Source: Planctomycetota bacterium (GTDB taxonomy: Bacteria > Planctomycetota > UBA1135 > UBA2386). From it: a stretch of 64,000 nucleotides of DNA. Positions 1 through 64,000 of the stretch are shown piece after piece. Each line of letters begins with the position of its first letter. Within the stretch, counting starts at the first letter, position 1. Location: assembly GCA_046290465.1 (NCBI GenBank), contig JBKAGP010000001.1, positions 2,560,001 through 2,624,000 of the forward strand. Direction: 5' to 3'. A program made the translations under genes and the position numbers. The notes below the pieces were generated by a model that saw only the letters and a list, made by a program, of their open reading frames with translations, was not told where the DNA came from and searched no databases.

Positions 1-110
1 CCGGCGAGGTCGCGCAGCTCGCCGTAGACGCGTTCGAGCAGCCGCTCCCGCGCCTGCTGCTCGCCGCGCGCGACGGCCTGCAGCAGCCTGGTGATCGGTT
101 CGGGAGCCAT
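1..110 (-). CDS. ECF sigma factor, TIGR02999/ECF43-like (5' part only, runs off window start)
   Basis: Manual translation from ATG at 110: MAPEPITRLLQAVARGEQQARERLLERVYGELRDLA. It matches the typical 'ITxLL...G...A...L...VYxELRxLA' N-terminus of this family. Not in the ORF track. Confidence 0.75.
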   Translation of the reverse strand, partial: MAPEPITRLLQAVARGEQQARERLLERVYGELRDLA

Positions 111-175
111 GTACGCATCGACGATAGGCAGGCCGCGCACGCCCGACCAGGGGCCGCGCGCGACCCGCGCGAGGC

Positions 176-3100
176 TCACTGGCCGATGCCGCTGTAGACG
201 GCGTTGGTCAGCGTGATCGAGCCGTTCTGCCGCAGCCAGGCGCCCTGCGTCGCGAAGGCGACCCCGACCAGGCTGGTGTCGCTCGGCACCACGAACGAGC
301 CCTCGAACCCGGGCGCCGCGCCGGCAGCCGCGACCACCGTGCCGCTGGGGTCGACGTGCAGCCAGCAGCCCAGCGCCGCCACGGCCGGACCGAGCTGGCC
401 GCCGAGCAGCACGAAGCCGAGGTCGCCGACATCGCCGCCGATCTGCCGGACCTCTACCGGTTGGCCGACCCGAGCCGGCGTCGTCAGCAGGCGGCTGCGG
501 CCGTCGCACGGCACGCCGACGACCTGGTTGGACGCACCGGGCGCCGCGAACCGCACCAGCTCGTTGCCGTCCTGCGGCGACCACAGGCCGCCGACGATCG
601 TCGAGCCGACGACCTGCGGCTCCTGCAGCTCGCCGTCGAACAGCGCCAGCACGCCATTCTCGTCGAGTTCGTAGACGACGCGGTCCTCCGCGACCGAACC
701 CGAGGCGCTGAACACGACGCTGCCGCCGACCTGCACGAAGTGGTCGGGCGACGACGACTCGCCGCCCTCGAGCAGATCGACCTGCTCGACCTGCGCCGAG
801 GTCAGCAGCCGCAGTTCGTTGCCGGCGTCGACCGAGGTGCCCGACGCGACCCACTTGCCGTCGACGAAGTGGAACTCCTCGACCTCGATCTCCGCGTCGG
901 CGGCGCCGAGGTTGACGTCCTGCACCAGCTGCGCCTGCCCGGCCGCATCGACGGCGTACGGCTCCTCGCCGAGGTTGTTGAAGAACGCCTCCATCATCAG
1001 GATCAGATCGACCGCCTGGCCGAAGCCGAGGAAGTTGGCCAGCCCGACCACCAGGAAGCTGCCGCCGGTGTCGAACAGCACCGCGACGTTGCCGCCGATG
1101 TCGGTGCCGTCGTCGACCGTCAGTTGCAGGACCTTGGTCGAACCGCCGACGAACGCGGTGAACAGCAGCGACGTCTCGTCGCGCGCGGCCGAGAACTTCT
1201 GCGGGCCGCTGCCCGACGCGCCGGGCACCAGGTCGAGCAACAGGTCGACGGTGGTGCCGTCGTAGGCGAACAGCTCGGCGCCGTGCACGCCGTCGTTGGC
1301 GCCGAACACGACCAGGTTGGCGCCCGACTCCGGATCGATGATGCGGTTGAGCTCGCCCGCGAACGACGACGAACCACCGGGGCGCACGTCGAACACCTGC
1401 ACGCCGGCCACGCCGTTGCGGGCGACGACGATCTCGCGGCCTTGCGACGTGGTCACCGCGGTGCACACCAGCGTCTGGTGGTCGAACGCGATCAGCTGCT
1501 GCGGCGACGACGACAGCGGGCCGCTGCGGATGTCGGCGACCAGCTCGGCGGGCCCGCCATCGGTCGAGCGGTAGAGTTCGGTGCCGATGCCGTTGGCGTT
1601 GGCGGTCCAGTAGGCGGTCCGGCCGACGATCGTCAGCCGCGCCGGGTTGCCGTCGTCGGGGCCGGGCACGACCTCGATCGGGCTGGCGCTCTGGCCGTCG
1701 AAGAAGAACACCTCCTCGCCGTGCGCCTGCGTCTCGGCCACGAAGTAGAACGCAACCGCGTCGATCGGCCGCACCGAGCGCGGCCGGCTGCCGGCCGTGC
1801 CGACGACCGGCACCAGGTCGTGCACGACGGTGCCGGTCGCGGTGCCGTCGCTGACGGTCAGCTCCGGGCCGTCCGGACCGTTCGCCGAACACAGCAGGCG
1901 GGCGCCGCAGCAGAACAGGTCGGTCGGCTGGCTGCCGTCGGCACCGGGCAACAGGTCGACGACCAGTTGCGTGCCGGCCGGCGTGCCGTCGGTCACGAAC
2001 AGCTCCTCGCCGGTCGCCGCCGAACGGGCGCGAAAGAACACCAGCGCGCCACAGCAGACCGTTTCGCGCAACAGCGAACTGGCCGTGCCCGGCGCCAGGT
2101 CGGCCAGCCGCAGCGTGCCGGCGGCGGTGCCGTCGGAGGCCCACGGCTCGTCGAAGGCGCTGTCACCGCTGGCACCGAACACCAGCCTGCCAGCGCAGAC
2201 GATCAGGTCGTGCGGGTTGCTCGACGCAGCACCGGGCCGGAGGTCGACCAGCAGCGCGGTGCCGGCGGTCGTGCCGTCGCTGACGTGCAGTTCGCGGCCG
2301 ACGCCGGGACCGTTGGCGCTGAAGACCACCAGGCTGCCGAAGCAGGTCAGCTCGGTCGGCGCGCTCGACGAGCCGCCGGCCTGCAGGTCGCGTACCAGCC
2401 GCGTGTTGGCCGCGGTGCCGTCGGTCGCGAACAGCTCGGTGCCAGCGACCCCGTCGTTACCGCGGAAGAACAGTTCGCCGTTGCAGCACACCGGCGGCTC
2501 GGAGGCGACCACGCCGTTGTCGGCCCCGGGGTTGAGGTCGACGACCAACGCGGTGCCGGCCGCGGTGCCGTCGCTGACGTAGAGTTCGTCGCCGGTCGCG
2601 CCGTCGTCGGCGCAGAACAGCACCTGGCCGCCGCAGCAGACGAACCGGTGCGCTTCGGCAGAACCCGGCAGCGAACCGCGCGGACCGGGTTGCAGATCCG
2701 CCAGCAGGATCGTGCTCGCGGCGGCGCCGTTGGTGCGGTGCGGCTCGCGGCCCGCACCGGCGGCGAACGCCGTGAAGAACAGGTCCGCGCCGCAGACGGT
2801 CAGGCCGGCCGGAGCCGAACCCGCCGCTCCGGGCGCGACGTCGACCGCCAGCACCGTGCCGCCGGCGGTGCCGTCGGTCCGCCACAGTTCGCGGCCGGCG
2901 ACGCCGTCCGAAGCCGAGAACCAGACCTCGCCCTGGAACACCACGAAGTCGTCGGGATGCGAGCCGCGGCTGCCGACGTGGATGTCCTTGAGCAGCTGCG
3001 GGGCGCCACCGTTGTCCGGCAGCAGCCACAGCTCGCGGCCGGCGACGGCGTCGTCGGCGGCGAAGATGCAGCCGATCCCGGGCAGGGTCGCGCCGAAGCC

Positions 3101-3229
3101 GGGTTCGGAGCCGAGCGCTTCGGCGACGGTCTCGAGGTCGACCAAGGTGTCGGGCGCCGGGCCCTGGGCCAGCGCGAGGCCGGAGAACAACGTGAGCGAC
3201 GCGCTCACCGCGCGGATGGATGGGTTCAT
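176..3229 (-). CDS. Secreted ELWxxDGT-repeat (beta-propeller) protein with lineage-type C-terminal domain
   Basis: Start reset to ATG 3229 (MNPSIRAVSASLTLFSGLALAQ, signal peptide). Many repeats such as ELWRTDGTAGGT, ELYVSDGTAAGT, ELFATDGT and EPWASDGT. C-terminus ends ...GCWLHVDP...VPSDTSLVGVAFATQGAWL...TLTNAV. Confidence 0.9.
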   Translation of the reverse strand: MNPSIRAVSASLTLFSGLALAQGPAPDTLVDLETVAEALGSEPGFGATLPGIGCIFAADDAVAGRELWLLPDNGGAPQLLKDIHVGSRGSHPDDFVVFQGEVWFSASDGVAGRELWRTDGTAGGTVLAVDVAPGAAGSAPAGLTVCGADLFFTAFAAGAGREPHRTNGAAASTILLADLQPGPRGSLPGSAEAHRFVCCGGQVLFCADDGATGDELYVSDGTAAGTALVVDLNPGADNGVVASEPPVCCNGELFFRGNDGVAGTELFATDGTAANTRLVRDLQAGGSSSAPTELTCFGSLVVFSANGPGVGRELHVSDGTTAGTALLVDLRPGAASSNPHDLIVCAGRLVFGASGDSAFDEPWASDGTAAGTLRLADLAPGTASSLLRETVCCGALVFFRARSAATGEELFVTDGTPAGTQLVVDLLPGADGSQPTDLFCCGARLLCSANGPDGPELTVSDGTATGTVVHDLVPVVGTAGSRPRSVRPIDAVAFYFVAETQAHGEEVFFFDGQSASPIEVVPGPDDGNPARLTIVGRTAYWTANANGIGTELYRSTDGGPAELVADIRSGPLSSSPQQLIAFDHQTLVCTAVTTSQGREIVVARNGVAGVQVFDVRPGGSSSFAGELNRIIDPESGANLVVFGANDGVHGAELFAYDGTTVDLLLDLVPGASGSGPQKFSAARDETSLLFTAFVGGSTKVLQLTVDDGTDIGGNVAVLFDTGGSFLVVGLANFLGFGQAVDLILMMEAFFNNLGEEPYAVDAAGQAQLVQDVNLGAADAEIEVEEFHFVDGKWVASGTSVDAGNELRLLTSAQVEQVDLLEGGESSSPDHFVQVGGSVVFSASGSVAEDRVVYELDENGVLALFDGELQEPQVVGSTIVGGLWSPQDGNELVRFAAPGASNQVVGVPCDGRSRLLTTPARVGQPVEVRQIGGDVGDLGFVLLGGQLGPAVAALGCWLHVDPSGTVVAAAGAAPGFEGSFVVPSDTSLVGVAFATQGAWLRQNGSITLTNAVYSGIGQ

Positions 3230-3379
3230 GGTTGGATCGGAGTCGTGGGGACACCAGCCATGCGGCGGCGCCGGCACGGGGCGGATCACGATTCCGTCGA
3301 AATCGCGATCCGGCCGCCGGCATTCGGCGGCGCTGCGCCGTGTCGCTGGCACCCGATGCGGGCTAACCTGCTCGGCCCG

Positions 3380-6300
3380 ATGTCTGCCGCCGATCCCGTC
3401 GCGAGCCTGCTGGAGGCGTTCGCCCGCCTCACCACGACGCGTAACCTGGTCGCCCAGGTGGAGCGCGGCGCCCGCGTCAAGGCCGGCGGCCTGTGGGGCG
3501 CGTCCGCGGCGCTGCCGCTGACCGTGCTGCGCCGCCGCCAGAACAAGGACCAGACGCTGCTGATCCTGACCGCCGACGACGTCGACAGCCTGCAGCTGCA
3601 GACCGACCTGCTGGCGTTCGGCACCGACAGCCACGTGCTGATCCGCGAAGAGGAGGACGACGACGGCGAGGTCGACGCGACCAGCCGCAGCGCCCGCCAG
3701 CGCACGATGCAGCAGTTTGCGGCGGACCGGGCCCCGCTGGTCGCCAGCATCGAGGCCATGCTGCAGCCGATCGCGACGCCGCGCGGCCTGCGCAAGTCCC
3801 AGCTCGAACTGGCGGTAGGGCAACGCCTCGACCGGACCCAGATCCTGCAGCGGGCCCAGGCCGCAGGCATGCGCAGCGTGCCGCTGGTGCTGGCGCCGGG
3901 CGAGTGCAGCGTGCGCGGCGACGTCGTCGACGTGTTTCCGATGGCGAGCGAACACGCGCTGCGGCTCGAGTTCTTCGACGACACGCTCGAGTCGATCCGC
4001 AGCTTCGACGCCGCTTCGCAGCGGACCACCGAGGTCCACGACCGCTATGCGCTGGCATTGGCCGAACAGGACGAGGGCGAGGTCGGCCCGGTATTGAAAC
4101 ACCTGACGCCGTCACAGACCTGGACGGTGCAATACGAGCCATTACGTATTGAGGAGCGGGTCGCCCGATTGACGACGTTCGACGGCAATCTGGCGCCGCG
4201 CTTGCAGCTGGTGCAGGACACGCTGCGGCCGTGCGCGCACGTCGACCTGTCGTCGCTGCCGAGCCACGAATACGACTACAAGGTGCTGTCGGCCGGCTCC
4301 GCGGTCGGATCGGGCGAAGCCGACCCCGGCGGCCGCCTGCGCAGCGTGCGCGGCGTGCAGGGCCGGGTGCTGCTGTTCTGCCGCAGCGACGACGAGCGCG
4401 AACGGCTGCGCGAGATCTTCGCGCACAAGGACGTCGACCTGCGCAAGGAACGCGTCGAGCTGCTCGACGGCGCGATCAGCAAGGGCTTCCGCATCCCGGA
4501 CCTCAAGACCACGGCGCTGTCCAACGTCGAGTTCGCCGGCGTCGCCCAGCAGCCGCGGATCCGCGAGCGCGCGGTGGTGCCGTCGCGCGCGATCCAGAGC
4601 TTCTTCGAGCTCGGCCCCGGCGACCTGGTCGTGCACGCCGTGCACGGCGTCGCGCGCTTCGAGGGCACCGAGCTGGTGCACCGCGGCGAGGGCACCGAGG
4701 AGCACCTGCGGCTGGTGTTCCAGGACGAGGTCAAGCTGCTGGTCCCGGCCAGCAAGATCCACCTGGTCCAGAAGTACGTCGGCAGCGGCGGCAAGGCGCC
4801 GCTCGACAAGCTCGGCGGCAAGGGCTTCCAGAAGCGCAAGGAACAGATCTCGGAGTCGCTGTTCGACCTGGCCGCCGAACTGCTCGAGGTGCAGAGCAAG
4901 CGCGAGCTGATCAAGCGACCGCCGTATCCGCACGACCAGCTCGAGCGCGACTTCCTCGACAGCTTTCCGTTCCGCGACACGCAGGACCAGGCGCGCGCGT
5001 GGTCGGAGATCCAGCGCGACCTCGAGAAGGACACGCCGATGGAGCGGCTGCTGTGCGGTGACGTCGGCTTCGGCAAGACCGAGGTCGCGCTGCGAACGGC
5101 CTTCCGCGTGGCGATCACCGGCCGCCAGGTGGCGGTGCTGGCGCCGACCACGGTGCTGGCCGAACAGCACGCGCGCACGTTCGCCAAGCGCTGCGAACCG
5201 TTCGGGCTGACCGTCGAGCTGCTGTCCCGCTACCGCAAGCCGAAGGAGCGACGCGAGGTCCAGCAGAAGCTCGCCGCGGGCCAGGTCGACGTCGTCATCG
5301 GCACCCACCTGCTGCTCGGCAAGGACGTCAGCTTCCACGACCTCGGCCTGGTCGTCGTCGACGAGGAGCAGCGCTTCGGCGTGCGCCAGAAGGAGAAGCT
5401 CAAGAAGCTGCGCGCCGGCGTCGACGTGCTGACGCTCAGCGCGACGCCGATCCCGCGCACGCTGCACGGCTCGCTGCTCGGCATCCGCGGCATCAGCACG
5501 CTCGACAACCCGCCGCCGGGCCGACAGGAGGTCGAGACGCGCGTGCTGTTCCGCGACGACAAGGTGCTGCGCGACGCCCTGCACCGCGAACTGTCGCGCG
5601 ACGGCCAGGTGTTCGTGCTGCACAACCGCATCGACGAGCTCGAACCGCTGGCCAACCGCCTGCGCGGCCTCGCGCCCGGCGCCAAGATCGCGATCGGCCA
5701 TGGCCAGATGACCGAGGTGCAGGTCGAGAAGACCGTGCGCGCGTTCGTGCGCGGCGAGTTCGACGTGCTGGTGTCGACGACGATCGTCGAGAACGGCATC
5801 GACATCGCACGCGCCAACACGATCCTGATCGACAAGGCCGACCACTTCGGTCTGGCCGAGCTGCACCAGCTGCGCGGCCGCGTCGGCCGCAGCAGCGAGA
5901 AGGCCTACTGCTACCTGCTGCTCGACCGCGACACGCCGCCGGGCCAGGAGGCCCGCCAGCGGTTGAAGGCGCTCGAGGAGTTCTCGCACCTGGGCGCAGG
6001 CTTCGCGATCGCGATGAAGGACCTCGAGATCCGCGGCGCCGGCAACCTGCTGGGCCCACAGCAGTCCGGCCATATCGCGTCGGTCGGATATGATATGTAT
6101 TGCCAGCTGCTGCGATCGGCCGTCGAGTCCGCCAAGGTCGACCGCCGCGCGATCGCGCAGGTGGTCGAGGTCGACGTCGACCTGCGCCTGCAGGCCTACC
6201 TGCCCGAGCAGTTCCTCAAGGACCCGCGTCAGCGCCTGGAGCTGCTGCGCGAGATGGACGAGGCAACCGACGACGAGCGCTTCCGCCAGCTCGAGGCGGA

Positions 6301-6598
6301 GCTCCGGGACCGCTACGGCAAGCTGCCCAAGCCCGTGACGACGCTGCTGCGGCAGTTCCGCCTCAAGCACGCCCTCATGCAGCTCGAGGTGCACAGCGTG
6401 CAGTGGGTCGAGGACGACCGGCTGGTCGTGCGGCACCCCGCCGGCGTGCCGCTCGGCGGCAGCTGGCTCGACCACTTCCGCGAGGTGCGCCCGGTCGAGG
6501 CCGGCAAGACGCACCTGATGCTGCCGCGGCCGCGGCGCGGCAAGCAGACGGCCGACAAGGTGCTCGAGCTGCTGCTGGGCGCGACCACCGGCAGCTAG
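3380..6598 (+). CDS. mfd: Transcription-repair coupling factor Mfd
   Basis: Motifs SVRGDVVDVFP, GDLVVHAVHGVARFEG (CarD/RID), RLLCGDVGFGKTEVA, VDEEQRFGV, LSATPIPRTL, LHQLRGRVGRS, DLEIRGAGNLLG and a TRCF tail. The ORF-track N-terminal extension is the antisense of the ELWxxDGT gene. Alternative start 3356. Confidence 0.97.
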   Translation: MSAADPVASLLEAFARLTTTRNLVAQVERGARVKAGGLWGASAALPLTVLRRRQNKDQTLLILTADDVDSLQLQTDLLAFGTDSHVLIREEEDDDGEVDATSRSARQRTMQQFAADRAPLVASIEAMLQPIATPRGLRKSQLELAVGQRLDRTQILQRAQAAGMRSVPLVLAPGECSVRGDVVDVFPMASEHALRLEFFDDTLESIRSFDAASQRTTEVHDRYALALAEQDEGEVGPVLKHLTPSQTWTVQYEPLRIEERVARLTTFDGNLAPRLQLVQDTLRPCAHVDLSSLPSHEYDYKVLSAGSAVGSGEADPGGRLRSVRGVQGRVLLFCRSDDERERLREIFAHKDVDLRKERVELLDGAISKGFRIPDLKTTALSNVEFAGVAQQPRIRERAVVPSRAIQSFFELGPGDLVVHAVHGVARFEGTELVHRGEGTEEHLRLVFQDEVKLLVPASKIHLVQKYVGSGGKAPLDKLGGKGFQKRKEQISESLFDLAAELLEVQSKRELIKRPPYPHDQLERDFLDSFPFRDTQDQARAWSEIQRDLEKDTPMERLLCGDVGFGKTEVALRTAFRVAITGRQVAVLAPTTVLAEQHARTFAKRCEPFGLTVELLSRYRKPKERREVQQKLAAGQVDVVIGTHLLLGKDVSFHDLGLVVVDEEQRFGVRQKEKLKKLRAGVDVLTLSATPIPRTLHGSLLGIRGISTLDNPPPGRQEVETRVLFRDDKVLRDALHRELSRDGQVFVLHNRIDELEPLANRLRGLAPGAKIAIGHGQMTEVQVEKTVRAFVRGEFDVLVSTTIVENGIDIARANTILIDKADHFGLAELHQLRGRVGRSSEKAYCYLLLDRDTPPGQEARQRLKALEEFSHLGAGFAIAMKDLEIRGAGNLLGPQQSGHIASVGYDMYCQLLRSAVESAKVDRRAIAQVVEVDVDLRLQAYLPEQFLKDPRQRLELLREMDEATDDERFRQLEAELRDRYGKLPKPVTTLLRQFRLKHALMQLEVHSVQWVEDDRLVVRHPAGVPLGGSWLDHFREVRPVEAGKTHLMLPRPRRGKQTADKVLELLLGATTGS

Positions 6599-6887
6599 CG
6601 GGCAAAGCCCCGTCCGCACGCGTACACGCCGCTTCCGCGATCACGGTTGGCAGCGCCCGCCCGCAGGGTCCACGGCGGCTCCGACGCGGCCGGAACCACC
6701 GTGCACAACCTGTGGAATCACCTGGGCAACAACACAGGTTCGGGCGATGCGCCGGGCCGCTCGGCTGCATGACGCATCCGGTACGTGCGATACGCGGAAA
6801 AGGTTGGCAGCGGCCATGCGCGGTTCCGTAGAAGGGTCCCCCCTTCTGCGCGCTGCCACCCCTGGCGCCAGCCCATTCGATTCGCAC

Positions 6888-8675
6888 ATGCAGAGCCTCC
6901 GCTCGCTATTCGTCCCCGCCGTGCTGGCGACCTGGATGCTGAACGCGTCCGGTCCGATCGCGCAGGAGCCTGGAAGCCAGGCGCCCGAGCGTTCGCAGCC
7001 GCGGACCGAGTCCCCCCGCCCGTCCAACCAGGACCCGCGCCCCGCGGGTCGCCGCCGCGCCGGCGGACGCCGCCGCGGGCTGATCGTGATCGAAGCCGGC
7101 ACGGTGCACCCGGTCAGCGGACCGCCGATCGAGAACGGCGTCGTCGTCATCCGCGGCGACCGCATCCTCGCGGTCGGACAACAGGGCGACCTGCAGCTGC
7201 CGCCGAACACGACGGTGCACAAGTTCCCCGATGGCCATGTCTACCCCGGCCTGATCGACGCCTCGACCGACGCGTTCACCGACTCCGGCCTGCAGCGCGA
7301 CGGCAGCCTCAACGGCGGCAGCGAGCTCGCCGACGGCCTGGTGTGGACCGGCGACCGCGACGACCAGCTGGTCCGCCACGGCGTGACCACGGCCTACGTG
7401 AACGTTCGCACCGGCGCGCAGGTGCGCGGCCAGGGCGCGATCGTGCGCCCGCACGCCAGCGGCTTCGAGCTGTGGGAGGACAAGGAGCAGGCCGCGCTGC
7501 AGCTGCGCATGGCGGCCGGCACCGGCAACTCGCACCCGCTGCAGCGGCAGGCCCAGCTGCAGGCGGCGGGCCGCCTGTTCGACGGCCTCGAGGAGTTCCG
7601 CGACGCGCAGGAGAAGTTCGAGAAGGATCTCGAGAAGTACAACGAGGAGTTCGAGAAGTACCTCGACCACCACAAGAAGAAGAACGGCAAGGAAGACAAG
7701 CCGAAGGCCGACCCGAAGGCCGACCCCAAGCCCGACGGCGAGGCAGCCAAGAAGGAGGGCGAGAAGCCCTCGGAGGCGCGTCCCGGACGGCGTCGACCCG
7801 GCGGTCGCCGCCGCCCGCCGCAAGGTGGCGGGGACGGCAACGGCGAGGGCGGCCAGCAGCCTGAGGAGCTGACGGCCGAGGCCGTCGAGAAGGCGCTCGC
7901 CACGATGATGGCGCTGGTCGGTGAGCCGCAGCCGCAGGCCGACGCGCAGGATCCGCGCCGCGGCCGGCGCCCGAGCGGCGCGCCGCAGGGTCGTTCGCAG
8001 GGTCGCCCGCAGGGCACCCCCGCCGCCGCCAAGGCGGGCGGGGACGACAAGAAGAAGGACGACGGCCCCAAGCGCCCGAAGTACCCGAAGAAGCCCAAGG
8101 CGGACCCGCAGAAGGACGCGCTCGCCAAGGTCGTCGACGGCGTGCTGCCGCTGCGCATCGAGGCGCACCGCGTCGAGGAGCTGCGCGCCGCGCTGCGCCT
8201 GCAGCGCGACAACGACGTGCCGCTGATCGTGCTCGAGCAGGCCTACGGTGCCGGCTCGATCGCCGACGAGATCGCCGCCCAGGGCGCCACCGTCGTGCTG
8301 ACCAACGTGCTGCCGAGCGCGCTCGGCGTGCCGGGCGACAAGCGCAACCCGTTCGCGAAGTTCGACCTGACCGAGCTGCCCGGCCAGCTGCACGCGGCCG
8401 GCGTGCCGTTCGCGATCGCGAGCGGCCGCGCGCGCCTCGCGTCGGTGCTGCCGATGATGGGTGCCGCCGCCGTCGGCGCGGGCCTGTCGCCCGAGGCCGC
8501 GCTGCGCGCACTGACCCTCACCCCCGCGGAGATCCTCGGCGTCGCCGAGGACACCGGCTCCCTGTCGCGCAACAAGTTCGCCGACGTGCTGGTGACCAGC
8601 GGCCCGCTGTTCGCGAGCGACAGCAAGGTGCTGCTGGTGATGTCGAAGGGCCGCACCGAGTACGAGAGCAAGTAA
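6888..8675 (+). CDS. Secreted amidohydrolase-family protein 1 (metal ligands degenerate)
   Basis: Signal peptide ...PIAQ; IEAGTVHPVSGPPIENGVVVI; PGLIDASTD where HxH is expected; TLTPAEILGV..TGSL..KFADVLV tail; long K/E/P/R-rich insert. Confidence 0.85.
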   Translation: MQSLRSLFVPAVLATWMLNASGPIAQEPGSQAPERSQPRTESPRPSNQDPRPAGRRRAGGRRRGLIVIEAGTVHPVSGPPIENGVVVIRGDRILAVGQQGDLQLPPNTTVHKFPDGHVYPGLIDASTDAFTDSGLQRDGSLNGGSELADGLVWTGDRDDQLVRHGVTTAYVNVRTGAQVRGQGAIVRPHASGFELWEDKEQAALQLRMAAGTGNSHPLQRQAQLQAAGRLFDGLEEFRDAQEKFEKDLEKYNEEFEKYLDHHKKKNGKEDKPKADPKADPKPDGEAAKKEGEKPSEARPGRRRPGGRRRPPQGGGDGNGEGGQQPEELTAEAVEKALATMMALVGEPQPQADAQDPRRGRRPSGAPQGRSQGRPQGTPAAAKAGGDDKKKDDGPKRPKYPKKPKADPQKDALAKVVDGVLPLRIEAHRVEELRAALRLQRDNDVPLIVLEQAYGAGSIADEIAAQGATVVLTNVLPSALGVPGDKRNPFAKFDLTELPGQLHAAGVPFAIASGRARLASVLPMMGAAAVGAGLSPEAALRALTLTPAEILGVAEDTGSLSRNKFADVLVTSGPLFASDSKVLLVMSKGRTEYESK

Positions 8676-8697
8676 CCGCGGGAGCCAGGAGAACAAC

Positions 8698-9873
8698 ATG
8701 CACACCTTCACCCAGCACCTTCTGCAGCGGAGCCTCGCCGGCGCCTGCCTGCTCGCCGCAGCGGCGGCGCCCGCGTGCGCCCAGGACCTGCTGATCAAGG
8801 CCGGCCGCATCGTGGTCGCCCCCGGCACCGTCCTGACCGACAGCGCGCTGCTGGTCCGCGACGGCAAGATCGCCTACGTCGGCAACGACATCCCCGCCGA
8901 AGCCCGCGGCCGCGCGCGCACCGTCGACTACGGCGACGCGACGGTCTCGCCGGGCTTCGTGCTCGCCGCGACGACGCTCGGCAGCGACGCCGACCTGGCC
9001 GAAGGCGCGCTCGCCTTCACGCCGGACCTCAAGGTCGCCGAGGCGTTCGATCCGTGGAGCGAGAACCTCGAGCGGCTGGCCCCCTACGGCGTGACCTCGT
9101 TCGGCCTGACGCCGTCGCCGCGCAACGTCGCCGGCGGCATCGGCGTGCTCGCCAAGCCGGGCAAGGAGCGCGGCCGCGTGATGGCAGCCGAGGCGTTCGT
9201 CGGCTTCTCGCTGACGCGCGCGGCGCGCAGCCAGGAACGGGACCCGACCTCGCTGATGGGCGCGCGCGAGATGCTGCGCGACGCGTTCGACACGGCCCGC
9301 ATCGGCGTCGAGATCGGCCCGGACCTCGCGGTGCTGCGCCAGGTCATGGCCGGCTCGCGCCGCGCCGTCGTGCACGCCGACACGTTCGCCGAGCTCAACG
9401 CCGCGCTGTCGCTGGGCAAGGAGTTCAACTTCGCGCCGGTCATCGTCGGCGGCCGTGAGTCCGCCAAGGTGCTCGCCAAGCTGGCCGAACGCGGCGCCGG
9501 CGTGGTGCTGCCGACGCTGACCCCGACGGCGCGCATCGCCGACCTCGAACTGCCGGCTGCGCTGGCCGAGGCCGGCGTGCCGTTCTGCTTCGCCGGTCGC
9601 CCCGACCAGCTGCGCGTCTCGGCGGCGCTGGCGGTCCGCAACGGGCTGTCGCGCGAGCACGCCCACGCGGCGCTGACCCGCACGCCGGCGACCCTGATGG
9701 GCCAGCAGGCCGCGGTCGGCGCGCTGCGCCAGAACTGCAGCGCCGACTTCGTCGTCTTCGCCGGCGACCTGCTCGACCTCAGCGCGCGCCACGTCGCGAC
9801 CTGGGTCGACGGCGTCCGCGTCAGCGGCGACGCCCCCGCCAGCAACCACACGAACACGAAGGCAAGCCGATGA
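8698..9873 (+). CDS. Secreted amidohydrolase-family protein 2 (degenerate)
   Basis: RBS AGGAG upstream; signal ...ACAQ; PGFVLAATT (no HxH); C-terminal ALTRTPATLMG...VGAL...ADFVVF. Confidence 0.85.
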   Translation: MHTFTQHLLQRSLAGACLLAAAAAPACAQDLLIKAGRIVVAPGTVLTDSALLVRDGKIAYVGNDIPAEARGRARTVDYGDATVSPGFVLAATTLGSDADLAEGALAFTPDLKVAEAFDPWSENLERLAPYGVTSFGLTPSPRNVAGGIGVLAKPGKERGRVMAAEAFVGFSLTRAARSQERDPTSLMGAREMLRDAFDTARIGVEIGPDLAVLRQVMAGSRRAVVHADTFAELNAALSLGKEFNFAPVIVGGRESAKVLAKLAERGAGVVLPTLTPTARIADLELPAALAEAGVPFCFAGRPDQLRVSAALAVRNGLSREHAHAALTRTPATLMGQQAAVGALRQNCSADFVVFAGDLLDLSARHVATWVDGVRVSGDAPASNHTNTKASR

Positions 9874-11108
9874 TCCGCAAGCTGCTCACCTGCACGTTGT
9901 CCCTCGCGTTCGCGTCCGCCGCGTTCGCGCAGCAGGACGTCACCGCCTACACCAACGCGACCATCCTTCCGGGCGGCAAGCCCGCGCTGCGCAAGGCGAC
10001 GCTGGTCGTCGCCGGCGGCAAGGTCGTCGCGATCGGCAGCAGCGCCGACATCACCGTGCCCGAGGGCGCGGCGGTCGTCGACTGCAACGGCAAGACGATC
10101 ACGCCGGGCCTGATCGACGCCTCGTTCGTGGCCGGCCTCAGCGGCCAGGACGCCAACGAACAGAGCGAAGAGGTCACCCCGCACCTGCGCATCCTCGACA
10201 GCCTCGACCCCGAGGACCCGATGTTCCGCCGCGCGCGGCGCGACGGCGTCACCACGGCGCACGTCATGCCGGGCACGCAGAACGTCATCGGCGGCCTCGG
10301 CTGCGTCATCAAGACGTTCGGGGACGACCCGGACGCCATGCTCGTCAAGCAGGACGCCAGCATGCGCATCGTGATGGGCGCCGAACCGTCGGCGCGCAAC
10401 CGCGCGATCCGCGGCGGCCGCGTCAACTCGATCTACTACCGCCGCCCGACCACCCGCATGGGGGTCGTCTGGGCCGTTCGCAGCGCCTTCTTCGACGCCC
10501 AGGAGGCGATGAACAAGACGCAGGGTGCGCCCGACCAGGGCCCGCCGTCGCCCGGCATCGAGGTGCTGACGCGCGTGCTGCAGGGCAAGCTGACCGCGGT
10601 CACCACCGCGCGCAGCGAACAGGACGTGCGCACCGCGCTGCGGATTGCCGATGAGTTCGGCTACCAGACCGTCATCGACGAGGCGCAGGACGCCTACATG
10701 GTCGCCGACGAACTGGCCGCGAAGAAGGCCGTGGTCATGCTCGGCGCGCCGAGCGCGACCTCGGTCGGCGGCAGCGGCGCGCGCGACGGCGCCGCGCCGC
10801 GCAGCGGCACCGTGCGCACGCTCGCCGAGAAGGGCGTCAAGTTCGTCATCACGACGGGCACCAACACCCAGCACCTGCCGCTGATCCGCGAGGCGATGTT
10901 CGCCGCGCGCAACGGTCTCGGCCCGCAACAAGCACTCGACGCGATCACCATCGAGCCGGCCAGGCTGCTCGGCATCGACGATCGCATCGGCAGCCTCGCC
11001 AACGGCAAGGACGCCGACTTCGTCATCTGGTCCCAACATCCCCTCGACCCGGCCGCCGTCGCCGAGTCTGTCCACATCGACGGCAAGCCCGTGTCTCGAA
11101 TCCGATGA
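9870..11108 (+). CDS. Secreted amidohydrolase-family protein 3 (degenerate)
   Basis: ATGA overlap with previous gene; signal ...AFAQQ; PGLIDASFV; GVTTAHVMPG; PTTRMG; IGSLANGKDADFVIW. Confidence 0.88.
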   Translation: MIRKLLTCTLSLAFASAAFAQQDVTAYTNATILPGGKPALRKATLVVAGGKVVAIGSSADITVPEGAAVVDCNGKTITPGLIDASFVAGLSGQDANEQSEEVTPHLRILDSLDPEDPMFRRARRDGVTTAHVMPGTQNVIGGLGCVIKTFGDDPDAMLVKQDASMRIVMGAEPSARNRAIRGGRVNSIYYRRPTTRMGVVWAVRSAFFDAQEAMNKTQGAPDQGPPSPGIEVLTRVLQGKLTAVTTARSEQDVRTALRIADEFGYQTVIDEAQDAYMVADELAAKKAVVMLGAPSATSVGGSGARDGAAPRSGTVRTLAEKGVKFVITTGTNTQHLPLIREAMFAARNGLGPQQALDAITIEPARLLGIDDRIGSLANGKDADFVIWSQHPLDPAAVAESVHIDGKPVSRIR

Positions 11109-12412
11109 ACCTCTCCCTCCTGCGAATCGCGGTCGTCAGCGCGACGATCGCCCTCCCCGCCATCAGTCAGGACCTCGTCGCCGTCAAGGCGAAGACGATC
11201 CACACCATCACCGGCCCGAGCGTCACGGACGGAGTCATCCTGCTGCAGAACGGCCGCATCAAGGCGATCGGCAAGCAGAGCGACGTCGAGATCCCGTGGT
11301 CGGCCAAGGTCATCGATGCCAGCGACAAGGTCGTGATGCCGACGTGGGTGCTCGCGCACAGCAACGGCGGCATGCGCGGCAGCAACGAGTCGATGCAGAA
11401 CGTCCCGTGGCTGACGGTCGCCGACGCGCTCGATCCGGGCTCGACCTACTTCGAGGGCATGCGCCGCAACGGCGTCGGCACGATCCACGTGCTGCCCGGC
11501 AACAACACGCTGATGGCCGGCAGCGGCATGGTCGTGCGACCCGCCGGCCGCACCGTCGAGGACATGACGGTCGCCGCCAACACCGGCATGAAGCTGTCGC
11601 TGCTCGCCAGCGGCGGCAGCCGCCTGCAGAAGATCCGCGAGATGCGTCGCGCGATCGCCGACATCCGCGAGTACCTCGCCGACTACAACCGCCAGAAGGA
11701 CGAGTTCGAGAAGGAGAAGGCCGCTGGCGCGATCGCCGACGACAAGGAGTGGGAGAAGGAGATCGACCGCAAGAAGCAGGCGGCCGTCGACCTGATCGAG
11801 AAGAAGCTCAAGGGCTGGCTCTACGTGCCGAGCTTCGCCGAGCTCGGCGAAGCGCTGCGCATGGGCCAAGAGCTCGACCTGACGCTGGTGCTCGGCAGCA
11901 ACCTCGACGAGGCGCTGCCGATGCTGCGCCGCCTGAAGAGCCCGGTCGTGCTCGACGCCAACCTCGAGTACTACGAGACCGACCCGGAGACGCGTGAGGA
12001 GGAGCAGTTCTGCTCGGCCAAGATGCTGGCCGACGCCGGCGTGCCGTTCGCGCTGTCGCTGGGTTCGGGCCCGAGCGGCAACCCGTGGTGGCAACTCGGC
12101 ACCTGCGTGCGCAACGGCATCAGCAAGCAGCAGGCGCTCGAGGCGCTGACCACCGTGCCGGCCAAGATGCTCGGCCTCGACGACCAGGTCGGCTCGCTGA
12201 GCGAAGGCAAGCTGGGCAACCTGCAGATCCTGACCGGCGATCCGATGGCCGCGACCACCTGGGTCGAGACCGTCATCCTCGAAGGCGAGGTCGTCTACGA
12301 GCGCAGCAAGGACCCGCGTCTGCAGTACCTGTTCGAGGCCGCCGAGAAGGCCTCGGAGCCGCAGCAGCCGAAGAAGGCCGGCGACAACTCGAACGAGGGC
12401 GAGGGCAAGTGA
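11105..12412 (+). CDS. Secreted amidohydrolase-family protein 4 (degenerate)
   Basis: ATGA overlap; signal ...AISQ; MPTWVLAHSN (half HxH); VGSLSEGKLGNLQIL. Confidence 0.88.
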   Translation: MNLSLLRIAVVSATIALPAISQDLVAVKAKTIHTITGPSVTDGVILLQNGRIKAIGKQSDVEIPWSAKVIDASDKVVMPTWVLAHSNGGMRGSNESMQNVPWLTVADALDPGSTYFEGMRRNGVGTIHVLPGNNTLMAGSGMVVRPAGRTVEDMTVAANTGMKLSLLASGGSRLQKIREMRRAIADIREYLADYNRQKDEFEKEKAAGAIADDKEWEKEIDRKKQAAVDLIEKKLKGWLYVPSFAELGEALRMGQELDLTLVLGSNLDEALPMLRRLKSPVVLDANLEYYETDPETREEEQFCSAKMLADAGVPFALSLGSGPSGNPWWQLGTCVRNGISKQQALEALTTVPAKMLGLDDQVGSLSEGKLGNLQILTGDPMAATTWVETVILEGEVVYERSKDPRLQYLFEAAEKASEPQQPKKAGDNSNEGEGK

Positions 12413-15255
12413 TGCAACGTTCCTCCTCCCCCACCCGAGGCGCCGTGCTCGCGGCCGCGCTCGGTGCAGCCTTGCTGGCTGCGCCGCTCGCCGCCCAGCA
12501 GGCGCCGAGCGGCACGTTCGCGGTGCGCTGCGGCACGCTGCTCGTCGGTGACGGCCAGCAGGCCATGACCGACGCGTGGCTGGTCGTGCGCAACGGCAAG
12601 ATCGAGAGCGTCTCGCAGGCCGCGCCGCCGGCCGACCTGCCGGTCGTCGACGCCAGCGGCAAGGTCGTGATGCCGGGCATCGTCGCGGTCGACACCGACC
12701 TCGCGCCGGTTCGCGACAGCGAGTACCAGGTGACCCCCGACGCGTTCGCCGTCGATGCGTTCGACTTCGAGCGTTCGTGGCGGCCCGCCCTCGAGGGCGG
12801 CATCACGTCGGCCTACCTGTCGCCCGGCCGCAGCCGCCTGGTCTCCGGCCAGGGCGCGGTCGTCAAGCTCGCCGGCACCGACCTGGTCGAGCGCGTGCTG
12901 ACCGACGAGGCGTGCCTGCGCGTCAACTTCGGTCCGGCCGCGCTGGCCGCGCCGCGCGTGTTCGAACCGAACGCGCACCCGACCGACGACGAGCCGCTGG
13001 AGCCGGCGCGCATCCAGACGCCGACGTCGCGCATCAGCCTGCTCGCCGAGCTGCGCGCCCTGTTCGCGTCGGCGACCGACAAGGACCAGGGCCCCGGTGG
13101 CCAGGGCCCGGCCGAGCACCTCTACGACGAGCGCGCGCTGCGCATGGTCGTCGAGGGCAAGATGCCGATGCGGGCCTCGGCGCAGGACGCCGGCGACATC
13201 CGCCGCGCGCTGCAGCTGCAGAAGGAGCTGGGCTTCAAGATCGTGCTCGAGAACCCGGACGAGATCGAGCGCGTCGCGGCCACCGCGGCCGCGCAGAAGG
13301 CGATGGCGACGTTCCGCATGCCGACGATGTTCGGCAAGTCGGTGCCCGGTGGCGAGGATCGCTACCAGGACGTCAAGGAGCCGAACTTCGACGCGCCGGC
13401 GAAGGCCGCCGCCGCCGGCATGACCGTCGGCATCAGCCCGGCCAGCGGCGTGCCGCTGCGCGACTACCTGATGTCGGTCGCGATCGCCGTGCGCCACGGC
13501 CTGCCGGAGTCGACCGCGCTGCGCGCCGTCGGCCTCGACGCCGCCAAGGTGCTCGGCGTCGACGGCCGCGTCGGCTCGCTGCAGAAGGGCAAGGACGCCG
13601 ACTTCGTCGTGCTCAGCGGCGACCCGCTCGCCGTCGGCACGATGGTCGAGGCGACCTGGATCGACGGCGTGCGCCGGTTCGCGCGCGAGACCGACAGCCA
13701 GGTGCTGGCGATCCGCACCCACCGCGTGCACGACGGCACCGGCCGGGTGCTGCGCAACGGCGTCGTGCTGATCCAGAACGGCCGCATCAAGGCGGTCGGC
13801 GAGGACCTGGCGATCCCGTACGGCGCCGAGGTCCTCGAGCTCGACGACGGCGTCGCGACGCCCGGCTTCGTCGACGTGTTCTCGCACCTCGGCCTCGCCG
13901 GCGAAGGCACCGGCGTGCCGAACGGCAGCCCGAACCAGCGCCTGCACGACATCCTCGCGTTCGACGATCCGATGTTCGAACCGGCGCTGCGCGAGGGCAT
14001 CACGTCGCTGCTCGTCGGCGGCAAGGACGGCGGCCTGACGTCGGGGCGCCTCGCCGCGATCAAGACCGGCGCCCGTGACCGCGACGGCATGCTGGTGCGC
14101 GAGATCGCCGGCCAGCGCATGGTGTTCGACGCCATCGGCCCGAACGCCACCAAGCCGCTCGCCGACCAGATCGCGCGTGCGCGCAAGTACGCCGACGCGT
14201 GGCAGAAGTACGAGAAGGCGCTGGCCGAGTGGCGCGCCGGCGTCGAGGGCACGCCCGCTCCCGAACCGGAGAAGGAGGAGCCGAAGCCGAAGGAGGGCGC
14301 CGAGAAGGCCGACCCGCTGACCGGCACCTGGGAAGCGGAGATCGTGATCCAGGAGCGCTTCCGCCTGCAGATCAAGCTGGACCTGACGCTCAAGGGCACC
14401 AAGGTCACCGGCACGATCTCGCTCGGCATGGGGCGCGGCGGTCGCGGCCCGCGCCCGCAGGAGATCGAGGGCACGTTCGAGAACGGCACGCTCAAGATCG
14501 AGTTCAGCGGTGCGATGGGCTCGGCGACGCTCGAGGCCACCGTCGAAGGGGACACGATGACCGGCAAGCTGAGCCTCGGCCCGATGGGCACGCAGGACGT
14601 GACCGGCACGCGCACCAGCAAGAAGCCCGGCGCCGCCGCCAAGGCCGCGCCGCCCCGCCGCAAGAAGAAGGGCGAGGACGACGGCCGGCCGAAGCCGCCG
14701 AAGACCGACGAGAACCTCGAGCCGCTGCGCGCGATCCTCGCCGGCAAGGCGACGCTGGTCGTGCGCACCAACCGCGCCCCGGCCATCCAGGGCGTGGTCG
14801 CGCTGCTCGAGAAGGAGAAGATCAGCTACGCCTTGACCGGCGCGGACGATCTGCTCGACGACGGCTCGCTGCTCGGCGGCAAGAAGCCGGCGATCGTCGT
14901 CGGCCCGGAGGTCGTCGTCGAGGACGACGGCGATCTGGTCAACGTCGCGTCGACGTTCGCCGACCACGACCTGCCGATCATGTTCGGCACCGGCAACTGC
15001 GCGGGCACGCGCTTCCTGCCGATGCACGCCGCCTACGCGGTGCGCTACGGCCTCAGCCCGCAGGACGCCCTGCAGGCGCTGACGCTGTGGCCCGCCAAGG
15101 CCTTCCACCTCGACGAGCGCATCGGTTCGCTCGAGAAGGGCAAGGACGCCGACCTCGTGGTGTTCTCGGGCAACCCGTTCGAGCCCACGAGCACCGTCTT
15201 GCTCGTCGTCTGCAACGGCCGCGTGGTCGTCGACAACCGGGAGCAAGCGCAATGA
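12412..15255 (+). CDS. Secreted double-domain amidohydrolase-family protein 5 (both domains degenerate)
   Basis: TGATG overlap at 12410-12414; signal ...LAAQQ. Two full folds (PGIVAVDTD...GSLQKGKDADFVV and PGFVDVFSH...GSLEKGKDADLVV). Domain 2 carries an inserted beta-rich module (LTGTWEAEIVI...). Confidence 0.88.
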   Translation: MQRSSSPTRGAVLAAALGAALLAAPLAAQQAPSGTFAVRCGTLLVGDGQQAMTDAWLVVRNGKIESVSQAAPPADLPVVDASGKVVMPGIVAVDTDLAPVRDSEYQVTPDAFAVDAFDFERSWRPALEGGITSAYLSPGRSRLVSGQGAVVKLAGTDLVERVLTDEACLRVNFGPAALAAPRVFEPNAHPTDDEPLEPARIQTPTSRISLLAELRALFASATDKDQGPGGQGPAEHLYDERALRMVVEGKMPMRASAQDAGDIRRALQLQKELGFKIVLENPDEIERVAATAAAQKAMATFRMPTMFGKSVPGGEDRYQDVKEPNFDAPAKAAAAGMTVGISPASGVPLRDYLMSVAIAVRHGLPESTALRAVGLDAAKVLGVDGRVGSLQKGKDADFVVLSGDPLAVGTMVEATWIDGVRRFARETDSQVLAIRTHRVHDGTGRVLRNGVVLIQNGRIKAVGEDLAIPYGAEVLELDDGVATPGFVDVFSHLGLAGEGTGVPNGSPNQRLHDILAFDDPMFEPALREGITSLLVGGKDGGLTSGRLAAIKTGARDRDGMLVREIAGQRMVFDAIGPNATKPLADQIARARKYADAWQKYEKALAEWRAGVEGTPAPEPEKEEPKPKEGAEKADPLTGTWEAEIVIQERFRLQIKLDLTLKGTKVTGTISLGMGRGGRGPRPQEIEGTFENGTLKIEFSGAMGSATLEATVEGDTMTGKLSLGPMGTQDVTGTRTSKKPGAAAKAAPPRRKKKGEDDGRPKPPKTDENLEPLRAILAGKATLVVRTNRAPAIQGVVALLEKEKISYALTGADDLLDDGSLLGGKKPAIVVGPEVVVEDDGDLVNVASTFADHDLPIMFGTGNCAGTRFLPMHAAYAVRYGLSPQDALQALTLWPAKAFHLDERIGSLEKGKDADLVVFSGNPFEPTSTVLLVVCNGRVVVDNREQAQ

Positions 15256-16664
15256 TGATGTTCCGTCCCACGATCGCGGCGCTCGCCGCGTGCTCGCTGC
15301 TGGCGACCGTCGCCGTGGCCCAGGAAGCCGCGGCGAAGGCCCCGGCCGCCGCCGAGCCGGCACCTGCCAAGCAGGAGCCGAAGCCGTTCCAGACCTGGCA
15401 CCCGCGCCGGCCCAAGGAGGAGAAGGACTACGTGGTCGCCAAGTGGGGACCGCGCGGCCTGCCGAGCCCCGGCTACGCGTTCTACGCCGCCAAGATCCTG
15501 CCGGTGACGTCGGCGCCGATCATCGACGGCGTCATCATCACCAAGAACGGCGTCATCGAGGCGATCGGCAAGGCGTCGGAGCTGACGGTGCCGAGCGGCT
15601 ACGAGAAGGTCGACTGCGGCGACGCGGTGATCTGCCCCGGCTTCGTCGAGACGCACTGCCACATCGCGAGCCCGAGCTTCGACCTCAACGACACGGTCCA
15701 CCCGACCAACCCGGAGTTCCGCACGCTCGACCTGATCAGCATGGAGCACGATCAGATCCGGGTGTCGCGCGCCGGCGGCGTCTCGACCGCGCTCTACATC
15801 CCGGGCTCCGGCTCGAACATGGGCGGCTTCGGCACGCTGACCAAGACCTGGGGCAACTCGCCGGAGGAGGCGCTGGTGCGCTTCCCGGGCAGCCTCAAGA
15901 TCGCGCAGGCCGGCAACCCGGAGCGCGGCTCGGGCGACCTCGGGTCGGGCATGATGGGCATGTCGGAGGGCATCCGCATGACCCTGCTCGACGGCAAGGA
16001 GTACTGGGAGCAGATGCTCGCCTTCGAAGCCGGCAAGGGACCGAAGCCGGAGTTCAACGCGACGCTCGAACTGATCAGCGGCCTGTTCCGCCACGAGTTC
16101 CCGCTCAGCGTGCACACGCAGATCTACCAGGTCGTGCTGCAGACGCTGCAGGAGCTGCGCCTCGAGCTCGGGCTGTGGACCGTCGTCGTGCACGGCACGT
16201 TCGACGGCTACCGCCTCAGCGAGGACCTGCTGATGGCCGGCATGCCGGTCTCCGGCGGCCCGCGCGCGTACCACTACGATCGCGCCACCGGCGCCTTCAA
16301 CGGCGTGCTCGCCAACTACTCGCTCGGCGGCAAGATGGGCTGGCGTGAGCCGGTCATGGGCCTCGGCCGCGACGGCGTCGGCGTCAACACCGACTCGCCG
16401 GTGGTCGCCCAGGAACAGCTGCAGCTGCAGGCCGCCATGGGCGTTCGCCTCGGCTGGCCGCACGAGTGGGCGCTGCGCGGCCTGACCATCAACAACGCGG
16501 TGTTCTTCGGCATCGACCACCGCGTCGGCTCGCTGGAAGTCGGCAAGGACGCCGACCTCGGCGTGTGGAGCGGCGACCCGATCGACCCGCGCTGCTACGT
16601 CGAGCTGATGGTGATCAACGGCACCATCTGCTACCGCCGCAACCCCGACCGTCCGGACTGGTAG
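15252..16664 (+). CDS. Secreted amidohydrolase-family protein 6 (intact metal site)
   Basis: ATGA overlap; signal ...AVAQ. Full ligand set: PGFVETHCH, SLKIAQAGNP, LSVHTQ, VVHGTFDG, VNTDSPV. Confidence 0.9.
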   Translation: MMMFRPTIAALAACSLLATVAVAQEAAAKAPAAAEPAPAKQEPKPFQTWHPRRPKEEKDYVVAKWGPRGLPSPGYAFYAAKILPVTSAPIIDGVIITKNGVIEAIGKASELTVPSGYEKVDCGDAVICPGFVETHCHIASPSFDLNDTVHPTNPEFRTLDLISMEHDQIRVSRAGGVSTALYIPGSGSNMGGFGTLTKTWGNSPEEALVRFPGSLKIAQAGNPERGSGDLGSGMMGMSEGIRMTLLDGKEYWEQMLAFEAGKGPKPEFNATLELISGLFRHEFPLSVHTQIYQVVLQTLQELRLELGLWTVVVHGTFDGYRLSEDLLMAGMPVSGGPRAYHYDRATGAFNGVLANYSLGGKMGWREPVMGLGRDGVGVNTDSPVVAQEQLQLQAAMGVRLGWPHEWALRGLTINNAVFFGIDHRVGSLEVGKDADLGVWSGDPIDPRCYVELMVINGTICYRRNPDRPDW

Positions 16665-16693
16665 TCCGGGCGGTCCGCCCCCCACACACCGCT

Positions 16694-17947
16694 GTGCGAC
16701 CGACCTCCACGACCCTGATGCTGCTGTGCGCCCTGGCTTCGGCCAGCGCGGCTGCACGCGCACAGGCGGAGGCGGGCACGGCCCCGTCGGCGAACCGCGC
16801 GACCGCGCACCTCGCCGCCCGCATCCTTCCCTGTGACCGCGCGCCGATCACCGACGGCGTGCTGATCGAACGCGGCGGCAAGATCGTCGCGATCGGTCCG
16901 CGCCGGCAGACCACCGTTCCGCCCGGAGCCACCGTCGTCGACCACGGCGCGAGCTGGCTGACCCCGGGCTTCGTCGACCTGCACCACCACGTCAGCAGCG
17001 GCGGCGGCGACATCAACGACATGACCGAGCCGTTGAACGCGCAGATGCGCACGTTCGACACGGTCAAGCCGTCGACCGACGAGATCCGTCGGACCGCCGC
17101 GGGCGGCGTCACCACGACGCTGTTCATCCCGGGCAGCGGCACGTTCATCTCGGGGTTCGGCTGCCTGCTCAAGATGCGCGGCGGCGGCACGCTCGAGGCG
17201 ATGACGATCCAGGCGATCGGCGCCATGAAGGTCGCGCAGGGCTTCAACCCGGAGCGCTACAGCGGCGACCTCGGCCAGACCCGCATGGGCAGCAGCGAAC
17301 TGCTGATCAAGCAGCTGGACGCCGGCCGCGACTACGCCGCGGCGTGGCGCGCGTTCGACGCCGGCGACGGCCCGAAGCCGGAGTTCGACCCGGCGCTCGA
17401 ACAGCTGCGGCTGGTGTTCGACAAGAAAGTGCCGGTGCTGATCCACACCGCCGGCATGCGCGACTGCCTGTCAACCTCGCGCATGTTCCAGGACCGTTAC
17501 GACGTGCGCATGATCCTGTCGCACGGTTCGTTCGACGGCTGGCTCGCCGCCGAACCGCTGGCGAAGAAGCAGACGCCGCTCAATCTCGGACCGCGCATGT
17601 ACCAGCTCGACCGCTACGGCCGCATGCAGGGCATGTGCCAGGCGTTCTACGACGCCGGCTGCCACAACCTGTCGATCAACACCGACGCGCCGGTGATCCC
17701 GGCCGAGGAGCTGCAGCTGCAGGCCGCGATGGCCGCGCGGCTCGGCCTGCCCTACCAGGCCGCGCTGGCGGCCGTCACCATCATCCCGGCGCGCCAGATC
17801 GGTCTCGACGACCGCGTCGGCTCGCTCACGGTCGGCAAGGACGCCGACTTCCAGGTCACCGCGGGAGACCCCCTCGACCCCCGCGTGGCCCCGCTCGAGG
17901 TCTACATCGAAGGCCAACTGATCCACCGATTCGGAGACGTGCGATAG
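16694..17947 (+). CDS. Secreted amidohydrolase-family protein 7 (intact metal site)
   Basis: GTG 16694 (alternative ATG 16718); signal ...ARAQ. Ligand set PGFVDLHHH, AMKVAQGFNP, LIHTAG, LSHGSFDG, INTDAPV. Clear paralog of gene 6. Confidence 0.9.
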   Translation: MRPTSTTLMLLCALASASAAARAQAEAGTAPSANRATAHLAARILPCDRAPITDGVLIERGGKIVAIGPRRQTTVPPGATVVDHGASWLTPGFVDLHHHVSSGGGDINDMTEPLNAQMRTFDTVKPSTDEIRRTAAGGVTTTLFIPGSGTFISGFGCLLKMRGGGTLEAMTIQAIGAMKVAQGFNPERYSGDLGQTRMGSSELLIKQLDAGRDYAAAWRAFDAGDGPKPEFDPALEQLRLVFDKKVPVLIHTAGMRDCLSTSRMFQDRYDVRMILSHGSFDGWLAAEPLAKKQTPLNLGPRMYQLDRYGRMQGMCQAFYDAGCHNLSINTDAPVIPAEELQLQAAMAARLGLPYQAALAAVTIIPARQIGLDDRVGSLTVGKDADFQVTAGDPLDPRVAPLEVYIEGQLIHRFGDVR

Positions 17948-17948
17948 C

Positions 17949-19382
17949 ATGCGAAACCACTTCTTGAGCCTCTCGGCCGCCGCGCTGCTGTGCGTCGGCG
18001 CCGTCACCGCCCAGAACGCGCGACCGGTCGCGTTCACCAACGCGCGCATCCACACGGTCAGCGGCAAGGTCGTCGAGAACGGCACCCTGGTCGTGCGCAA
18101 CGGCAAGATCGAAGCCGTCGGCAAGGACGTCACGGTGCCCGCCGGCGCCAAGGTCGTCGACGCCAGCGGCAAGACGATCATGCCGGGCCTGGTCAGCGCC
18201 TGGTCGCGCGCCGGCCTCAACCCGCCGCGCTCGCGCAGCAACACGCCAACGCGCGGCAGCCGCCGTTTCACCCGTTCGTTCCGCTCGTCGTCGAGCAACG
18301 GCCGCACGTCGAACAGCGCCGCGACCCGCGTCGTCGACGGCCTCTACGTGCGCCAGCCGATCTTCCACGACCTGCTCGAGGTCGGCGTCACGTCGCTGGC
18401 GCTGAACCCGAGCGGCGCCGGCTTCCCGGGCCTCGGCGCGGTGCTCAACCCGGCCGGCAAGACCCGCGGCGAGCTGACGCAGGACGACGAGGCGTTCGTG
18501 CAGATCGGCATGCAGCGCAACAACTCGGCCAAGAAGCTGCTCAAGGACACGTTCGAGAAGGCCAAGAAGGTCGTCGAGGAGCGCGAGAAGCCGCCGGCAC
18601 CGCCGAAGAAGGAAGAGCCCAAGAAGGAGGAGGCCAAGAAGCCCGAGGCCAAGCCCGGCGAGAAGCCCGCCGAGAACAAGACCGAGGGCAAGCAGCCGCC
18701 GAAGAAGGACGAGCCGAAGCCCAAGGGCGACGAGCCCAAGCAGGATCCGAAGAAGGACCCGAAGCAGGACCCCAAGAAGGCGACGCCGAAGCCCGCCGCC
18801 AAGCCGAAGCCCAAGCCGAAGGACCCCAACCTCGAGGTGCTGGCCGACCTGCTGCAGGGCAAGCGCCGCGCGATCGTGCAGATCGACTCGGCCGCCGACC
18901 TGCTGCACTGGCAGCACGCGGTCGGCGACGACCTGAAGTTCCCGCGCATGGTCGCGGTGCAGCGTCACGACACCCGCTCCGGGACGATCGACATGGTCGT
19001 CGACCACCTCAAGAAGTGGGAGTGCTCGGTGCTGCTGCCGCCGTCGCTGTCGACCAAGCCCGGCTCGTCGTACCTGATCCACCCTGCCAAGGAACTGCAC
19101 GACGCCGGCATCGAGGTCGGCTTCGCGATCGGCGAGTCGACCAACAGCGTGCGCGCGCTGTTCTACAACCTGATGGAACTGGTGCGCGCCGGCCTGCCGG
19201 CCGACGTCGCGATCAAGGCCGTCACGCAGGTGCCGGCCAAGGCGCTCGGCATCGACGAGCGCGTCGGCACCCTCGAGGAGGGCAAGGACGCCGACCTGCT
19301 GGTGTTCGACGGCGATCCGCTGTCGCCGACCGGCAAGCTCGAGCAGGTCTGGCTGCGCGGCCAGCAGGTCGAGAAGAACTAG
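17949..19382 (+). CDS. Secreted amidohydrolase-family protein 8 (degenerate)
   Basis: Signal ...VTAQ; FTNARIHTVSG; PGLVSAWSR (no HxH); K/E/P-rich insert; GTLEEGKDADLLVFDGDP. Confidence 0.88.
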   Translation: MRNHFLSLSAAALLCVGAVTAQNARPVAFTNARIHTVSGKVVENGTLVVRNGKIEAVGKDVTVPAGAKVVDASGKTIMPGLVSAWSRAGLNPPRSRSNTPTRGSRRFTRSFRSSSSNGRTSNSAATRVVDGLYVRQPIFHDLLEVGVTSLALNPSGAGFPGLGAVLNPAGKTRGELTQDDEAFVQIGMQRNNSAKKLLKDTFEKAKKVVEEREKPPAPPKKEEPKKEEAKKPEAKPGEKPAENKTEGKQPPKKDEPKPKGDEPKQDPKKDPKQDPKKATPKPAAKPKPKPKDPNLEVLADLLQGKRRAIVQIDSAADLLHWQHAVGDDLKFPRMVAVQRHDTRSGTIDMVVDHLKKWECSVLLPPSLSTKPGSSYLIHPAKELHDAGIEVGFAIGESTNSVRALFYNLMELVRAGLPADVAIKAVTQVPAKALGIDERVGTLEEGKDADLLVFDGDPLSPTGKLEQVWLRGQQVEKN

Positions 19383-19420
19383 GCCGCGCCCACAACCCCA
19401 CCGCACACCCCGAACCCAAC

Positions 19421-20788
19421 ATGCGCACGTCCACCCTGTTCGTCCTGTCGCTCGCGCTGCTCAGCGCGCTCGACCTCCCGGCCCAGGGCCGCGGCCGCCG
19501 CGGCCGCCGCCCGACCCAGCAGCCGCAGCAGGCTCCGGCTCCGGAGGCCCCGAAGAAGGAAGAGAAGAAGGAGCCGAAGAGCTACCTCGCGATCGTCGGC
19601 GGCGACGTCTACATCGGCACCGGCCAGCGCCTGACCGGCGCGACCGTGCTGGTCGCCGACGACAAGATCGAGAAGGTCGGCCACAACCTCGAACTGCCGG
19701 AAGGCACCAAGGTCATCGACGCCAAGGGCAAGTGCGTCAGCCCTGGCTTCGTGATCGTGGAGGGCTCGGGCATGGGCGCCGGCTTCAGCGGCCCCTACAA
19801 GGACACGGTCAACCCGTTCGACCAGTCGATCAAGCAGGGCCTGGCCGCCGGCATCACGTCGTTCCTGGTCGGCTCGACGTCGTCGCGCGGACGCGTCGGC
19901 GGCAGCAACGCCGTCATCAAGACGCACTACGGCGACATCGACGGCATGGTGCTCAGCGAGAACAGCGTGTGCGGCATCTCGGTGCCGCTGCAGCGCACCC
20001 AGAAGGAGCAGCTGAAGACGCAGATCCAGCAGTGCCGCGACTACCTGAAGGCGCTCGAGGACTACCCGGCCCAGAAGGCCAAGGACGCGAAGGCCAAGGC
20101 GCCGCAGGCGCCGCGCGGTGCCGACAAGGTGCTGGCGGTGCTGCAGGGCAAGGCGAAGCTGTGGGTCGCCTTCGGCGGCGGCCGCTTCAACCCGTTCGGC
20201 GGCGGCGTCAGCGGCGGCTCGTCCGACGTCGACAAGATCCGCGAGGCGCTCGAAGTCTCGCGCATGTTCGGCCAGGGCGTCGTGATCCAGAAGCCGGTCA
20301 GCGCCTGGCTGATCCCGGACGAGATCGCCAACACCGGGTCGAGCGTCATCTGGAGCCCGCGCACGCGGATTCCGGCGGACCCGAAGGACCCCGACCGCAC
20401 CGGCAGCAACCTCGCCCAGGCGGCGATCCTGGCCAAGGCTGGCGTGCCGGTCGCCGTGACGTGCCCGAGCGGCCGGTTCGGTGGGTCCGGTGTCGGCACC
20501 AACGGCATCCTCGGACAGGACCTCAACACCCCGCACGTCGACGCGGCCTACGCCGTGCGCGGCGGACTCGACAACCGTAAGGCTCTACGAACGCTGACGT
20601 TGGACGCGGCCGAGATGATGGGCGTCGGCGACCGGATCGGCTCGCTCGAGGCCGGCAAGGACGCCGACATCTTGATTCTGGACGGCGATCCGCTGCACTA
20701 TAGCACGTTCGTGACCACGGCCGTCGTCAACGGCAAGGTCGTTTACGAGAAGGGCAACGAAGCCCTCTTCCGACACATCGAGCGGTAA
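19421..20788 (+). CDS. Secreted amidohydrolase-family protein 9 (degenerate)
   Basis: ATG 19421 MRTSTLFVLSLALLSALDLPAQ; PGFVIVEGS (no HxH); IGSLEAGKDADILILDGDP. Confidence 0.88.
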   Translation: MRTSTLFVLSLALLSALDLPAQGRGRRGRRPTQQPQQAPAPEAPKKEEKKEPKSYLAIVGGDVYIGTGQRLTGATVLVADDKIEKVGHNLELPEGTKVIDAKGKCVSPGFVIVEGSGMGAGFSGPYKDTVNPFDQSIKQGLAAGITSFLVGSTSSRGRVGGSNAVIKTHYGDIDGMVLSENSVCGISVPLQRTQKEQLKTQIQQCRDYLKALEDYPAQKAKDAKAKAPQAPRGADKVLAVLQGKAKLWVAFGGGRFNPFGGGVSGGSSDVDKIREALEVSRMFGQGVVIQKPVSAWLIPDEIANTGSSVIWSPRTRIPADPKDPDRTGSNLAQAAILAKAGVPVAVTCPSGRFGGSGVGTNGILGQDLNTPHVDAAYAVRGGLDNRKALRTLTLDAAEMMGVGDRIGSLEAGKDADILILDGDPLHYSTFVTTAVVNGKVVYEKGNEALFRHIER

Positions 20789-20920
20789 CCCGAGCTGCGG
20801 GCCCTACCGCGAGGATGGTCGAGGCGGTGACCGTGGAGCATCCGGTAGGAGGTTCCGGGCGATGAGCCCGGGACCCGATCGGACCCGATCTGCCTCGATG
20901 TCATCCACTTCAGAACAGAC

Positions 20921-21337
20921 ATGAGCGTAGAAAGCCTGAAGGAACTGGACGACTTCTTCCGCAGCATGCGGCAGGCGTTCAACAGCCGCGACCTCAAGAC
21001 CTTCCGCTCGCACTTCTGGACCGACAAGCGCTTCCACAACCTCGACGCCTCCGGCCGCCGCGACCGCGGCTGGGGTGCCTTCGAGGAGGTGCTCGACCAG
21101 GAGTTCCGCTACCTCGAGTCGGTGCGCATGGAACTCAAGGACCTGGACTGTCAGGTCTTCGAAGACCAGTTCGGCACGGCCGTCGCGACCTGGAAGCTGA
21201 CCCAGGTCGACCCCGAGGGTCGCAACCACGAGCAGAACGGACGCTGCACGTTCTCCCTGTGCAGGTTCAGCGACGACTGGAAGATCGTCGCGCAGCACTT
21301 CTCGCCGCTGTCGGCAGAAGAAGCCGCCGCCGAGTGA
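20921..21337 (+). CDS. NTF2-like / SnoaL-like (DUF4440-type) protein
   Basis: 138 aa; N-terminal helix 'AFNSRDL' and C-terminal 'WKIVAQHFS' typical of the NTF2 fold. Confidence 0.75.
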
Positions 21338-21410
21338 TTCTCGGTGGCCCACCCGCCGGCCACGCCCCAAGCCGGACTCCGGGTGCTACATTGACGGCCC
21401 TGGTCCTCAT

Positions 21411-24400
21411 TTGACGCAACCTCCCGTGACATCTACGGCTTCCGCTTCCGAGCACGCGTCGTCGGCCGGCAGCGGCGACGGCGAGCCCTTCCTCGCCAAG
21501 AACAAGATCCGTCTGGTCACGGCAACGAGCCTGTTCGACGGGCACGACGCCTCGATCCACATCTTCCGGCGGATCGCACAGGCATCCGGCGCCGAGGTCA
21601 TCCACCTCGGCCACAACCGGTCGGTGCGCGAGATCGTCGACGCCGCCATCGAGGAGGACGCCCAGGGCATCGCGGTGACCTCCTACCAGGGCGGCCACAA
21701 CGAGTTCTTCCGCTACATGCACGACATGCTGGCGGAGCGCGGCGCGCCGCACGTGCGGCTGTTCGGCGGCGGCGGCGGCGTGATCCTGCCCGAGGAGATC
21801 GAGGCCCTGCAGCAGCACGGCATCGAACGGATCTACTCGCCCGACGACGGCCGCGCGCTCGGCCTGCAGGGCATGATCGACGACATGCTGCGCCGCAGCG
21901 ACTTCCCCACCTGTGAGGAAGGCGACGAGCTGCCGAAGGTCTCGGCCGACGACCTCGGCAAGGTCTCGCGCGCGATCACGCTGATCGAGTCGTTCCCGGA
22001 GAAGCACCGCGAGGACCTGCGCAAGCGTGCCGCCGCGCTCGAGACGACCCCGCCCGTGCTCGGCATCACCGGCACCGGCGGCGCCGGCAAGAGTTCGCTG
22101 ATCGACGAGCTGCTGCGTCGCTTCCTGCTCGACTTCCCGCAGCACCGCATCGCCGTGCTGTGCGTCGACCCGACCCGTCGCAAGACCGGCGGCGCCCTGC
22201 TCGGCGACCGCATCCGGATGAACTCGGCGGTCGACGAGCGCGTGTTCGTGCGTTCGATGGCGACCCGCCGCGCCAACATGGCGCTGTCCGAGTCGGTGCA
22301 CGACGCGCTCGACGTGCTCAAGCTCGCCGGCTTCGACCTGATCCTGCTCGAGTCGAGCGGCATCGGCCAGTCCGACACCGAGATCGTCGAGCACGCCGAC
22401 GCGTCGCTCTACGTGATGACGCCGGAGTTCGGCGCGCAGAGCCAGCTCGAGAAGATCGACATGCTGGACTACGCCGACCTGGTCGCGATCAATAAGTTCG
22501 ATCGCCGCGGCGCGCGCGACGCGCTGCGCGACGTCAAGAAGCAGGTCCAGCGCAACAAGAAGGCGTTCGACGTCGACTTCGGCACGATGCCGGTCTACGG
22601 CACGATGGCCGCGACGTTCGCCGACGCCGGCACCAACACCCTCTACCGCGCGATCGCGAACAAGCTCGACGAGCTGCGCCCCGGCGACTTCTCGAGCAGC
22701 GTCGAACTGCGCGAGGGCGAGCCGGACGGCACCCACGTGATCCCCGGCGAACGCGTGCGCTACCTCGCCGAGATCGTCGAGAACAACCGCCGCTACAACA
22801 GCTGGGTGCACGAGCAGGCGGCGATCGCCGAGCGCTGCTACGTGCTCGAGAAGGCGGCCGCCGAGCTGCCCGAAGGCGCCGAGGCCGCGAAGCAGGCGCT
22901 GGTCGAGCAACTCGCCGAGGTGCAGAGGCAGCTGGCGCCCGAGTGCCAGGAACTGCTCGCCGGCTGGGACGATCGCTGCGCCCGGCTCGCCGCCGAACAC
23001 TCGGTGTTCCAGGTGCGCAAGCGCGAGATCAAGGTCCAGAACCACACGACTTCGCTGTCGGGCCTGCAGATCCCGAAGGTCGCGATGCCGCGCTACCAGA
23101 GCTACGGCGACCGCCTGCGCTGGCTGCTCGCCGAGAACGTGCCGGGCAGCTTCCCGTTCACGGCCGGCGTCTACCCGTTCAAGCGCGACGGCGAGGACCC
23201 GACCCGCATGTTCGCGGGCGAAGGCGGCCCGGAGCGCACCAACAAGCGCTTCCACTACCTCTCGCACGGCCAGCCCTACAAGCGGCTGTCGACCGCGTTC
23301 GACAGCGTCACGCTCTACGGCGAGGACCCGGCCGAGCGCCCCGACATCCTCGGCAAGGTCGGCAACGCCGGCGTGTCGATCTGCACGCTCGACGACGCCA
23401 AGCGCCTCTACTCGGGCTTCGACCTGTGCGCGCCGGTCACGTCGGTGTCGATGACGATCAACGGTCCGGCGCCGATGCTGCTCGCGTTCTTCCTCAACGC
23501 GGCGGTCGACCAGCAGTGCGAGCGCTGGCTGCAAGAGAACGGCAAGGTCGACGAGGCCAACGAGAAGATCGACGCGATCTACGCAGCCAAGAACCTGCCC
23601 CGCCCGCGCTACCGCGGCGAGCTGCCGCAGGGCCACGACGGTCTCGGCACGCTGCTGCTCGGCGTGACCGGCGACCAGGTCGTGCCCGCCGACGTCTACG
23701 ACGACATCCGCGCGAAGACGCTCGCGACCGTTCGCGGCACGGTGCAGGCCGACATCCTCAAGGAGGACCAGGCGCAGAACACCTGCATCTTCTCGACCGA
23801 GTTCGCCCTGCGCATGATGGGCGACGTGCAGTCGTTCTTCACCGAGAACGGCGTGCGCAACTTCTACTCGGTGTCGATCAGCGGCTACCACATCGCCGAG
23901 GCCGGCGCCAACCCGATCACGCAGCTGGCGTTCACGCTCAGCAACGGCTTCACCTACGTCGAGTACTACCTGTCGCGCGGCCTGAAGATCGACGACTTCG
24001 CGCCGAACCTCAGCTTCTTCTTCAGCAACGGCGTCGACCCCGAGTACGCGGTCATCGGCCGCGTCGCCCGCCGCATCTGGTCCAAGGCGATCAAGCACAA
24101 GTACGGCGGCAACGAGCGCAGCCAGATGCTGAAGTACCACATCCAGACGTCGGGTCGTTCGCTGCACGCGCAGGAGATCGACTTCAACGACATCCGAACC
24201 ACGCTGCAGGCGCTCTACGCGATCTACGACAACTGCAACTCGCTGCACACCAACGCCTACGACGAGGCGATCACGACGCCGACCGAGGAGTCGGTGCGCC
24301 GCGCGGTGGCGATCCAGCTGATCATCAACCGCGAGCTCGGCCTGGCGAAGAACGAGAACCCGCTGCAGGGCTCGTTCATCATCGAAGAGCTGACCGACCT

Positions 24401-24833
24401 GGTCGAAGAGGCCGTCTACGCCGAGTTCGTGCGCATCAGCGAACGCGGCGGCGTGCTCGGCGCGATGGAGACGATGTACCAGCGCTCCAAGATCCAGGAC
24501 GAGTCGATGCTCTACGAGGGCAAGAAGGCGTCCGGCGAGATGCCGATCATCGGCGTCAACACGTTCCTCGGGAAGGACGGCTCGCCGATCCAGGTCGTGC
24601 GCGAGGTGATGCGTTCGACGGACGACGAGAAGCAGGCGCAGATCGACGACCTGAAGACCTACCAGACCGCCGCCGATACCGATGCGACCGCGGCCCTGAC
24701 GTCGCTACAGCAGACCGCCCTCTCCGGCGGCAACGTCTTCGGCAGCCTGATGGACGCGGCCAAGACCTGCAGCCTCGGCCAGATGTCGCGCGCGCTCTAC
24801 GCGGTCGGCGGCCAGTACCGACGCAACATGTAG
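21411..24833 (+). CDS. icmF: Fused isobutyryl-CoA mutase (B12-binding + MeaB-like GTPase + mutase)
   Basis: [10 protein letters not shown] (DxHxxx B12 motif), [33 protein letters not shown] (Phe specificity residue), [27 protein letters not shown]. Start may be GTG 21426. Confidence 0.95.
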
Positions 24834-24872
24834 CCCCGGTGCCGCTGGGCGCCCCGCTATCTCAGGCTGCCT

Positions 24873-24904
24873 GATCCGAAGGCTGGCCGATCCGAAGGCT
24901 GGCC
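24873..24904. repeat. 16-bp perfect tandem duplication GATCCGAAGGCTGGCC x2
   Basis: Read directly in the gap between convergent icmF and ECF sigma genes. Confidence 0.8.
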
Positions 24905-24920
24905 GGTTCTCAGCCGGGCT

Positions 24921-25613
24921 CTACTGCCAGCCCTGGATCTTGCTGGCCAGCGCGTCGATCTTCGCGCCGAGGCACTCGCGCACCTTGTCGCGCGCGCGCA
25001 TGAAGTGGCTGCGCAGCGTCGCCTCGTTGGTGCCGCCGGTGCGCTCGGAGATCTCGGCGAACGACAGTTCGTGCTGTCGCCGCATCACGTAGACCTCGCG
25101 CATCTGGTCGTTGAGCCGGCTGACGCAGTCCTCCTCGGCCTTCTCGAGCTCGCGGAAGCGCACGATCTGGGTAGGCGTCTCCTCCTTGGTCGGGGTCGAC
25201 TCCGGGATCGAGAACGGTCGCGAATCGGTGCCCGACGCGCCGACATCGCCCTTGCCGAGCAGGCCGAGCTTCTGGTCGCGGTTGTGCTTGCGCCACAGGT
25301 CGCGCCACATGTTGCCGGCCAGCGTCTGCACCCACTTCCAGAACGAGTCCTTGCCGCGATACTCGAACGAGTCGATCGACGTCAGGATCTTCAGCATCAC
25401 GTCACTGACGAAGTCCGTGAACTCGATGCCCTGCGGAAACGAGCTGCGGCCGAAGCGCGTCTTCAGGTAGTGCAGGCACTTCTGCGACAGCATGCCCCAG
25501 GCCTGCGTCTTCTCGCCGCTGACGACCTCGCGCAGCAGGAACTCGGTGCCACCGGCGCCAGCCTGCGGGGCCGGCTCTTCGGGCTTGTTCGGGTCGGAAT
25601 CGGATGACGTCAT
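24921..25613 (-). CDS. ECF-type RNA polymerase sigma factor
   Basis: Start ATG 25613. Region 2 EFTDFVSDVML...SFEYRGKDSFWKWV...NMWRDLWR; region 4 CVSRLNDQMREVYVMR...LSFAEISER...ATLRSHFMRAR. Confidence 0.85.
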   Translation of the reverse strand: MTSSDSDPNKPEEPAPQAGAGGTEFLLREVVSGEKTQAWGMLSQKCLHYLKTRFGRSSFPQGIEFTDFVSDVMLKILTSIDSFEYRGKDSFWKWVQTLAGNMWRDLWRKHNRDQKLGLLGKGDVGASGTDSRPFSIPESTPTKEETPTQIVRFRELEKAEEDCVSRLNDQMREVYVMRRQHELSFAEISERTGGTNEATLRSHFMRARDKVRECLGAKIDALASKIQGWQ

Positions 25614-25727
25614 GATGCTCCGGGAGACACGGAAGCATACATCATGCCAGCCGCTGCCGCGTATGCCTCGTCGCAACGAGGCCACCGCCGGTCGGATCGC
25701 GCGGCCAACGGCCGGTGCGAACGGCGA

Positions 25728-28700
25728 CTACGAGCGCTCGGCCCGGCGCTGCCGGGCGGTCTCGAGCAGCCGCTGCACGGCCTCGTCGTGGTCGCTGCCG
25801 GCCGTCGCGTTGGCGAACGTCTCTTCGTAGAGCTTCCACAGCGCCGAGCCGGCGGCGGTCTTGACCAACAGGCCGAGCCGCGCTTCGCGGCCGGCCTCGG
25901 CGACCAGGCGCTCGGGATCGAGCTGCTCGCGGATCGCGCCACGCACCCGCTGGTTGCCCGCGACCAGGTCCTCGAGGATCGCCAGCACGTCGTCGAAGAA
26001 GCGCGTCAGGAAGTAGTCCGATGCGGCCGCGCCGTCGGCCTCGCCGGTCGGCCGCAGCAGTTCGGAGCGGACCTCGCCCGCCGTGCGCAGCGGGGCACGC
26101 GAGCCGCCGGCCTGCGTCGCGCGCAGCGCCAGCTGGGTCCCGAACAGCCGCCGCCATTCGAGCAGCTCCTCGATCCAACGTGAGGTGACGTCGACGAAGC
26201 GCTGCACCCGACCGCAGAACTCCTGCACCTCGGCGCCGCTCTCGAGCTCCGGAGCTTCGGTCAACGCCCGCGCCAGCTGCCGAACCGAACGCAGGGCCAC
26301 CGCGGCCAAGGGGTCTGCAGGTGGTGGCTCGCTGGGCGGCGGCGGGGCCGCGACGGCGCTGGCAGCGCCCGCCGGCGCGACCATCTCGAGGATCGCTTCG
26401 AGGCTCTGCAGCAGCCCGTTGCGTCCGAGCGACTGGCGCGCGCCGTCGAGGCTCGCGCTGAGCGCGGCGTGCACTTCCTGCTCGCCGCGATCGGCGAACT
26501 CGGCGTAGGCCGAACGCAGCTCCTCGTAGACCTCCTGCACGCTGAGCATCGGCACCGCGACCGACTGCGTCGCCTCGGCATCGGCGCGGTGGAACGACAG
26601 CATGAACGGTCGGATGTGGATCACGCTGCCGTCGTCGAGCGGGTGCGGCACCTCGACCGGCAGGCGGATGCCGTCGACCTCGGTGCCGTTGGTGCTGCCG
26701 CGATCGAACAGCACGTACTCGCCGTCGACGCACTCGATCACCGCGTGCTTCGACGACACCATCGCATCGCCGAGCTGCAGCAGGTTCTCGCCCTCGCGCC
26801 GGCCGATCGTGACCCGTTCCTGGGAGAAGTGGTACTGCTGGATCGACGACTCGCCGACGCGGCCGACCGCGAGCACGAAGCCCGGTGGCGATTCGCCGTC
26901 GGCAGCCTCGACGGCGTCGGCCAGCGGCGAGCTCGCCCCCGGCCCCGGCGCCGGCATCGTGTGCAGCGGGGCGTCCGTCTCGCCGAGTTCGCCGCGCAGT
27001 GCGACGACGCGCTGGTTGCAGACCCGCGCGATCATCGCATCGCGCGCCGCGCCGTCGAACAGCTCGACGTGCAGCTGCCGCTCGAGGCTCTCGACCTCGG
27101 CCAGCACCGCCTGCATCGGCCGCGCGGCGCCACCGACGCCGTCGCCGCGCGCGATCGGCGACGCCAGCAGCAGCTTGCCGGCGAGCGCCATCAGCGCCTG
27201 CCAGATCGGCTGCGGCACGACCGCGGTGCCCTTCAGCTGCGCGTCGAACACCTCCTGGCGATCGGCACGGCGATGCATGACGTTCCAGCTGGCGAAGCGG
27301 CCTTCGGCCTCCTCGCCGTCGAGGATCTCCTGCCACATGTCGCCGAGCGGCATGCCGTCGTCGGTCGCCGCCGAGTTGGTCATCATGTTGACGCAGCGCT
27401 CGACCGCGTCGGAGACCTCGATCAGCGACTGTTCGTCGTGCACCAGCAGGATGCGCAACAGCAGCACACCGAGTCCGTAGAGGTCGGCGCTCGGGCTCGA
27501 GCGGCGCACGAACGACAGCCGCGCATCGAACGTCGCCTCGCCCCACGCCGACGTGCCGAGGTCGAGCACCGAAGCCTGCAGGCCCTTGGCCCCGACCTCG
27601 TCGACGCGCGCGGTCGCCGACGCCCCGCCGTCGATTTGCTGCACCAGCAGCAGGTCTCCCGGCAGCACGAACGACGGCACCCCGGCGCGGTGCACGTCGA
27701 CGACCAGCTGTTCGCCGCCGTCGGTGTCGGGCACCGTGCGGCACGCGACCGACATCGTCACCGAGCCGCCCTCGAGCGAACGCAGCGTCGGCGACAGGAA
27801 CCGCCGCGACACCTCGTCCTCGCTGACCTCGCGACCGGGCTGCCACAGCACCTCCTCCTTGTCGGGGGACGGCAACTGCACCGGACGCGCCCCGCCGAGG
27901 TCGGTCAACGCGAACCGCATGCGCCAGCTCGGCGGCAGCGCGCTCGATCCCGCCGTGTCGAACGCGACGATGTTGGCCGGCGAAATGCCGAGGTGGGGCC
28001 GGCCGCTGTCGTGCACGTCGCGCACGCCGCGGCAGATGTCGGCGAACGCCGCGAGCTTCAACCGCAGCGCCTCGAGCGTGCGCCCACGCGCGTCGCCGCC
28101 GGCCATCCATGCCCGCGTGCCGTGCGCCGCCGGCAAGCCGCCGCCGAGCCGCATCACCGCGGTGTCGAAGTCGGTCGCCGCCAGCTGGATCGCGGTCGAA
28201 TCGACGTCGTAGAACGACACCGCGTGCAGTTCTCGTTCGGCCGGCACCGCGCCGTCGCCGCCGGGGTAGCACGCGCCGCGGTGCTCACACGTCTGGCACG
28301 GCAGCTCCGGCGACGGTTCGTCACCGTGCGCGATCCGGGACCAGCCGCGGATCAGCTCGGCGAGGCCCGCGATGCGCGCGGCGCCGGTGTCGTGCTGCGC
28401 TTCGCCCGCCCGGTAGAACGTCAGCGGGCCGTCGGCGCGTCCGTGGTGCAGGTAGCGCACGTGGTCGGCGGCGTAGGCCGGCAGGCCGGCCCGCTGCAGC
28501 AGCGCATCGTCCCGGCAGACCTTGAGCGGCGCGCGCGTGTCGGGGCAGACCGGATGGAAGTAGCTGTCGGTGCGCCGGCAGTAGAACACCGGCGGCGACT
28601 GCGTCAGCGCCGACGGCACCGCGACCGGCGCGACCACGTGCGGCGAGTGCACCCGCAGCAGTTCGGCCCGTTCGAGTCGCCAGACCTGGTCGAGCTCGGC

Positions 28701-28967
28701 GTTGCTCGGCGGCGTGCGGCCGCCCGACGCCTCGGCCGAGACCGCGTCGACGCGCAGCTTCCACGCGAAGCGCGCCTGCGCGACCCCGTCGTCCCCGACC
28801 AGTTCGGCCAGCAGGATGCGGGCGTAGCGGCCTTCGTGAACGGTCACGAACGGCTGCGCCGCGCCGTCGGCGGCGCGCACCAGTCGTGCGCGCAGTCCGC
28901 CCGAGCCGGCCGGCGACACCAGCGTCGACCGGATCCAGGCTTGGGTTGCGCTCGGCCGGCCCTGCAT
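25728..28967 (-). CDS. Cys-rich / kinase-like (probably pseudokinase) + FHA + TagH-like C-terminal domain protein
   Basis: Kinase subdomain remnants HLGISPANIV, LTDLGGA and ADLYGLGVLL. Canonical FHA (TIGRR..VSSKHAVI..DRGSTNGT). C-terminus QLDPERL...ALWKLYEETF resembles the T6SS Fha/TagH tail. Confidence 0.7.
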   Translation of the reverse strand: MQGRPSATQAWIRSTLVSPAGSGGLRARLVRAADGAAQPFVTVHEGRYARILLAELVGDDGVAQARFAWKLRVDAVSAEASGGRTPPSNAELDQVWRLERAELLRVHSPHVVAPVAVPSALTQSPPVFYCRRTDSYFHPVCPDTRAPLKVCRDDALLQRAGLPAYAADHVRYLHHGRADGPLTFYRAGEAQHDTGAARIAGLAELIRGWSRIAHGDEPSPELPCQTCEHRGACYPGGDGAVPAERELHAVSFYDVDSTAIQLAATDFDTAVMRLGGGLPAAHGTRAWMAGGDARGRTLEALRLKLAAFADICRGVRDVHDSGRPHLGISPANIVAFDTAGSSALPPSWRMRFALTDLGGARPVQLPSPDKEEVLWQPGREVSEDEVSRRFLSPTLRSLEGGSVTMSVACRTVPDTDGGEQLVVDVHRAGVPSFVLPGDLLLVQQIDGGASATARVDEVGAKGLQASVLDLGTSAWGEATFDARLSFVRRSSPSADLYGLGVLLLRILLVHDEQSLIEVSDAVERCVNMMTNSAATDDGMPLGDMWQEILDGEEAEGRFASWNVMHRRADRQEVFDAQLKGTAVVPQPIWQALMALAGKLLLASPIARGDGVGGAARPMQAVLAEVESLERQLHVELFDGAARDAMIARVCNQRVVALRGELGETDAPLHTMPAPGPGASSPLADAVEAADGESPPGFVLAVGRVGESSIQQYHFSQERVTIGRREGENLLQLGDAMVSSKHAVIECVDGEYVLFDRGSTNGTEVDGIRLPVEVPHPLDDGSVIHIRPFMLSFHRADAEATQSVAVPMLSVQEVYEELRSAYAEFADRGEQEVHAALSASLDGARQSLGRNGLLQSLEAILEMVAPAGAASAVAAPPPPSEPPPADPLAAVALRSVRQLARALTEAPELESGAEVQEFCGRVQRFVDVTSRWIEELLEWRRLFGTQLALRATQAGGSRAPLRTAGEVRSELLRPTGEADGAAASDYFLTRFFDDVLAILEDLVAGNQRVRGAIREQLDPERLVAEAGREARLGLLVKTAAGSALWKLYEETFANATAGSDHDEAVQRLLETARQRRAERS

Positions 28968-29000
28968 CACGGGTGATGAGAGATCGCGCCCGACGCGATG

Positions 29001-30860
29001 TCAACGGCTGGTCGCGGCGTGCAGCGCCCCGACGCCACCGACGATCGGCAGCGTCAGCTCGGTCGCCGAGATGTCGACCGTGACCTTGGTCCCGGGCGCC
29101 GGGTGCAGCGTGTGCTCCTGGTCGCTCGAGAAGATCATCAGCCCGATGCGCTGGCCCGCGCGGATGACCTGGTCGTCCGGCTGAAGGTCGAACGCGAGGT
29201 CGTACCAGGCGCCGGGCTTGAGCGGCGCGCTCTCAGTCAGCGACGCGTGGTTCTGCGGGTCGGCCCAGCCGCGCGTGATCACGTTGTCGGTGATGCGCCG
29301 GGTGCGCTCCCAGGGCAGCGACACCAGCATGACCGACAGGTTGCACGCCGGCTTCGACGACGCCACCCGGATCTTCAGGCGCGCGGTGCCCGAGATGTGC
29401 ACCTCGTTCTTGAGCTCGGGGGTCGCGAACAGCAGCCGGTGCTCGGAGGCCTCGGCGAGCGCGAGGTCCTTGGCCGTCTTCGACACGTCGTCGACCAGCG
29501 TCTGCTGGTGGTTGCCGGGCGCGTCGATCAGCTGCGCGAGGTCCCCGATCTTGCTGCCGTCGCCGACCGGCTTGAGCTTGACCGGCTGCGCCGCCGGGTT
29601 GGGGTAGTCCGCGTAGCTGGTCGGGTTGCTCTGACGATCGCCCTCGCGAACGATCCAGGCGCGCGGGCCGGCCAGCACGTCGTTGTCGACGCCGTAGAGG
29701 AACCGGGAGAACCACTTGTTGACCAGTTCGCCGGGCGGCTGGCCGCCGTGGCCGTTCTGGTGGAAGTAGGCCATGCACGGCAGGCCCTTCTTCTTGAGCG
29801 CCGCGTAGATGCGCACGCTGTGCTCGGGCATGACGTTCCAGTCGTTGAACGCGTGCGCCATCAGGCACGCGGCCTTCATCGGACCGAGGTCATTGAGGTA
29901 GTCGCGGCCGGCCCAGAAGTCGTTGTAGTCGCCGGACAGCCGGTCGGCCTTGGCCGCGAGCAGTTCGTCGCGGACCTTCTCGTTGCAGTAGTCGCGCTTG
30001 TCCGGGTGGCCGCTGTGGATGAAGTCGAACAGCACGTCGACGTCCTCACCGAGGTAGCCGCCGGGCGAACGGACCAGACCGTTGCTGCGGTAGTAGTGGT
30101 AGTACGACGTGTTGGGCGCGATCGGCACGATCGCCTCGAGACCCTCGACGCCGGTGGTCGCCGCGGCCAGCGGCAGCGTGCCGTTGTACGAGGTGCCGAT
30201 CATGCCGACCTTGCCGGTGCACCAGTAGGCCTTGACCTCCTCGTTGCCGTCGACGGTCGTGTAGCCCTTGGCGCGGCCGCACAGCCAGTCGATCACCGCC
30301 TTCGGCGCGAACGACTCGTTGTCGCCGCCGATCGTCGGGCAGCCCTGCGACCAGCCGGTGCCGGGCGAGCACGAGTGCACCACCGCAAAGCCGCGCGGCA
30401 CCCACGTCAGCGCTTCGCGGTCGCGCTGCAGCGGCACGATCATGCCCGGCTTGCTGCGGAACTTGATCTCCGGCATCTCGGCGCGCTCGGGCGGCACCGC
30501 GCCGATCTCGTGTTCGACGTTCCAGAAGAACTGCTGCCCGCTCGAACCGATGCCGGAGAAGTACGGGCTGGTCTCGTAGACCACCGGCACCTTCAGGCCT
30601 TCGGAGTCGGTCTGCTTCGGCCGCGTCACGTCGACGTGCATGCGGTCCTTCTTGCCGTCGCCGTCGGTGTCGAAGTCGGTCTCGACCCACAGCCAGTGGC
30701 GCACCCATTCGCGCCGGTTGCGGAACGCGTCGACGACCTGGGCCTGGCCGTCCTCGAACACCGGCCCGGCCTTCTCGGTGGGCTCCTGCGCGCAGAGCGG
30801 CGGGGCCACGAAGGCCGCCGCCAGGGCGAAGACGAACGAACGTGCTGCGGTTCTTTGCAT
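29001..30860 (-). CDS. pepX: Secreted Xaa-Pro dipeptidyl-peptidase (S15, PepX/CocE-NonD family)
   Basis: ATG 30860 with signal ...LCAQ; DTDGDGKKDR, ETSPY, IDWLCGRA, WCTGKVGMIGTSYNG (GxSYxG nucleophile), DWNV, PepX_C tail. Confidence 0.85.
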   Translation of the reverse strand: MQRTAARSFVFALAAAFVAPPLCAQEPTEKAGPVFEDGQAQVVDAFRNRREWVRHWLWVETDFDTDGDGKKDRMHVDVTRPKQTDSEGLKVPVVYETSPYFSGIGSSGQQFFWNVEHEIGAVPPERAEMPEIKFRSKPGMIVPLQRDREALTWVPRGFAVVHSCSPGTGWSQGCPTIGGDNESFAPKAVIDWLCGRAKGYTTVDGNEEVKAYWCTGKVGMIGTSYNGTLPLAAATTGVEGLEAIVPIAPNTSYYHYYRSNGLVRSPGGYLGEDVDVLFDFIHSGHPDKRDYCNEKVRDELLAAKADRLSGDYNDFWAGRDYLNDLGPMKAACLMAHAFNDWNVMPEHSVRIYAALKKKGLPCMAYFHQNGHGGQPPGELVNKWFSRFLYGVDNDVLAGPRAWIVREGDRQSNPTSYADYPNPAAQPVKLKPVGDGSKIGDLAQLIDAPGNHQQTLVDDVSKTAKDLALAEASEHRLLFATPELKNEVHISGTARLKIRVASSKPACNLSVMLVSLPWERTRRITDNVITRGWADPQNHASLTESAPLKPGAWYDLAFDLQPDDQVIRAGQRIGLMIFSSDQEHTLHPAPGTKVTVDISATELTLPIVGGVGALHAATSR

Positions 30861-31050
30861 AGGTTTGGAATCGGGGTCAGCTCCAAGACCATAGCGACGA
30901 CGCAGGCGTGGGGCCCCGGTCAGCAGCGGGATCCTGCGGGCGCCGCGGAATTGCGCCACCCAGCATGCTCGTCGCAAGCGTGTACTCGCACCCCACTGCC
31001 GCGCCGCGTGGCTATCGTCGACAGACCTGCCATCCCCCACTCGCAACCCT

Positions 31051-32595
31051 ATGCGCGCACCACTCGTCCTCGTGACCTCTCTCCTGCTGACCTGCGGCCT
31101 GCAGGCGCAGCTCTCCGGCACCTACCTGATCAACCCGCTGATCCCGACCGGCGGCAACACGTTCTCGTCGTTCGCCGACGCGACCGCCGAGCTGCTCGCC
31201 CAGGGAGTCGCCGGGCCGTGCGAGTTCCTCGTCTTCGACGACGGCGGGCCCTACACCGAGTCGAGCCCGATGGGTACCGGCGTCACCTACGGCACCAACG
31301 ACGCGGTGCTGGTGATGGCCAGCTGGACCGGATCGTCGGCGGCCAACCGCGTGACGTTCCGTCCGGCCCCCGGCGAACGTCCGGTCATCGACGCGACCGG
31401 CCGCGCGATGGGCGTGTTCTGGGGCGGCGCGGACTACGTCACGCTGCAGGGCTTCGAGGTCCGCAACGCGACCTACGACGGCATCTCGCTGTTCGCCGAG
31501 ACCGCCAACGGCGTCGCCAACGACCCGATCATCGACTCGTGTCGCGTGCACGACTGCGGCAGCGCCGGCATCACGATCTACGGCAACTCGCCGAACCCGA
31601 CCAACACCCTGGTGCAGAACTGCACGCTGTGGAGCTGCCAGACCAACAACTCCGGCGCGTTCACGACCACGTCGCGGTTCGGCTACATCACGACGCGTCG
31701 CACGATCAACACGCGCATCGTGCACAACACGTTCTTCGTCGACACCGCGTCGGGCCAGGACTTCTGCGTGATCGGCTCGCGCACGTCGAGCGCCGGCGAG
31801 ATGCCGTACGCCGAGATCAGCAACAACGTGATCTTCAAGACGGCCGGTGCCGGCCGCCCGATCTTCCGCTTCCACACGCCGGCGACGAGTTCGTTCCCGA
31901 TCCCGCCGATCTGCAACGGCAACTGCTTCTTCGACGCGACCACCAGCCCGTTCGCCGAATACGGCGACGCCGCGGCCACCGTCGCGGCGACGTTCGCCGG
32001 CTGGCAGCAGACCGGCGCGGATGCGACCTCGCAGGTCGCCGACCCGCAGTTCCGCGACCTCAACACCGACGACTTCCACCTGCAGGGGACGTCGCCGTGC
32101 CGCGACGCGGCGACCGTCGTCGCCGGAGTCGCCGCGGATGCCGACGGCCAACCGCGGGTCGCCCCCGCAGACCTCGGTGCCGACGAGTTCAGCGCCGGCG
32201 ACTACACCCTGGTCGGCGCCGGCTGCCCCGGCGTCGGCGGCGCGATCACGTCGATCGACCTGTGGAGCTGGCCGTTCCTGGGCAACCCGCAGCTGACGAT
32301 CGGCTTCGAGAACGCGCCCGCCAACGCGATCGTCGGGCTGTTCGGCAGCCTCGGCCTGTCGCCGGTGCCGCTGACGATCGGCGGCGGCTGCGACGCCTAC
32401 CTCGACCCGGGCAGCCTGGTCGTGCTCGCCGGTTCGTTGACCAGCAGCGTCGGGGAGACGTCGGTGTTCTTCCCCGTGCCCGCCAACGCGTCGTTCGCCG
32501 GCTTCAACCTCGCCTACCAGGGGCTGGTGCTCGACGCGACCACGACGCTCGGGTTCACCGTCACCAATGCGATCGACGTGACGTTCGACTTCTGA
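31051..32595 (+). CDS. Secreted right-handed beta-helix protein with lineage-type C-terminal domain
   Basis: Signal ...LQAQ; LSGTYLIN..GVAGP N-terminus; parallel beta-helix repeats; DPQF..DFHLQGTSPCRDA..DADGQPR..DLGADE motif; shared C-terminal domain. Confidence 0.8.
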   Translation: MRAPLVLVTSLLLTCGLQAQLSGTYLINPLIPTGGNTFSSFADATAELLAQGVAGPCEFLVFDDGGPYTESSPMGTGVTYGTNDAVLVMASWTGSSAANRVTFRPAPGERPVIDATGRAMGVFWGGADYVTLQGFEVRNATYDGISLFAETANGVANDPIIDSCRVHDCGSAGITIYGNSPNPTNTLVQNCTLWSCQTNNSGAFTTTSRFGYITTRRTINTRIVHNTFFVDTASGQDFCVIGSRTSSAGEMPYAEISNNVIFKTAGAGRPIFRFHTPATSSFPIPPICNGNCFFDATTSPFAEYGDAAATVAATFAGWQQTGADATSQVADPQFRDLNTDDFHLQGTSPCRDAATVVAGVAADADGQPRVAPADLGADEFSAGDYTLVGAGCPGVGGAITSIDLWSWPFLGNPQLTIGFENAPANAIVGLFGSLGLSPVPLTIGGGCDAYLDPGSLVVLAGSLTSSVGETSVFFPVPANASFAGFNLAYQGLVLDATTTLGFTVTNAIDVTFDF

Positions 32596-32658
32596 GCCCG
32601 AATCGCCCGCTGCGCGGGTACTGACGAGACGGCCCGCGACCGCTACCGTCGCGGGCCC

Positions 32659-34158
32659 ATGAAGCCAGCCGTCCTGACCCTGCGCACCAAGGAGAAGAAG
32701 GTGCGCTTCGAGCTGACGCCCGACGAGTTGGTCACGGTCGGCCGCAGCTCGAGCTGCCGCATCCAGCTCGCCGACGCGAGCGTGTCGCGCGAGCACTGCG
32801 TCGTCATCTACACCAACGGCAAGATCTGCATCAACGATCTGCAGTCGACGCACGGCATCTCGCAGGACGGCGAACGGGTCTCGCGGGTCGAGCTGCTGCC
32901 GGGTGACGAGTGCCGGCTCGGCAACGCGCTGGCGCGCTTCGAGCTCGAGGACGGCGCCCACCAGCCGAAGCCGCGCCAGGCGATCACGCCGCCGCCGGCC
33001 GCGCCACGGCCTGTCGCGGCGCCGACGCCGGACGAGCGGCGACCGGCCGACGCGGTCCGTCGCGACCGGCCGGAGCAACCGGAGATCGACGCACAGCAGG
33101 CCGAACAACCGGCGGTCGACGAACGGGCCCCGACGATGGCTTCGATCGGGGACGAGCCCGCGCGCACGATCGCCGGCTACCGCGTCTTCGAGAAGATCGG
33201 CGAGGGCGGCTTCGGCACGGTCTACCGCGCCGAGCAGACGCAGCTCGGCCGGCAGGTCGCACTGAAGATCCTCAAGAAGGGCGACGACGCCGAGCACCAG
33301 CAGCGCATCGACGCGTTCTTGCGCGAAGCGCGCATCGCGGCGCAGCTCAGCGATCCGCGGCTGGTGCAGGTCTACGACGTCGGCGAGAGCGACGGCGAGC
33401 ACTTCCTGTCGATGGAGCTGGTCGAGGGCGGCAGCCTGGCACGCCGCATCAAGCGTGAGGGCCCGCTCGACTGGCAGCAGTCGCTGCGGCTGCTGCGCGA
33501 CCTGACCCACGCGCTGAAGGCGGCGCACGACGCCGGCCTCGTGCACCGGGACGTCAAGCCGGGCAACGTGCTGCTGACCGAGAAGGGGCAGGCCAAGCTG
33601 ACCGACCTCGGCCTCGCTGCCGGCGACGCGCACGCCGGCACGATCGCGTTCATGGCGCCCGAGCAGCTGCGCCGCGAAGCGGTCGACGGCCGCGCCGACA
33701 TCTACGCGCTCGGCTGCACGATCTACGCAGCCCTGGCCGGTGCGCCGCCGTTCGGAGGCGACCGCAAGGAGATGGCCCGCGCGCAGGTCCGGCAGCCACC
33801 GCCGTCGCTGCTCGACCAGGGCGTGCAGGTCCCCTACCAGCTGCACCAGCTGATCCTGCAGTCGATGCTGGCCAAGGACCCGGCTGACCGGCCGCAGGAC
33901 GCCGAGGCGCTGCTGCGCCGGATCGACCGCCTGATCCTGCCGAGCAACGTCGCACCCGACCGGGACGAGGGCGAAGAGGACTACCCGAGCGTCGCCCCGA
34001 GCCGTTCGCCGCGGCAGCGCCGCCAGAAGGAGCTCGGCGCGCGACTCGCCGCCGAGGCCGTGATCTTCTCGATCATCGCCGCAGTCGTCATCGCCATCCT
34101 GCTCCTGCTCAAGGTCCTCTCCCCCTCCCTCGACATCTACCGCCTCATCGGCCGCTGA
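32659..34158 (+). CDS. FHA-domain Ser/Thr protein kinase with C-terminal membrane anchor
   Basis: FHA (VGRSS..VSREHC..STHG); kinase motifs IGEGGFGTVY, VALKIL, HRDVKPGN, DLGLA, APE, DIYALG; hydrophobic C-terminal helix. Confidence 0.93.
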   Translation: MKPAVLTLRTKEKKVRFELTPDELVTVGRSSSCRIQLADASVSREHCVVIYTNGKICINDLQSTHGISQDGERVSRVELLPGDECRLGNALARFELEDGAHQPKPRQAITPPPAAPRPVAAPTPDERRPADAVRRDRPEQPEIDAQQAEQPAVDERAPTMASIGDEPARTIAGYRVFEKIGEGGFGTVYRAEQTQLGRQVALKILKKGDDAEHQQRIDAFLREARIAAQLSDPRLVQVYDVGESDGEHFLSMELVEGGSLARRIKREGPLDWQQSLRLLRDLTHALKAAHDAGLVHRDVKPGNVLLTEKGQAKLTDLGLAAGDAHAGTIAFMAPEQLRREAVDGRADIYALGCTIYAALAGAPPFGGDRKEMARAQVRQPPPSLLDQGVQVPYQLHQLILQSMLAKDPADRPQDAEALLRRIDRLILPSNVAPDRDEGEEDYPSVAPSRSPRQRRQKELGARLAAEAVIFSIIAAVVIAILLLLKVLSPSLDIYRLIGR

Positions 34159-34249
34159 GTAGCGGTACGGTACCTGGTTCATCCTCCAACTTCCGCGAGC
34201 GCGAGCGCTCGCGGAAGTTGGAGGATGAACCAGGTACCGTACCGCTACT
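34158..34249. repeat. Perfect 92-bp palindrome (45-bp arms, GA centre); REPIN/MITE-like, possible bidirectional terminator
   Basis: AGTAGCGGTACGGTACCTGGTTCATCCTCCAACTTCCGCGAGCGC-GA-exact reverse complement; it fills the gap between two convergent genes. Confidence 0.9.
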
Positions 34250-35435
34250 TCTCGTCGATGCAGACGTGGGACTGGCGGGCGGCGGTGGCGACGCGGTCGG
34301 CGACGGCGACGGCGACCGAACGGTCGAACGCGGCGGGCAGGATGCGCTTCGGTGCCGGCTCGCCGGCGGCCGCCGCGATCGCCTCGATCGCGGCCCACTT
34401 CATCGACGACGTGAAGCGCGTCGCCCGCGCCTCGAGCGCGCCGCGGAACAGGCCGGGGAACGCCAGCACGTTGTTGACCTGGTTGGGGAAGTCGCTGCGA
34501 CCGGTTCCGATCACGCGCGCGCCGCCGGCCTCGGCCTCCGACGGCAGGATCTCCGGCGTCGGGTTCGCCATCGCTAGCACGATCGGATCCTCGGCCATCG
34601 TGCGGATGTCCTCGGCGCGCAGCAGGTTGCCCTTGCTGACACCGATGAATGCGTGCGCCCCGCGCAGCGCGTCGCGCAGGTCGCCGCGCTCATCGTCGGG
34701 GTTGGTCCACTCGGCCAGCTCCCGCTTGTAGTCGTCCAGATCGTCGCGCCCGGGCGCGACGATGCCCTTCGAGTCGCAGATGCGGACCTTGCCGACCGGC
34801 ACGCACCGGTCGTCCTCGTCCTGGCAGCACAACAGCCGCGCGATCGCGCGGCCGGCGGCGCCGGCGCCATTGATCACGACCGACAGGTTGGGGAACGAAA
34901 CGCCGGTGATGCGCACCGCGTTCATCAGCGCGGCCAGCAGCACGATCGCGGTGCCGTGCTGGTCGTCGTGCAGCACCGGGATGCCGAGGTCCTGCAGCGC
35001 CGCCTCGATGCGGAAGCAGCGCGGCGCCGAGATGTCCTCGAGGTTGATGCCGCCGTAGGTCGGCGCGATCGCACGCACGACCTGGATGATCTCGTGCTCG
35101 TCCTGGGTGTCGAGCACGACGGGCACGGCGTCGACACCCCCGAACTCCCGGAACAGCGCGGCCTTGCCTTCCATCACCGGCAACGACGCCATGCCGCCGA
35201 GGTTGCCCAGACCGAGCACCGCCGAGCCGTCGGAGACGACCGCGACCGTGCGGCCCTTCCAGGTCAGGTCCCAGGCGTCACCCGGGTGCTCGGCGATGCG
35301 CTCACAGGGGCGCGCGACGCCGGGCGTGTAGGCGAGGCTCAGGTCCTCGATCGAGTCCAGCCGCATCCGCGAACGGACCTCGATCTTGCCGCGCTCCTCG
35401 CGATGGCGTCGGAGCGACTCCTCGAAGTAGTCCAT
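34245..35435 (-). CDS. NAD(P)-dependent malic enzyme (short form, no PTA domain)
   Basis: LSLAYTPGVA, VSDGSAVLGLGN, PVMEGKA, INLEDISAPRCF, HDDQHGT, NGAGAAG, AMANPTPEI, TGRSDFPNQVNN. Confidence 0.95.
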   Translation of the reverse strand: MDYFEESLRRHREERGKIEVRSRMRLDSIEDLSLAYTPGVARPCERIAEHPGDAWDLTWKGRTVAVVSDGSAVLGLGNLGGMASLPVMEGKAALFREFGGVDAVPVVLDTQDEHEIIQVVRAIAPTYGGINLEDISAPRCFRIEAALQDLGIPVLHDDQHGTAIVLLAALMNAVRITGVSFPNLSVVINGAGAAGRAIARLLCCQDEDDRCVPVGKVRICDSKGIVAPGRDDLDDYKRELAEWTNPDDERGDLRDALRGAHAFIGVSKGNLLRAEDIRTMAEDPIVLAMANPTPEILPSEAEAGGARVIGTGRSDFPNQVNNVLAFPGLFRGALEARATRFTSSMKWAAIEAIAAAAGEPAPKRILPAAFDRSVAVAVADRVATAARQSHVCIDEK

Positions 35436-35523
35436 CGACGCAATCTACCGCTCGGCCCCCATTGCCGGCTAGCATGGGGCGGGATCGCGCCGCCACGCGA
35501 CTCGTCTCCAAGCCCTCCCCTCA

Positions 35524-36138
35524 TTGAGCACGACGCAACGAGAGTACTATGCCGGTCTCGAACGGGCCGGCGCTGCGCTCACTGCCAGCGGTGCGTCGCC
35601 GACGCAGCGCGCCGAGGCCGTGCACGCGACCATCGCGACCACCCCCGATCAGGCCGCCTGCCGGGCCGGCTGCGCGCACTGCTGCCACTTCCCGGTCGGC
35701 GTGCGGTTCGCGGAAGCGCTGCGCCTGGCTGCCGCGATCGGCGACGATCCTGGTCTTCGTGAGCGTCTGCTCGCCGACGCCGACGCGACCCGGGGAGCCG
35801 GCTGGCACCAGCTGGCTGGCCGGCCTTGTCCCCTGCTGCGCGACGACGCCTGTCGCCGCTACGACGCGCGGCCGACGCCGTGCCGTGCGCTCGCGAGCTT
35901 CGACGCCGAGGCCTGCGAACGTTCCCTGCAGGAACCGACCGTGGTGCCGCGCGACGAGGCCTCCTGGTGGCGCGGGCTCGGCGCGGCAGCCGCGCTCGAC
36001 GACGACCTCGGCCCGCGCGAGCTGCGATCGGCCGTGGCGGCGGTGCTGGCACTCGACCGCGACGCGACGCGCGACGAACTGGTTGCCGCCTTCGCCCGCG
36101 CTCGGGCCGTGCCCGGCAACGGTGACCCCGCTCCGTAA
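35524..36138 (+). CDS. YkgJ/UPF0153-family cysteine-cluster protein
   Basis: CRAGCAHCC ... CPLL..DACRRYDARPTPCR motif; TTG start. Confidence 0.8.
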   Translation: MSTTQREYYAGLERAGAALTASGASPTQRAEAVHATIATTPDQAACRAGCAHCCHFPVGVRFAEALRLAAAIGDDPGLRERLLADADATRGAGWHQLAGRPCPLLRDDACRRYDARPTPCRALASFDAEACERSLQEPTVVPRDEASWWRGLGAAAALDDDLGPRELRSAVAAVLALDRDATRDELVAAFARARAVPGNGDPAP

Positions 36139-36556
36139 ACGGGATCGGATGCTGGCCCGGACGGGATCGGACCAGACCGGACCGAAAATCCGACCTCGTC
36201 GCACTTCGAGGCGGAAAAGTCGCAAGCAAATCGCACCCCCAAGTCGGTAGAAACACCCGCGCTATTTCCGTCGCGGCGCATCAAAGCCGCCAGGCACTGC
36301 GAGGGCTCAAAAAGCCGATGGTGAGGCAGCTTTGGTGCATCCAGGGCCGATTCCGGCCAGTCGAGACACCGCGCCAGCGGGGCGCCGACCACGCGCCCGA
36401 TTGCGGTAGACCGTTGCCAGCTACACGTTTGGCTCAAGTTCGACAGAACATCGAGCGCCTCGACATACGTCTCAGGTGGTGTAGCGTGTTCTCGGCGATT
36501 CTCCACACAAGTCAGATCGCCACAGACTCTCTGATTCGTTTCCCAACCAAGGACCC

Positions 36557-38146
36557 ATGCAGATGCGTTTCCTTCCCATTCTCCTCGCCACGGCCGCCGT
36601 GGCGACGGCCCAAAGCCCTCTCACCACGACGTTCGCTGGCGGTAACGGCCAGTCGGGCAACGTTTTCGATCTCGTTGCGACCAACGCGGCCGGCGTCACG
36701 GTCCGCTCCGTTGAATGCAACCTCGCGGCGGGCACCCACGACCTCGAGGTCTACACGCTGACCATTCCTGGTCCGTACGCCCCGTCGGTCAACACCGCCG
36801 CTGACTGGACCCTGAAGGGCTCGGCCACGGGTGTCGTCAGCAACGGCAACGGTGTCGCCACGCAGGTCCCGCTCTGCATCGAGGAGTTCATCCCGGCCGG
36901 CGCCACGCAGGCCTTCTGTGTCGTCATCAGCAGTGGCGGCATCATGAACTACACGAACGGCACCACCACGGGCGCCCTGTTCGCGTCGAACGCGGACCTC
37001 GAGTTCTACGAAGGCGACGGCTCGGTCTACCCGTTCGCCGGCAACTTCACCCCGCGCGTCTGGAACGGCAACATCTACTACGACATCGGTGACACCACCG
37101 GCACCGGCTGCACGTTCGCGGACGTCGTCGAGTACGGCGCTGGCTGTGGCGGCGCCGGCTTCGCCTCGTTCTACGAGCAGCTCGCCTCGGACCCGGCCGC
37201 TGCGAACGGCATGGACCTCGACGGTGTGCGCATCGAAGGCCTGAACACGGGTTCTGGCTACCTGGTCCAGGCGTTCGCTGGTGCGGGCGGCATCGCCCCC
37301 GGCGGCAGCGCCGTGGTCGTCCCGGCCGGTGACGACGACTCGGTCGACACGTCGACGATCGGCGGCACGCTCGGCATCTGGGTCGGCTCGAACTGCAACA
37401 TCTCGCTGGGCGGCACCAACGGTGGCGGCTTTACGCCGGACGTCGCGACGATGCTGAACAACGCCAACGCGGGCCTCTACGCCTGGACCGACTTCCACTC
37501 GGCCAGCGGCGGCGGCGCCGGCGACATCTGGTACGAAGAGAGCGGCACGGTCGCGACCGTGACCTACCTCGCCGTCTCGGGCTGGAACACCGGCCTGCCG
37601 AACACGGTCCAGTTCATCTGGGACACCGCCACGGGCAACTTCTCGATCGAGTTCGAGGCCCTCAACACGACCAACCCGGAAGACTGGCTCGTCGGCTACT
37701 CGCCGGCCGGTGCCAACCTCGACCCGGGTGCCTCGGACCTGAGCGCCCTCACCGGCGGCAACGTCCTGCTGACCGCGGTTTCGGACTCGTCGTCGCTGGC
37801 TCTGTCGGCCAACCGTCCGGTCCTCGGCTCGAACTGGGACCTGACCACGGACTTCATCGACCCGATCTCGCCGGTCGCGATCACCTTCTTCGGTGACCGC
37901 TCGCCCGTCGCCGTGCCGTTCACGGCCATCGGCATCAACGCCCCGGGCTGTGACATCAACCTCGCCTCGGCCATCACGTCGCTCTCCGGCCTCTCGGCTG
38001 GTGGCACGGCCACGGTCACGGTTGCCCTGCCGAACAACCCGGCCCTCGCCGGCGCCCTGCTGAGCGCGCAGTCGCTCTGCCTGACGCTGCAGAACTCGGC
38101 GAACCTGCTGTCGTCGAACGGCGTCGAAGGCCTGCTCGGCAACTGA
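36557..38146 (+). CDS. Secreted Gly/Thr/Asn-rich surface protein with lineage-type C-terminal domain
   Basis: RBS AAGGA; signal ...ATAQ; LTTTFAGGNGQSGNVFD N-terminus; very few K/R; C-terminal domain closely similar to 50216..51961. Confidence 0.85.
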   Translation: MQMRFLPILLATAAVATAQSPLTTTFAGGNGQSGNVFDLVATNAAGVTVRSVECNLAAGTHDLEVYTLTIPGPYAPSVNTAADWTLKGSATGVVSNGNGVATQVPLCIEEFIPAGATQAFCVVISSGGIMNYTNGTTTGALFASNADLEFYEGDGSVYPFAGNFTPRVWNGNIYYDIGDTTGTGCTFADVVEYGAGCGGAGFASFYEQLASDPAAANGMDLDGVRIEGLNTGSGYLVQAFAGAGGIAPGGSAVVVPAGDDDSVDTSTIGGTLGIWVGSNCNISLGGTNGGGFTPDVATMLNNANAGLYAWTDFHSASGGGAGDIWYEESGTVATVTYLAVSGWNTGLPNTVQFIWDTATGNFSIEFEALNTTNPEDWLVGYSPAGANLDPGASDLSALTGGNVLLTAVSDSSSLALSANRPVLGSNWDLTTDFIDPISPVAITFFGDRSPVAVPFTAIGINAPGCDINLASAITSLSGLSAGGTATVTVALPNNPALAGALLSAQSLCLTLQNSANLLSSNGVEGLLGN

Positions 38147-38164
38147 TCTCCGGATCAGACTGCT

Positions 38165-38227
38165 GCTCGCCCTCTCGCGAGGGTGAGCGCGGACGGCCTC
38201 CGTCAGCGCTGCTGACGGGGGCCGTTT
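38165..38227 (+). terminator. Two hairpins after the surface-protein gene; second is followed by TTT
   Basis: GCTCGCCCTC-tcgc-GAGGGTGAGC, then ACGGCCTCCGTCAGC-gct-GCTGACGGGGGCCGT-TT. Confidence 0.65.
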
Positions 38228-38331
38228 GCGTTTCGGGCCCCTGCCATCGCCCGGACGCCGCCGCGCATGTGAATCGCACGGGGCCCGGCGTGTTGCTGGT
38301 CGGCGCTGCGGGCTAGATTGCACCCGCCGCA

Positions 38332-40473
<2,142 letters not shown>

Positions 40474-40490
40474 GTCAGGCGTTCGCGCCG

Positions 40491-42920
40491 TCAGTCGACC
40501 GCCGGCAACCACCGCGCCGTCGCCGCCTGCAGCGCCTGCTTGGTGAACGGCTTGCTGACGAAGTCGTCCATGCCGGCGGCCAGGCACGCCTCGCGATCCT
40601 CCGGCAGCGCGTTGGCGGTCAACGCGACGATCGGCAGGCGCCGGCCGCTGCCGGTCTCCCGTTCGCGGATGCGCCGGGTTGCCTCGAAGCCGTCCATGCC
40701 GGGCATCAGGCAGTCCATCAGCACCAGATCGAACGGCTGGCTCTCGACCATCTCGATCGCCGACTCGCCGTCGATCGCGACCGCGACCTCGAGACCGAAC
40801 GTCTCGAGCACGCGCACGGCCAGGCGCAGGTTGAGCCGGTTGTCCTCGACGACGAGCACGCGGCGGCCCTGCATCGCATCGAGGCCGACCACCGTGTCCG
40901 CGGGATCGTCGACCTCATCGTGTTCGGTGCGCGCCGCGGCGGCCGGCAGCTCGAACCAGAACGTCGAGCCGACGCCGGGTTCGCTCTCGACGCCGATGCG
41001 GCCGCCCATCGCCTCGATCAGCTGCTTGCTGATCGCGAGCCCGAGACCGGTGCCGCCGAACTTGCGCCGCGCCGACGAGTCGACCTGCACGAAGTCGTCG
41101 AACAGCCGCGGCAGCTGATCCGCCGGGATGCCGATGCCGGTGTCACGCACCTCGCAGCGCACCAGGTCGCCGCGCTGCGACAGCGCGATCGTGACCGCGC
41201 CACCGACCGTGAACTTGACCGCGTTGCCGGCCAGGTTGACCAACACCTGATGGGTGCGCTGCGGGTCGGCCGCCACCTGCAGCGACGCATCGCCCTCGAC
41301 CTCGACCACCAGCCCCTTGTTGCTCGCCAACGGCTGCATCATGCGGGCGACCTCGGTCGCGACGCGATGCACGTCGAACGGCAGGCGCTCGAGCACCATC
41401 TTGCCGGCCTCGACCTTGGAGAAGTCGAGGATGTCGTCGATCAGCCGCAGCAGCGAGTTGCCCGAACTGGAGATGATCTCGACGCACTCGCGCTGCTCGA
41501 CGTCGAGCTGCGAGTCGCCCAGCATGTCGGTGTAGCCGAGCACCGTGTGCATCGGCGTGCGGATCTCGTGACTCATCGCCGCCAGGAACGCGCTCTTGGC
41601 CTCGCTGGCAGCCTCGGCCGCCTCCTTGGCGTGCAGCAGCTCCTCGTCCATCCGGCGCTGGGCCGAGATGTCCTGGATCGCACCGAGCACGCGCACCGCG
41701 CGTCCCTTGACGAACACGGCGCCGCCGGTCACGCGCACCCAGAGCCGACGTCCGCGGACGGTCACCAGTTCGAGGTCCAGCGAGTAGGCACGACCGCGGG
41801 CGACCGCGTCCTCGAGCGCGGCGCGCAGACGCGGCCGGCCTTCCGGCGCGTAGAACTCGATCGCCTCGTCGACGTTCGGCTGGAACCGGCTCGGCGAGGT
41901 CTCGTGGATCCGGTAGGTCTCGGCGGTCCAGAACAGTTCGTCGGTCAGGAGGTCGAGTTCCCAGCCGCCGACCCGCGCCAGCGCCTGCGACTCCGCCAAC
42001 AGGCGCGAGGCCCGCTGCAGCGCCTCCCGCGAGGTGCGATGCTCGTGGATGTCGACGATCGAACCGACCAGACGTCGGCCGCCGTCGGTGCCGCTCGCCG
42101 CCACGGCCCGGGCCCGGAACCACCGCCAGCCGTCCTCGGCGATCCGGCAGCGGAACTCGTGCTCGAACGGCTCGCCGCAGCGCATGCGCTGCACGACGGC
42201 GCGTCGGATCCCGCGGCGATCCTCGGGGTGCACGATCGGCCAGATCCCCGCCAGCGGCACCGCGCCGGTCGCGTTCGACAGGCCGAGCATCGCGAACACG
42301 CGCGGCGACAGGAACAGCGATCGCATGCCGAGGTCGAGGTCCCAGATGCCCTCGCTCGAAGCCTCGACGACGAGGTCGAGCCGTTCGGTCGCCTGCTCCA
42401 GACGAACGCGGGTCTCGTCCTGGCTGCGGATCCTGCGACGCAGCTCCAGGTGGTTCTGGACCTGCCGCGCCATCGCCGCCAGCGTCTCGAGCTGCGCCGA
42501 GGTCAGCTGCCGCGGCCGGGTGTCGAGCACCGCGACCGCCCCCACCGTCTGCCCGTCCGGCATGACGATCGGCGCACCGGCGTAGAAGCGCACGTGCGGC
42601 GCCCCGACGACCATCGCGTGCTCGCGGAACCGCTCGTCCTGCAGGGTGTCCTCGACGATCAGTTCGCCGCGGTCGGCGACCGCCTGCGCGCAGAAGCCGT
42701 TCTCTCGCGGCAGTTCGGCGCAGTCGACACCGACCGCCGACTTGAACCACTGGCGATGCTCGTCGACCAGCGTGACGACCGCCATCGGCACGTCGCAGGT
42801 CAGGCTCAACAGCCGGGTGACGTCGTCGTAGACGGCCTCCGGCCCGGTGTCGAGTACGTCGCAGCTGCGCAGCGTTCGCAACCGCGCGTCTTCGTCAGGA
42901 GGTCTCGTCACGGTTTCCAT
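40491..42920 (-). CDS. Hybrid sensor histidine kinase (GAF-PAS-PAS-HisKA-HATPase-REC), cytoplasmic
   Basis: GAF (RFYAGAP), two [42 protein letters not shown] ([14 protein letters not shown]). Start ATG 42920 (alternative GTG 42932). Confidence 0.95.
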
Positions 42921-42994
42921 CAGGAACTCCACGCATCATCGACCGACCTGGGCCGACCTCCTGACAGGGGTTTCCCCAGGTCGATGCGAACGCG

Positions 42995-43879
42995 CTATCG
43001 CCCCGGCTGCGCCGCCGTTGCCGCGCTCGCCCCCGGGGCGATCGCCGCCAGGCGCTCGCGGGCCTGCCGGTGGCCCTGGGCGGCGGCGAGTTGCAGCAGT
43101 TGCCGGGCACGGGCACGGTCCTCGCCGACGCCGATGCCGCGCGCGTAGAGCAGGCCGAGGTCGTGTTGCGACGGCGCGTAGCCCTGCGCCGCAGCCTGCT
43201 CGAGCCAGTGAACGGCCCGCTCGACGTCCTGCTCGACGCCGTGGCCGCGCAGGTGCTGCATGCCGAGCCGGTGCTGCGACATCGCGTCGCCGCCGCGCGC
43301 AGCGTCACGGTAATAGCGCGCCGCGCGGACCGGGTCCGCCGTGACCCCGACGCCGTCGTGGTAGATCGTCGCGAGCAGCTTGAGCGCCGGCACGTGGCCG
43401 TTGCGGGCGGCCCGGCGCAGCATGCGGGTCGCCAGCCGCACATCGGGCTCGCGGTCGTCGCCGTAGAGGCAGACGATCGCGAAGTTGACCTGGCCCTGCG
43501 CGAAGCCGCTGTCGGCCGAACGTTCGAGCAGCGTGCGCGCGGTCGCATGGCTGCGTTCGACGCCCCGACCGTGGAAGTGCATCAGGCCCAGGTTGTTGAG
43601 CGCTGCCGGATGCTCCTGACGCGCGGCCGCCTCGTACCAGCGCCGCGCCGCGACCAGGTCCTCGGCGACGCCGTTGCCGGTCTCGTACGAGAGCGCGGTC
43701 AAGAACTGTGCCGTCGCGTCGCCGCTCGCGGCCACCTGCTCGACCTCGGCGACCGACAGCCTGCCCTCGGCGAACTCCAGCGCCAGCCGCGAGGCGTGCC
43801 GGCCGCCGACGGTGCAACCCGCGAGGCACGCCAGCGCCAGCAGCAGGCCCGAACCCTTCTCCAACTTCGCTCGCTTCAT
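42995..43879 (-). CDS. Sel1-repeat (TPR-like) lipoprotein
   Basis: Lipobox LAGC; repeats A..NLG.M...G.GV..D...A..W...AA.QG. Confidence 0.88.
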   Translation of the reverse strand: MKRAKLEKGSGLLLALACLAGCTVGGRHASRLALEFAEGRLSVAEVEQVAASGDATAQFLTALSYETGNGVAEDLVAARRWYEAAARQEHPAALNNLGLMHFHGRGVERSHATARTLLERSADSGFAQGQVNFAIVCLYGDDREPDVRLATRMLRRAARNGHVPALKLLATIYHDGVGVTADPVRAARYYRDAARGGDAMSQHRLGMQHLRGHGVEQDVERAVHWLEQAAAQGYAPSQHDLGLLYARGIGVGEDRARARQLLQLAAAQGHRQARERLAAIAPGASAATAAQPGR

Positions 43880-44098
43880 GCGATCCGTATCGGGGGGCCA
43901 GATCGTGAAGGTTGACGACATCTCCGTTAAGAACGAGACATCCAGATGAAGGCGCCTTCACATTCGACCGCGGCGGCGACCGCCACCGGCTCGGGACGAC
44001 GTCGGCCAAGGCTCGACGGCAACGCACGTTGCGCGTCGCGTACGCGCGCCGCAGCGGATCCCGTGGCGCGTTCTTCGACAACTTCCTAGGGTGGCACC

Positions 44099-45073
44099 GT
44101 GGCAGATTCCGACGATCTGGCGGCAGCGATCCGCGCCGGCGACCGCAGCGCCCTGGCGCGCGGCATCACCCTCGTGGAGAGTCGGCGTGCGGCCGACCTG
44201 CCGGCCGCCGAAGCGCTGCTCGCGGCGCTGCTGCCGCACAGCGGCGGCGCGATCCGCGTCGGCATCACCGGGGCGCCGGGAGTCGGCAAGAGCACGCTGA
44301 TCGAACGGCTGGGCCTGCAGCTCTGCGATGCCGGTCGTCGCGTCGCGGTGCTCGCCGTCGACCCCAGTTCGACGGTCACCGGCGGCTCGATCCTCGGCGA
44401 CAAGACCCGCATGGACGGGCTGAGCCGGCACCCACGCGCGTTCATCCGGCCGTCGCCGGGCGGCGGCACGCTCGGTGGAGTCACCAACCGCACGCAGGAA
44501 GCGATGCTGGTCTGCGAGGCGTCGGGCCACGACATCGTGCTGGTCGAGACGATCGGCACCGGCCAGTCGGAGGTCGCCGTGCACGGCATGGTCGACTTCT
44601 TCCTGGTGCTGCTGTCGCCGGCCGCCGGCGACGAACTGCAGGGCATCAAGCGCGGCGTCATGGAGCTCGCCGACGGCGTGCTGGTGCACAAGGCCGACGG
44701 CGACCTGCTGCCGGCTGCCAACCGGACCGCGCAGCAGTGCCTGCTGGCGATGCGGGTGCTGCACGCCGGCGACCGCGCGCCGCCGGCCGTGGTCGTCGGC
44801 TCGTCGAAGACCGGCGACGGCCTCGCGCCGCTGTGGAGTTCGATCGAGCGCTACGTCGAGGCACGCCGCGCCGACGGCACGTTCGAGGCACGCCGCCGCG
44901 ACCAGGCGATCGAGTGGCTCGAGCGCACCGTGCGCGACGCGCTGCTGGCGGACTTCCTGAGCGCTCCGTCGATCGTCACCGAGCTCGAGCAGGCCCGCCG
45001 GCGCGTCGCCGACGGCGAGCAGGTGCCGACCGCCGCCGCGCGCGACCTGCTGCGCCGCTCGCGTCAGCGCTGA
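44099..45073 (+). CDS. meaB: Methylmalonyl-CoA mutase-associated GTPase MeaB/ArgK
   Basis: LARGITLVES, GITGAPGVGKST, AVDPSS..GGSILGDKTRM, ETIGTGQSE, GDELQGIKRG. Confidence 0.95.
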   Translation: MADSDDLAAAIRAGDRSALARGITLVESRRAADLPAAEALLAALLPHSGGAIRVGITGAPGVGKSTLIERLGLQLCDAGRRVAVLAVDPSSTVTGGSILGDKTRMDGLSRHPRAFIRPSPGGGTLGGVTNRTQEAMLVCEASGHDIVLVETIGTGQSEVAVHGMVDFFLVLLSPAAGDELQGIKRGVMELADGVLVHKADGDLLPAANRTAQQCLLAMRVLHAGDRAPPAVVVGSSKTGDGLAPLWSSIERYVEARRADGTFEARRRDQAIEWLERTVRDALLADFLSAPSIVTELEQARRRVADGEQVPTAAARDLLRRSRQR

Positions 45074-46212
45074 GCTTCGAGCCGCTTGCGCCGCTGCTCG
45101 ATCTCGGCCTGCCACTCGGGCAGCGCGACCCAGCGATCGATGTTGTCGAGGTCGCGTTCGGCGTTGCCGGTGTCGCCCCGCTGCAGCGCCGCGTCGATGC
45201 GGCGAAGCCGCTTGCCGAGCCACTCGGCCCCGTCGCGCAGCAGCTGCTCGCGCTCGGCGCGCACCTCGGCAGCGTCGGGGTTGCGGCCGAGGAACGCGTC
45301 GATGCGCGCCATCGCCCCGCGGTAGTCGCGCCACTGGAAGCGCAGCCGGGACCGCGCCGCGAACACCACGTCCGCCGCCGTCTCGGGCGTGCCGAGGCCG
45401 GCGTCGCCGACGTAGCGCCCGCGCAGCTCGGTGACCGCGGCGCGCAGTGGCTTGCCGTCGGGGTGCCATTCGCAGAGCTCGCCGTACTCGTCCATCCAGT
45501 CGTCGCAGAGGCGGACCAGCTCGCGCGCGGCGGGCCGTTCGGGCTGGCCGAGGTAGCGCTGCACGAACGACTCGAGCAACCCGTGCTCGCGGCGCGCCGC
45601 CGACACCTCGAGTGCGGCCGCGTTCTCGAGCATCAGCCGGCGGATGTCGCGCTGCAGCGCCAGCGCCCGGTCCTTGGCTTCGCCCGTGGCCTCCTTCAGG
45701 GCGAACTCGAGCGTCTCGAGGGCGCGCTCCGGACGATTGTTGTCGTACTGGATCTGCGCCAGCTCGACGTAGTGCATCGGCGAACGCGGCCAGGTCGAGT
45801 TGCCGAGCCTTCGCAGCACGAACAGCGCCACGCCGAGCACCGCCACGGTGATCAGCACGGCTGGCCAGGTGCTGGTGGGCGAACGCCGGGACGGGCGGCG
45901 ACCGGCGGACGCACCGTCACGGCCGGCGCGAGCACGCCCCCCACGGGCGCCGGCCGGCGCCGCCGCGCCGTCGTCGAACCACGTCACGCGCACGCGGCCG
46001 ACGTCGACCGACTGGCCGTCTGCGAGGTCCTTGCACAGCAGGTCCTGGCCGTGGATCCGCAGCGGCTGGCCGGCCTCCGGCGACTCGATGCGCACGCCGC
46101 CGGCGATCGGCACCACCCGCAGCGAGCCTCCCTGCACCAGCAGCGGCTGGCCCGCGACGCGACAACGCGTGCGTTCGCCGCGCTCGTCCAGGATCTCCAG
46201 CTCGCCGGTCAC
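45064..46212 (-). CDS. Membrane-anchored hypothetical protein (degenerate FHA-like N-terminus, TM, helical/TPR-like C-terminus)
   Basis: GTG 46212; beta-rich N-terminus ending LADGQSVDVGRVRV; TM WPAVLITVAVLGVALFVL; helical remainder. Starts 10 nt after the stop of the CAP gene. Confidence 0.65.
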   Translation of the reverse strand: MTGELEILDERGERTRCRVAGQPLLVQGGSLRVVPIAGGVRIESPEAGQPLRIHGQDLLCKDLADGQSVDVGRVRVTWFDDGAAAPAGARGGRARAGRDGASAGRRPSRRSPTSTWPAVLITVAVLGVALFVLRRLGNSTWPRSPMHYVELAQIQYDNNRPERALETLEFALKEATGEAKDRALALQRDIRRLMLENAAALEVSAARREHGLLESFVQRYLGQPERPAARELVRLCDDWMDEYGELCEWHPDGKPLRAAVTELRGRYVGDAGLGTPETAADVVFAARSRLRFQWRDYRGAMARIDAFLGRNPDAAEVRAEREQLLRDGAEWLGKRLRRIDAALQRGDTGNAERDLDNIDRWVALPEWQAEIEQRRKRLEAQR

Positions 46213-46222
46213 GTCGCGGGGA

Positions 46223-49213
46223 TCACTTCTGTGCGGCAGAAGGCCACAGCGGGTGCGACTTGTGCACGTCTCCGGAACCGAAGTTCTGCACCCAGTAGCG
46301 ACCGTTCGCGCCGATGCCGATCTCGCGATGGCTCGGCGACAGCAGGTTGCGGTGGTGGCCCGACGAGTGGCACCACGCCACGTGGGACGACATCGCACCG
46401 CCGGTCATGGCGATGTTCTCGCTGACGCCGAACATGTAGCCGGCGAGGCGCATGCGGTCGGTCGGCGTCTTGCGACCCGGCGTCGGCGACATGTGCGCGA
46501 AGTAGCCGAGCTTCGACATCTCGTCGGCGTGGCCCTGCGAGGCCTCGCAGGCGCTCTTGACCGCGGCCAGCGGCCGGTGGCCGAACATCTCCCGGTAGTC
46601 GTTGGTGATCCGCAGCAGCGTCGTCACGGCGACCGGCCAGTCGTCCTTCGCCGCCTCGTTGTAGGCGCGGATCTGGCGCCAGTAGGCGCGGGTCTCGCGC
46701 TCACCCGGCGTCAGGCAGAACGTCTGCAGCGTGATCGTCGCGCCGGGCTCGAGCGCGCGCGCCCAGGCGATCGGCTGCAGTACGGTCGCCACCGACTCGC
46801 CCTTCGGCAGCCCGCCGAGGCGCGCCAGCTGCTCGGCGAGCCAGTCGACCCGGTCGAGGTCGGCGCCGAACCGGCCCGAGACCTTGAGGCGCGTCTTCGA
46901 GCTCTCCCACAGACGACGCAGCTTGGCGACGCGTTCGTCGACCTCCTGCTGCACCCGGTTGCACTCGGCGTGCTTCTCCCCCGAGACCGCCGGCGGCTTG
47001 TAGGGGTAGAAGTACTTCACCTCGTCGTAGATCAGCTCCTTCGCGTAGCTGCGCGCATCGTCGAGCGCGGCGCGTTCGTCGGTGAGCCGGTCGACCTGCT
47101 TCTTCAGCGCGCTCGCCTGCACCCGGTCGAGGTGCTTGCCGAACGCATCGCGCATCGCGAACGTGAGCGCCTCGCGCTGCAGTTGGCCCTCGGCGAGGGT
47201 CGCGGTGACGAAGTCGTCGCGGGCCTCCGCGTCGCGCGCCGTCATCGCCTTGTTGAGCCGGGCCGACAGCTTCTTGCTCAGCTCCTCGAGCTCGAGCTGG
47301 CGGAGCGACACGAACCGCCCCTTGCGCAACGCGTAGCCCGAGGAGCCGAGCTCCTCGCCGCGACCGCGGGCCAGCACCCCGTCGACGTGCTGCTTCCAGC
47401 GCTTCTCGTCGCTGCGCAGCAGCTCCGCGAGCACCTTCTCGGCGGCCTCGGACTCGCCGTTCTTGTAGAGCAACGCCGCCAGACCGAGCGCCGTGCGCCC
47501 CTTGGCCTTGACCTGTTCGGCGAGGCGCTGCATGCCGGCGGCGTCGACGTCGAACCACTCGAGCCGCTCCTCCCCGTCCGCCGAACGCGCCACGATGCGG
47601 CCGTCCTCGACGCGCAGCAGTTCGAGTTCGCGACCCGACATGTCGGTGGTGCTCAGCTTCTTGCCGGCGGCGATCGCCGCGACGACCGCGTCGTTCCAGC
47701 CGGCGAGCAGGTCGGACTCGTCGGCGCGCGTCACCAGGCGATCGGCGAACTCCGCATCACGGACGCGCACCGCCTCGGCCGCTTCGCGCAGCAGCTTCGC
47801 CGCGCGCGCGTGGTCGCCGGCCTCTTCGGCGTCGCGCACCTGGTCCATGTGGCTGCGCAGGCTGGCAAGGGTCTGCAGCCGCGTCGCCTGGTCGACCTTC
47901 GCCGGCTTGCCGAGGTCGCTGCTGGCCAGCGCGGCCGCGCGCTCCTTCTCGAGCACGAGCGCCTCGAGGCGAGCCAGCTCGGCCCCGAGGTCGGAGAACG
48001 CCACGCTCGCCGGGAAGTGGTGCCGCGCCGCCTGCAGCAACGTGACCGCGTGCTCGATGCGACCGTCCTGCTCGACCCGCTTCGCCTCGCCGAGCAACTG
48101 CTGCATCGCCTGCTGCGCGCGTCCGCGCACGCCGGCCTGCGCCGCCCGCAGACGTGCGACTTCGGCCTCGTCCCGGGCGGCTTCGAAGCCCGCCTGGATC
48201 AGCGCCAGCGCCTGCGCGAACTGTCCCTGGTCACAGAAGCGATCGATCTCGCCCTGCTCGACCTGCGGCGTTTCGGCCACCGGCGCGGTCGCCGTCGGCA
48301 CCTCGTCGCCGTTGCCGACCACGGGGCCTGCCGTGGGCGCGCCGGGACCGTCGTTGCGACCAGCGTGGCGATCGGGCTGGCCACCGGGCTGGCCAGCGGG
48401 CTGGCCCGTGCGCGACTGCCGCGACAGCCGCGCAGCCTCGTCGTCGCGCTCGGTGACGAGCGCCCGCAGGCGCGAACGCACCTTGCGCGCGGCGACCTGC
48501 TCCTCGATCGAACCACGGCCCTCGAGGCGGCGCAGTTGCTGCGACCACTGCGCGTAGGTGCGCGTGTCGCTCGGATCGAGCACCTGCGCGCGCAGGTCCT
48601 CGCGGGCCCGTTCGATCCGGTCGATGCCGGCGTCGACCGCATCGAGTCGCTGCAGACGATCGTCCTCGGCGTCGGTCCACAGGCGGCGCAGTCGCGCCAG
48701 TTCTTCGCGGGCCTCGTCGAGCTTGCCGCGCTGGCGCAGGTTGTCGACCGCGGCGACCAGGCCGTTGACCTGCGCGTCGTCGTTGCCGTTCCAGGCCAGC
48801 GCCGCGACGCCGCCGACCACCAGCAGCACCACCACCGCAGCGATCAGCTTCGGCGCGCTCGACGACTTGCGCGGCGTGCGGCGCGGCGAACGGCTGACCG
48901 CGCCGGACAGCACGTCCTCCGGTTCGGCCTTGCGCGCGACGGTGCGGCCGACGACGAGCACGGCCTTGCCGATCTCGACGCGGTCGCCGAGCTGCAGCTC
49001 GGTCGCGCGGGTCGGCGAGCCGTTGACCAGGACGTCGACCTCGGCGACCAGGCGCACGCCTTGCGCATGCGGTTCGAACGAGGCGTGCGTCGGGGCAACG
49101 CCCGATTCGCGGAGACGTACATGGGCGCCGTCGGCCGACCCGAACGTAGTCGGTTGCTCTCCGAGGGTGTGCAGAAAGGTCTGGCCGGCGTCGAGAATCT
49201 GCAGCGTATACAT
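46223..49213 (-). CDS. FHA-like + TM + long helical region + C-terminal CAP/SCP domain protein
   Basis: ATG 49213 MYTLQILD; FHA-like ...LQLGDRVEIG; TM LIAAVVVLLVVGGVAALAW; CAP motifs TNDYR, HADEM..GYFAH, SENIA, WCHSSGHHRNLL, YWVQNFG. Confidence 0.85.
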   Translation of the reverse strand: MYTLQILDAGQTFLHTLGEQPTTFGSADGAHVRLRESGVAPTHASFEPHAQGVRLVAEVDVLVNGSPTRATELQLGDRVEIGKAVLVVGRTVARKAEPEDVLSGAVSRSPRRTPRKSSSAPKLIAAVVVLLVVGGVAALAWNGNDDAQVNGLVAAVDNLRQRGKLDEAREELARLRRLWTDAEDDRLQRLDAVDAGIDRIERAREDLRAQVLDPSDTRTYAQWSQQLRRLEGRGSIEEQVAARKVRSRLRALVTERDDEAARLSRQSRTGQPAGQPGGQPDRHAGRNDGPGAPTAGPVVGNGDEVPTATAPVAETPQVEQGEIDRFCDQGQFAQALALIQAGFEAARDEAEVARLRAAQAGVRGRAQQAMQQLLGEAKRVEQDGRIEHAVTLLQAARHHFPASVAFSDLGAELARLEALVLEKERAAALASSDLGKPAKVDQATRLQTLASLRSHMDQVRDAEEAGDHARAAKLLREAAEAVRVRDAEFADRLVTRADESDLLAGWNDAVVAAIAAGKKLSTTDMSGRELELLRVEDGRIVARSADGEERLEWFDVDAAGMQRLAEQVKAKGRTALGLAALLYKNGESEAAEKVLAELLRSDEKRWKQHVDGVLARGRGEELGSSGYALRKGRFVSLRQLELEELSKKLSARLNKAMTARDAEARDDFVTATLAEGQLQREALTFAMRDAFGKHLDRVQASALKKQVDRLTDERAALDDARSYAKELIYDEVKYFYPYKPPAVSGEKHAECNRVQQEVDERVAKLRRLWESSKTRLKVSGRFGADLDRVDWLAEQLARLGGLPKGESVATVLQPIAWARALEPGATITLQTFCLTPGERETRAYWRQIRAYNEAAKDDWPVAVTTLLRITNDYREMFGHRPLAAVKSACEASQGHADEMSKLGYFAHMSPTPGRKTPTDRMRLAGYMFGVSENIAMTGGAMSSHVAWCHSSGHHRNLLSPSHREIGIGANGRYWVQNFGSGDVHKSHPLWPSAAQK

Positions 49214-49266
49214 GCGTCGGCAGCGGCTCGCACAGAGGGGGCTGGGGGCGAACCGGGTCGAAGAGT

Positions 49267-50157
49267 CTACCCGTTCGCCATGCCGGAGGGGACATCCTCC
49301 TGCCGCTGCCAGATCGATCCGATCTGCCCGACGGTCCGCGGGGCCTCCGGGACGAGGTCCGTGGCCAGCGTCGCCCGCGCGATGCGGACGACCGGCAGGC
49401 CGGCGAGCAGCCGGCACAGGCGCGCGTGTTCGCGCGTGGTCTGGTTGGCGACGACCAGCCAACCGCCCGGTCGCAGCGAGGACACGGCGCGCGCCAGCAG
49501 CCGCCGCGGCCGCAGCCGCGACAGCGGCGCCCCCCACTGCAGGCACGCATACGGGCTCAGGAACGGGAAGAACAGGCTGACGACGTCCTGCCGTGGCAGG
49601 CGCGCCGCGGCGGCGTCGGCAACCTCGAAGCGCACCAGATCGCCGTCGACGCTTGCCGCCCTGGCGTGGGCCCGGCCGTGGTCGGCGCGCGAATGGCCAT
49701 CGCGGTAGATGCCGTGGCCGTCGAGTTCGAGCCCGCGCAGCACGGTGGACCGGTCGCCGTCGCCGGCGCAGGACAGCCAGCGGCAGAGCGCTGCCGCGTA
49801 GTGGAAGTCGCCGCAGCCGAGGTCGGCCGCGCGCACCACGCCGTCGCAGGACCCCGGCGGCGTGCGACCGCCGGCCAGCCGTTCGAGCTGTTCGAGCCGC
49901 GCGAAGTTGCGGGCGCGCACTTCGGGGGCGAGGCCGGCGAGGCGCGCCTCGATGCCGAAGCGCGCCTCGAGCACGGCGGCGCGCTGCGTCAGCTCGGCCG
50001 CGAGCGGCGCGGGCGCCCACGCGAACGTCGGCGCATCGGCCAGCCGGGAGCGACCGGGCGCGCCACGGCTCCAGCGCAGCGACGCGCGCAGCGCGTAGCC
50101 GAACTCGATCGCCGGCGCGCGCAGCAGCGCCAGCCCGTGACGCACGACGCGGGACAT
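49267..50157 (-). CDS. Class I SAM-dependent methyltransferase-like protein
   Basis: AADLGCGDFHYA motif I; GLELD; SLRPGGWLVV. Confidence 0.65.
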   Translation of the reverse strand: MSRVVRHGLALLRAPAIEFGYALRASLRWSRGAPGRSRLADAPTFAWAPAPLAAELTQRAAVLEARFGIEARLAGLAPEVRARNFARLEQLERLAGGRTPPGSCDGVVRAADLGCGDFHYAAALCRWLSCAGDGDRSTVLRGLELDGHGIYRDGHSRADHGRAHARAASVDGDLVRFEVADAAAARLPRQDVVSLFFPFLSPYACLQWGAPLSRLRPRRLLARAVSSLRPGGWLVVANQTTREHARLCRLLAGLPVVRIARATLATDLVPEAPRTVGQIGSIWQRQEDVPSGMANG

Positions 50158-50173
50158 GGCGCCCTCATCGGCA

Positions 50174-50208
50174 TTCGGCGCGGGCCGGGCTGAGCCCGGC
50201 CCGCCGAA
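50174..50208 (-). terminator. GC-rich hairpin downstream of the surface-protein paralog
   Basis: CGGGCCGGGC-tga-GCCCGGCCCG core with TTCGGCG/CGCCGAA flanks. Confidence 0.5.
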
Positions 50209-50215
50209 CCGCGGC

Positions 50216-51961
50216 CTACAGGCCGAGGGTGCCGAGCACGCCGTTCGAGGTCAGCAGGTTCGCCGGGTTGGCGAGCGTCAGGCTGATCGACTGGGCGCTG
50301 ATCTGGAAGCCCGTCAGCGCGGTGTTGCTCGGGATCGGGAAGCTGGTCGTCGAAACGCCGCCGTTGCTGATGCCCGACAGGCTGCCGAGCGCCTGGTTGA
50401 TCCAGATCGAGCAGCCCGGCGCGTTGAAGCCGATGACCGACAGCGGCAGGCCGGTGCCCTGGGCGTCGCCGAAGAACGTGATCGAGACCGGCGAGACCGG
50501 GTCGATGTTGCTCGTCGTCAGGTCCCAGCTGCCACCGAGGACCGGCAGGTTCGAGTCGAGTTCGAGCGGCGCGATGCCGTTGTCGAAGACCATCACGCCC
50601 GTCAGCAGCTCCGCGCTCCAGTCGGTATCGCGAACGACCGTCGCGTTGCCCGGCGTCGCGCCGAACAGCGGCGTGTGCCAGACGCTCGCCCCGGTGAACG
50701 ACATGCTGTCGAAGACGATCGTGCAGTTGCCGGTCGCCACCTCGATCTGGTACTGCCAGGTGTCCGTGCCGGTGCCGTTGTAGGGCTGCACGCCGACCCA
50801 GGTCACGTAGGCGATGCCGCCGATCTCCTCGACGAGCACCTGACCGGCCTGGTTCGGGCTCCAGTCGTACCACGGCCCGCAGATGGTCGGATCGACGAAG
50901 GCCTCGAACTCGGCGAGCGTCGGGGACCAGTCGGCCGGCGCCGCCGGCGCGTTGTCCGACAGGTGCACGTAACCGTTGGTGCAGATCTGCAGCGTGCTGG
51001 TGACGCCACCGGGCACGGGCATCGGCGCCGACAGCGTGAACGCGCCGAAGGCATCGTCCGTCGTCGCGACGACGGTCGCCGCGGCGGTCGGCGCGACGTA
51101 TGTTCCCGGGATGCTGTCGAGGATCGTGTACTCGGCGCCCGTGCGCAGGAACGTGATCGCCGAACCCGAGCCCATGATGTCGGGCAGCGTCGCGCCGCCG
51201 GCCGTGTTGCCGAACAGCTCGTAGCGCGCATCGACCTGCGAGATGCAGCCTTCACCGTAGACGAGGCGGGTGCCGCAGCCGGCGTTGGCGACCACCGGCA
51301 CGTAGCCTGGGTTGGTCGCGATCAGCGTGCAGGTGAGGCCCTGCAGGTCCAGCGAGTTGGCCGCGAACACTTCGTGCGTCATGTCGTCGGGCGACGGGAT
51401 GCTCGCCGACAGGTCGATCGAAGCCGCCTGCACCGTGCCGAGGCCCGGGCTGACGCCGGCGATCGCTTCGGTCACCTGGTAGGCGGTCGACTCGTAGCTG
51501 AGGTCGACGTCGCCGGTGGCGCGCAGCGTGCACTGCAGGTTCATCTGCGGCGTGTTGCCGAACGCGACGACGTTGACCCACGTGACGGTGCACTGCCCGG
51601 GCACGCTGGTGTCGACCAGCACGTCGCCGCCGTTGGCGACGATGCAGTTGAGGTCGTCCCACAGCACGGCGACGCGCGGCGCACCCGTGGCCATGTCGGC
51701 GGCCGACGGCGACAGGTCGCTGTCGGTGATCGCGGCGCTACCGTCGGACAGGTAGCAGAACCCGTTGGTCGACGGGTGCACGTACTGGTAGGTCGCGCCC
51801 CCGATCGGGAACGCGAAACCCATGTCGATACCGTTGCCGGAGTTGACGACGACGTCGTCGCCGCCGCCGTACGAGGTGGCACCGGCGCCGGCGGTGATGC
51901 ACTGGCCCATGACGGCCGGTGCGAGAAGGGAGAGGGTCAGCGACCCGAGGAACTTCTGCAT
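50216..51961 (-). CDS. Secreted surface protein, paralog of 36557..38146, with lineage-type C-terminal domain
   Basis: ATG 51961 MQKFLGSLTLSLLAPAVMGQ; nidogen-like segments (MGFAFPIGG, STNGFCYL, LWDDL); C-terminus PVLGGSWDLTT..IDPVSPVSITFFG..NAPGC..NLLTSNGVLGTLGL. Confidence 0.85.
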   Translation of the reverse strand: MQKFLGSLTLSLLAPAVMGQCITAGAGATSYGGGDDVVVNSGNGIDMGFAFPIGGATYQYVHPSTNGFCYLSDGSAAITDSDLSPSAADMATGAPRVAVLWDDLNCIVANGGDVLVDTSVPGQCTVTWVNVVAFGNTPQMNLQCTLRATGDVDLSYESTAYQVTEAIAGVSPGLGTVQAASIDLSASIPSPDDMTHEVFAANSLDLQGLTCTLIATNPGYVPVVANAGCGTRLVYGEGCISQVDARYELFGNTAGGATLPDIMGSGSAITFLRTGAEYTILDSIPGTYVAPTAAATVVATTDDAFGAFTLSAPMPVPGGVTSTLQICTNGYVHLSDNAPAAPADWSPTLAEFEAFVDPTICGPWYDWSPNQAGQVLVEEIGGIAYVTWVGVQPYNGTGTDTWQYQIEVATGNCTIVFDSMSFTGASVWHTPLFGATPGNATVVRDTDWSAELLTGVMVFDNGIAPLELDSNLPVLGGSWDLTTSNIDPVSPVSITFFGDAQGTGLPLSVIGFNAPGCSIWINQALGSLSGISNGGVSTTSFPIPSNTALTGFQISAQSISLTLANPANLLTSNGVLGTLGL

Positions 51962-52184
51962 CTTGCGAATCGGAGAGACGTGGCGGGAATCCGCGCACGA
52001 ACAACCTGGTACAGAGGGGCGAGCCCAGGTGGGGCGAACCAAGGGCAGGTGCGGGCATGGTAGCGCGCCGGCGCGATCTTGCTGATGCGCGCTCCGGATC
52101 CTGCACGTGCCAAAGCTGCAAGCACGATTGCGGATCGACGAATGCACGCGTCGACGAACGCGCGCGTCTACGCTGCGCCGCGGA

Positions 52185-54056
52185 TCAGCGCGGCGTCTCC
52201 GGGAACTTCAGGTACGGCAGCTTCACGCCGTCGAACTCGAAGTTGTCGATGCGCAGCTCCGGCGGCGGCTCGAAGCCGGCGCCGCCCTCGAACGCGATCA
52301 GATCGTTCTGCTCGACCCCGTCGCCCGAGACGCCGAGCGCGCCGACCAGCTGGCCGTTCTTGTAGAGCGGCACCGAGCCGGGGAAGAACGTCAGGCCGTT
52401 CTGGTAGCCCGGATCGGCGGTCTCGTTGCCCCAGCGGTCGACCTGGCCGGGCAGCTGGTTGAGCAGCGCCAGGTTGTAGAGCGGCCCCGGCGCCGTGTTG
52501 CCCTGCGCCGGCGTGAAGTTCGGCAGCGCGGCGATGTATTCCGCCTGGCTGAACGTGCCGCCGATGCCCGGCGGGTAGAACGGCTGCGACAGGAAGCCGA
52601 GCGTGCGGGTCGTCAGCGCGATGCCGCGGTTCTGCCCGGTGGGGTCGGTCGGGAAGCCCTGCCACGCATCGCCGAACGGGAAGTCGAAGCCGCTGTTGGA
52701 GACGTTGGTCGAGAACGGACCGCCGGGACGGCAGTAGTAGACCGTCGAACGCGCCTTGGCCGGCACCACGTCGATCGCGTCGGTCAGCGTGTCCTCCATC
52801 CGGTAGTGCGCCAGGATCAGGCCGCGCGCGTCGACGATCGTCGCGATGATCTTCGACGAACTGCCGAGCGGGAGGCGCACCTGGCCACGCGTGATGTTCG
52901 CGCTGGCGACACACTGCGCGATGATCGTCTCGACGTCGTTCTGCGTCAGCACCTCGCCGCCGTTGCCGGTCTGTGCCGGGCGCGGGCCGATCAGGTAACC
53001 GAACGGGTCCTCGCGGCCGGGCACGGGCGCCTGCACGAACGCGCCGGGCGCAGCGCCGACGCGCGCCTGGTAGCCGGCAGGGATCGTCGTCTGCTTCACG
53101 TAGGGCAGCAGCACCCCGACGATCGTGATCGCGCCCTCGAGCGGGATCGCGTCGAAGAAGAAGTCCTCGTCGCCGACCGCACCCGAACCCGACGCACCCT
53201 GGATCGCCGCATACTCACCCGCCGCGACGTCCGGCTCACCGGCCTGCGGGCCCGACGTGCGCACGACGTAGACGCCGACGCCGCCCACCAGGCGGGCGAC
53301 CCCGCTGGCGTTGGCCTTGAACAGCGGCACCGCGCCCGGCAACAGCGTGATGCCGGGGCTCGGGAACGTGCCGCCGATGTTGCGCGACGGCTGGAAGAAG
53401 ATGTTCGCCGCGTTCGGATCGGGCAACGGCTCCCCGGGCGGGCCCGGCTGCGCGTTGTTGGTGTTGAACAACGTCGGCGGCGTCGTCAGGCCGGTCGCCA
53501 CGTTGGCGCCGCGGTTGGTCGAGTTGATCTGCCACAGCGGCCCCTGCGGGGTGCCGGCGACGCCGGAGCAGCGCCGGGTCGGCGCGATCACCGTGTTGCC
53601 GGCGCCGCTGGTCGGCAGCTGCGAGGCGATCAGTTCGTCCGCGAACGTCGGCGGGAAGTGGAAGCGCCCGAGCGTCTCGACGGTGCGCGACGACAGCGGC
53701 GCCTGGCTGTTGGAGAAGAACGACGTCGTGCGCGCCAGGCTGACGGCGATGTTGTCGGCGTCGGTCTCGGTCGCCCCCACCGTCGAGTAGACGCCGAGGA
53801 TGTCGCCGGTCCGATCGGTGACCGCCGCGTGGATCTCGATCGTGGCCGGTGCGATCGCTTCGATCGAGTTGATCGCGCGCGCCAGGATCGTGTTCACCTC
53901 GACAGCGGTCAGCGGGATCGCCGGACCACCGGTGACGAAGATCGTCGGCGCCGACGTGCCGTTGGCGCTGCACGAGCTGAGGCCGATCGGCGCGGCGGTG
54001 CCGGCGACGGCGAGCAGGCCGAGCGCGACCCAGCGCTTCTTGGAGAGGAGAGTCAT
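52185..54056 (-). CDS. Lipoprotein with two GlcG/HbpS (heme-binding) domains
   Basis: ATG 54056, lipobox-like GLSSC. Domain 1: AAVTDRTGDILG..LARTTSFF..PGAVPLFK..LVGGVGV. Domain 2: IVDARGLILA..AKARS..PGSVPLYKNGQLVGALGVSGDGVEQND. Confidence 0.8.
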   Translation of the reverse strand: MTLLSKKRWVALGLLAVAGTAAPIGLSSCSANGTSAPTIFVTGGPAIPLTAVEVNTILARAINSIEAIAPATIEIHAAVTDRTGDILGVYSTVGATETDADNIAVSLARTTSFFSNSQAPLSSRTVETLGRFHFPPTFADELIASQLPTSGAGNTVIAPTRRCSGVAGTPQGPLWQINSTNRGANVATGLTTPPTLFNTNNAQPGPPGEPLPDPNAANIFFQPSRNIGGTFPSPGITLLPGAVPLFKANASGVARLVGGVGVYVVRTSGPQAGEPDVAAGEYAAIQGASGSGAVGDEDFFFDAIPLEGAITIVGVLLPYVKQTTIPAGYQARVGAAPGAFVQAPVPGREDPFGYLIGPRPAQTGNGGEVLTQNDVETIIAQCVASANITRGQVRLPLGSSSKIIATIVDARGLILAHYRMEDTLTDAIDVVPAKARSTVYYCRPGGPFSTNVSNSGFDFPFGDAWQGFPTDPTGQNRGIALTTRTLGFLSQPFYPPGIGGTFSQAEYIAALPNFTPAQGNTAPGPLYNLALLNQLPGQVDRWGNETADPGYQNGLTFFPGSVPLYKNGQLVGALGVSGDGVEQNDLIAFEGGAGFEPPPELRIDNFEFDGVKLPYLKFPETPR

Positions 54057-54058
54057 GG

Positions 54059-55741
54059 CTACCAGGTCGTCAGGATGTTGGTGAACACGTTGTAGCGGAT
54101 GTCGTCCGAGTCGTAGATCCGCGCAAAGCCGTCGTCCGGGAACAGCGCCGAGGCGCCGAACTGCAGGATGACGTTGTTGGTCAGGAACGGCCGATACTGC
54201 GTCCCGACGAAGATCTCGGTGCCGATCGACTTGTCGACGTCGGCAGCCTGCAGCAGGAACTCGAGCGAATTGGTCTTGTCGAAGCGCAGGTAGGTGAAGC
54301 CGGCCTGCGCGCGCCACTTCGGCGTCAGCTCGAAGTCGCCGGCCATGCCGAACAGGATCACCCCGGGGTTGACGAAGTTGGACTGGCCCTGCGTCTTGCT
54401 GGTCTGCAGGTCGGCCAGCGGACTGAACGGCTGCGTCAGCGCGGTGCCGACGAACTTCAGCGCCTGGCTGTTCCAGAACGAGAACTGGCCGCCACCGAAG
54501 TTCGGCGCGTCGTTGATCGCGTCGAAGCCGGTCGCGTCGCCGTCGCGCGGATCGCTGTCCCCCGACGCCCACAGGAAGAACGCGCGCGGCCGCCACCAGT
54601 CGATGTCGTAGCTCAGCTCGAACGCCGCCAGCGTCGAATCGATGTCGACGCTGCGCGCGGCGATCTCGTTCTGCGACTCCTCGCCGAGCGCCTTGTAGAG
54701 CGCGTGCGTGACGTTCCAGCGGCCGAAGTGGCCCTCGCCGGCCCAGCCGAAGTAGTAGGCGTCGATCTCGTTCGGCGTGAAGTTGCCGAGCGGCTTGGGC
54801 GAGACCAGGAAGCGGTTGTCGTCGAACTCGAAGCCGCGGCGGTCGCGGTTGTAGTGGAACGAGAACGACGTGGTGTAGCCGAGCACCGGCCAGTCCTGCC
54901 GGTAGACGTTCGCGATGAACACGTTCTGGTCACGATCCTCGAGGTTGTTGAGCTGCGAGTTCGTGTCCTTGTCGAGCGTGTCGAACAGCGCGACGTTGTA
55001 CTGCCACTTGTTGTTGTCGGCGTTGCCGAACAAGCGGATGCCGAGCTGGCTGTCCTCGAAGATGAAGCCGCGGAAGTCGCTGCGGAACGGCAGGATGCCG
55101 GCCTCGAGCGACATGAAGTCGTAGCGGTCGTTCCAGTCGAACAGGTGGTATTCGAGGAACGCCTCCTGCATCGAGAAGTCGCCGCGGTTTCGGGTCGTGC
55201 CCTTGGCCGGATCGATCTCGACGACGCCGACCTCCTCGACCTCGAGGCGGGTGTAGTTGAACACCGGCGTCACCCGGATCCGCCAGTCGACCGGCTTGAA
55301 CGCCTGCTGGCCGCGGAACAGGTCGAACGAGATCGCCAGGTCGTTCTGCAGGAACGACTGCTTGCCGTCGCCGAAGAACGACTGCGCCACCGGCCCGGGA
55401 CCGGTGATGCCGGACGGCGTCGGCACGTCCCGCACCTCGTAGAACAGCCGGTTGGTGGCCGTCAGCGCGAAGAACAGGTCCTCCTGCCCGAGGATCGGGA
55501 AGTCGCCCTTCAGCACGTTCTGCCGGTAGGGGTTCCACGGGCTGGCGCGCTCGTTGATCGAGTACGGCGGCGGCTCGATGCCGCCGACCGAGCGCCCGGG
55601 TGCGAACCAGCGCGACCCGATCGGGTCGAAGTCGCGTGGCGCGGGCTTCTCCTGTGGTGGCTCCGCCTGCTGCGCCACCAACGGTGACGCCAGCGCGAGC
55701 GCGAGCGGCGTGAGCAGGATGCAACGAACCCGACGCGTCAT
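54059..55741 (-). CDS. Outer-membrane beta-barrel protein (alginate-export/porin-like)
   Basis: Signal ...LVAQQ; QEAFLEY; many amphipathic aromatic strands; ASGDSDPRDG..FD loop; C-terminal aromatic W. Its stop lies 2 nt before the GlcG gene start. Confidence 0.8.
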   Translation of the reverse strand: MTRRVRCILLTPLALALASPLVAQQAEPPQEKPAPRDFDPIGSRWFAPGRSVGGIEPPPYSINERASPWNPYRQNVLKGDFPILGQEDLFFALTATNRLFYEVRDVPTPSGITGPGPVAQSFFGDGKQSFLQNDLAISFDLFRGQQAFKPVDWRIRVTPVFNYTRLEVEEVGVVEIDPAKGTTRNRGDFSMQEAFLEYHLFDWNDRYDFMSLEAGILPFRSDFRGFIFEDSQLGIRLFGNADNNKWQYNVALFDTLDKDTNSQLNNLEDRDQNVFIANVYRQDWPVLGYTTSFSFHYNRDRRGFEFDDNRFLVSPKPLGNFTPNEIDAYYFGWAGEGHFGRWNVTHALYKALGEESQNEIAARSVDIDSTLAAFELSYDIDWWRPRAFFLWASGDSDPRDGDATGFDAINDAPNFGGGQFSFWNSQALKFVGTALTQPFSPLADLQTSKTQGQSNFVNPGVILFGMAGDFELTPKWRAQAGFTYLRFDKTNSLEFLLQAADVDKSIGTEIFVGTQYRPFLTNNVILQFGASALFPDDGFARIYDSDDIRYNVFTNILTTW

Positions 55742-55904
55742 TCGATCCTCATGTGGCTAGGGGTCTCCGACCGACAGAGAGCGAGGGCATTGGAGCCGCG
55801 TCCGGCGCAGCGTGAAAGAACTTTCGATGACGATGTCATGGGACTTTCCCGCTCGCCTGTTCGCTTCCCGACGGACCCTCTACTAGCATCCCAACGCACC
55901 CGCA

Positions 55905-57479
55905 ATGCCACGCTTCCAGCTGCTCGTTCGTGAACTCGGGAAGGAGCCTCGCGTCGTCCCGCTCGGCGACCCGATCGTCGTCGGCCGCTCCCGCAGCGCC
56001 GACCTGACGGTCGACGACGAGGAGGTCGGTCGCAAGCAGTTCCAGATCGGGGTCACCTCGGGATTCGTCGTGCTCGAAGGGCTCGGCGCGACCAACCCGA
56101 CGCGCGTCGACGACGGCACGATCCAGTCCGGCGAGAAGACCACGCTGCCGGTCGGCGCGATGATCCGTGTCGGCAAGACCGAGTTCGTCATCGAGTCGAC
56201 CGACAAGACCGAAGGCATCCCCGCGCCGTCGTCGCCGCACGTCGACCAGACGATGGTAGCCGGCGGACCCGGTCCTGGTGGTGCAGGTCCCGGTGGTGCA
56301 GGCCCGGGTGGTGACGGTGCTGGTGGTGACGGTGCTGGCGCGCAACCCGCCGCCGAGCCCGACCCGGCACCGATGAACACGATGGAGTTCCGCCCGCCGG
56401 GCGTCGGTGCTCCTGGCGCCGCGCCGCCGAGCGCGCCGCCGCCGGACGAGGCGCCGATGAACACGATGGAGTTCCGGCCGCCCGGTGTCGGCGGCCCCGG
56501 AGCAGGAGGTCCGCCGGCTGGTGGCGCAGCATCCCCACCCGCTGGCGGCGAAGAGAATTACGACCAGACGATGGCCAAGGGCTTCCGCCCGGGGCAGTTC
56601 GCTCCCGGCGGTGCGACGCCCCCACCCAAGAGCCCGCCAGCCGAGACACCCCCAGCCGAGACACCCCCAGCCAAGACACCCTTAGCCAAGGCTCCGCCCG
56701 CGCAACCGCCGAAGGCGACCGCACCGCAACCGGCACCAGCCCAGCCGGCCGCACCGCAACCTGCACCGCCCCGACCCGATCCGGAACCGGAGCCGCAGCC
56801 CGCAGCACCGCCGAAGGCCGGGCCCGCGACGCCGGACCGGCCGAAGACGGTCGCCGTGCGTCCCGAGGACCTCGCCGCCGTTCCGGGCGCGCCGCTCGGC
56901 GACGACCTCGAGTCGCGGCTGCACCAGTCGATGCCGCGCCTGTTCGTGAAGGGCGAAGGGCTGAAGCGTCCGGTGCGGTTGATGAAGAGCAACAACCGCG
57001 TCGGCCGGGCCGAGACCGCGGACGTGCTGCTGCCGCACGAGTCGGTGTCCGAGCAGCACGCCGAGATCCGCTTCGACGGCGAGCTGTGGACGCTGCACGA
57101 TTCCGGCAGCACCAACGGCACGATCGTCGACGGCCAGCACCTTCGCGGCGGCTCCCAGGTGCTGCGGCGCAACGCGCTGATCGGCATCGGCGCGCTGAAG
57201 CTGATCTTCCTGTGCATCGACCGCAGGCACGAGGCGCAGGACCGCCGCGACGAAGAACGCGCGCTGCAGCTGCTCGGCAGGTCGGGCCGCATCGATCGCG
57301 GCACGGCCAACGAGATCCGCCAGATGGTGCGCAGCGACGCGCACCAGTCGATCGCCGAGATCGTGCTGCGCGACACCCCGATGTCGCCGACCGACTGGGC
57401 CAACGCGGTCGTCACCGCCCGCTCCAAGGTCTCGTTGCTGCAGCGACTGCTGCGGCTGTTCTCGTTCGGCAAGCGATGA
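55905..57479 (+). CDS. Double-FHA protein with Pro/Gly-rich linker
   Basis: N-terminal semi-degenerate FHA (VVGRSRS..GATNPT); canonical second FHA (VGRAE..VSEQHAEI..DSGSTNGT); low-complexity linker with repeats. Confidence 0.85.
   Translation: MPRFQLLVRELGKEPRVVPLGDPIVVGRSRSADLTVDDEEVGRKQFQIGVTSGFVVLEGLGATNPTRVDDGTIQSGEKTTLPVGAMIRVGKTEFVIESTDKTEGIPAPSSPHVDQTMVAGGPGPGGAGPGGAGPGGDGAGGDGAGAQPAAEPDPAPMNTMEFRPPGVGAPGAAPPSAPPPDEAPMNTMEFRPPGVGGPGAGGPPAGGAASPPAGGEENYDQTMAKGFRPGQFAPGGATPPPKSPPAETPPAETPPAKTPLAKAPPAQPPKATAPQPAPAQPAAPQPAPPRPDPEPEPQPAAPPKAGPATPDRPKTVAVRPEDLAAVPGAPLGDDLESRLHQSMPRLFVKGEGLKRPVRLMKSNNRVGRAETADVLLPHESVSEQHAEIRFDGELWTLHDSGSTNGTIVDGQHLRGGSQVLRRNALIGIGALKLIFLCIDRRHEAQDRRDEERALQLLGRSGRIDRGTANEIRQMVRSDAHQSIAEIVLRDTPMSPTDWANAVVTARSKVSLLQRLLRLFSFGKR
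56367..56492 (+). repeat. Intragenic duplicated motif APMNTMEFRPPGVG (two ~42-bp copies)
   Basis: Copies at 56367-56408 and 56451-56492; 15-bp tandem repeats also nearby (about 56271-56339 and 56637-56690). Confidence 0.85.
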
Positions 57480-57501
57480 CGCCGCCGGCTGTACCAGGAC
57501 G

Positions 57502-58590
57502 ATGAACCTCGCCTTCCTCCGCTCCCCGCACGCCGTCGTCGCGATCGCCGCGGTCGGCGCGTTCGTCGCCTGGCACCTGGTCGCAGCGCAACCGTTCGGG
57601 GACCGCGGCGACGACAATGTCTGGTACCTGCTGACGACCGGCTGGGTCGCGGTCGCGGCCTACGTCGTGCTGGCGCTCTACGCCGCCCGCCGCGCCGCGC
57701 ACCGCCTGCGGCTCAGCCCCGAGTTCGGCTGGGAGGCGAAGCTGCCGCAGCTCGAACGGGCCCAGACGCAGCTGAGCGAACTCGAGAACCGCGTCGCCCG
57801 CCGCGAGCTGATCGGCAGGGGCGAGGTCCACAAGGCCGCGCGCGACATCCTGCGTCGCCACGACGTGCACCGCGTGCTGCGCGTCGACGTGCAGCGCGAC
57901 GGCGCCGCCATCGGGCTGCTGCGCGTCGACGTGCAGCCGCGCAACGCACTCGGCACGCTGGCGAGCTGGCTGTCGGCGCACGTCTGGTACGGCATCGCCG
58001 CGGCGCTGCTGGTCTGGTTCCACGGCGGCGGCCGCTGCGGCTCGACGATGGGGCTGCTGCTCAACGCGCTCAGCTACTTCGTGATCGGTAGCGGCCTGCT
58101 CGGCGCGTTCTTCTGGGCGGTCGGACCGACCTGGCTGACCCGCGCCGAACGCGAGCTGTCGATCGAGAAGGCGGTCGCCCTGCGCGCCCACTTCGACCGC
58201 AAGTGCAAGGCCGCCAACGACGCGCTCGCGTCCGCGCCCGAACGGCGTGAGCGCGCCGAGGCCGAGGTCGCCGAACGCCAGGCCGCGGCTGCGGCCGCCG
58301 CCAAGGCCGCCGACGGCAACAAGGACAAGAAGCTGGCCAAGGCCAAGAAGGACGCCGACAAGGAGCTCAAGAAGGCCAAGGGCGAGGTCGCGGCGATCGA
58401 CAAGGAGGTCGCCGCCCTGCCCACGGAGCTGACCGTGCTCGAGGGCCAGCGCGACCGCGTCCGCCGCGAAGCCGCGCGCCTCGAGCGCTACCGGACCCTG
58501 CTACGCGGCTGGCGTCTGTTCCACGTGCCGTGCTCGGTCCTGCTGCTCGCGCTGGTGGCCGTGCACGTGCTGAGCATCTGGTACTACTGA
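57502..58590 (+). CDS. Integral membrane protein with two Hx13H helices (putative di-heme b, ferric-reductase/cytochrome b-like)
   Basis: About 5 TM helices; HVWYGIAAALLVWFH and HVPCSVLLLALVAVH; Lys/Ala coiled-coil loop. Confidence 0.7.
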   Translation: MNLAFLRSPHAVVAIAAVGAFVAWHLVAAQPFGDRGDDNVWYLLTTGWVAVAAYVVLALYAARRAAHRLRLSPEFGWEAKLPQLERAQTQLSELENRVARRELIGRGEVHKAARDILRRHDVHRVLRVDVQRDGAAIGLLRVDVQPRNALGTLASWLSAHVWYGIAAALLVWFHGGGRCGSTMGLLLNALSYFVIGSGLLGAFFWAVGPTWLTRAERELSIEKAVALRAHFDRKCKAANDALASAPERRERAEAEVAERQAAAAAAAKAADGNKDKKLAKAKKDADKELKKAKGEVAAIDKEVAALPTELTVLEGQRDRVRREAARLERYRTLLRGWRLFHVPCSVLLLALVAVHVLSIWYY

Positions 58591-58612
58591 TCCTCCCCCA
58601 CCAAACGACGAC

Positions 58613-60166
58613 ATGACCCTCGCTGCCGACAACGTCGACGCGCTGCTCGCGATGCCGCTGTTCGCGGACGTCGACGACGAGCTGCTGGACGGGCTGCGCG
58701 CCGAAGCGGACATCACCGACGGCACGTTCGAATGGGAACCCGGCGCCGCACCGCGGGAGGGCTTCCTGACGTTCTGCGAACTGCGCGACGGCGAGGTCTG
58801 CGTCACGCAGGGTGAGCTGGCGACGAAGTTCGTGTTCATCCTGCACGGCCAGATCGAGGCGCTGCAGGCGCGCGCCGGTCGCGAGGTCTACCGCCATCGC
58901 GAGCTCGGCCCGGGCGACTGGTTCGGCGAGATCTCGACGATCAGCGATTCGCCGGCGCTGGCGTCCTACCGCGCCGACGGCGAGACGCTGGTCGCGGCCA
59001 TCGACGCGCGCATGTTCAAGCGGCTCTACGCCGAGGACGACACCTTCAAGGAGCGCATCGACGAGGGCTACCTCGACAACCTCGGCCTGCACCTGCGGCT
59101 GTCGCCGCTGTGCAAGGACCTCGACGACCAGGCCCTGGCGCAGCTCGAGACCAGCGCCGAGCTGGTCAGCTTCGAGGACGGCGAGGTGGTGATCGAGCAG
59201 GGCACGCCGTGTGAAGAGGTCTACCTGGTGCGCACCGGCGGCCTCGCCTGCTTCGTCGAGAGCCACGGCGGCGAGCGCACCCTGGCGTTCTACAAGGGCA
59301 ACGCGACCTTCGGCGAACACTCGCTGCTGAGCGAGGGCGCCGAGTGGCCGGCGAGCTACCGCACGCTGATGCAGACCTCGCTGATCAAGCTGCCGAAGAA
59401 GTCGTTCGCGCTGCTGTCGGATGACGCGCGCAGCGGTCTGACCCGCGCCGCCAACCGCCTCGTCGGCGGCGACGACGCGCGCGCCGCCGAGCAGGGCGAC
59501 GCCAACGATGTCGGCTCGCGCAGCGTGCTCGACGAACTGTTCGTGATGGTCGAGCGCGAGTCGGTCAAGGGCGGTCGCGCGCTGGTCATCGACCGCACCC
59601 GCTGTGTGCGCTGCAACATGTGCGTCGAGTCGTGCGAGACCGTGCACGACGACGGCATCCCGCGCCTGTCCAAGGTCGGCACGCCGGTCGCGACCGACGA
59701 GGTGCTGATCACCGCCTGCTACCACTGCGACACGCCGCAGTGCATGTTGTCGTGCGAGTACTCGGCGATCCGGCGCGACGCGCAGGGCCGGGTGCGGTTC
59801 GAGTACGACATGTGCGTCGGCTGCGCCGGCTGCATCGACGGCTGTCCCTACGGCGTCATCCGCCTGATCGAGAAGAAGCCGCCAGCGCAGGCGCGACCTT
59901 CGTTCCTGCAGAGCCTGCCGGTGATCGGCAAGCTGTTCGGCACGCCGACGCAGCCCGAGCAGCCGGCCGCGGCGACCGACGAGGCGGGCGAGCCGGTCAA
60001 GCCGCGCTCGGTCGGCGCCGGCGGCAAGGTCTCGCCGGTCAACGGCAAGACGATCAAGTGCGATCTGTGCGCCGGCCTGCCGTTCGAAGCCTGCGTCTAC
60101 AACTGTCCGACCACCGCGATCCTGCGCAAGGAACCGCAGAGCCTGTTCGACCGGAGGGCACGCTGA
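58613..60166 (+). CDS. Two cyclic-nucleotide-binding domains fused to a DmsB/NrfC-like 4x[4Fe-4S] ferredoxin domain
   Basis: cNMP motifs GDWFGEIS and NATFGEHS; Cys groups CVRCNMCVESC, CYHCDTPQCMLSC, CVGCAGCIDGCP and CDLC..ACVYNCP; no signal peptide. Confidence 0.88.
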   Translation: MTLAADNVDALLAMPLFADVDDELLDGLRAEADITDGTFEWEPGAAPREGFLTFCELRDGEVCVTQGELATKFVFILHGQIEALQARAGREVYRHRELGPGDWFGEISTISDSPALASYRADGETLVAAIDARMFKRLYAEDDTFKERIDEGYLDNLGLHLRLSPLCKDLDDQALAQLETSAELVSFEDGEVVIEQGTPCEEVYLVRTGGLACFVESHGGERTLAFYKGNATFGEHSLLSEGAEWPASYRTLMQTSLIKLPKKSFALLSDDARSGLTRAANRLVGGDDARAAEQGDANDVGSRSVLDELFVMVERESVKGGRALVIDRTRCVRCNMCVESCETVHDDGIPRLSKVGTPVATDEVLITACYHCDTPQCMLSCEYSAIRRDAQGRVRFEYDMCVGCAGCIDGCPYGVIRLIEKKPPAQARPSFLQSLPVIGKLFGTPTQPEQPAAATDEAGEPVKPRSVGAGGKVSPVNGKTIKCDLCAGLPFEACVYNCPTTAILRKEPQSLFDRRAR

Positions 60167-62358
60167 TGGCTCGCACCTGGCGCATCGAGGTCCAGAACGG
60201 CAACGACGAGCTGTCGTTCGAGAACGGCATGGTGACGCTCGGCGGGCGCACCGGCGTCGACGTGGTGCTGCGCGACGTGATGGTCGCCGACCGCCACTGC
60301 GTGATCACCTACGAGGACGGCTTCGTGCTGCGCGACACCGGCTCGGTGACCGGCACGTGGGTCGACGGCAGCCGCGCCACCCCGGCGGCGACGCTGACGG
60401 ACGGCGGCAGCATCGTGATCGGCACGACCAGGATCGCGGTCGCGATCGACGACGACGACGGCGTCGCGGTGCTCAAGCTCGGCAGCGACCCGGGGAGCTT
60501 CTGGTGGAAGCGGCCCGGCAAGGGCGCGTTCGACAACGACCCGGACCAGCTGGCCCGCAGCGAGGCGAGCTTCGGTCGCTTCCCGTCGCTGCAGCTCGGC
60601 AACCGCGTCGCGCTGATCGCCGGCGCCGTGGTGCTGATCGGCGCGACGTTCGTGAGTTCGGTGATGGAGCCGCTCGCCGATCCGGGTCCGCTGCTGCCGT
60701 CGCACGCGCTGGTCGCGACCGCGTCGATCGACGACCCGGCGATCCACGCCGGCATCCGCCGATGCGTCGAACTGTCGGGCGAACAGGGCTGCAACGTCTG
60801 CCACACCACCGGCAGCGGCGCCCCCGAACGCAAGTGCGCGCAGTGCCACGGCCTCGAGGGCGAGATGGCGCACGCGGGCTCGTGGCGCCACCCCTACCAC
60901 AACGACGGCAAGGTCAGCGACCAGCAGTTCTGTGTCGTGTGCCACACCGACCACAACGGCACCGCCGACCGCAAGCCGGCGTCGGACGCGCTGGTCGGCA
61001 ACTGCTCGGCCTGCCACGGCGACGACCCCGAGTTCCAGCAGAAGGTCGACCAGGCGCGCATCGTGCTGCCGCCGCAGCAGCCGCTCGCGTTCGAGGACCT
61101 GCGCTTCCCGCACGACACGCACCTCGCGCAGCAGATCGCCTGCGACGTCTGCCACCAGGTCGACGCGCAGGTGCTCGCCGACTTCGAGAAGGGGCTGCCG
61201 GACGATCCGGCGCGGCACGACTACGCGACCGTCGCCTACGAGGTGTGCGCGTCGTGCCACGTGCAGGACGCGCCGGCCGTCAACATGACCGCCGCACAGC
61301 AGGTCGACTGGCGCAGCAAGGCCGAGAAGGCGCAGTGGCGGGTCCGCTGGCACGGCACCGACGACGGCGGCCGCAACTGCCTGTCGTGCCACACGCAGAC
61401 GCAGCGGGGCGGCGAGGACGTGATCGGGCCCGAGCAGAAGACCGTCGCCCGCGGCGTGTTCTCGCCGCAGCTGTACCGCGACGAGCGGGCGCTCTACACC
61501 AACCCGACCCGTTCGCACGACGAGCAGTTCCAGGCGCACGCAGGCGACAAGGCCTGCACCGAGTGCCACCTGGACGGCAAGGTCCGGACCGCGATGCCCG
61601 ACGCGCGCCCGGCGCGGCCGTTCTGGCACGGCCTGCACCTGACCGCGGGCTCGCTGACGCCCGGCCCGGCGGCCGGGCAGGTCAGCACCAACGCGACCGA
61701 GGGCTGCGTGTCGTGCCACGCGGACCTCGGCGGCGAAGGCGCCGACCACCTGACGCCGTTCGACCAGGGAACCTACCACTGGCCCGAGAGCCCCGCTGCG
61801 CAGGCGGCGTGCAAGGAGTGCCACCGCGAAGGCGAAGCGCTGCTGCCGCTGCGCCCGGTGCAGCTGCGTTCGACCGCCGAGACCGTCCAGCGACCGGACT
61901 TCCCGCACGACGTGCACGTGGCGAGCGCGGCGTTCGGCAAGGACGGCACGCTCGCGAACGGCTGCTTTGCGTGCCACGAGTTCTCGGCCGCCGACGACGA
62001 CGCGCCGTTCACGCAGGTGCCGCGCACGCTGCCCGGCGCGATGGACTGCACCGCCTGCCACAGCGGCCACGCCGACGTCGGCGGCGGCGACTGCCAGCAG
62101 TGCCACCCCAAGATCGACGGCCGCAGCAACTCGTTCCTGTGGCAGGCGAAGCTCACCGAGCCGAGCAGCGAACGGCCGTGGCCGGCCCTCAACGGCTTCC
62201 GCCACCTCAGCGTCGGCCACAAGGACGAGGACTGCGCCGCCTGCCACGGCGCCAGCAACCTCGACCAGGCCGACACGCTGGCCAAGGTGCGGGTCCCGGA
62301 CGAATCCGCCGCCCTGTGTCGCGACTGCCACCTGCAGAAGCAGTTCCACTGGCGCTGA
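60166..62358 (+). CDS. FHA-like + TM-anchored multiheme cytochrome c (15 CxxCH)
   Basis: TGATG overlap, ATG 60166; FHA-like N-terminus (VADRHCVI..DTGSVTGTWVDG); TM VALIAGAVVLIGATFV; 15 CxxCH counted; FPHxxH distal-His motifs. Confidence 0.9.
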   Translation: MARTWRIEVQNGNDELSFENGMVTLGGRTGVDVVLRDVMVADRHCVITYEDGFVLRDTGSVTGTWVDGSRATPAATLTDGGSIVIGTTRIAVAIDDDDGVAVLKLGSDPGSFWWKRPGKGAFDNDPDQLARSEASFGRFPSLQLGNRVALIAGAVVLIGATFVSSVMEPLADPGPLLPSHALVATASIDDPAIHAGIRRCVELSGEQGCNVCHTTGSGAPERKCAQCHGLEGEMAHAGSWRHPYHNDGKVSDQQFCVVCHTDHNGTADRKPASDALVGNCSACHGDDPEFQQKVDQARIVLPPQQPLAFEDLRFPHDTHLAQQIACDVCHQVDAQVLADFEKGLPDDPARHDYATVAYEVCASCHVQDAPAVNMTAAQQVDWRSKAEKAQWRVRWHGTDDGGRNCLSCHTQTQRGGEDVIGPEQKTVARGVFSPQLYRDERALYTNPTRSHDEQFQAHAGDKACTECHLDGKVRTAMPDARPARPFWHGLHLTAGSLTPGPAAGQVSTNATEGCVSCHADLGGEGADHLTPFDQGTYHWPESPAAQAACKECHREGEALLPLRPVQLRSTAETVQRPDFPHDVHVASAAFGKDGTLANGCFACHEFSAADDDAPFTQVPRTLPGAMDCTACHSGHADVGGGDCQQCHPKIDGRSNSFLWQAKLTEPSSERPWPALNGFRHLSVGHKDEDCAACHGASNLDQADTLAKVRVPDESAALCRDCHLQKQFHWR

Positions 62359-62374
62359 GCGCCGCGTCGGTGGC

Positions 62375-62396
62375 CGGACCGGTTGCGACCGGTCCG
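62375..62396. terminator. Hairpin between the two convergent cytochrome genes
   Basis: CGGACCGGT-tgcg-ACCGGTCCG. Confidence 0.5.
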
Positions 62397-62400
62397 CCCG

Positions 62401-64000
62401 TCAGCCGTTCGACTTCAGGCCGGGCCAATTGGCGAAGTCGTTGCCGAGGCGGGCCCGTTCGGCCGGGCGCTCGGGGAACATGCCCCACTCGCTGAGGGTG
62501 CCGAAGTCCTTCCAGTGGCAGCTCATGCAGCCGGCGGGCTGGTTCTGGAGCTGCTGCTTGAGCCGCTCCTTCGGCTGGCCGCGGTGGAAGTCGCCCGAGC
62601 CGGTGGGCAGCGCCGCGAACACGAAGTTGGCGGCGCGGGCCAGGATCGGACGCAGGCGCTGGCGGCCACCGACCTCGAAGGTGTTGGCCCGGTGGCACTG
62701 CGAGCACTCGCTGCCGAGCGGGTGGAACTGGCGGTCGGTGAAGCCGGCGAACGCGCCGGTCTCGAGGCCGTAGCGGGCATCGGCCAGCGACGCCTCGGTG
62801 CCGCGGATCGACGGCACGTCGACGATGTCCGGCGCCGCCGGCGTGTGGTGGCACTGGACGCAGCTCTGCACCTCGTCGCCGAACAGGTACTCGGTGCTCG
62901 GCCCGTCGTCGTCGGCCACGTGGTTGTGGCACTCGTTGCAGCGCAGCGCCGACGGCTTGGTCGTGATGTTCTCGGCGCCGCGCTGGTGGCAGGCGGAGCA
63001 GTCCAAGCCCGCGCTGTGCGGCCCGTGCGGGAACGCCACCGCCGCGCGCGACGCCGGCACCGCGCCCTGCTCCACGTCGACGCGCAGTTCGCCGCCGCGG
63101 TGGCAGGTCGAACAGACCTTCTCGTCGTAGGTGCGGTAGTCGACCGCCAGCGTCTGCGACGACGTCGACGACGCCGCGGTCGCGTGGCAGCCGACGCAGT
63201 TGGCGCTGGTCAGCTCGGTGCCGACCGGCGGCAGGTGCGTCTCGTGGCGGAACGTCTTCTCGATCAGTCGCGACGGCAGCGCCGGCACGACCGCCCGGTG
63301 GCACTTGCGGCACTCGCCCTGCACCGCCGGCGACCCCGGCTCGGCGCTGGTCACGAACGGGTGCGTCTGGCCGCGGAACACGAACGTCTTCTCCGACCAG
63401 CGCTGCACCTCGACCTCCGGCCGCCGCCCCTTGATGTCGGGCTGGCCGAACTCGTGGCAGGCCGTGCACTGCTTGGCGACCCAACCGCTGCTGCCGTCCG
63501 CCGACGAACTGCCGTGCAGCGGCGCCTTGCCCGCCTGCAGCTCGCCGGTGCTCCAGCCGGGCACCGCGTGGCACTGCTGGCAGTCGCGATAGCGGTGCTT
63601 GCTGGTCTCGCCGTCGAACGGGAAGTCCCGACCGGCGAAGCCTTCGCGTTCGGGGCGATAGGTGTGGCAGTGCTGGCAGGTCTTGTCGTCACCGCCGGCG
63701 AGCTTCGCGTAGGCGTCCTGCGTGCAGACGCCCTCGGTGCGCTCGTCGCGATAGTGGTCCGCGTGGGCGAACGCGCCGAGCGACCACGACGGCCGCTTCT
63801 CGGTCGTCGGCTCGGCGACGCGCGCGGCCTCGACCGCCGACCGCTTGTGGCAGTCCGCGCAGCCCTTCGCGGCGATCGCGCCGGTCCCGACCTCGGTCGC
63901 CGACGCGCCCTGGATGCCGGCGTGGCAGTCGGTGCAGTTGATGCTCAGGTGGTCGCCGTGCGTGAAGTCGCCGCCGCCGACCTCGAGCAGCGCGTTGATG
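62401..64000 (-). CDS. Multiheme cytochrome c, at least 13 CxxCH (5' end beyond window)
   Basis: The frame stays open from 63564 to the window edge by manual translation (INALLEVGGGDFTHGDHLSINCTDCH..CADCH..CQHCH..CQQCH), adding 4 motifs to the 9 in the ORF-track segment. Confidence 0.9.
   Translation of the reverse strand, partial: INALLEVGGGDFTHGDHLSINCTDCHAGIQGASATEVGTGAIAAKGCADCHKRSAVEAARVAEPTTEKRPSWSLGAFAHADHYRDERTEGVCTQDAYAKLAGGDDKTCQHCHTYRPEREGFAGRDFPFDGETSKHRYRDCQQCHAVPGWSTGELQAGKAPLHGSSSADGSSGWVAKQCTACHEFGQPDIKGRRPEVEVQRWSEKTFVFRGQTHPFVTSAEPGSPAVQGECRKCHRAVVPALPSRLIEKTFRHETHLPPVGTELTSANCVGCHATAASSTSSQTLAVDYRTYDEKVCSTCHRGGELRVDVEQGAVPASRAAVAFPHGPHSAGLDCSACHQRGAENITTKPSALRCNECHNHVADDDGPSTEYLFGDEVQSCVQCHHTPAAPDIVDVPSIRGTEASLADARYGLETGAFAGFTDRQFHPLGSECSQCHRANTFEVGGRQRLRPILARAANFVFAALPTGSGDFHRGQPKERLKQQLQNQPAGCMSCHWKDFGTLSEWGMFPERPAERARLGNDFANWPGLKSNG

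Follow-up and report, generated by a model that had tools for sequence, protein, structure and literature searches.

A nine-gene locus that begins in a 64,000-nucleotide stretch of a Planctomycetota genome (the window) encodes what we take, at a probability of about one half, to be a regulated electron-export chain, similar to NOX/ferric reductases or Fre-MsrQ-MsrP, that feeds a terminal enzyme. This reading draws on the parts, their cofactor ligands, their co-occurrence, the exchange of modules and the states of sequence motifs; from these it proposes a physical complex, a direction of flow, terminal catalysis, a substrate and regulation. The uncharacterised trans-envelope redox assembly suggested by a first-pass annotation of the window is supported. 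On sequence comparison, the inner half of the system (a cNMP-4x[4Fe-4S] protein, a di-heme membrane protein and an anchored multiheme cytochrome) is homologous to the published, uncharacterised PCC4/ptd systems. The architecture had been thought to lack a functional description; its inner module does appear, as a prediction, in PCC4 and ptdDEFG, but for the outer half (an LVIVD decaheme, an AlgE-like barrel and a tandem DUF336 lipoprotein) we found no published description.

Organization of the locus

Gene calls and Pfam searches recovered all seven genes previously described between 52185 and 64000 at their original coordinates. The locus extends 7 kb beyond the window end (positions above 64000 count on past it, in the same genome, G000). 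Described earlier as divergent, it does contain a divergent junction (55741/55905), but a convergent one (62358/62401) is also present, giving three blocks. The locus encodes 42 c-hemes by CxxCH count. A scan for promoters and terminators gave results at chance level. A public run (X3), which may stem from the source sample, has a single contig that covers 52151-64000 and differs at 108 letters.

A proposed path from NAD(P)H to the periplasm

A search of the flank for an FAD/NAD(P)H oxidoreductase had been advised, and the next gene past the window (64625-67096, minus strand; G000:C1:2624625-2627096) encodes one: an 823-aa TrxR/YpdA-like FAD protein with two FHA-like domains and a C-terminal [2Fe-2S] (Fer2) domain. 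It is not a thioredoxin reductase, as the flavin domain lacks the redox-active CxxC in all rows (0/40); it is more like YpdA, its best NCBIfam match although below cut-off, or a TrxR-type FNR. Arg215, following the second Rossmann motif, is invariant and presumably signifies NADPH specificity. The protein would oxidize cytoplasmic NAD(P)H, probably NADPH, and pass electrons through its [2Fe-2S] cluster to the 4x[4Fe-4S] domain of the PtdE homolog (58613..60166, plus strand), assigned by Pfam and alignment. Of the 65 rows aligned, 62-65 keep each of the 16 cluster-binding Cys of this protein, which also carries two cNMP folds; gaps account for the rest. Three kinds of link join flavin and the Fe-S protein: fusion in the Pseudomonadota, Nitrospirota and Bdellovibrionota versions, a separate TrxR-type protein with Fer2 in the window locus, and an FNR-type protein with Fer2 in ptd. 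This argues that the inner terminal is NAD(P)H and not quinone alone. Within the stretch examined, no flavoprotein gene was seen in several Planctomycetota and Verrucomicrobiota loci.

The inner membrane would be crossed via two b hemes held by a five-helix protein (57502..58590, plus strand), which motifs and tree place in the PCC3/PCC4 IMP (PtdF) family. It has five hydrophobic segments, with WX3HX13H motifs at 156 and 337 and SGxxG at 197; 65 of 68 homolog rows possess all of these. The His ligands are close to invariant (H160/H174 71/71, H341 69/71, H355 68/71). Homologs give weak Ni_hydr_CYTB and Ferric_reduct matches, the latter in 9/28 with a best E=0.0013. The cofactor ligands of the Fe-S protein and the membrane protein thus form an unbroken path.

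An NAD(P)H flavin coupled to a two-HX13H membrane architecture is also described for FRD/NOX proteins (PMC5566968). Such a likeness would suit a NOX-like generator of superoxide, H2O2 or reduced metal at the cell surface, serving polymer attack, Mn oxidation or competition, with tight cNMP or phosphorylation control limiting self-damage; the regulatory domains on the cytoplasmic side and the heme-copper oxidases of G000 are compatible with it. For known NOX enzymes, however, the outer b heme is itself the site of O2 reduction, and multiheme wires, a barrel and a ligand-binding lipoprotein are not needed. We regard a generator of this type as very improbable.

In the export chain, two multiheme cytochromes would act as wires onward. 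The first (60166..62358, plus strand) has one transmembrane segment, 15 CxxCH motifs and a degenerate cytoplasmic FHA head. The second (62401..64620, minus strand; G000:C1:2622401-2624620), truncated at its 5' end in the window and credited with at least 13 hemes, is indeed multiheme; its start lies 620 bases past the window, and the complete 739-aa exported protein has 17 CxxCH motifs and an N-terminal signal or anchor. Residues per heme amount to 36 and 40 in these two cytochromes and to 86 in the LVIVD protein; PCC3 wires have 22-39 (PMC5566968).

The outer half: a candidate enzyme, a channel and a lipoprotein

The candidate, and likely, terminal enzyme is a 1351-aa lipoprotein combining ten hemes with an LVIVD beta-propeller (67160-71215, minus strand; G000:C1:2627160-2631215). 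It is 42-72% identical across phyla; for its 10 hemes it retains Met601 and, outside the heme motifs, 12 near-invariant His, of which the surplus could be structural. No catalytic motif was recognized in it. A PDB sequence search with the single protein found no solved homolog, and the family profile gave only weak heme-motif matches to eight-heme nitrite reductases (E>=0.002). The heme core partly matches ExtM (NF040943, E=3e-18 to 4e-20) of the Geobacter selenite/tellurite reduction operon; the score of 66-72 bits falls short of the cut-off, 800, and no other Ext gene scored above its cut-off. The LVIVD protein of the Tenderia uet cluster stands, in the part of that source available, in an unrelated context.

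Substrate, a small molecule, would be let in by the outer-membrane barrel (54059..55741, minus strand; 560 aa, with signal peptide and C-terminal Trp). Although without a Pfam match itself, the barrel has Atlas neighbors named alginate export, and PF13372 was matched in 3/56 of its homologs. It resembles the AlgE-like alginate-export type, with about 18 strands counted by eye; an amphipathic-strand script gave 24 segments, a noisy figure that includes the N-terminal extension and loops. No PDB relative of its profile was found. The first-pass annotation cited MtrAB/Pcc porin-cytochrome modules as precedent; the barrel lies nearer the 18-strand alginate-export type than MtrB, which has 26 strands, so a cytochrome threaded through it is a possible arrangement rather than an established one.

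The barrel also bears on a true extracellular electron-transfer conduit of the porin-cytochrome type, in which hemes reach through or into it and trade electrons, in either direction, with metals, humic quinones or other cells; the quinone pool might take part, as has been proposed for PCC3/PCC4 (PMC5566968). Among the 150 best homologs of the barrel, three are fused to a c3-type (class III) tetraheme, and this fusion occurs in a cluster of 50 members, some of them named Blastocatellia. The fusion is equally compatible with electrons passing at the outer membrane. Genes for 17/18/16-heme or 3-4-heme proteins directly adjoin the barrel in five loci (L021, L106, L109, L104, L099). The 42 c-hemes, the membrane-protein family shared with PCC3/PCC4 and the homology of the LVIVD heme core to an 11-heme protein of a PCC3-like locus in G000 (hhalign 99.9%) point the same way. 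Set against these are the alginate-export-like barrel of about 18 strands by eye, compared with up to 42 for PCC3, the ten-heme form in which a separate extracellular wire cytochrome is not evident, and named hosts that we take to be aerobic heterotrophs. We consider such a conduit rather unlikely.

Within the export chain, the tandem DUF336 (GlcG/HbpS-like) lipoprotein (52185..54056, minus strand; 623 aa, lipobox Cys29, PF03928 E=2e-18) may bind or screen the substrate, possibly a carbonyl compound. Its profile matches EfgA (6BWS), OrfY (2A2L), PduOC (5CX7), NahX (9JTH) and HbpS (3FPV) at E=1e-15 to 6e-4; for NahX we found no published description. By profile the fold is that of the known DUF336 proteins; the window protein differs in being tandem, lipid-anchored and 620 aa long; a weak search found no longer fused forms. 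Domain 1 is degenerate. Domain 2 keeps the positions of the EfgA aldehyde pocket, K57, S114 and D121 with R42 (PMC8153426): across 81 homologs K434 (81/81), R419 (81/81) and S577 (78/81) are conserved, while at the D121 position 46/81 have Asp; the window protein has Asn there, adjacent to Asp585 (77/81). DUF336 proteins in general largely keep these residues (PMC8153426), which therefore do not identify a substrate. No heme ligand is conserved: the position aligned with the axial ligand of PduOC, His18 (PMC4923194), is Ala in 73/81 and the best His column reaches 64/81, ruling out identity with the heme sensor HbpS.

Signaling domains as receivers

Both HbpS, which acts on SenS, and EfgA are DUF336 sensors (PMC8153426, PMC4923194), and cyclase and phosphodiesterase genes adjoin the cluster in several lineages. 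It may thus be asked whether the lipoprotein and hemes detect an outside molecule, the redox state of the chain being read by the cNMP and FHA domains. Domain searches revealed no kinase, cyclase or DNA-binding domain fused to any cluster component, and sensing would call for far less than a chain of 42 hemes plus an NAD(P)H flavoprotein. The cNMP and FHA domains are receivers, and with no output domain in the cluster they probably control the chain rather than receive its output, contrary to the relay toward the cytoplasm originally envisaged. The degenerate cNMP pockets of the window also count against a redox or ligand sensor, which we judge improbable.

We scored each cNMP domain for the Gly-Glu and phosphate-binding Arg that mark the canonical pocket of the CRP/PKA-type cassette. 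In the window's clade Gly-Glu is kept but the Arg is absent from both domains (0/19 and 0/19); outside it, the Arg occurs in 41/43 (pocket 1) and 35/43 (pocket 2), and a cyclase-less genome there (G223) keeps it in pocket 1. Cyclases are present in 5/19 clade genomes versus 39/41 others, a contrast that is not independent evidence because the clade is one lineage, mostly of MAGs. A class III cyclase lies within 20 kb in 10/34 genomes. In 8 loci the decaheme gene has an SpdA/CpdA-like phosphodiesterase at a distance of up to 5 kb, and in Sphingobium herbicidovorans MH it is directly followed by a metallophosphoesterase. The proposed cNMP wiring is accordingly real for the family, whereas the window's own cNMP pockets lack the Arg. 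The suggested search for a neighboring kinase or cyclase revealed no kinase gene in the cluster.

Phosphothreonine-binding FHA domains depend on Arg, Ser and Asn in three binding loops. The cytochrome head, earlier assigned a signaling role, has all three in 0/44 domains. The double-FHA protein (55905..57479, plus strand; Pfam and motif check), with a Pro-rich linker and a small C-terminal helical domain, has a degenerate first FHA and an intact second one (intact in 21/22 clade proteins); the second FHA of the flavoprotein is intact in 6/6. Resemblance of the double-FHA C-terminus to MshEN lacked Pfam support. G000 gave 83 Pkinase matches versus only 3 cNMP domains. One CYTH protein in G000 could be a class IV cyclase. 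Flux would be gated from the cytoplasmic side: most lineages would use cyclic nucleotide, and the window's Planctomycetota branch probably Ser/Thr phosphorylation via FHA domains.

Distribution and wider implications

As the first-pass annotation anticipated, the genes co-occur across phyla: the set recurs in Planctomycetota, Pseudomonadota, Nitrospirota, Verrucomicrobiota and Bdellovibrionota. Since close relatives also keep the gene arrangement of the window, the cluster is not a chance assembly. Every sampled genome with a full-length barrel also possesses the membrane protein (42/42, 10/10). Of 13 Pseudomonadota genomes whose membrane-protein match is strong, 3 have the inner module but lack the window-type barrel. 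The double-FHA protein is a cluster member only in one Planctomycetota branch. Versions from Proteobacteria, Nitrospirales and Bdellovibrionales contain a tetraheme PtdD homolog, of which a search of G000 found none; the 17-heme cytochrome fills its slot.

Named hosts include Sphingobium, Steroidobacter, Dokdonella and Granulosicoccus, and the full cluster is present in the cultured Sphingobium herbicidovorans MH, Steroidobacter and Dokdonella sp. MW10, making directly testable a question so far based on MAGs. Multiheme-porin clusters are routinely scored in genomes as extracellular electron transfer for metal respiration. Aerobic-heterotroph and nitrite-oxidizer hosts, an NAD(P)H flavoprotein at the inner end and the exchange of outer modules with PCC4/ptd suggest that the PCC3/PCC4/ptd group may instead comprise regulated pipelines that link NAD(P)H to enzymes in the periplasm, not quinone-linked mineral wires. 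It is tempting to speculate, as a possibility we hold only tentatively, that these form a widespread and as yet unnamed class of redox machines gated by second messengers, in which a single NAD(P)H-to-periplasm core, common to PCC3/PCC4 as well, serves interchangeable outer enzyme-plus-channel modules; here the module would comprise a new multiheme beta-propeller enzyme and a DUF336 carbonyl-binding lipoprotein, one planctomycete branch having been rewired from cyclic nucleotide to phosphothreonine. We know of no characterized multiheme chain gated by either.

Relation to known systems

No NCBIfam model scored above cut-off, in agreement with the earlier view that this is not an already characterized respiratory complex. 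PCC4 (He et al. 2017, PMC5566968) and ptdABCDEFG (Elbon, Stewart, Glass, 10.1101/2023.11.21.568154) are predicted only; comparing gene lists, we read them as the same system. The cNMP-[4Fe-4S] protein of ptdDEFG was already noted (Elbon et al., 10.1101/2023.11.21.568154). The window Fe-S protein is 27% identical over 435 aa to PtdE of a ptd locus (L128; E=2e-37), the membrane-protein family is shared (five TM, SGxxG, two WX3HX13H), and the c554-like tetraheme of other lineages resembles PtdD (E about 5e-11). The decaheme PtdG is matched at E=3e-4 by its putative counterpart in the window, the 15-heme protein, and at E=1e-11 by the decaheme of other lineages. The outer half, in contrast, shows no detectable homology to PtdA/PtdB at the sequence level: neither a pentaheme PtdA nor a PtdB or PtdC match was found in loci L015-L126, the LVIVD protein is not homologous to PtdA (that of L128 matches PDB 5ZE8), and hhalign of the barrel with PtdB gave a probability of 1%. 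The window also differs in its TrxR-type rather than FNR-type (PtdC) flavoprotein and in the additional LVIVD decaheme, DUF336 lipoprotein and FHA domains. In the membrane-protein tree ptd (100/99) and PCC3 (100/94) form separate clades. One genome (G128, locus L147) has window-type inner genes beside PtdA/PtdB, without a barrel match, and in the tree the membrane protein of G128 falls inside the window's clade (100/98); from this single hybrid the outer modules look interchangeable.

PCC3 shares an IMP with two WX3HX13H and SGxxG, a porin and large multihemes. Its periplasmic and extracellular wires have medians of 21 and 34 hemes and its porins are very large, up to 42 strands (PMC5566968), whereas the window has a 560-aa barrel and 10/15/17 hemes. 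At other sites G000 itself carries two PCC3-like loci with FAD-Fer4-IMP genes (L131, L132), and none of the four PCC3-like loci examined showed a cNMP, FHA, LVIVD-repeat or DUF336 protein. The available part of the Oslofjord Planctomycetota paper does not mention the cluster. LVIVD, cNMP and alginate are absent from the main text, as accessible, on the peat EET1-4 clusters (10.64898/2026.05.27.727921); overlap with EET3/EET4 is possible.

MtrCAB and OmbB-OmaB-OmcB conduits combine a barrel with periplasmic multihemes, as here, but receive electrons from a quinol dehydrogenase instead of a cytoplasmic flavin/Fe-S input, and no cluster protein matched the MtrA/MtrB families above cut-off. Closer in logic to the proposed export chain, Fre-MsrQ-MsrP and the NOX/ferric reductases pass electrons from an NAD(P)H flavin through a di-heme b membrane protein to an outer acceptor; to this shared plan the window locus adds an Fe-S relay, multiheme wires, a barrel and regulatory domains.

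The locus and its genomic setting

All seven genes reported in the first-pass annotation were found in the window, and every gene of the locus occurs as one copy in the host genome (a single contig of 6.59 Mb, 94% complete). A contig from a public run, which may be the source sample, covers 52151-64000 at approximately 99% identity. Sequence beyond the window reveals that the full locus extends past the window's end. The second cytochrome, initially described as having at least 13 hemes and a missing 5' end, is indeed multiheme but carries 17 CxxCH motifs; its 5' end is complete and a signal/anchor sequence can now be seen. Upstream of this 17-heme gene, on the same strand and beyond the window, lie genes encoding an LVIVD lipoprotein (1351 aa, ten CxxCH motifs, LVIVD repeats) and a flavoprotein (823 aa, with Pyr_redox, FHA and Fer2 domains), the latter being the kind of FAD/NAD(P)H oxidoreductase for which the annotation had proposed searching the flanks.

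Several neighbouring features were also observed. Directly downstream of the DUF336 (GlcG/HbpS-like) gene is a 581-aa secreted-looking, beta-rich protein (50216-51961, minus strand), which has no Pfam match and was not seen as a conserved cluster member. Two membrane-anchored TPR proteins (46223-49072 and 45064-46206, both minus strand) have N-termini that are FHA-like by eye and give no Pfam FHA match; the larger possesses a C-terminal CAP domain. Beyond the window, a YCII-like protein (by eye) and a DUF6596 ECF sigma factor (L002:3255-5036) are divergent from the LVIVD gene. Genome-wide, 19 ORFs contain three or more CxxCH motifs.

Distribution and co-occurrence

Barrel matches were identified in 42 of 301 Planctomycetota genomes and, at full length, in 10 of 401 Pseudomonadota genomes, with three more matches that were short and weak. 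The barrel profile recovered 707 clusters (E<=1e-30, 50%-identity representatives), and GTDB yielded 75 barrel loci in Planctomycetota, Nitrospirota, Verrucomicrobiota, Bdellovibrionota and Pseudomonadota. In counts where related genomes are not independent, yet several phyla are represented, a DUF336 gene (66) or an LVIVD gene (45) accompanies the barrel in 72 of these 75 loci, and 37 of the 42 barrel loci of at least 15 kb additionally possess a gene of the inner module (cNMP-4x[4Fe-4S] protein, di-heme b membrane protein and FHA-headed multiheme cytochrome). The membrane protein occurs in all 42 barrel-positive Planctomycetota and in 99 of the 301 overall, while all ten barrel-positive Pseudomonadota fall within the 13 having a strong match to it (E<1e-20). 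The same link is seen in G587, where 680 kb separates the modules, and in G304, where they are on different contigs. The gene-neighbourhood comparison suggested at the outset is thereby answered, the cluster genes co-occurring in five phyla.

Outside Planctomycetota the usual order is tetraheme, fused FAD-2cNMP-4x[4Fe-4S], membrane protein, FHA-decaheme, DUF336 lipoprotein, barrel and LVIVD decaheme. Carriers in culture include Steroidobacter, Dokdonella sp. MW10 and Sphingobium/Sphingopyxis, whose cluster is found in 13 plasmid records; in Sphingobium herbicidovorans MH the genes carry the locus tags B6S01_RS18410-18425 and RS18440-18455. Sphingobium-type loci L155 (NZ_CP020539) and L110-L117 have an extra NrfG/CycH-like TPR gene beside the cluster, plus a phosphodiesterase; upstream in Sphingobium are a CHASE2 protein, a TpsB-type transporter and a 2092-aa protein. 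Loci L118, L119, L120 and L144-L146 possess the inner module in genomes from which the barrel is absent, and in L118 and L119 the FAD, cNMP, Fe-S and membrane portions are fused in one frame of 1120-1146 aa. The record titles of two loci are questionable: L030 is titled Luminiphilus, yet shares 86% identity with the barrel of the window, clusters with the planctomycete clade and is possibly a mis-binned contig, and the title of L072, Bordetella, looks inconsistent with its content.

A predicted trans-envelope redox chain

The simplest reading of these sequences, to which we give a probability of about one half, is an NAD(P)H-fed chain with the LVIVD decaheme as terminal enzyme. Electrons would pass from NAD(P)H through FAD, [2Fe-2S] and 4x[4Fe-4S] to two b hemes, and from these along 15-heme and 17-heme wires to the LVIVD decaheme, with the barrel and DUF336 lipoprotein handling the substrate. 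Membrane potential favours outward electron flow, as in NOX and MsrQ; generation of reactive oxygen species as the purpose of the locus is the least probable of the readings weighed here.

All 16 cysteines of the Fe-S protein are conserved in every complete row of the alignment, as are four histidines of the membrane protein. Across all 40 aligned rows, the flavin domain lacks CxxC and retains Arg215; its best NCBIfam match, YpdA, is under the cut-off, and the window's copy departs from consensus at many positions conserved elsewhere. With 36 and 40 residues per heme, respectively, the 15-heme and 17-heme cytochromes are wire-like, whereas the LVIVD protein, with 86, is not. The latter is strongly conserved, possessing 12 near-invariant non-motif histidines and Met601, and PDB sequence and profile searches returned no solved relative. 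It partly matches ExtM, and its heme core is common to the 11-heme protein of a PCC3-like locus in the same genome.

Alginate export is the nearest named family of the barrel, whose homologs bear diverse N-terminal additions (SPOR, SH3, AMIN, FN3, HEAT); the cluster of homolog P0035 has 50 members, two named Blastocatellia. A class III tetraheme occupies the N-terminus in three of the best 150 homologs (P0035, P0050 and P0103). Because of this fusion and the kinship with the predicted porin-cytochrome systems PCC3 and PCC4, true extracellular electron transfer by way of the barrel is still a serious competing reading, though with a clearly lower probability.

The best solved relatives of the DUF336 lipoprotein are EfgA, OrfY, PduOC and NahX. 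According to the accessible text of PMC4923194, PduOC binds heme via His18, whereas this position is Ala in the lipoprotein. EfgA, in the accessible text of PMC8153426, binds formaldehyde at K57/S114/D121 with R42; of these, the K, S and R are found in domain 2 of the lipoprotein, where the position of D121 is taken by Asp or Asn, the pocket residues (K/S/R/D) being general to the DUF336 family.

Cyclic-nucleotide and FHA signalling

Outside the window's clade, the two cNMP pockets keep their Arg in 41 of 43 and 35 of 43 cases; inside it, the count is 0 of 19 in both. A class III cyclase is present in 39 of 41 genomes outside the clade versus 5 of 19 within it, in a comparison mostly of MAGs where the clade represents one lineage. 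Among 150 of 170 matches listed, a cyclase lies within 20 kb of the cluster in at least ten of 34 outside genomes with known coordinates, seven of the ten probably being close kin. In eight loci (L110-L117), and in none of the others searched, the decaheme gene has a SpdA/CpdA-like phosphodiesterase gene less than 5 kb away. The window's genome gave no match to a class I or class III cyclase; it encodes one CYTH protein, 83 Pkinase matches and three cNMP domains, two of them within the window's cNMP-Fe-S protein. Across that genome, cNMP signalling is almost absent.

Since the full pThr-binding set is missing from 44 of 44 FHA heads of the anchored cytochrome, this domain more likely serves for docking. 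The second FHA is intact in 21 of 22 double-FHA proteins and in 6 of 6 flavoproteins. From these sequence patterns, we infer that cyclic nucleotides may control the system in most lineages, with phosphothreonine-dependent assembly or gating instead in the window's branch. An output domain was found on none of the cluster's components, and a purely sensory role is improbable.

At its C-terminus the double-FHA protein has a helical domain (57225-57476) with two repeats recalling MshEN and no Pfam match; after it comes a TM helix in deeper-branching homologs and an amphipathic-looking tail in the window's clade. A Pro/Gly-rich linker (56200-56900) holds a 12-residue element repeated twice and Thr-rich repeats, which are candidate phosphorylation sites; it shows length variants of 15 nt among public contigs.

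Relation to PCC3 and PCC4/ptd

In its accessible part, the report of Elbon, Stewart and Glass (10.1101/2023.11.21.568154) describes ptdABCDEFG as encoding a pentaheme, porin, FAD/NAD(P) oxidoreductase, tetraheme, cNMP-[4Fe-4S] protein, ferric-reductase-like membrane protein and decaheme, with its function given as unknown. He et al. 2017 (PMC5566968) assign to PCC4 a porin, proteins with 4, 5 and 10 hemes, and an inner-membrane protein (IMP) whose defining features are five helices, an SGxxG motif and two copies of WX3HX13H. We take PCC4 and ptd to be the same system. One locus (L128) is a true ptd locus whose pentaheme matches 5ZE8 (pentaheme cytochrome c552), which fits the relative cited in the accessible part of Elbon et al.; 11 further ptd loci were recovered in Planctomycetota.

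PtdE and PtdF are homologous to the window's Fe-S and membrane proteins, whereas PtdB and PtdA have no detectable relation to its barrel and LVIVD protein, respectively. Loci L015-L126 contain no PtdA, PtdB or PtdC. In a midpoint-rooted IMP tree of 68 rows (28 closely similar or duplicate loci and rows under 180 aa omitted; groups read from branches, with no clade test), ptd proteins form one side of a branch (100/99), as do PCC3-like proteins (100/94), and LVIVD-associated IMPs are spread over several deep groups. A hybrid locus (L147, G128:C55:65000-79677) places PtdA and PtdB beside window-type 17-heme, IMP, cNMP-Fe-S, FHA-15-heme and FHA proteins; its IMP nests inside the window's group, and its genome has no barrel match. 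One genome, G223, possesses both systems. Membership of PCC4/ptd itself was rejected on the pentaheme, porin and flavoprotein.

The window's genome also contains two PCC3-like loci (L131, G000:C1:4844871-4852529, and L132, G000:C1:5002749-5012271), with a fused Fer4-FAD-IMP gene, a 23-heme cytochrome, a porin, and 22-heme or 7- plus 11-heme proteins; such a fusion is not mentioned in the accessible PCC3 description (PMC5566968).

The earlier statement that this architecture has no functional description holds for the LVIVD/barrel/DUF336 part, of which none was found in the literature searched (subscription journals and the supplements of two preprints lying outside its scope); the inner Fe-S and membrane proteins are homologs of the published PtdE and PtdF. 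In the MHCscan supplement (PMC11475568), the Steroidobacter cluster appears as rows without a name whose heme counts and lengths agree; the cluster is already catalogued, but not interpreted in the searchable part of that source. The locus is a variant of the PCC4/ptd type, a type itself untested; it is real, conserved and uncharacterised, and is predicted to act in the manner of a PCC4/ptd-type redox chain across the envelope.
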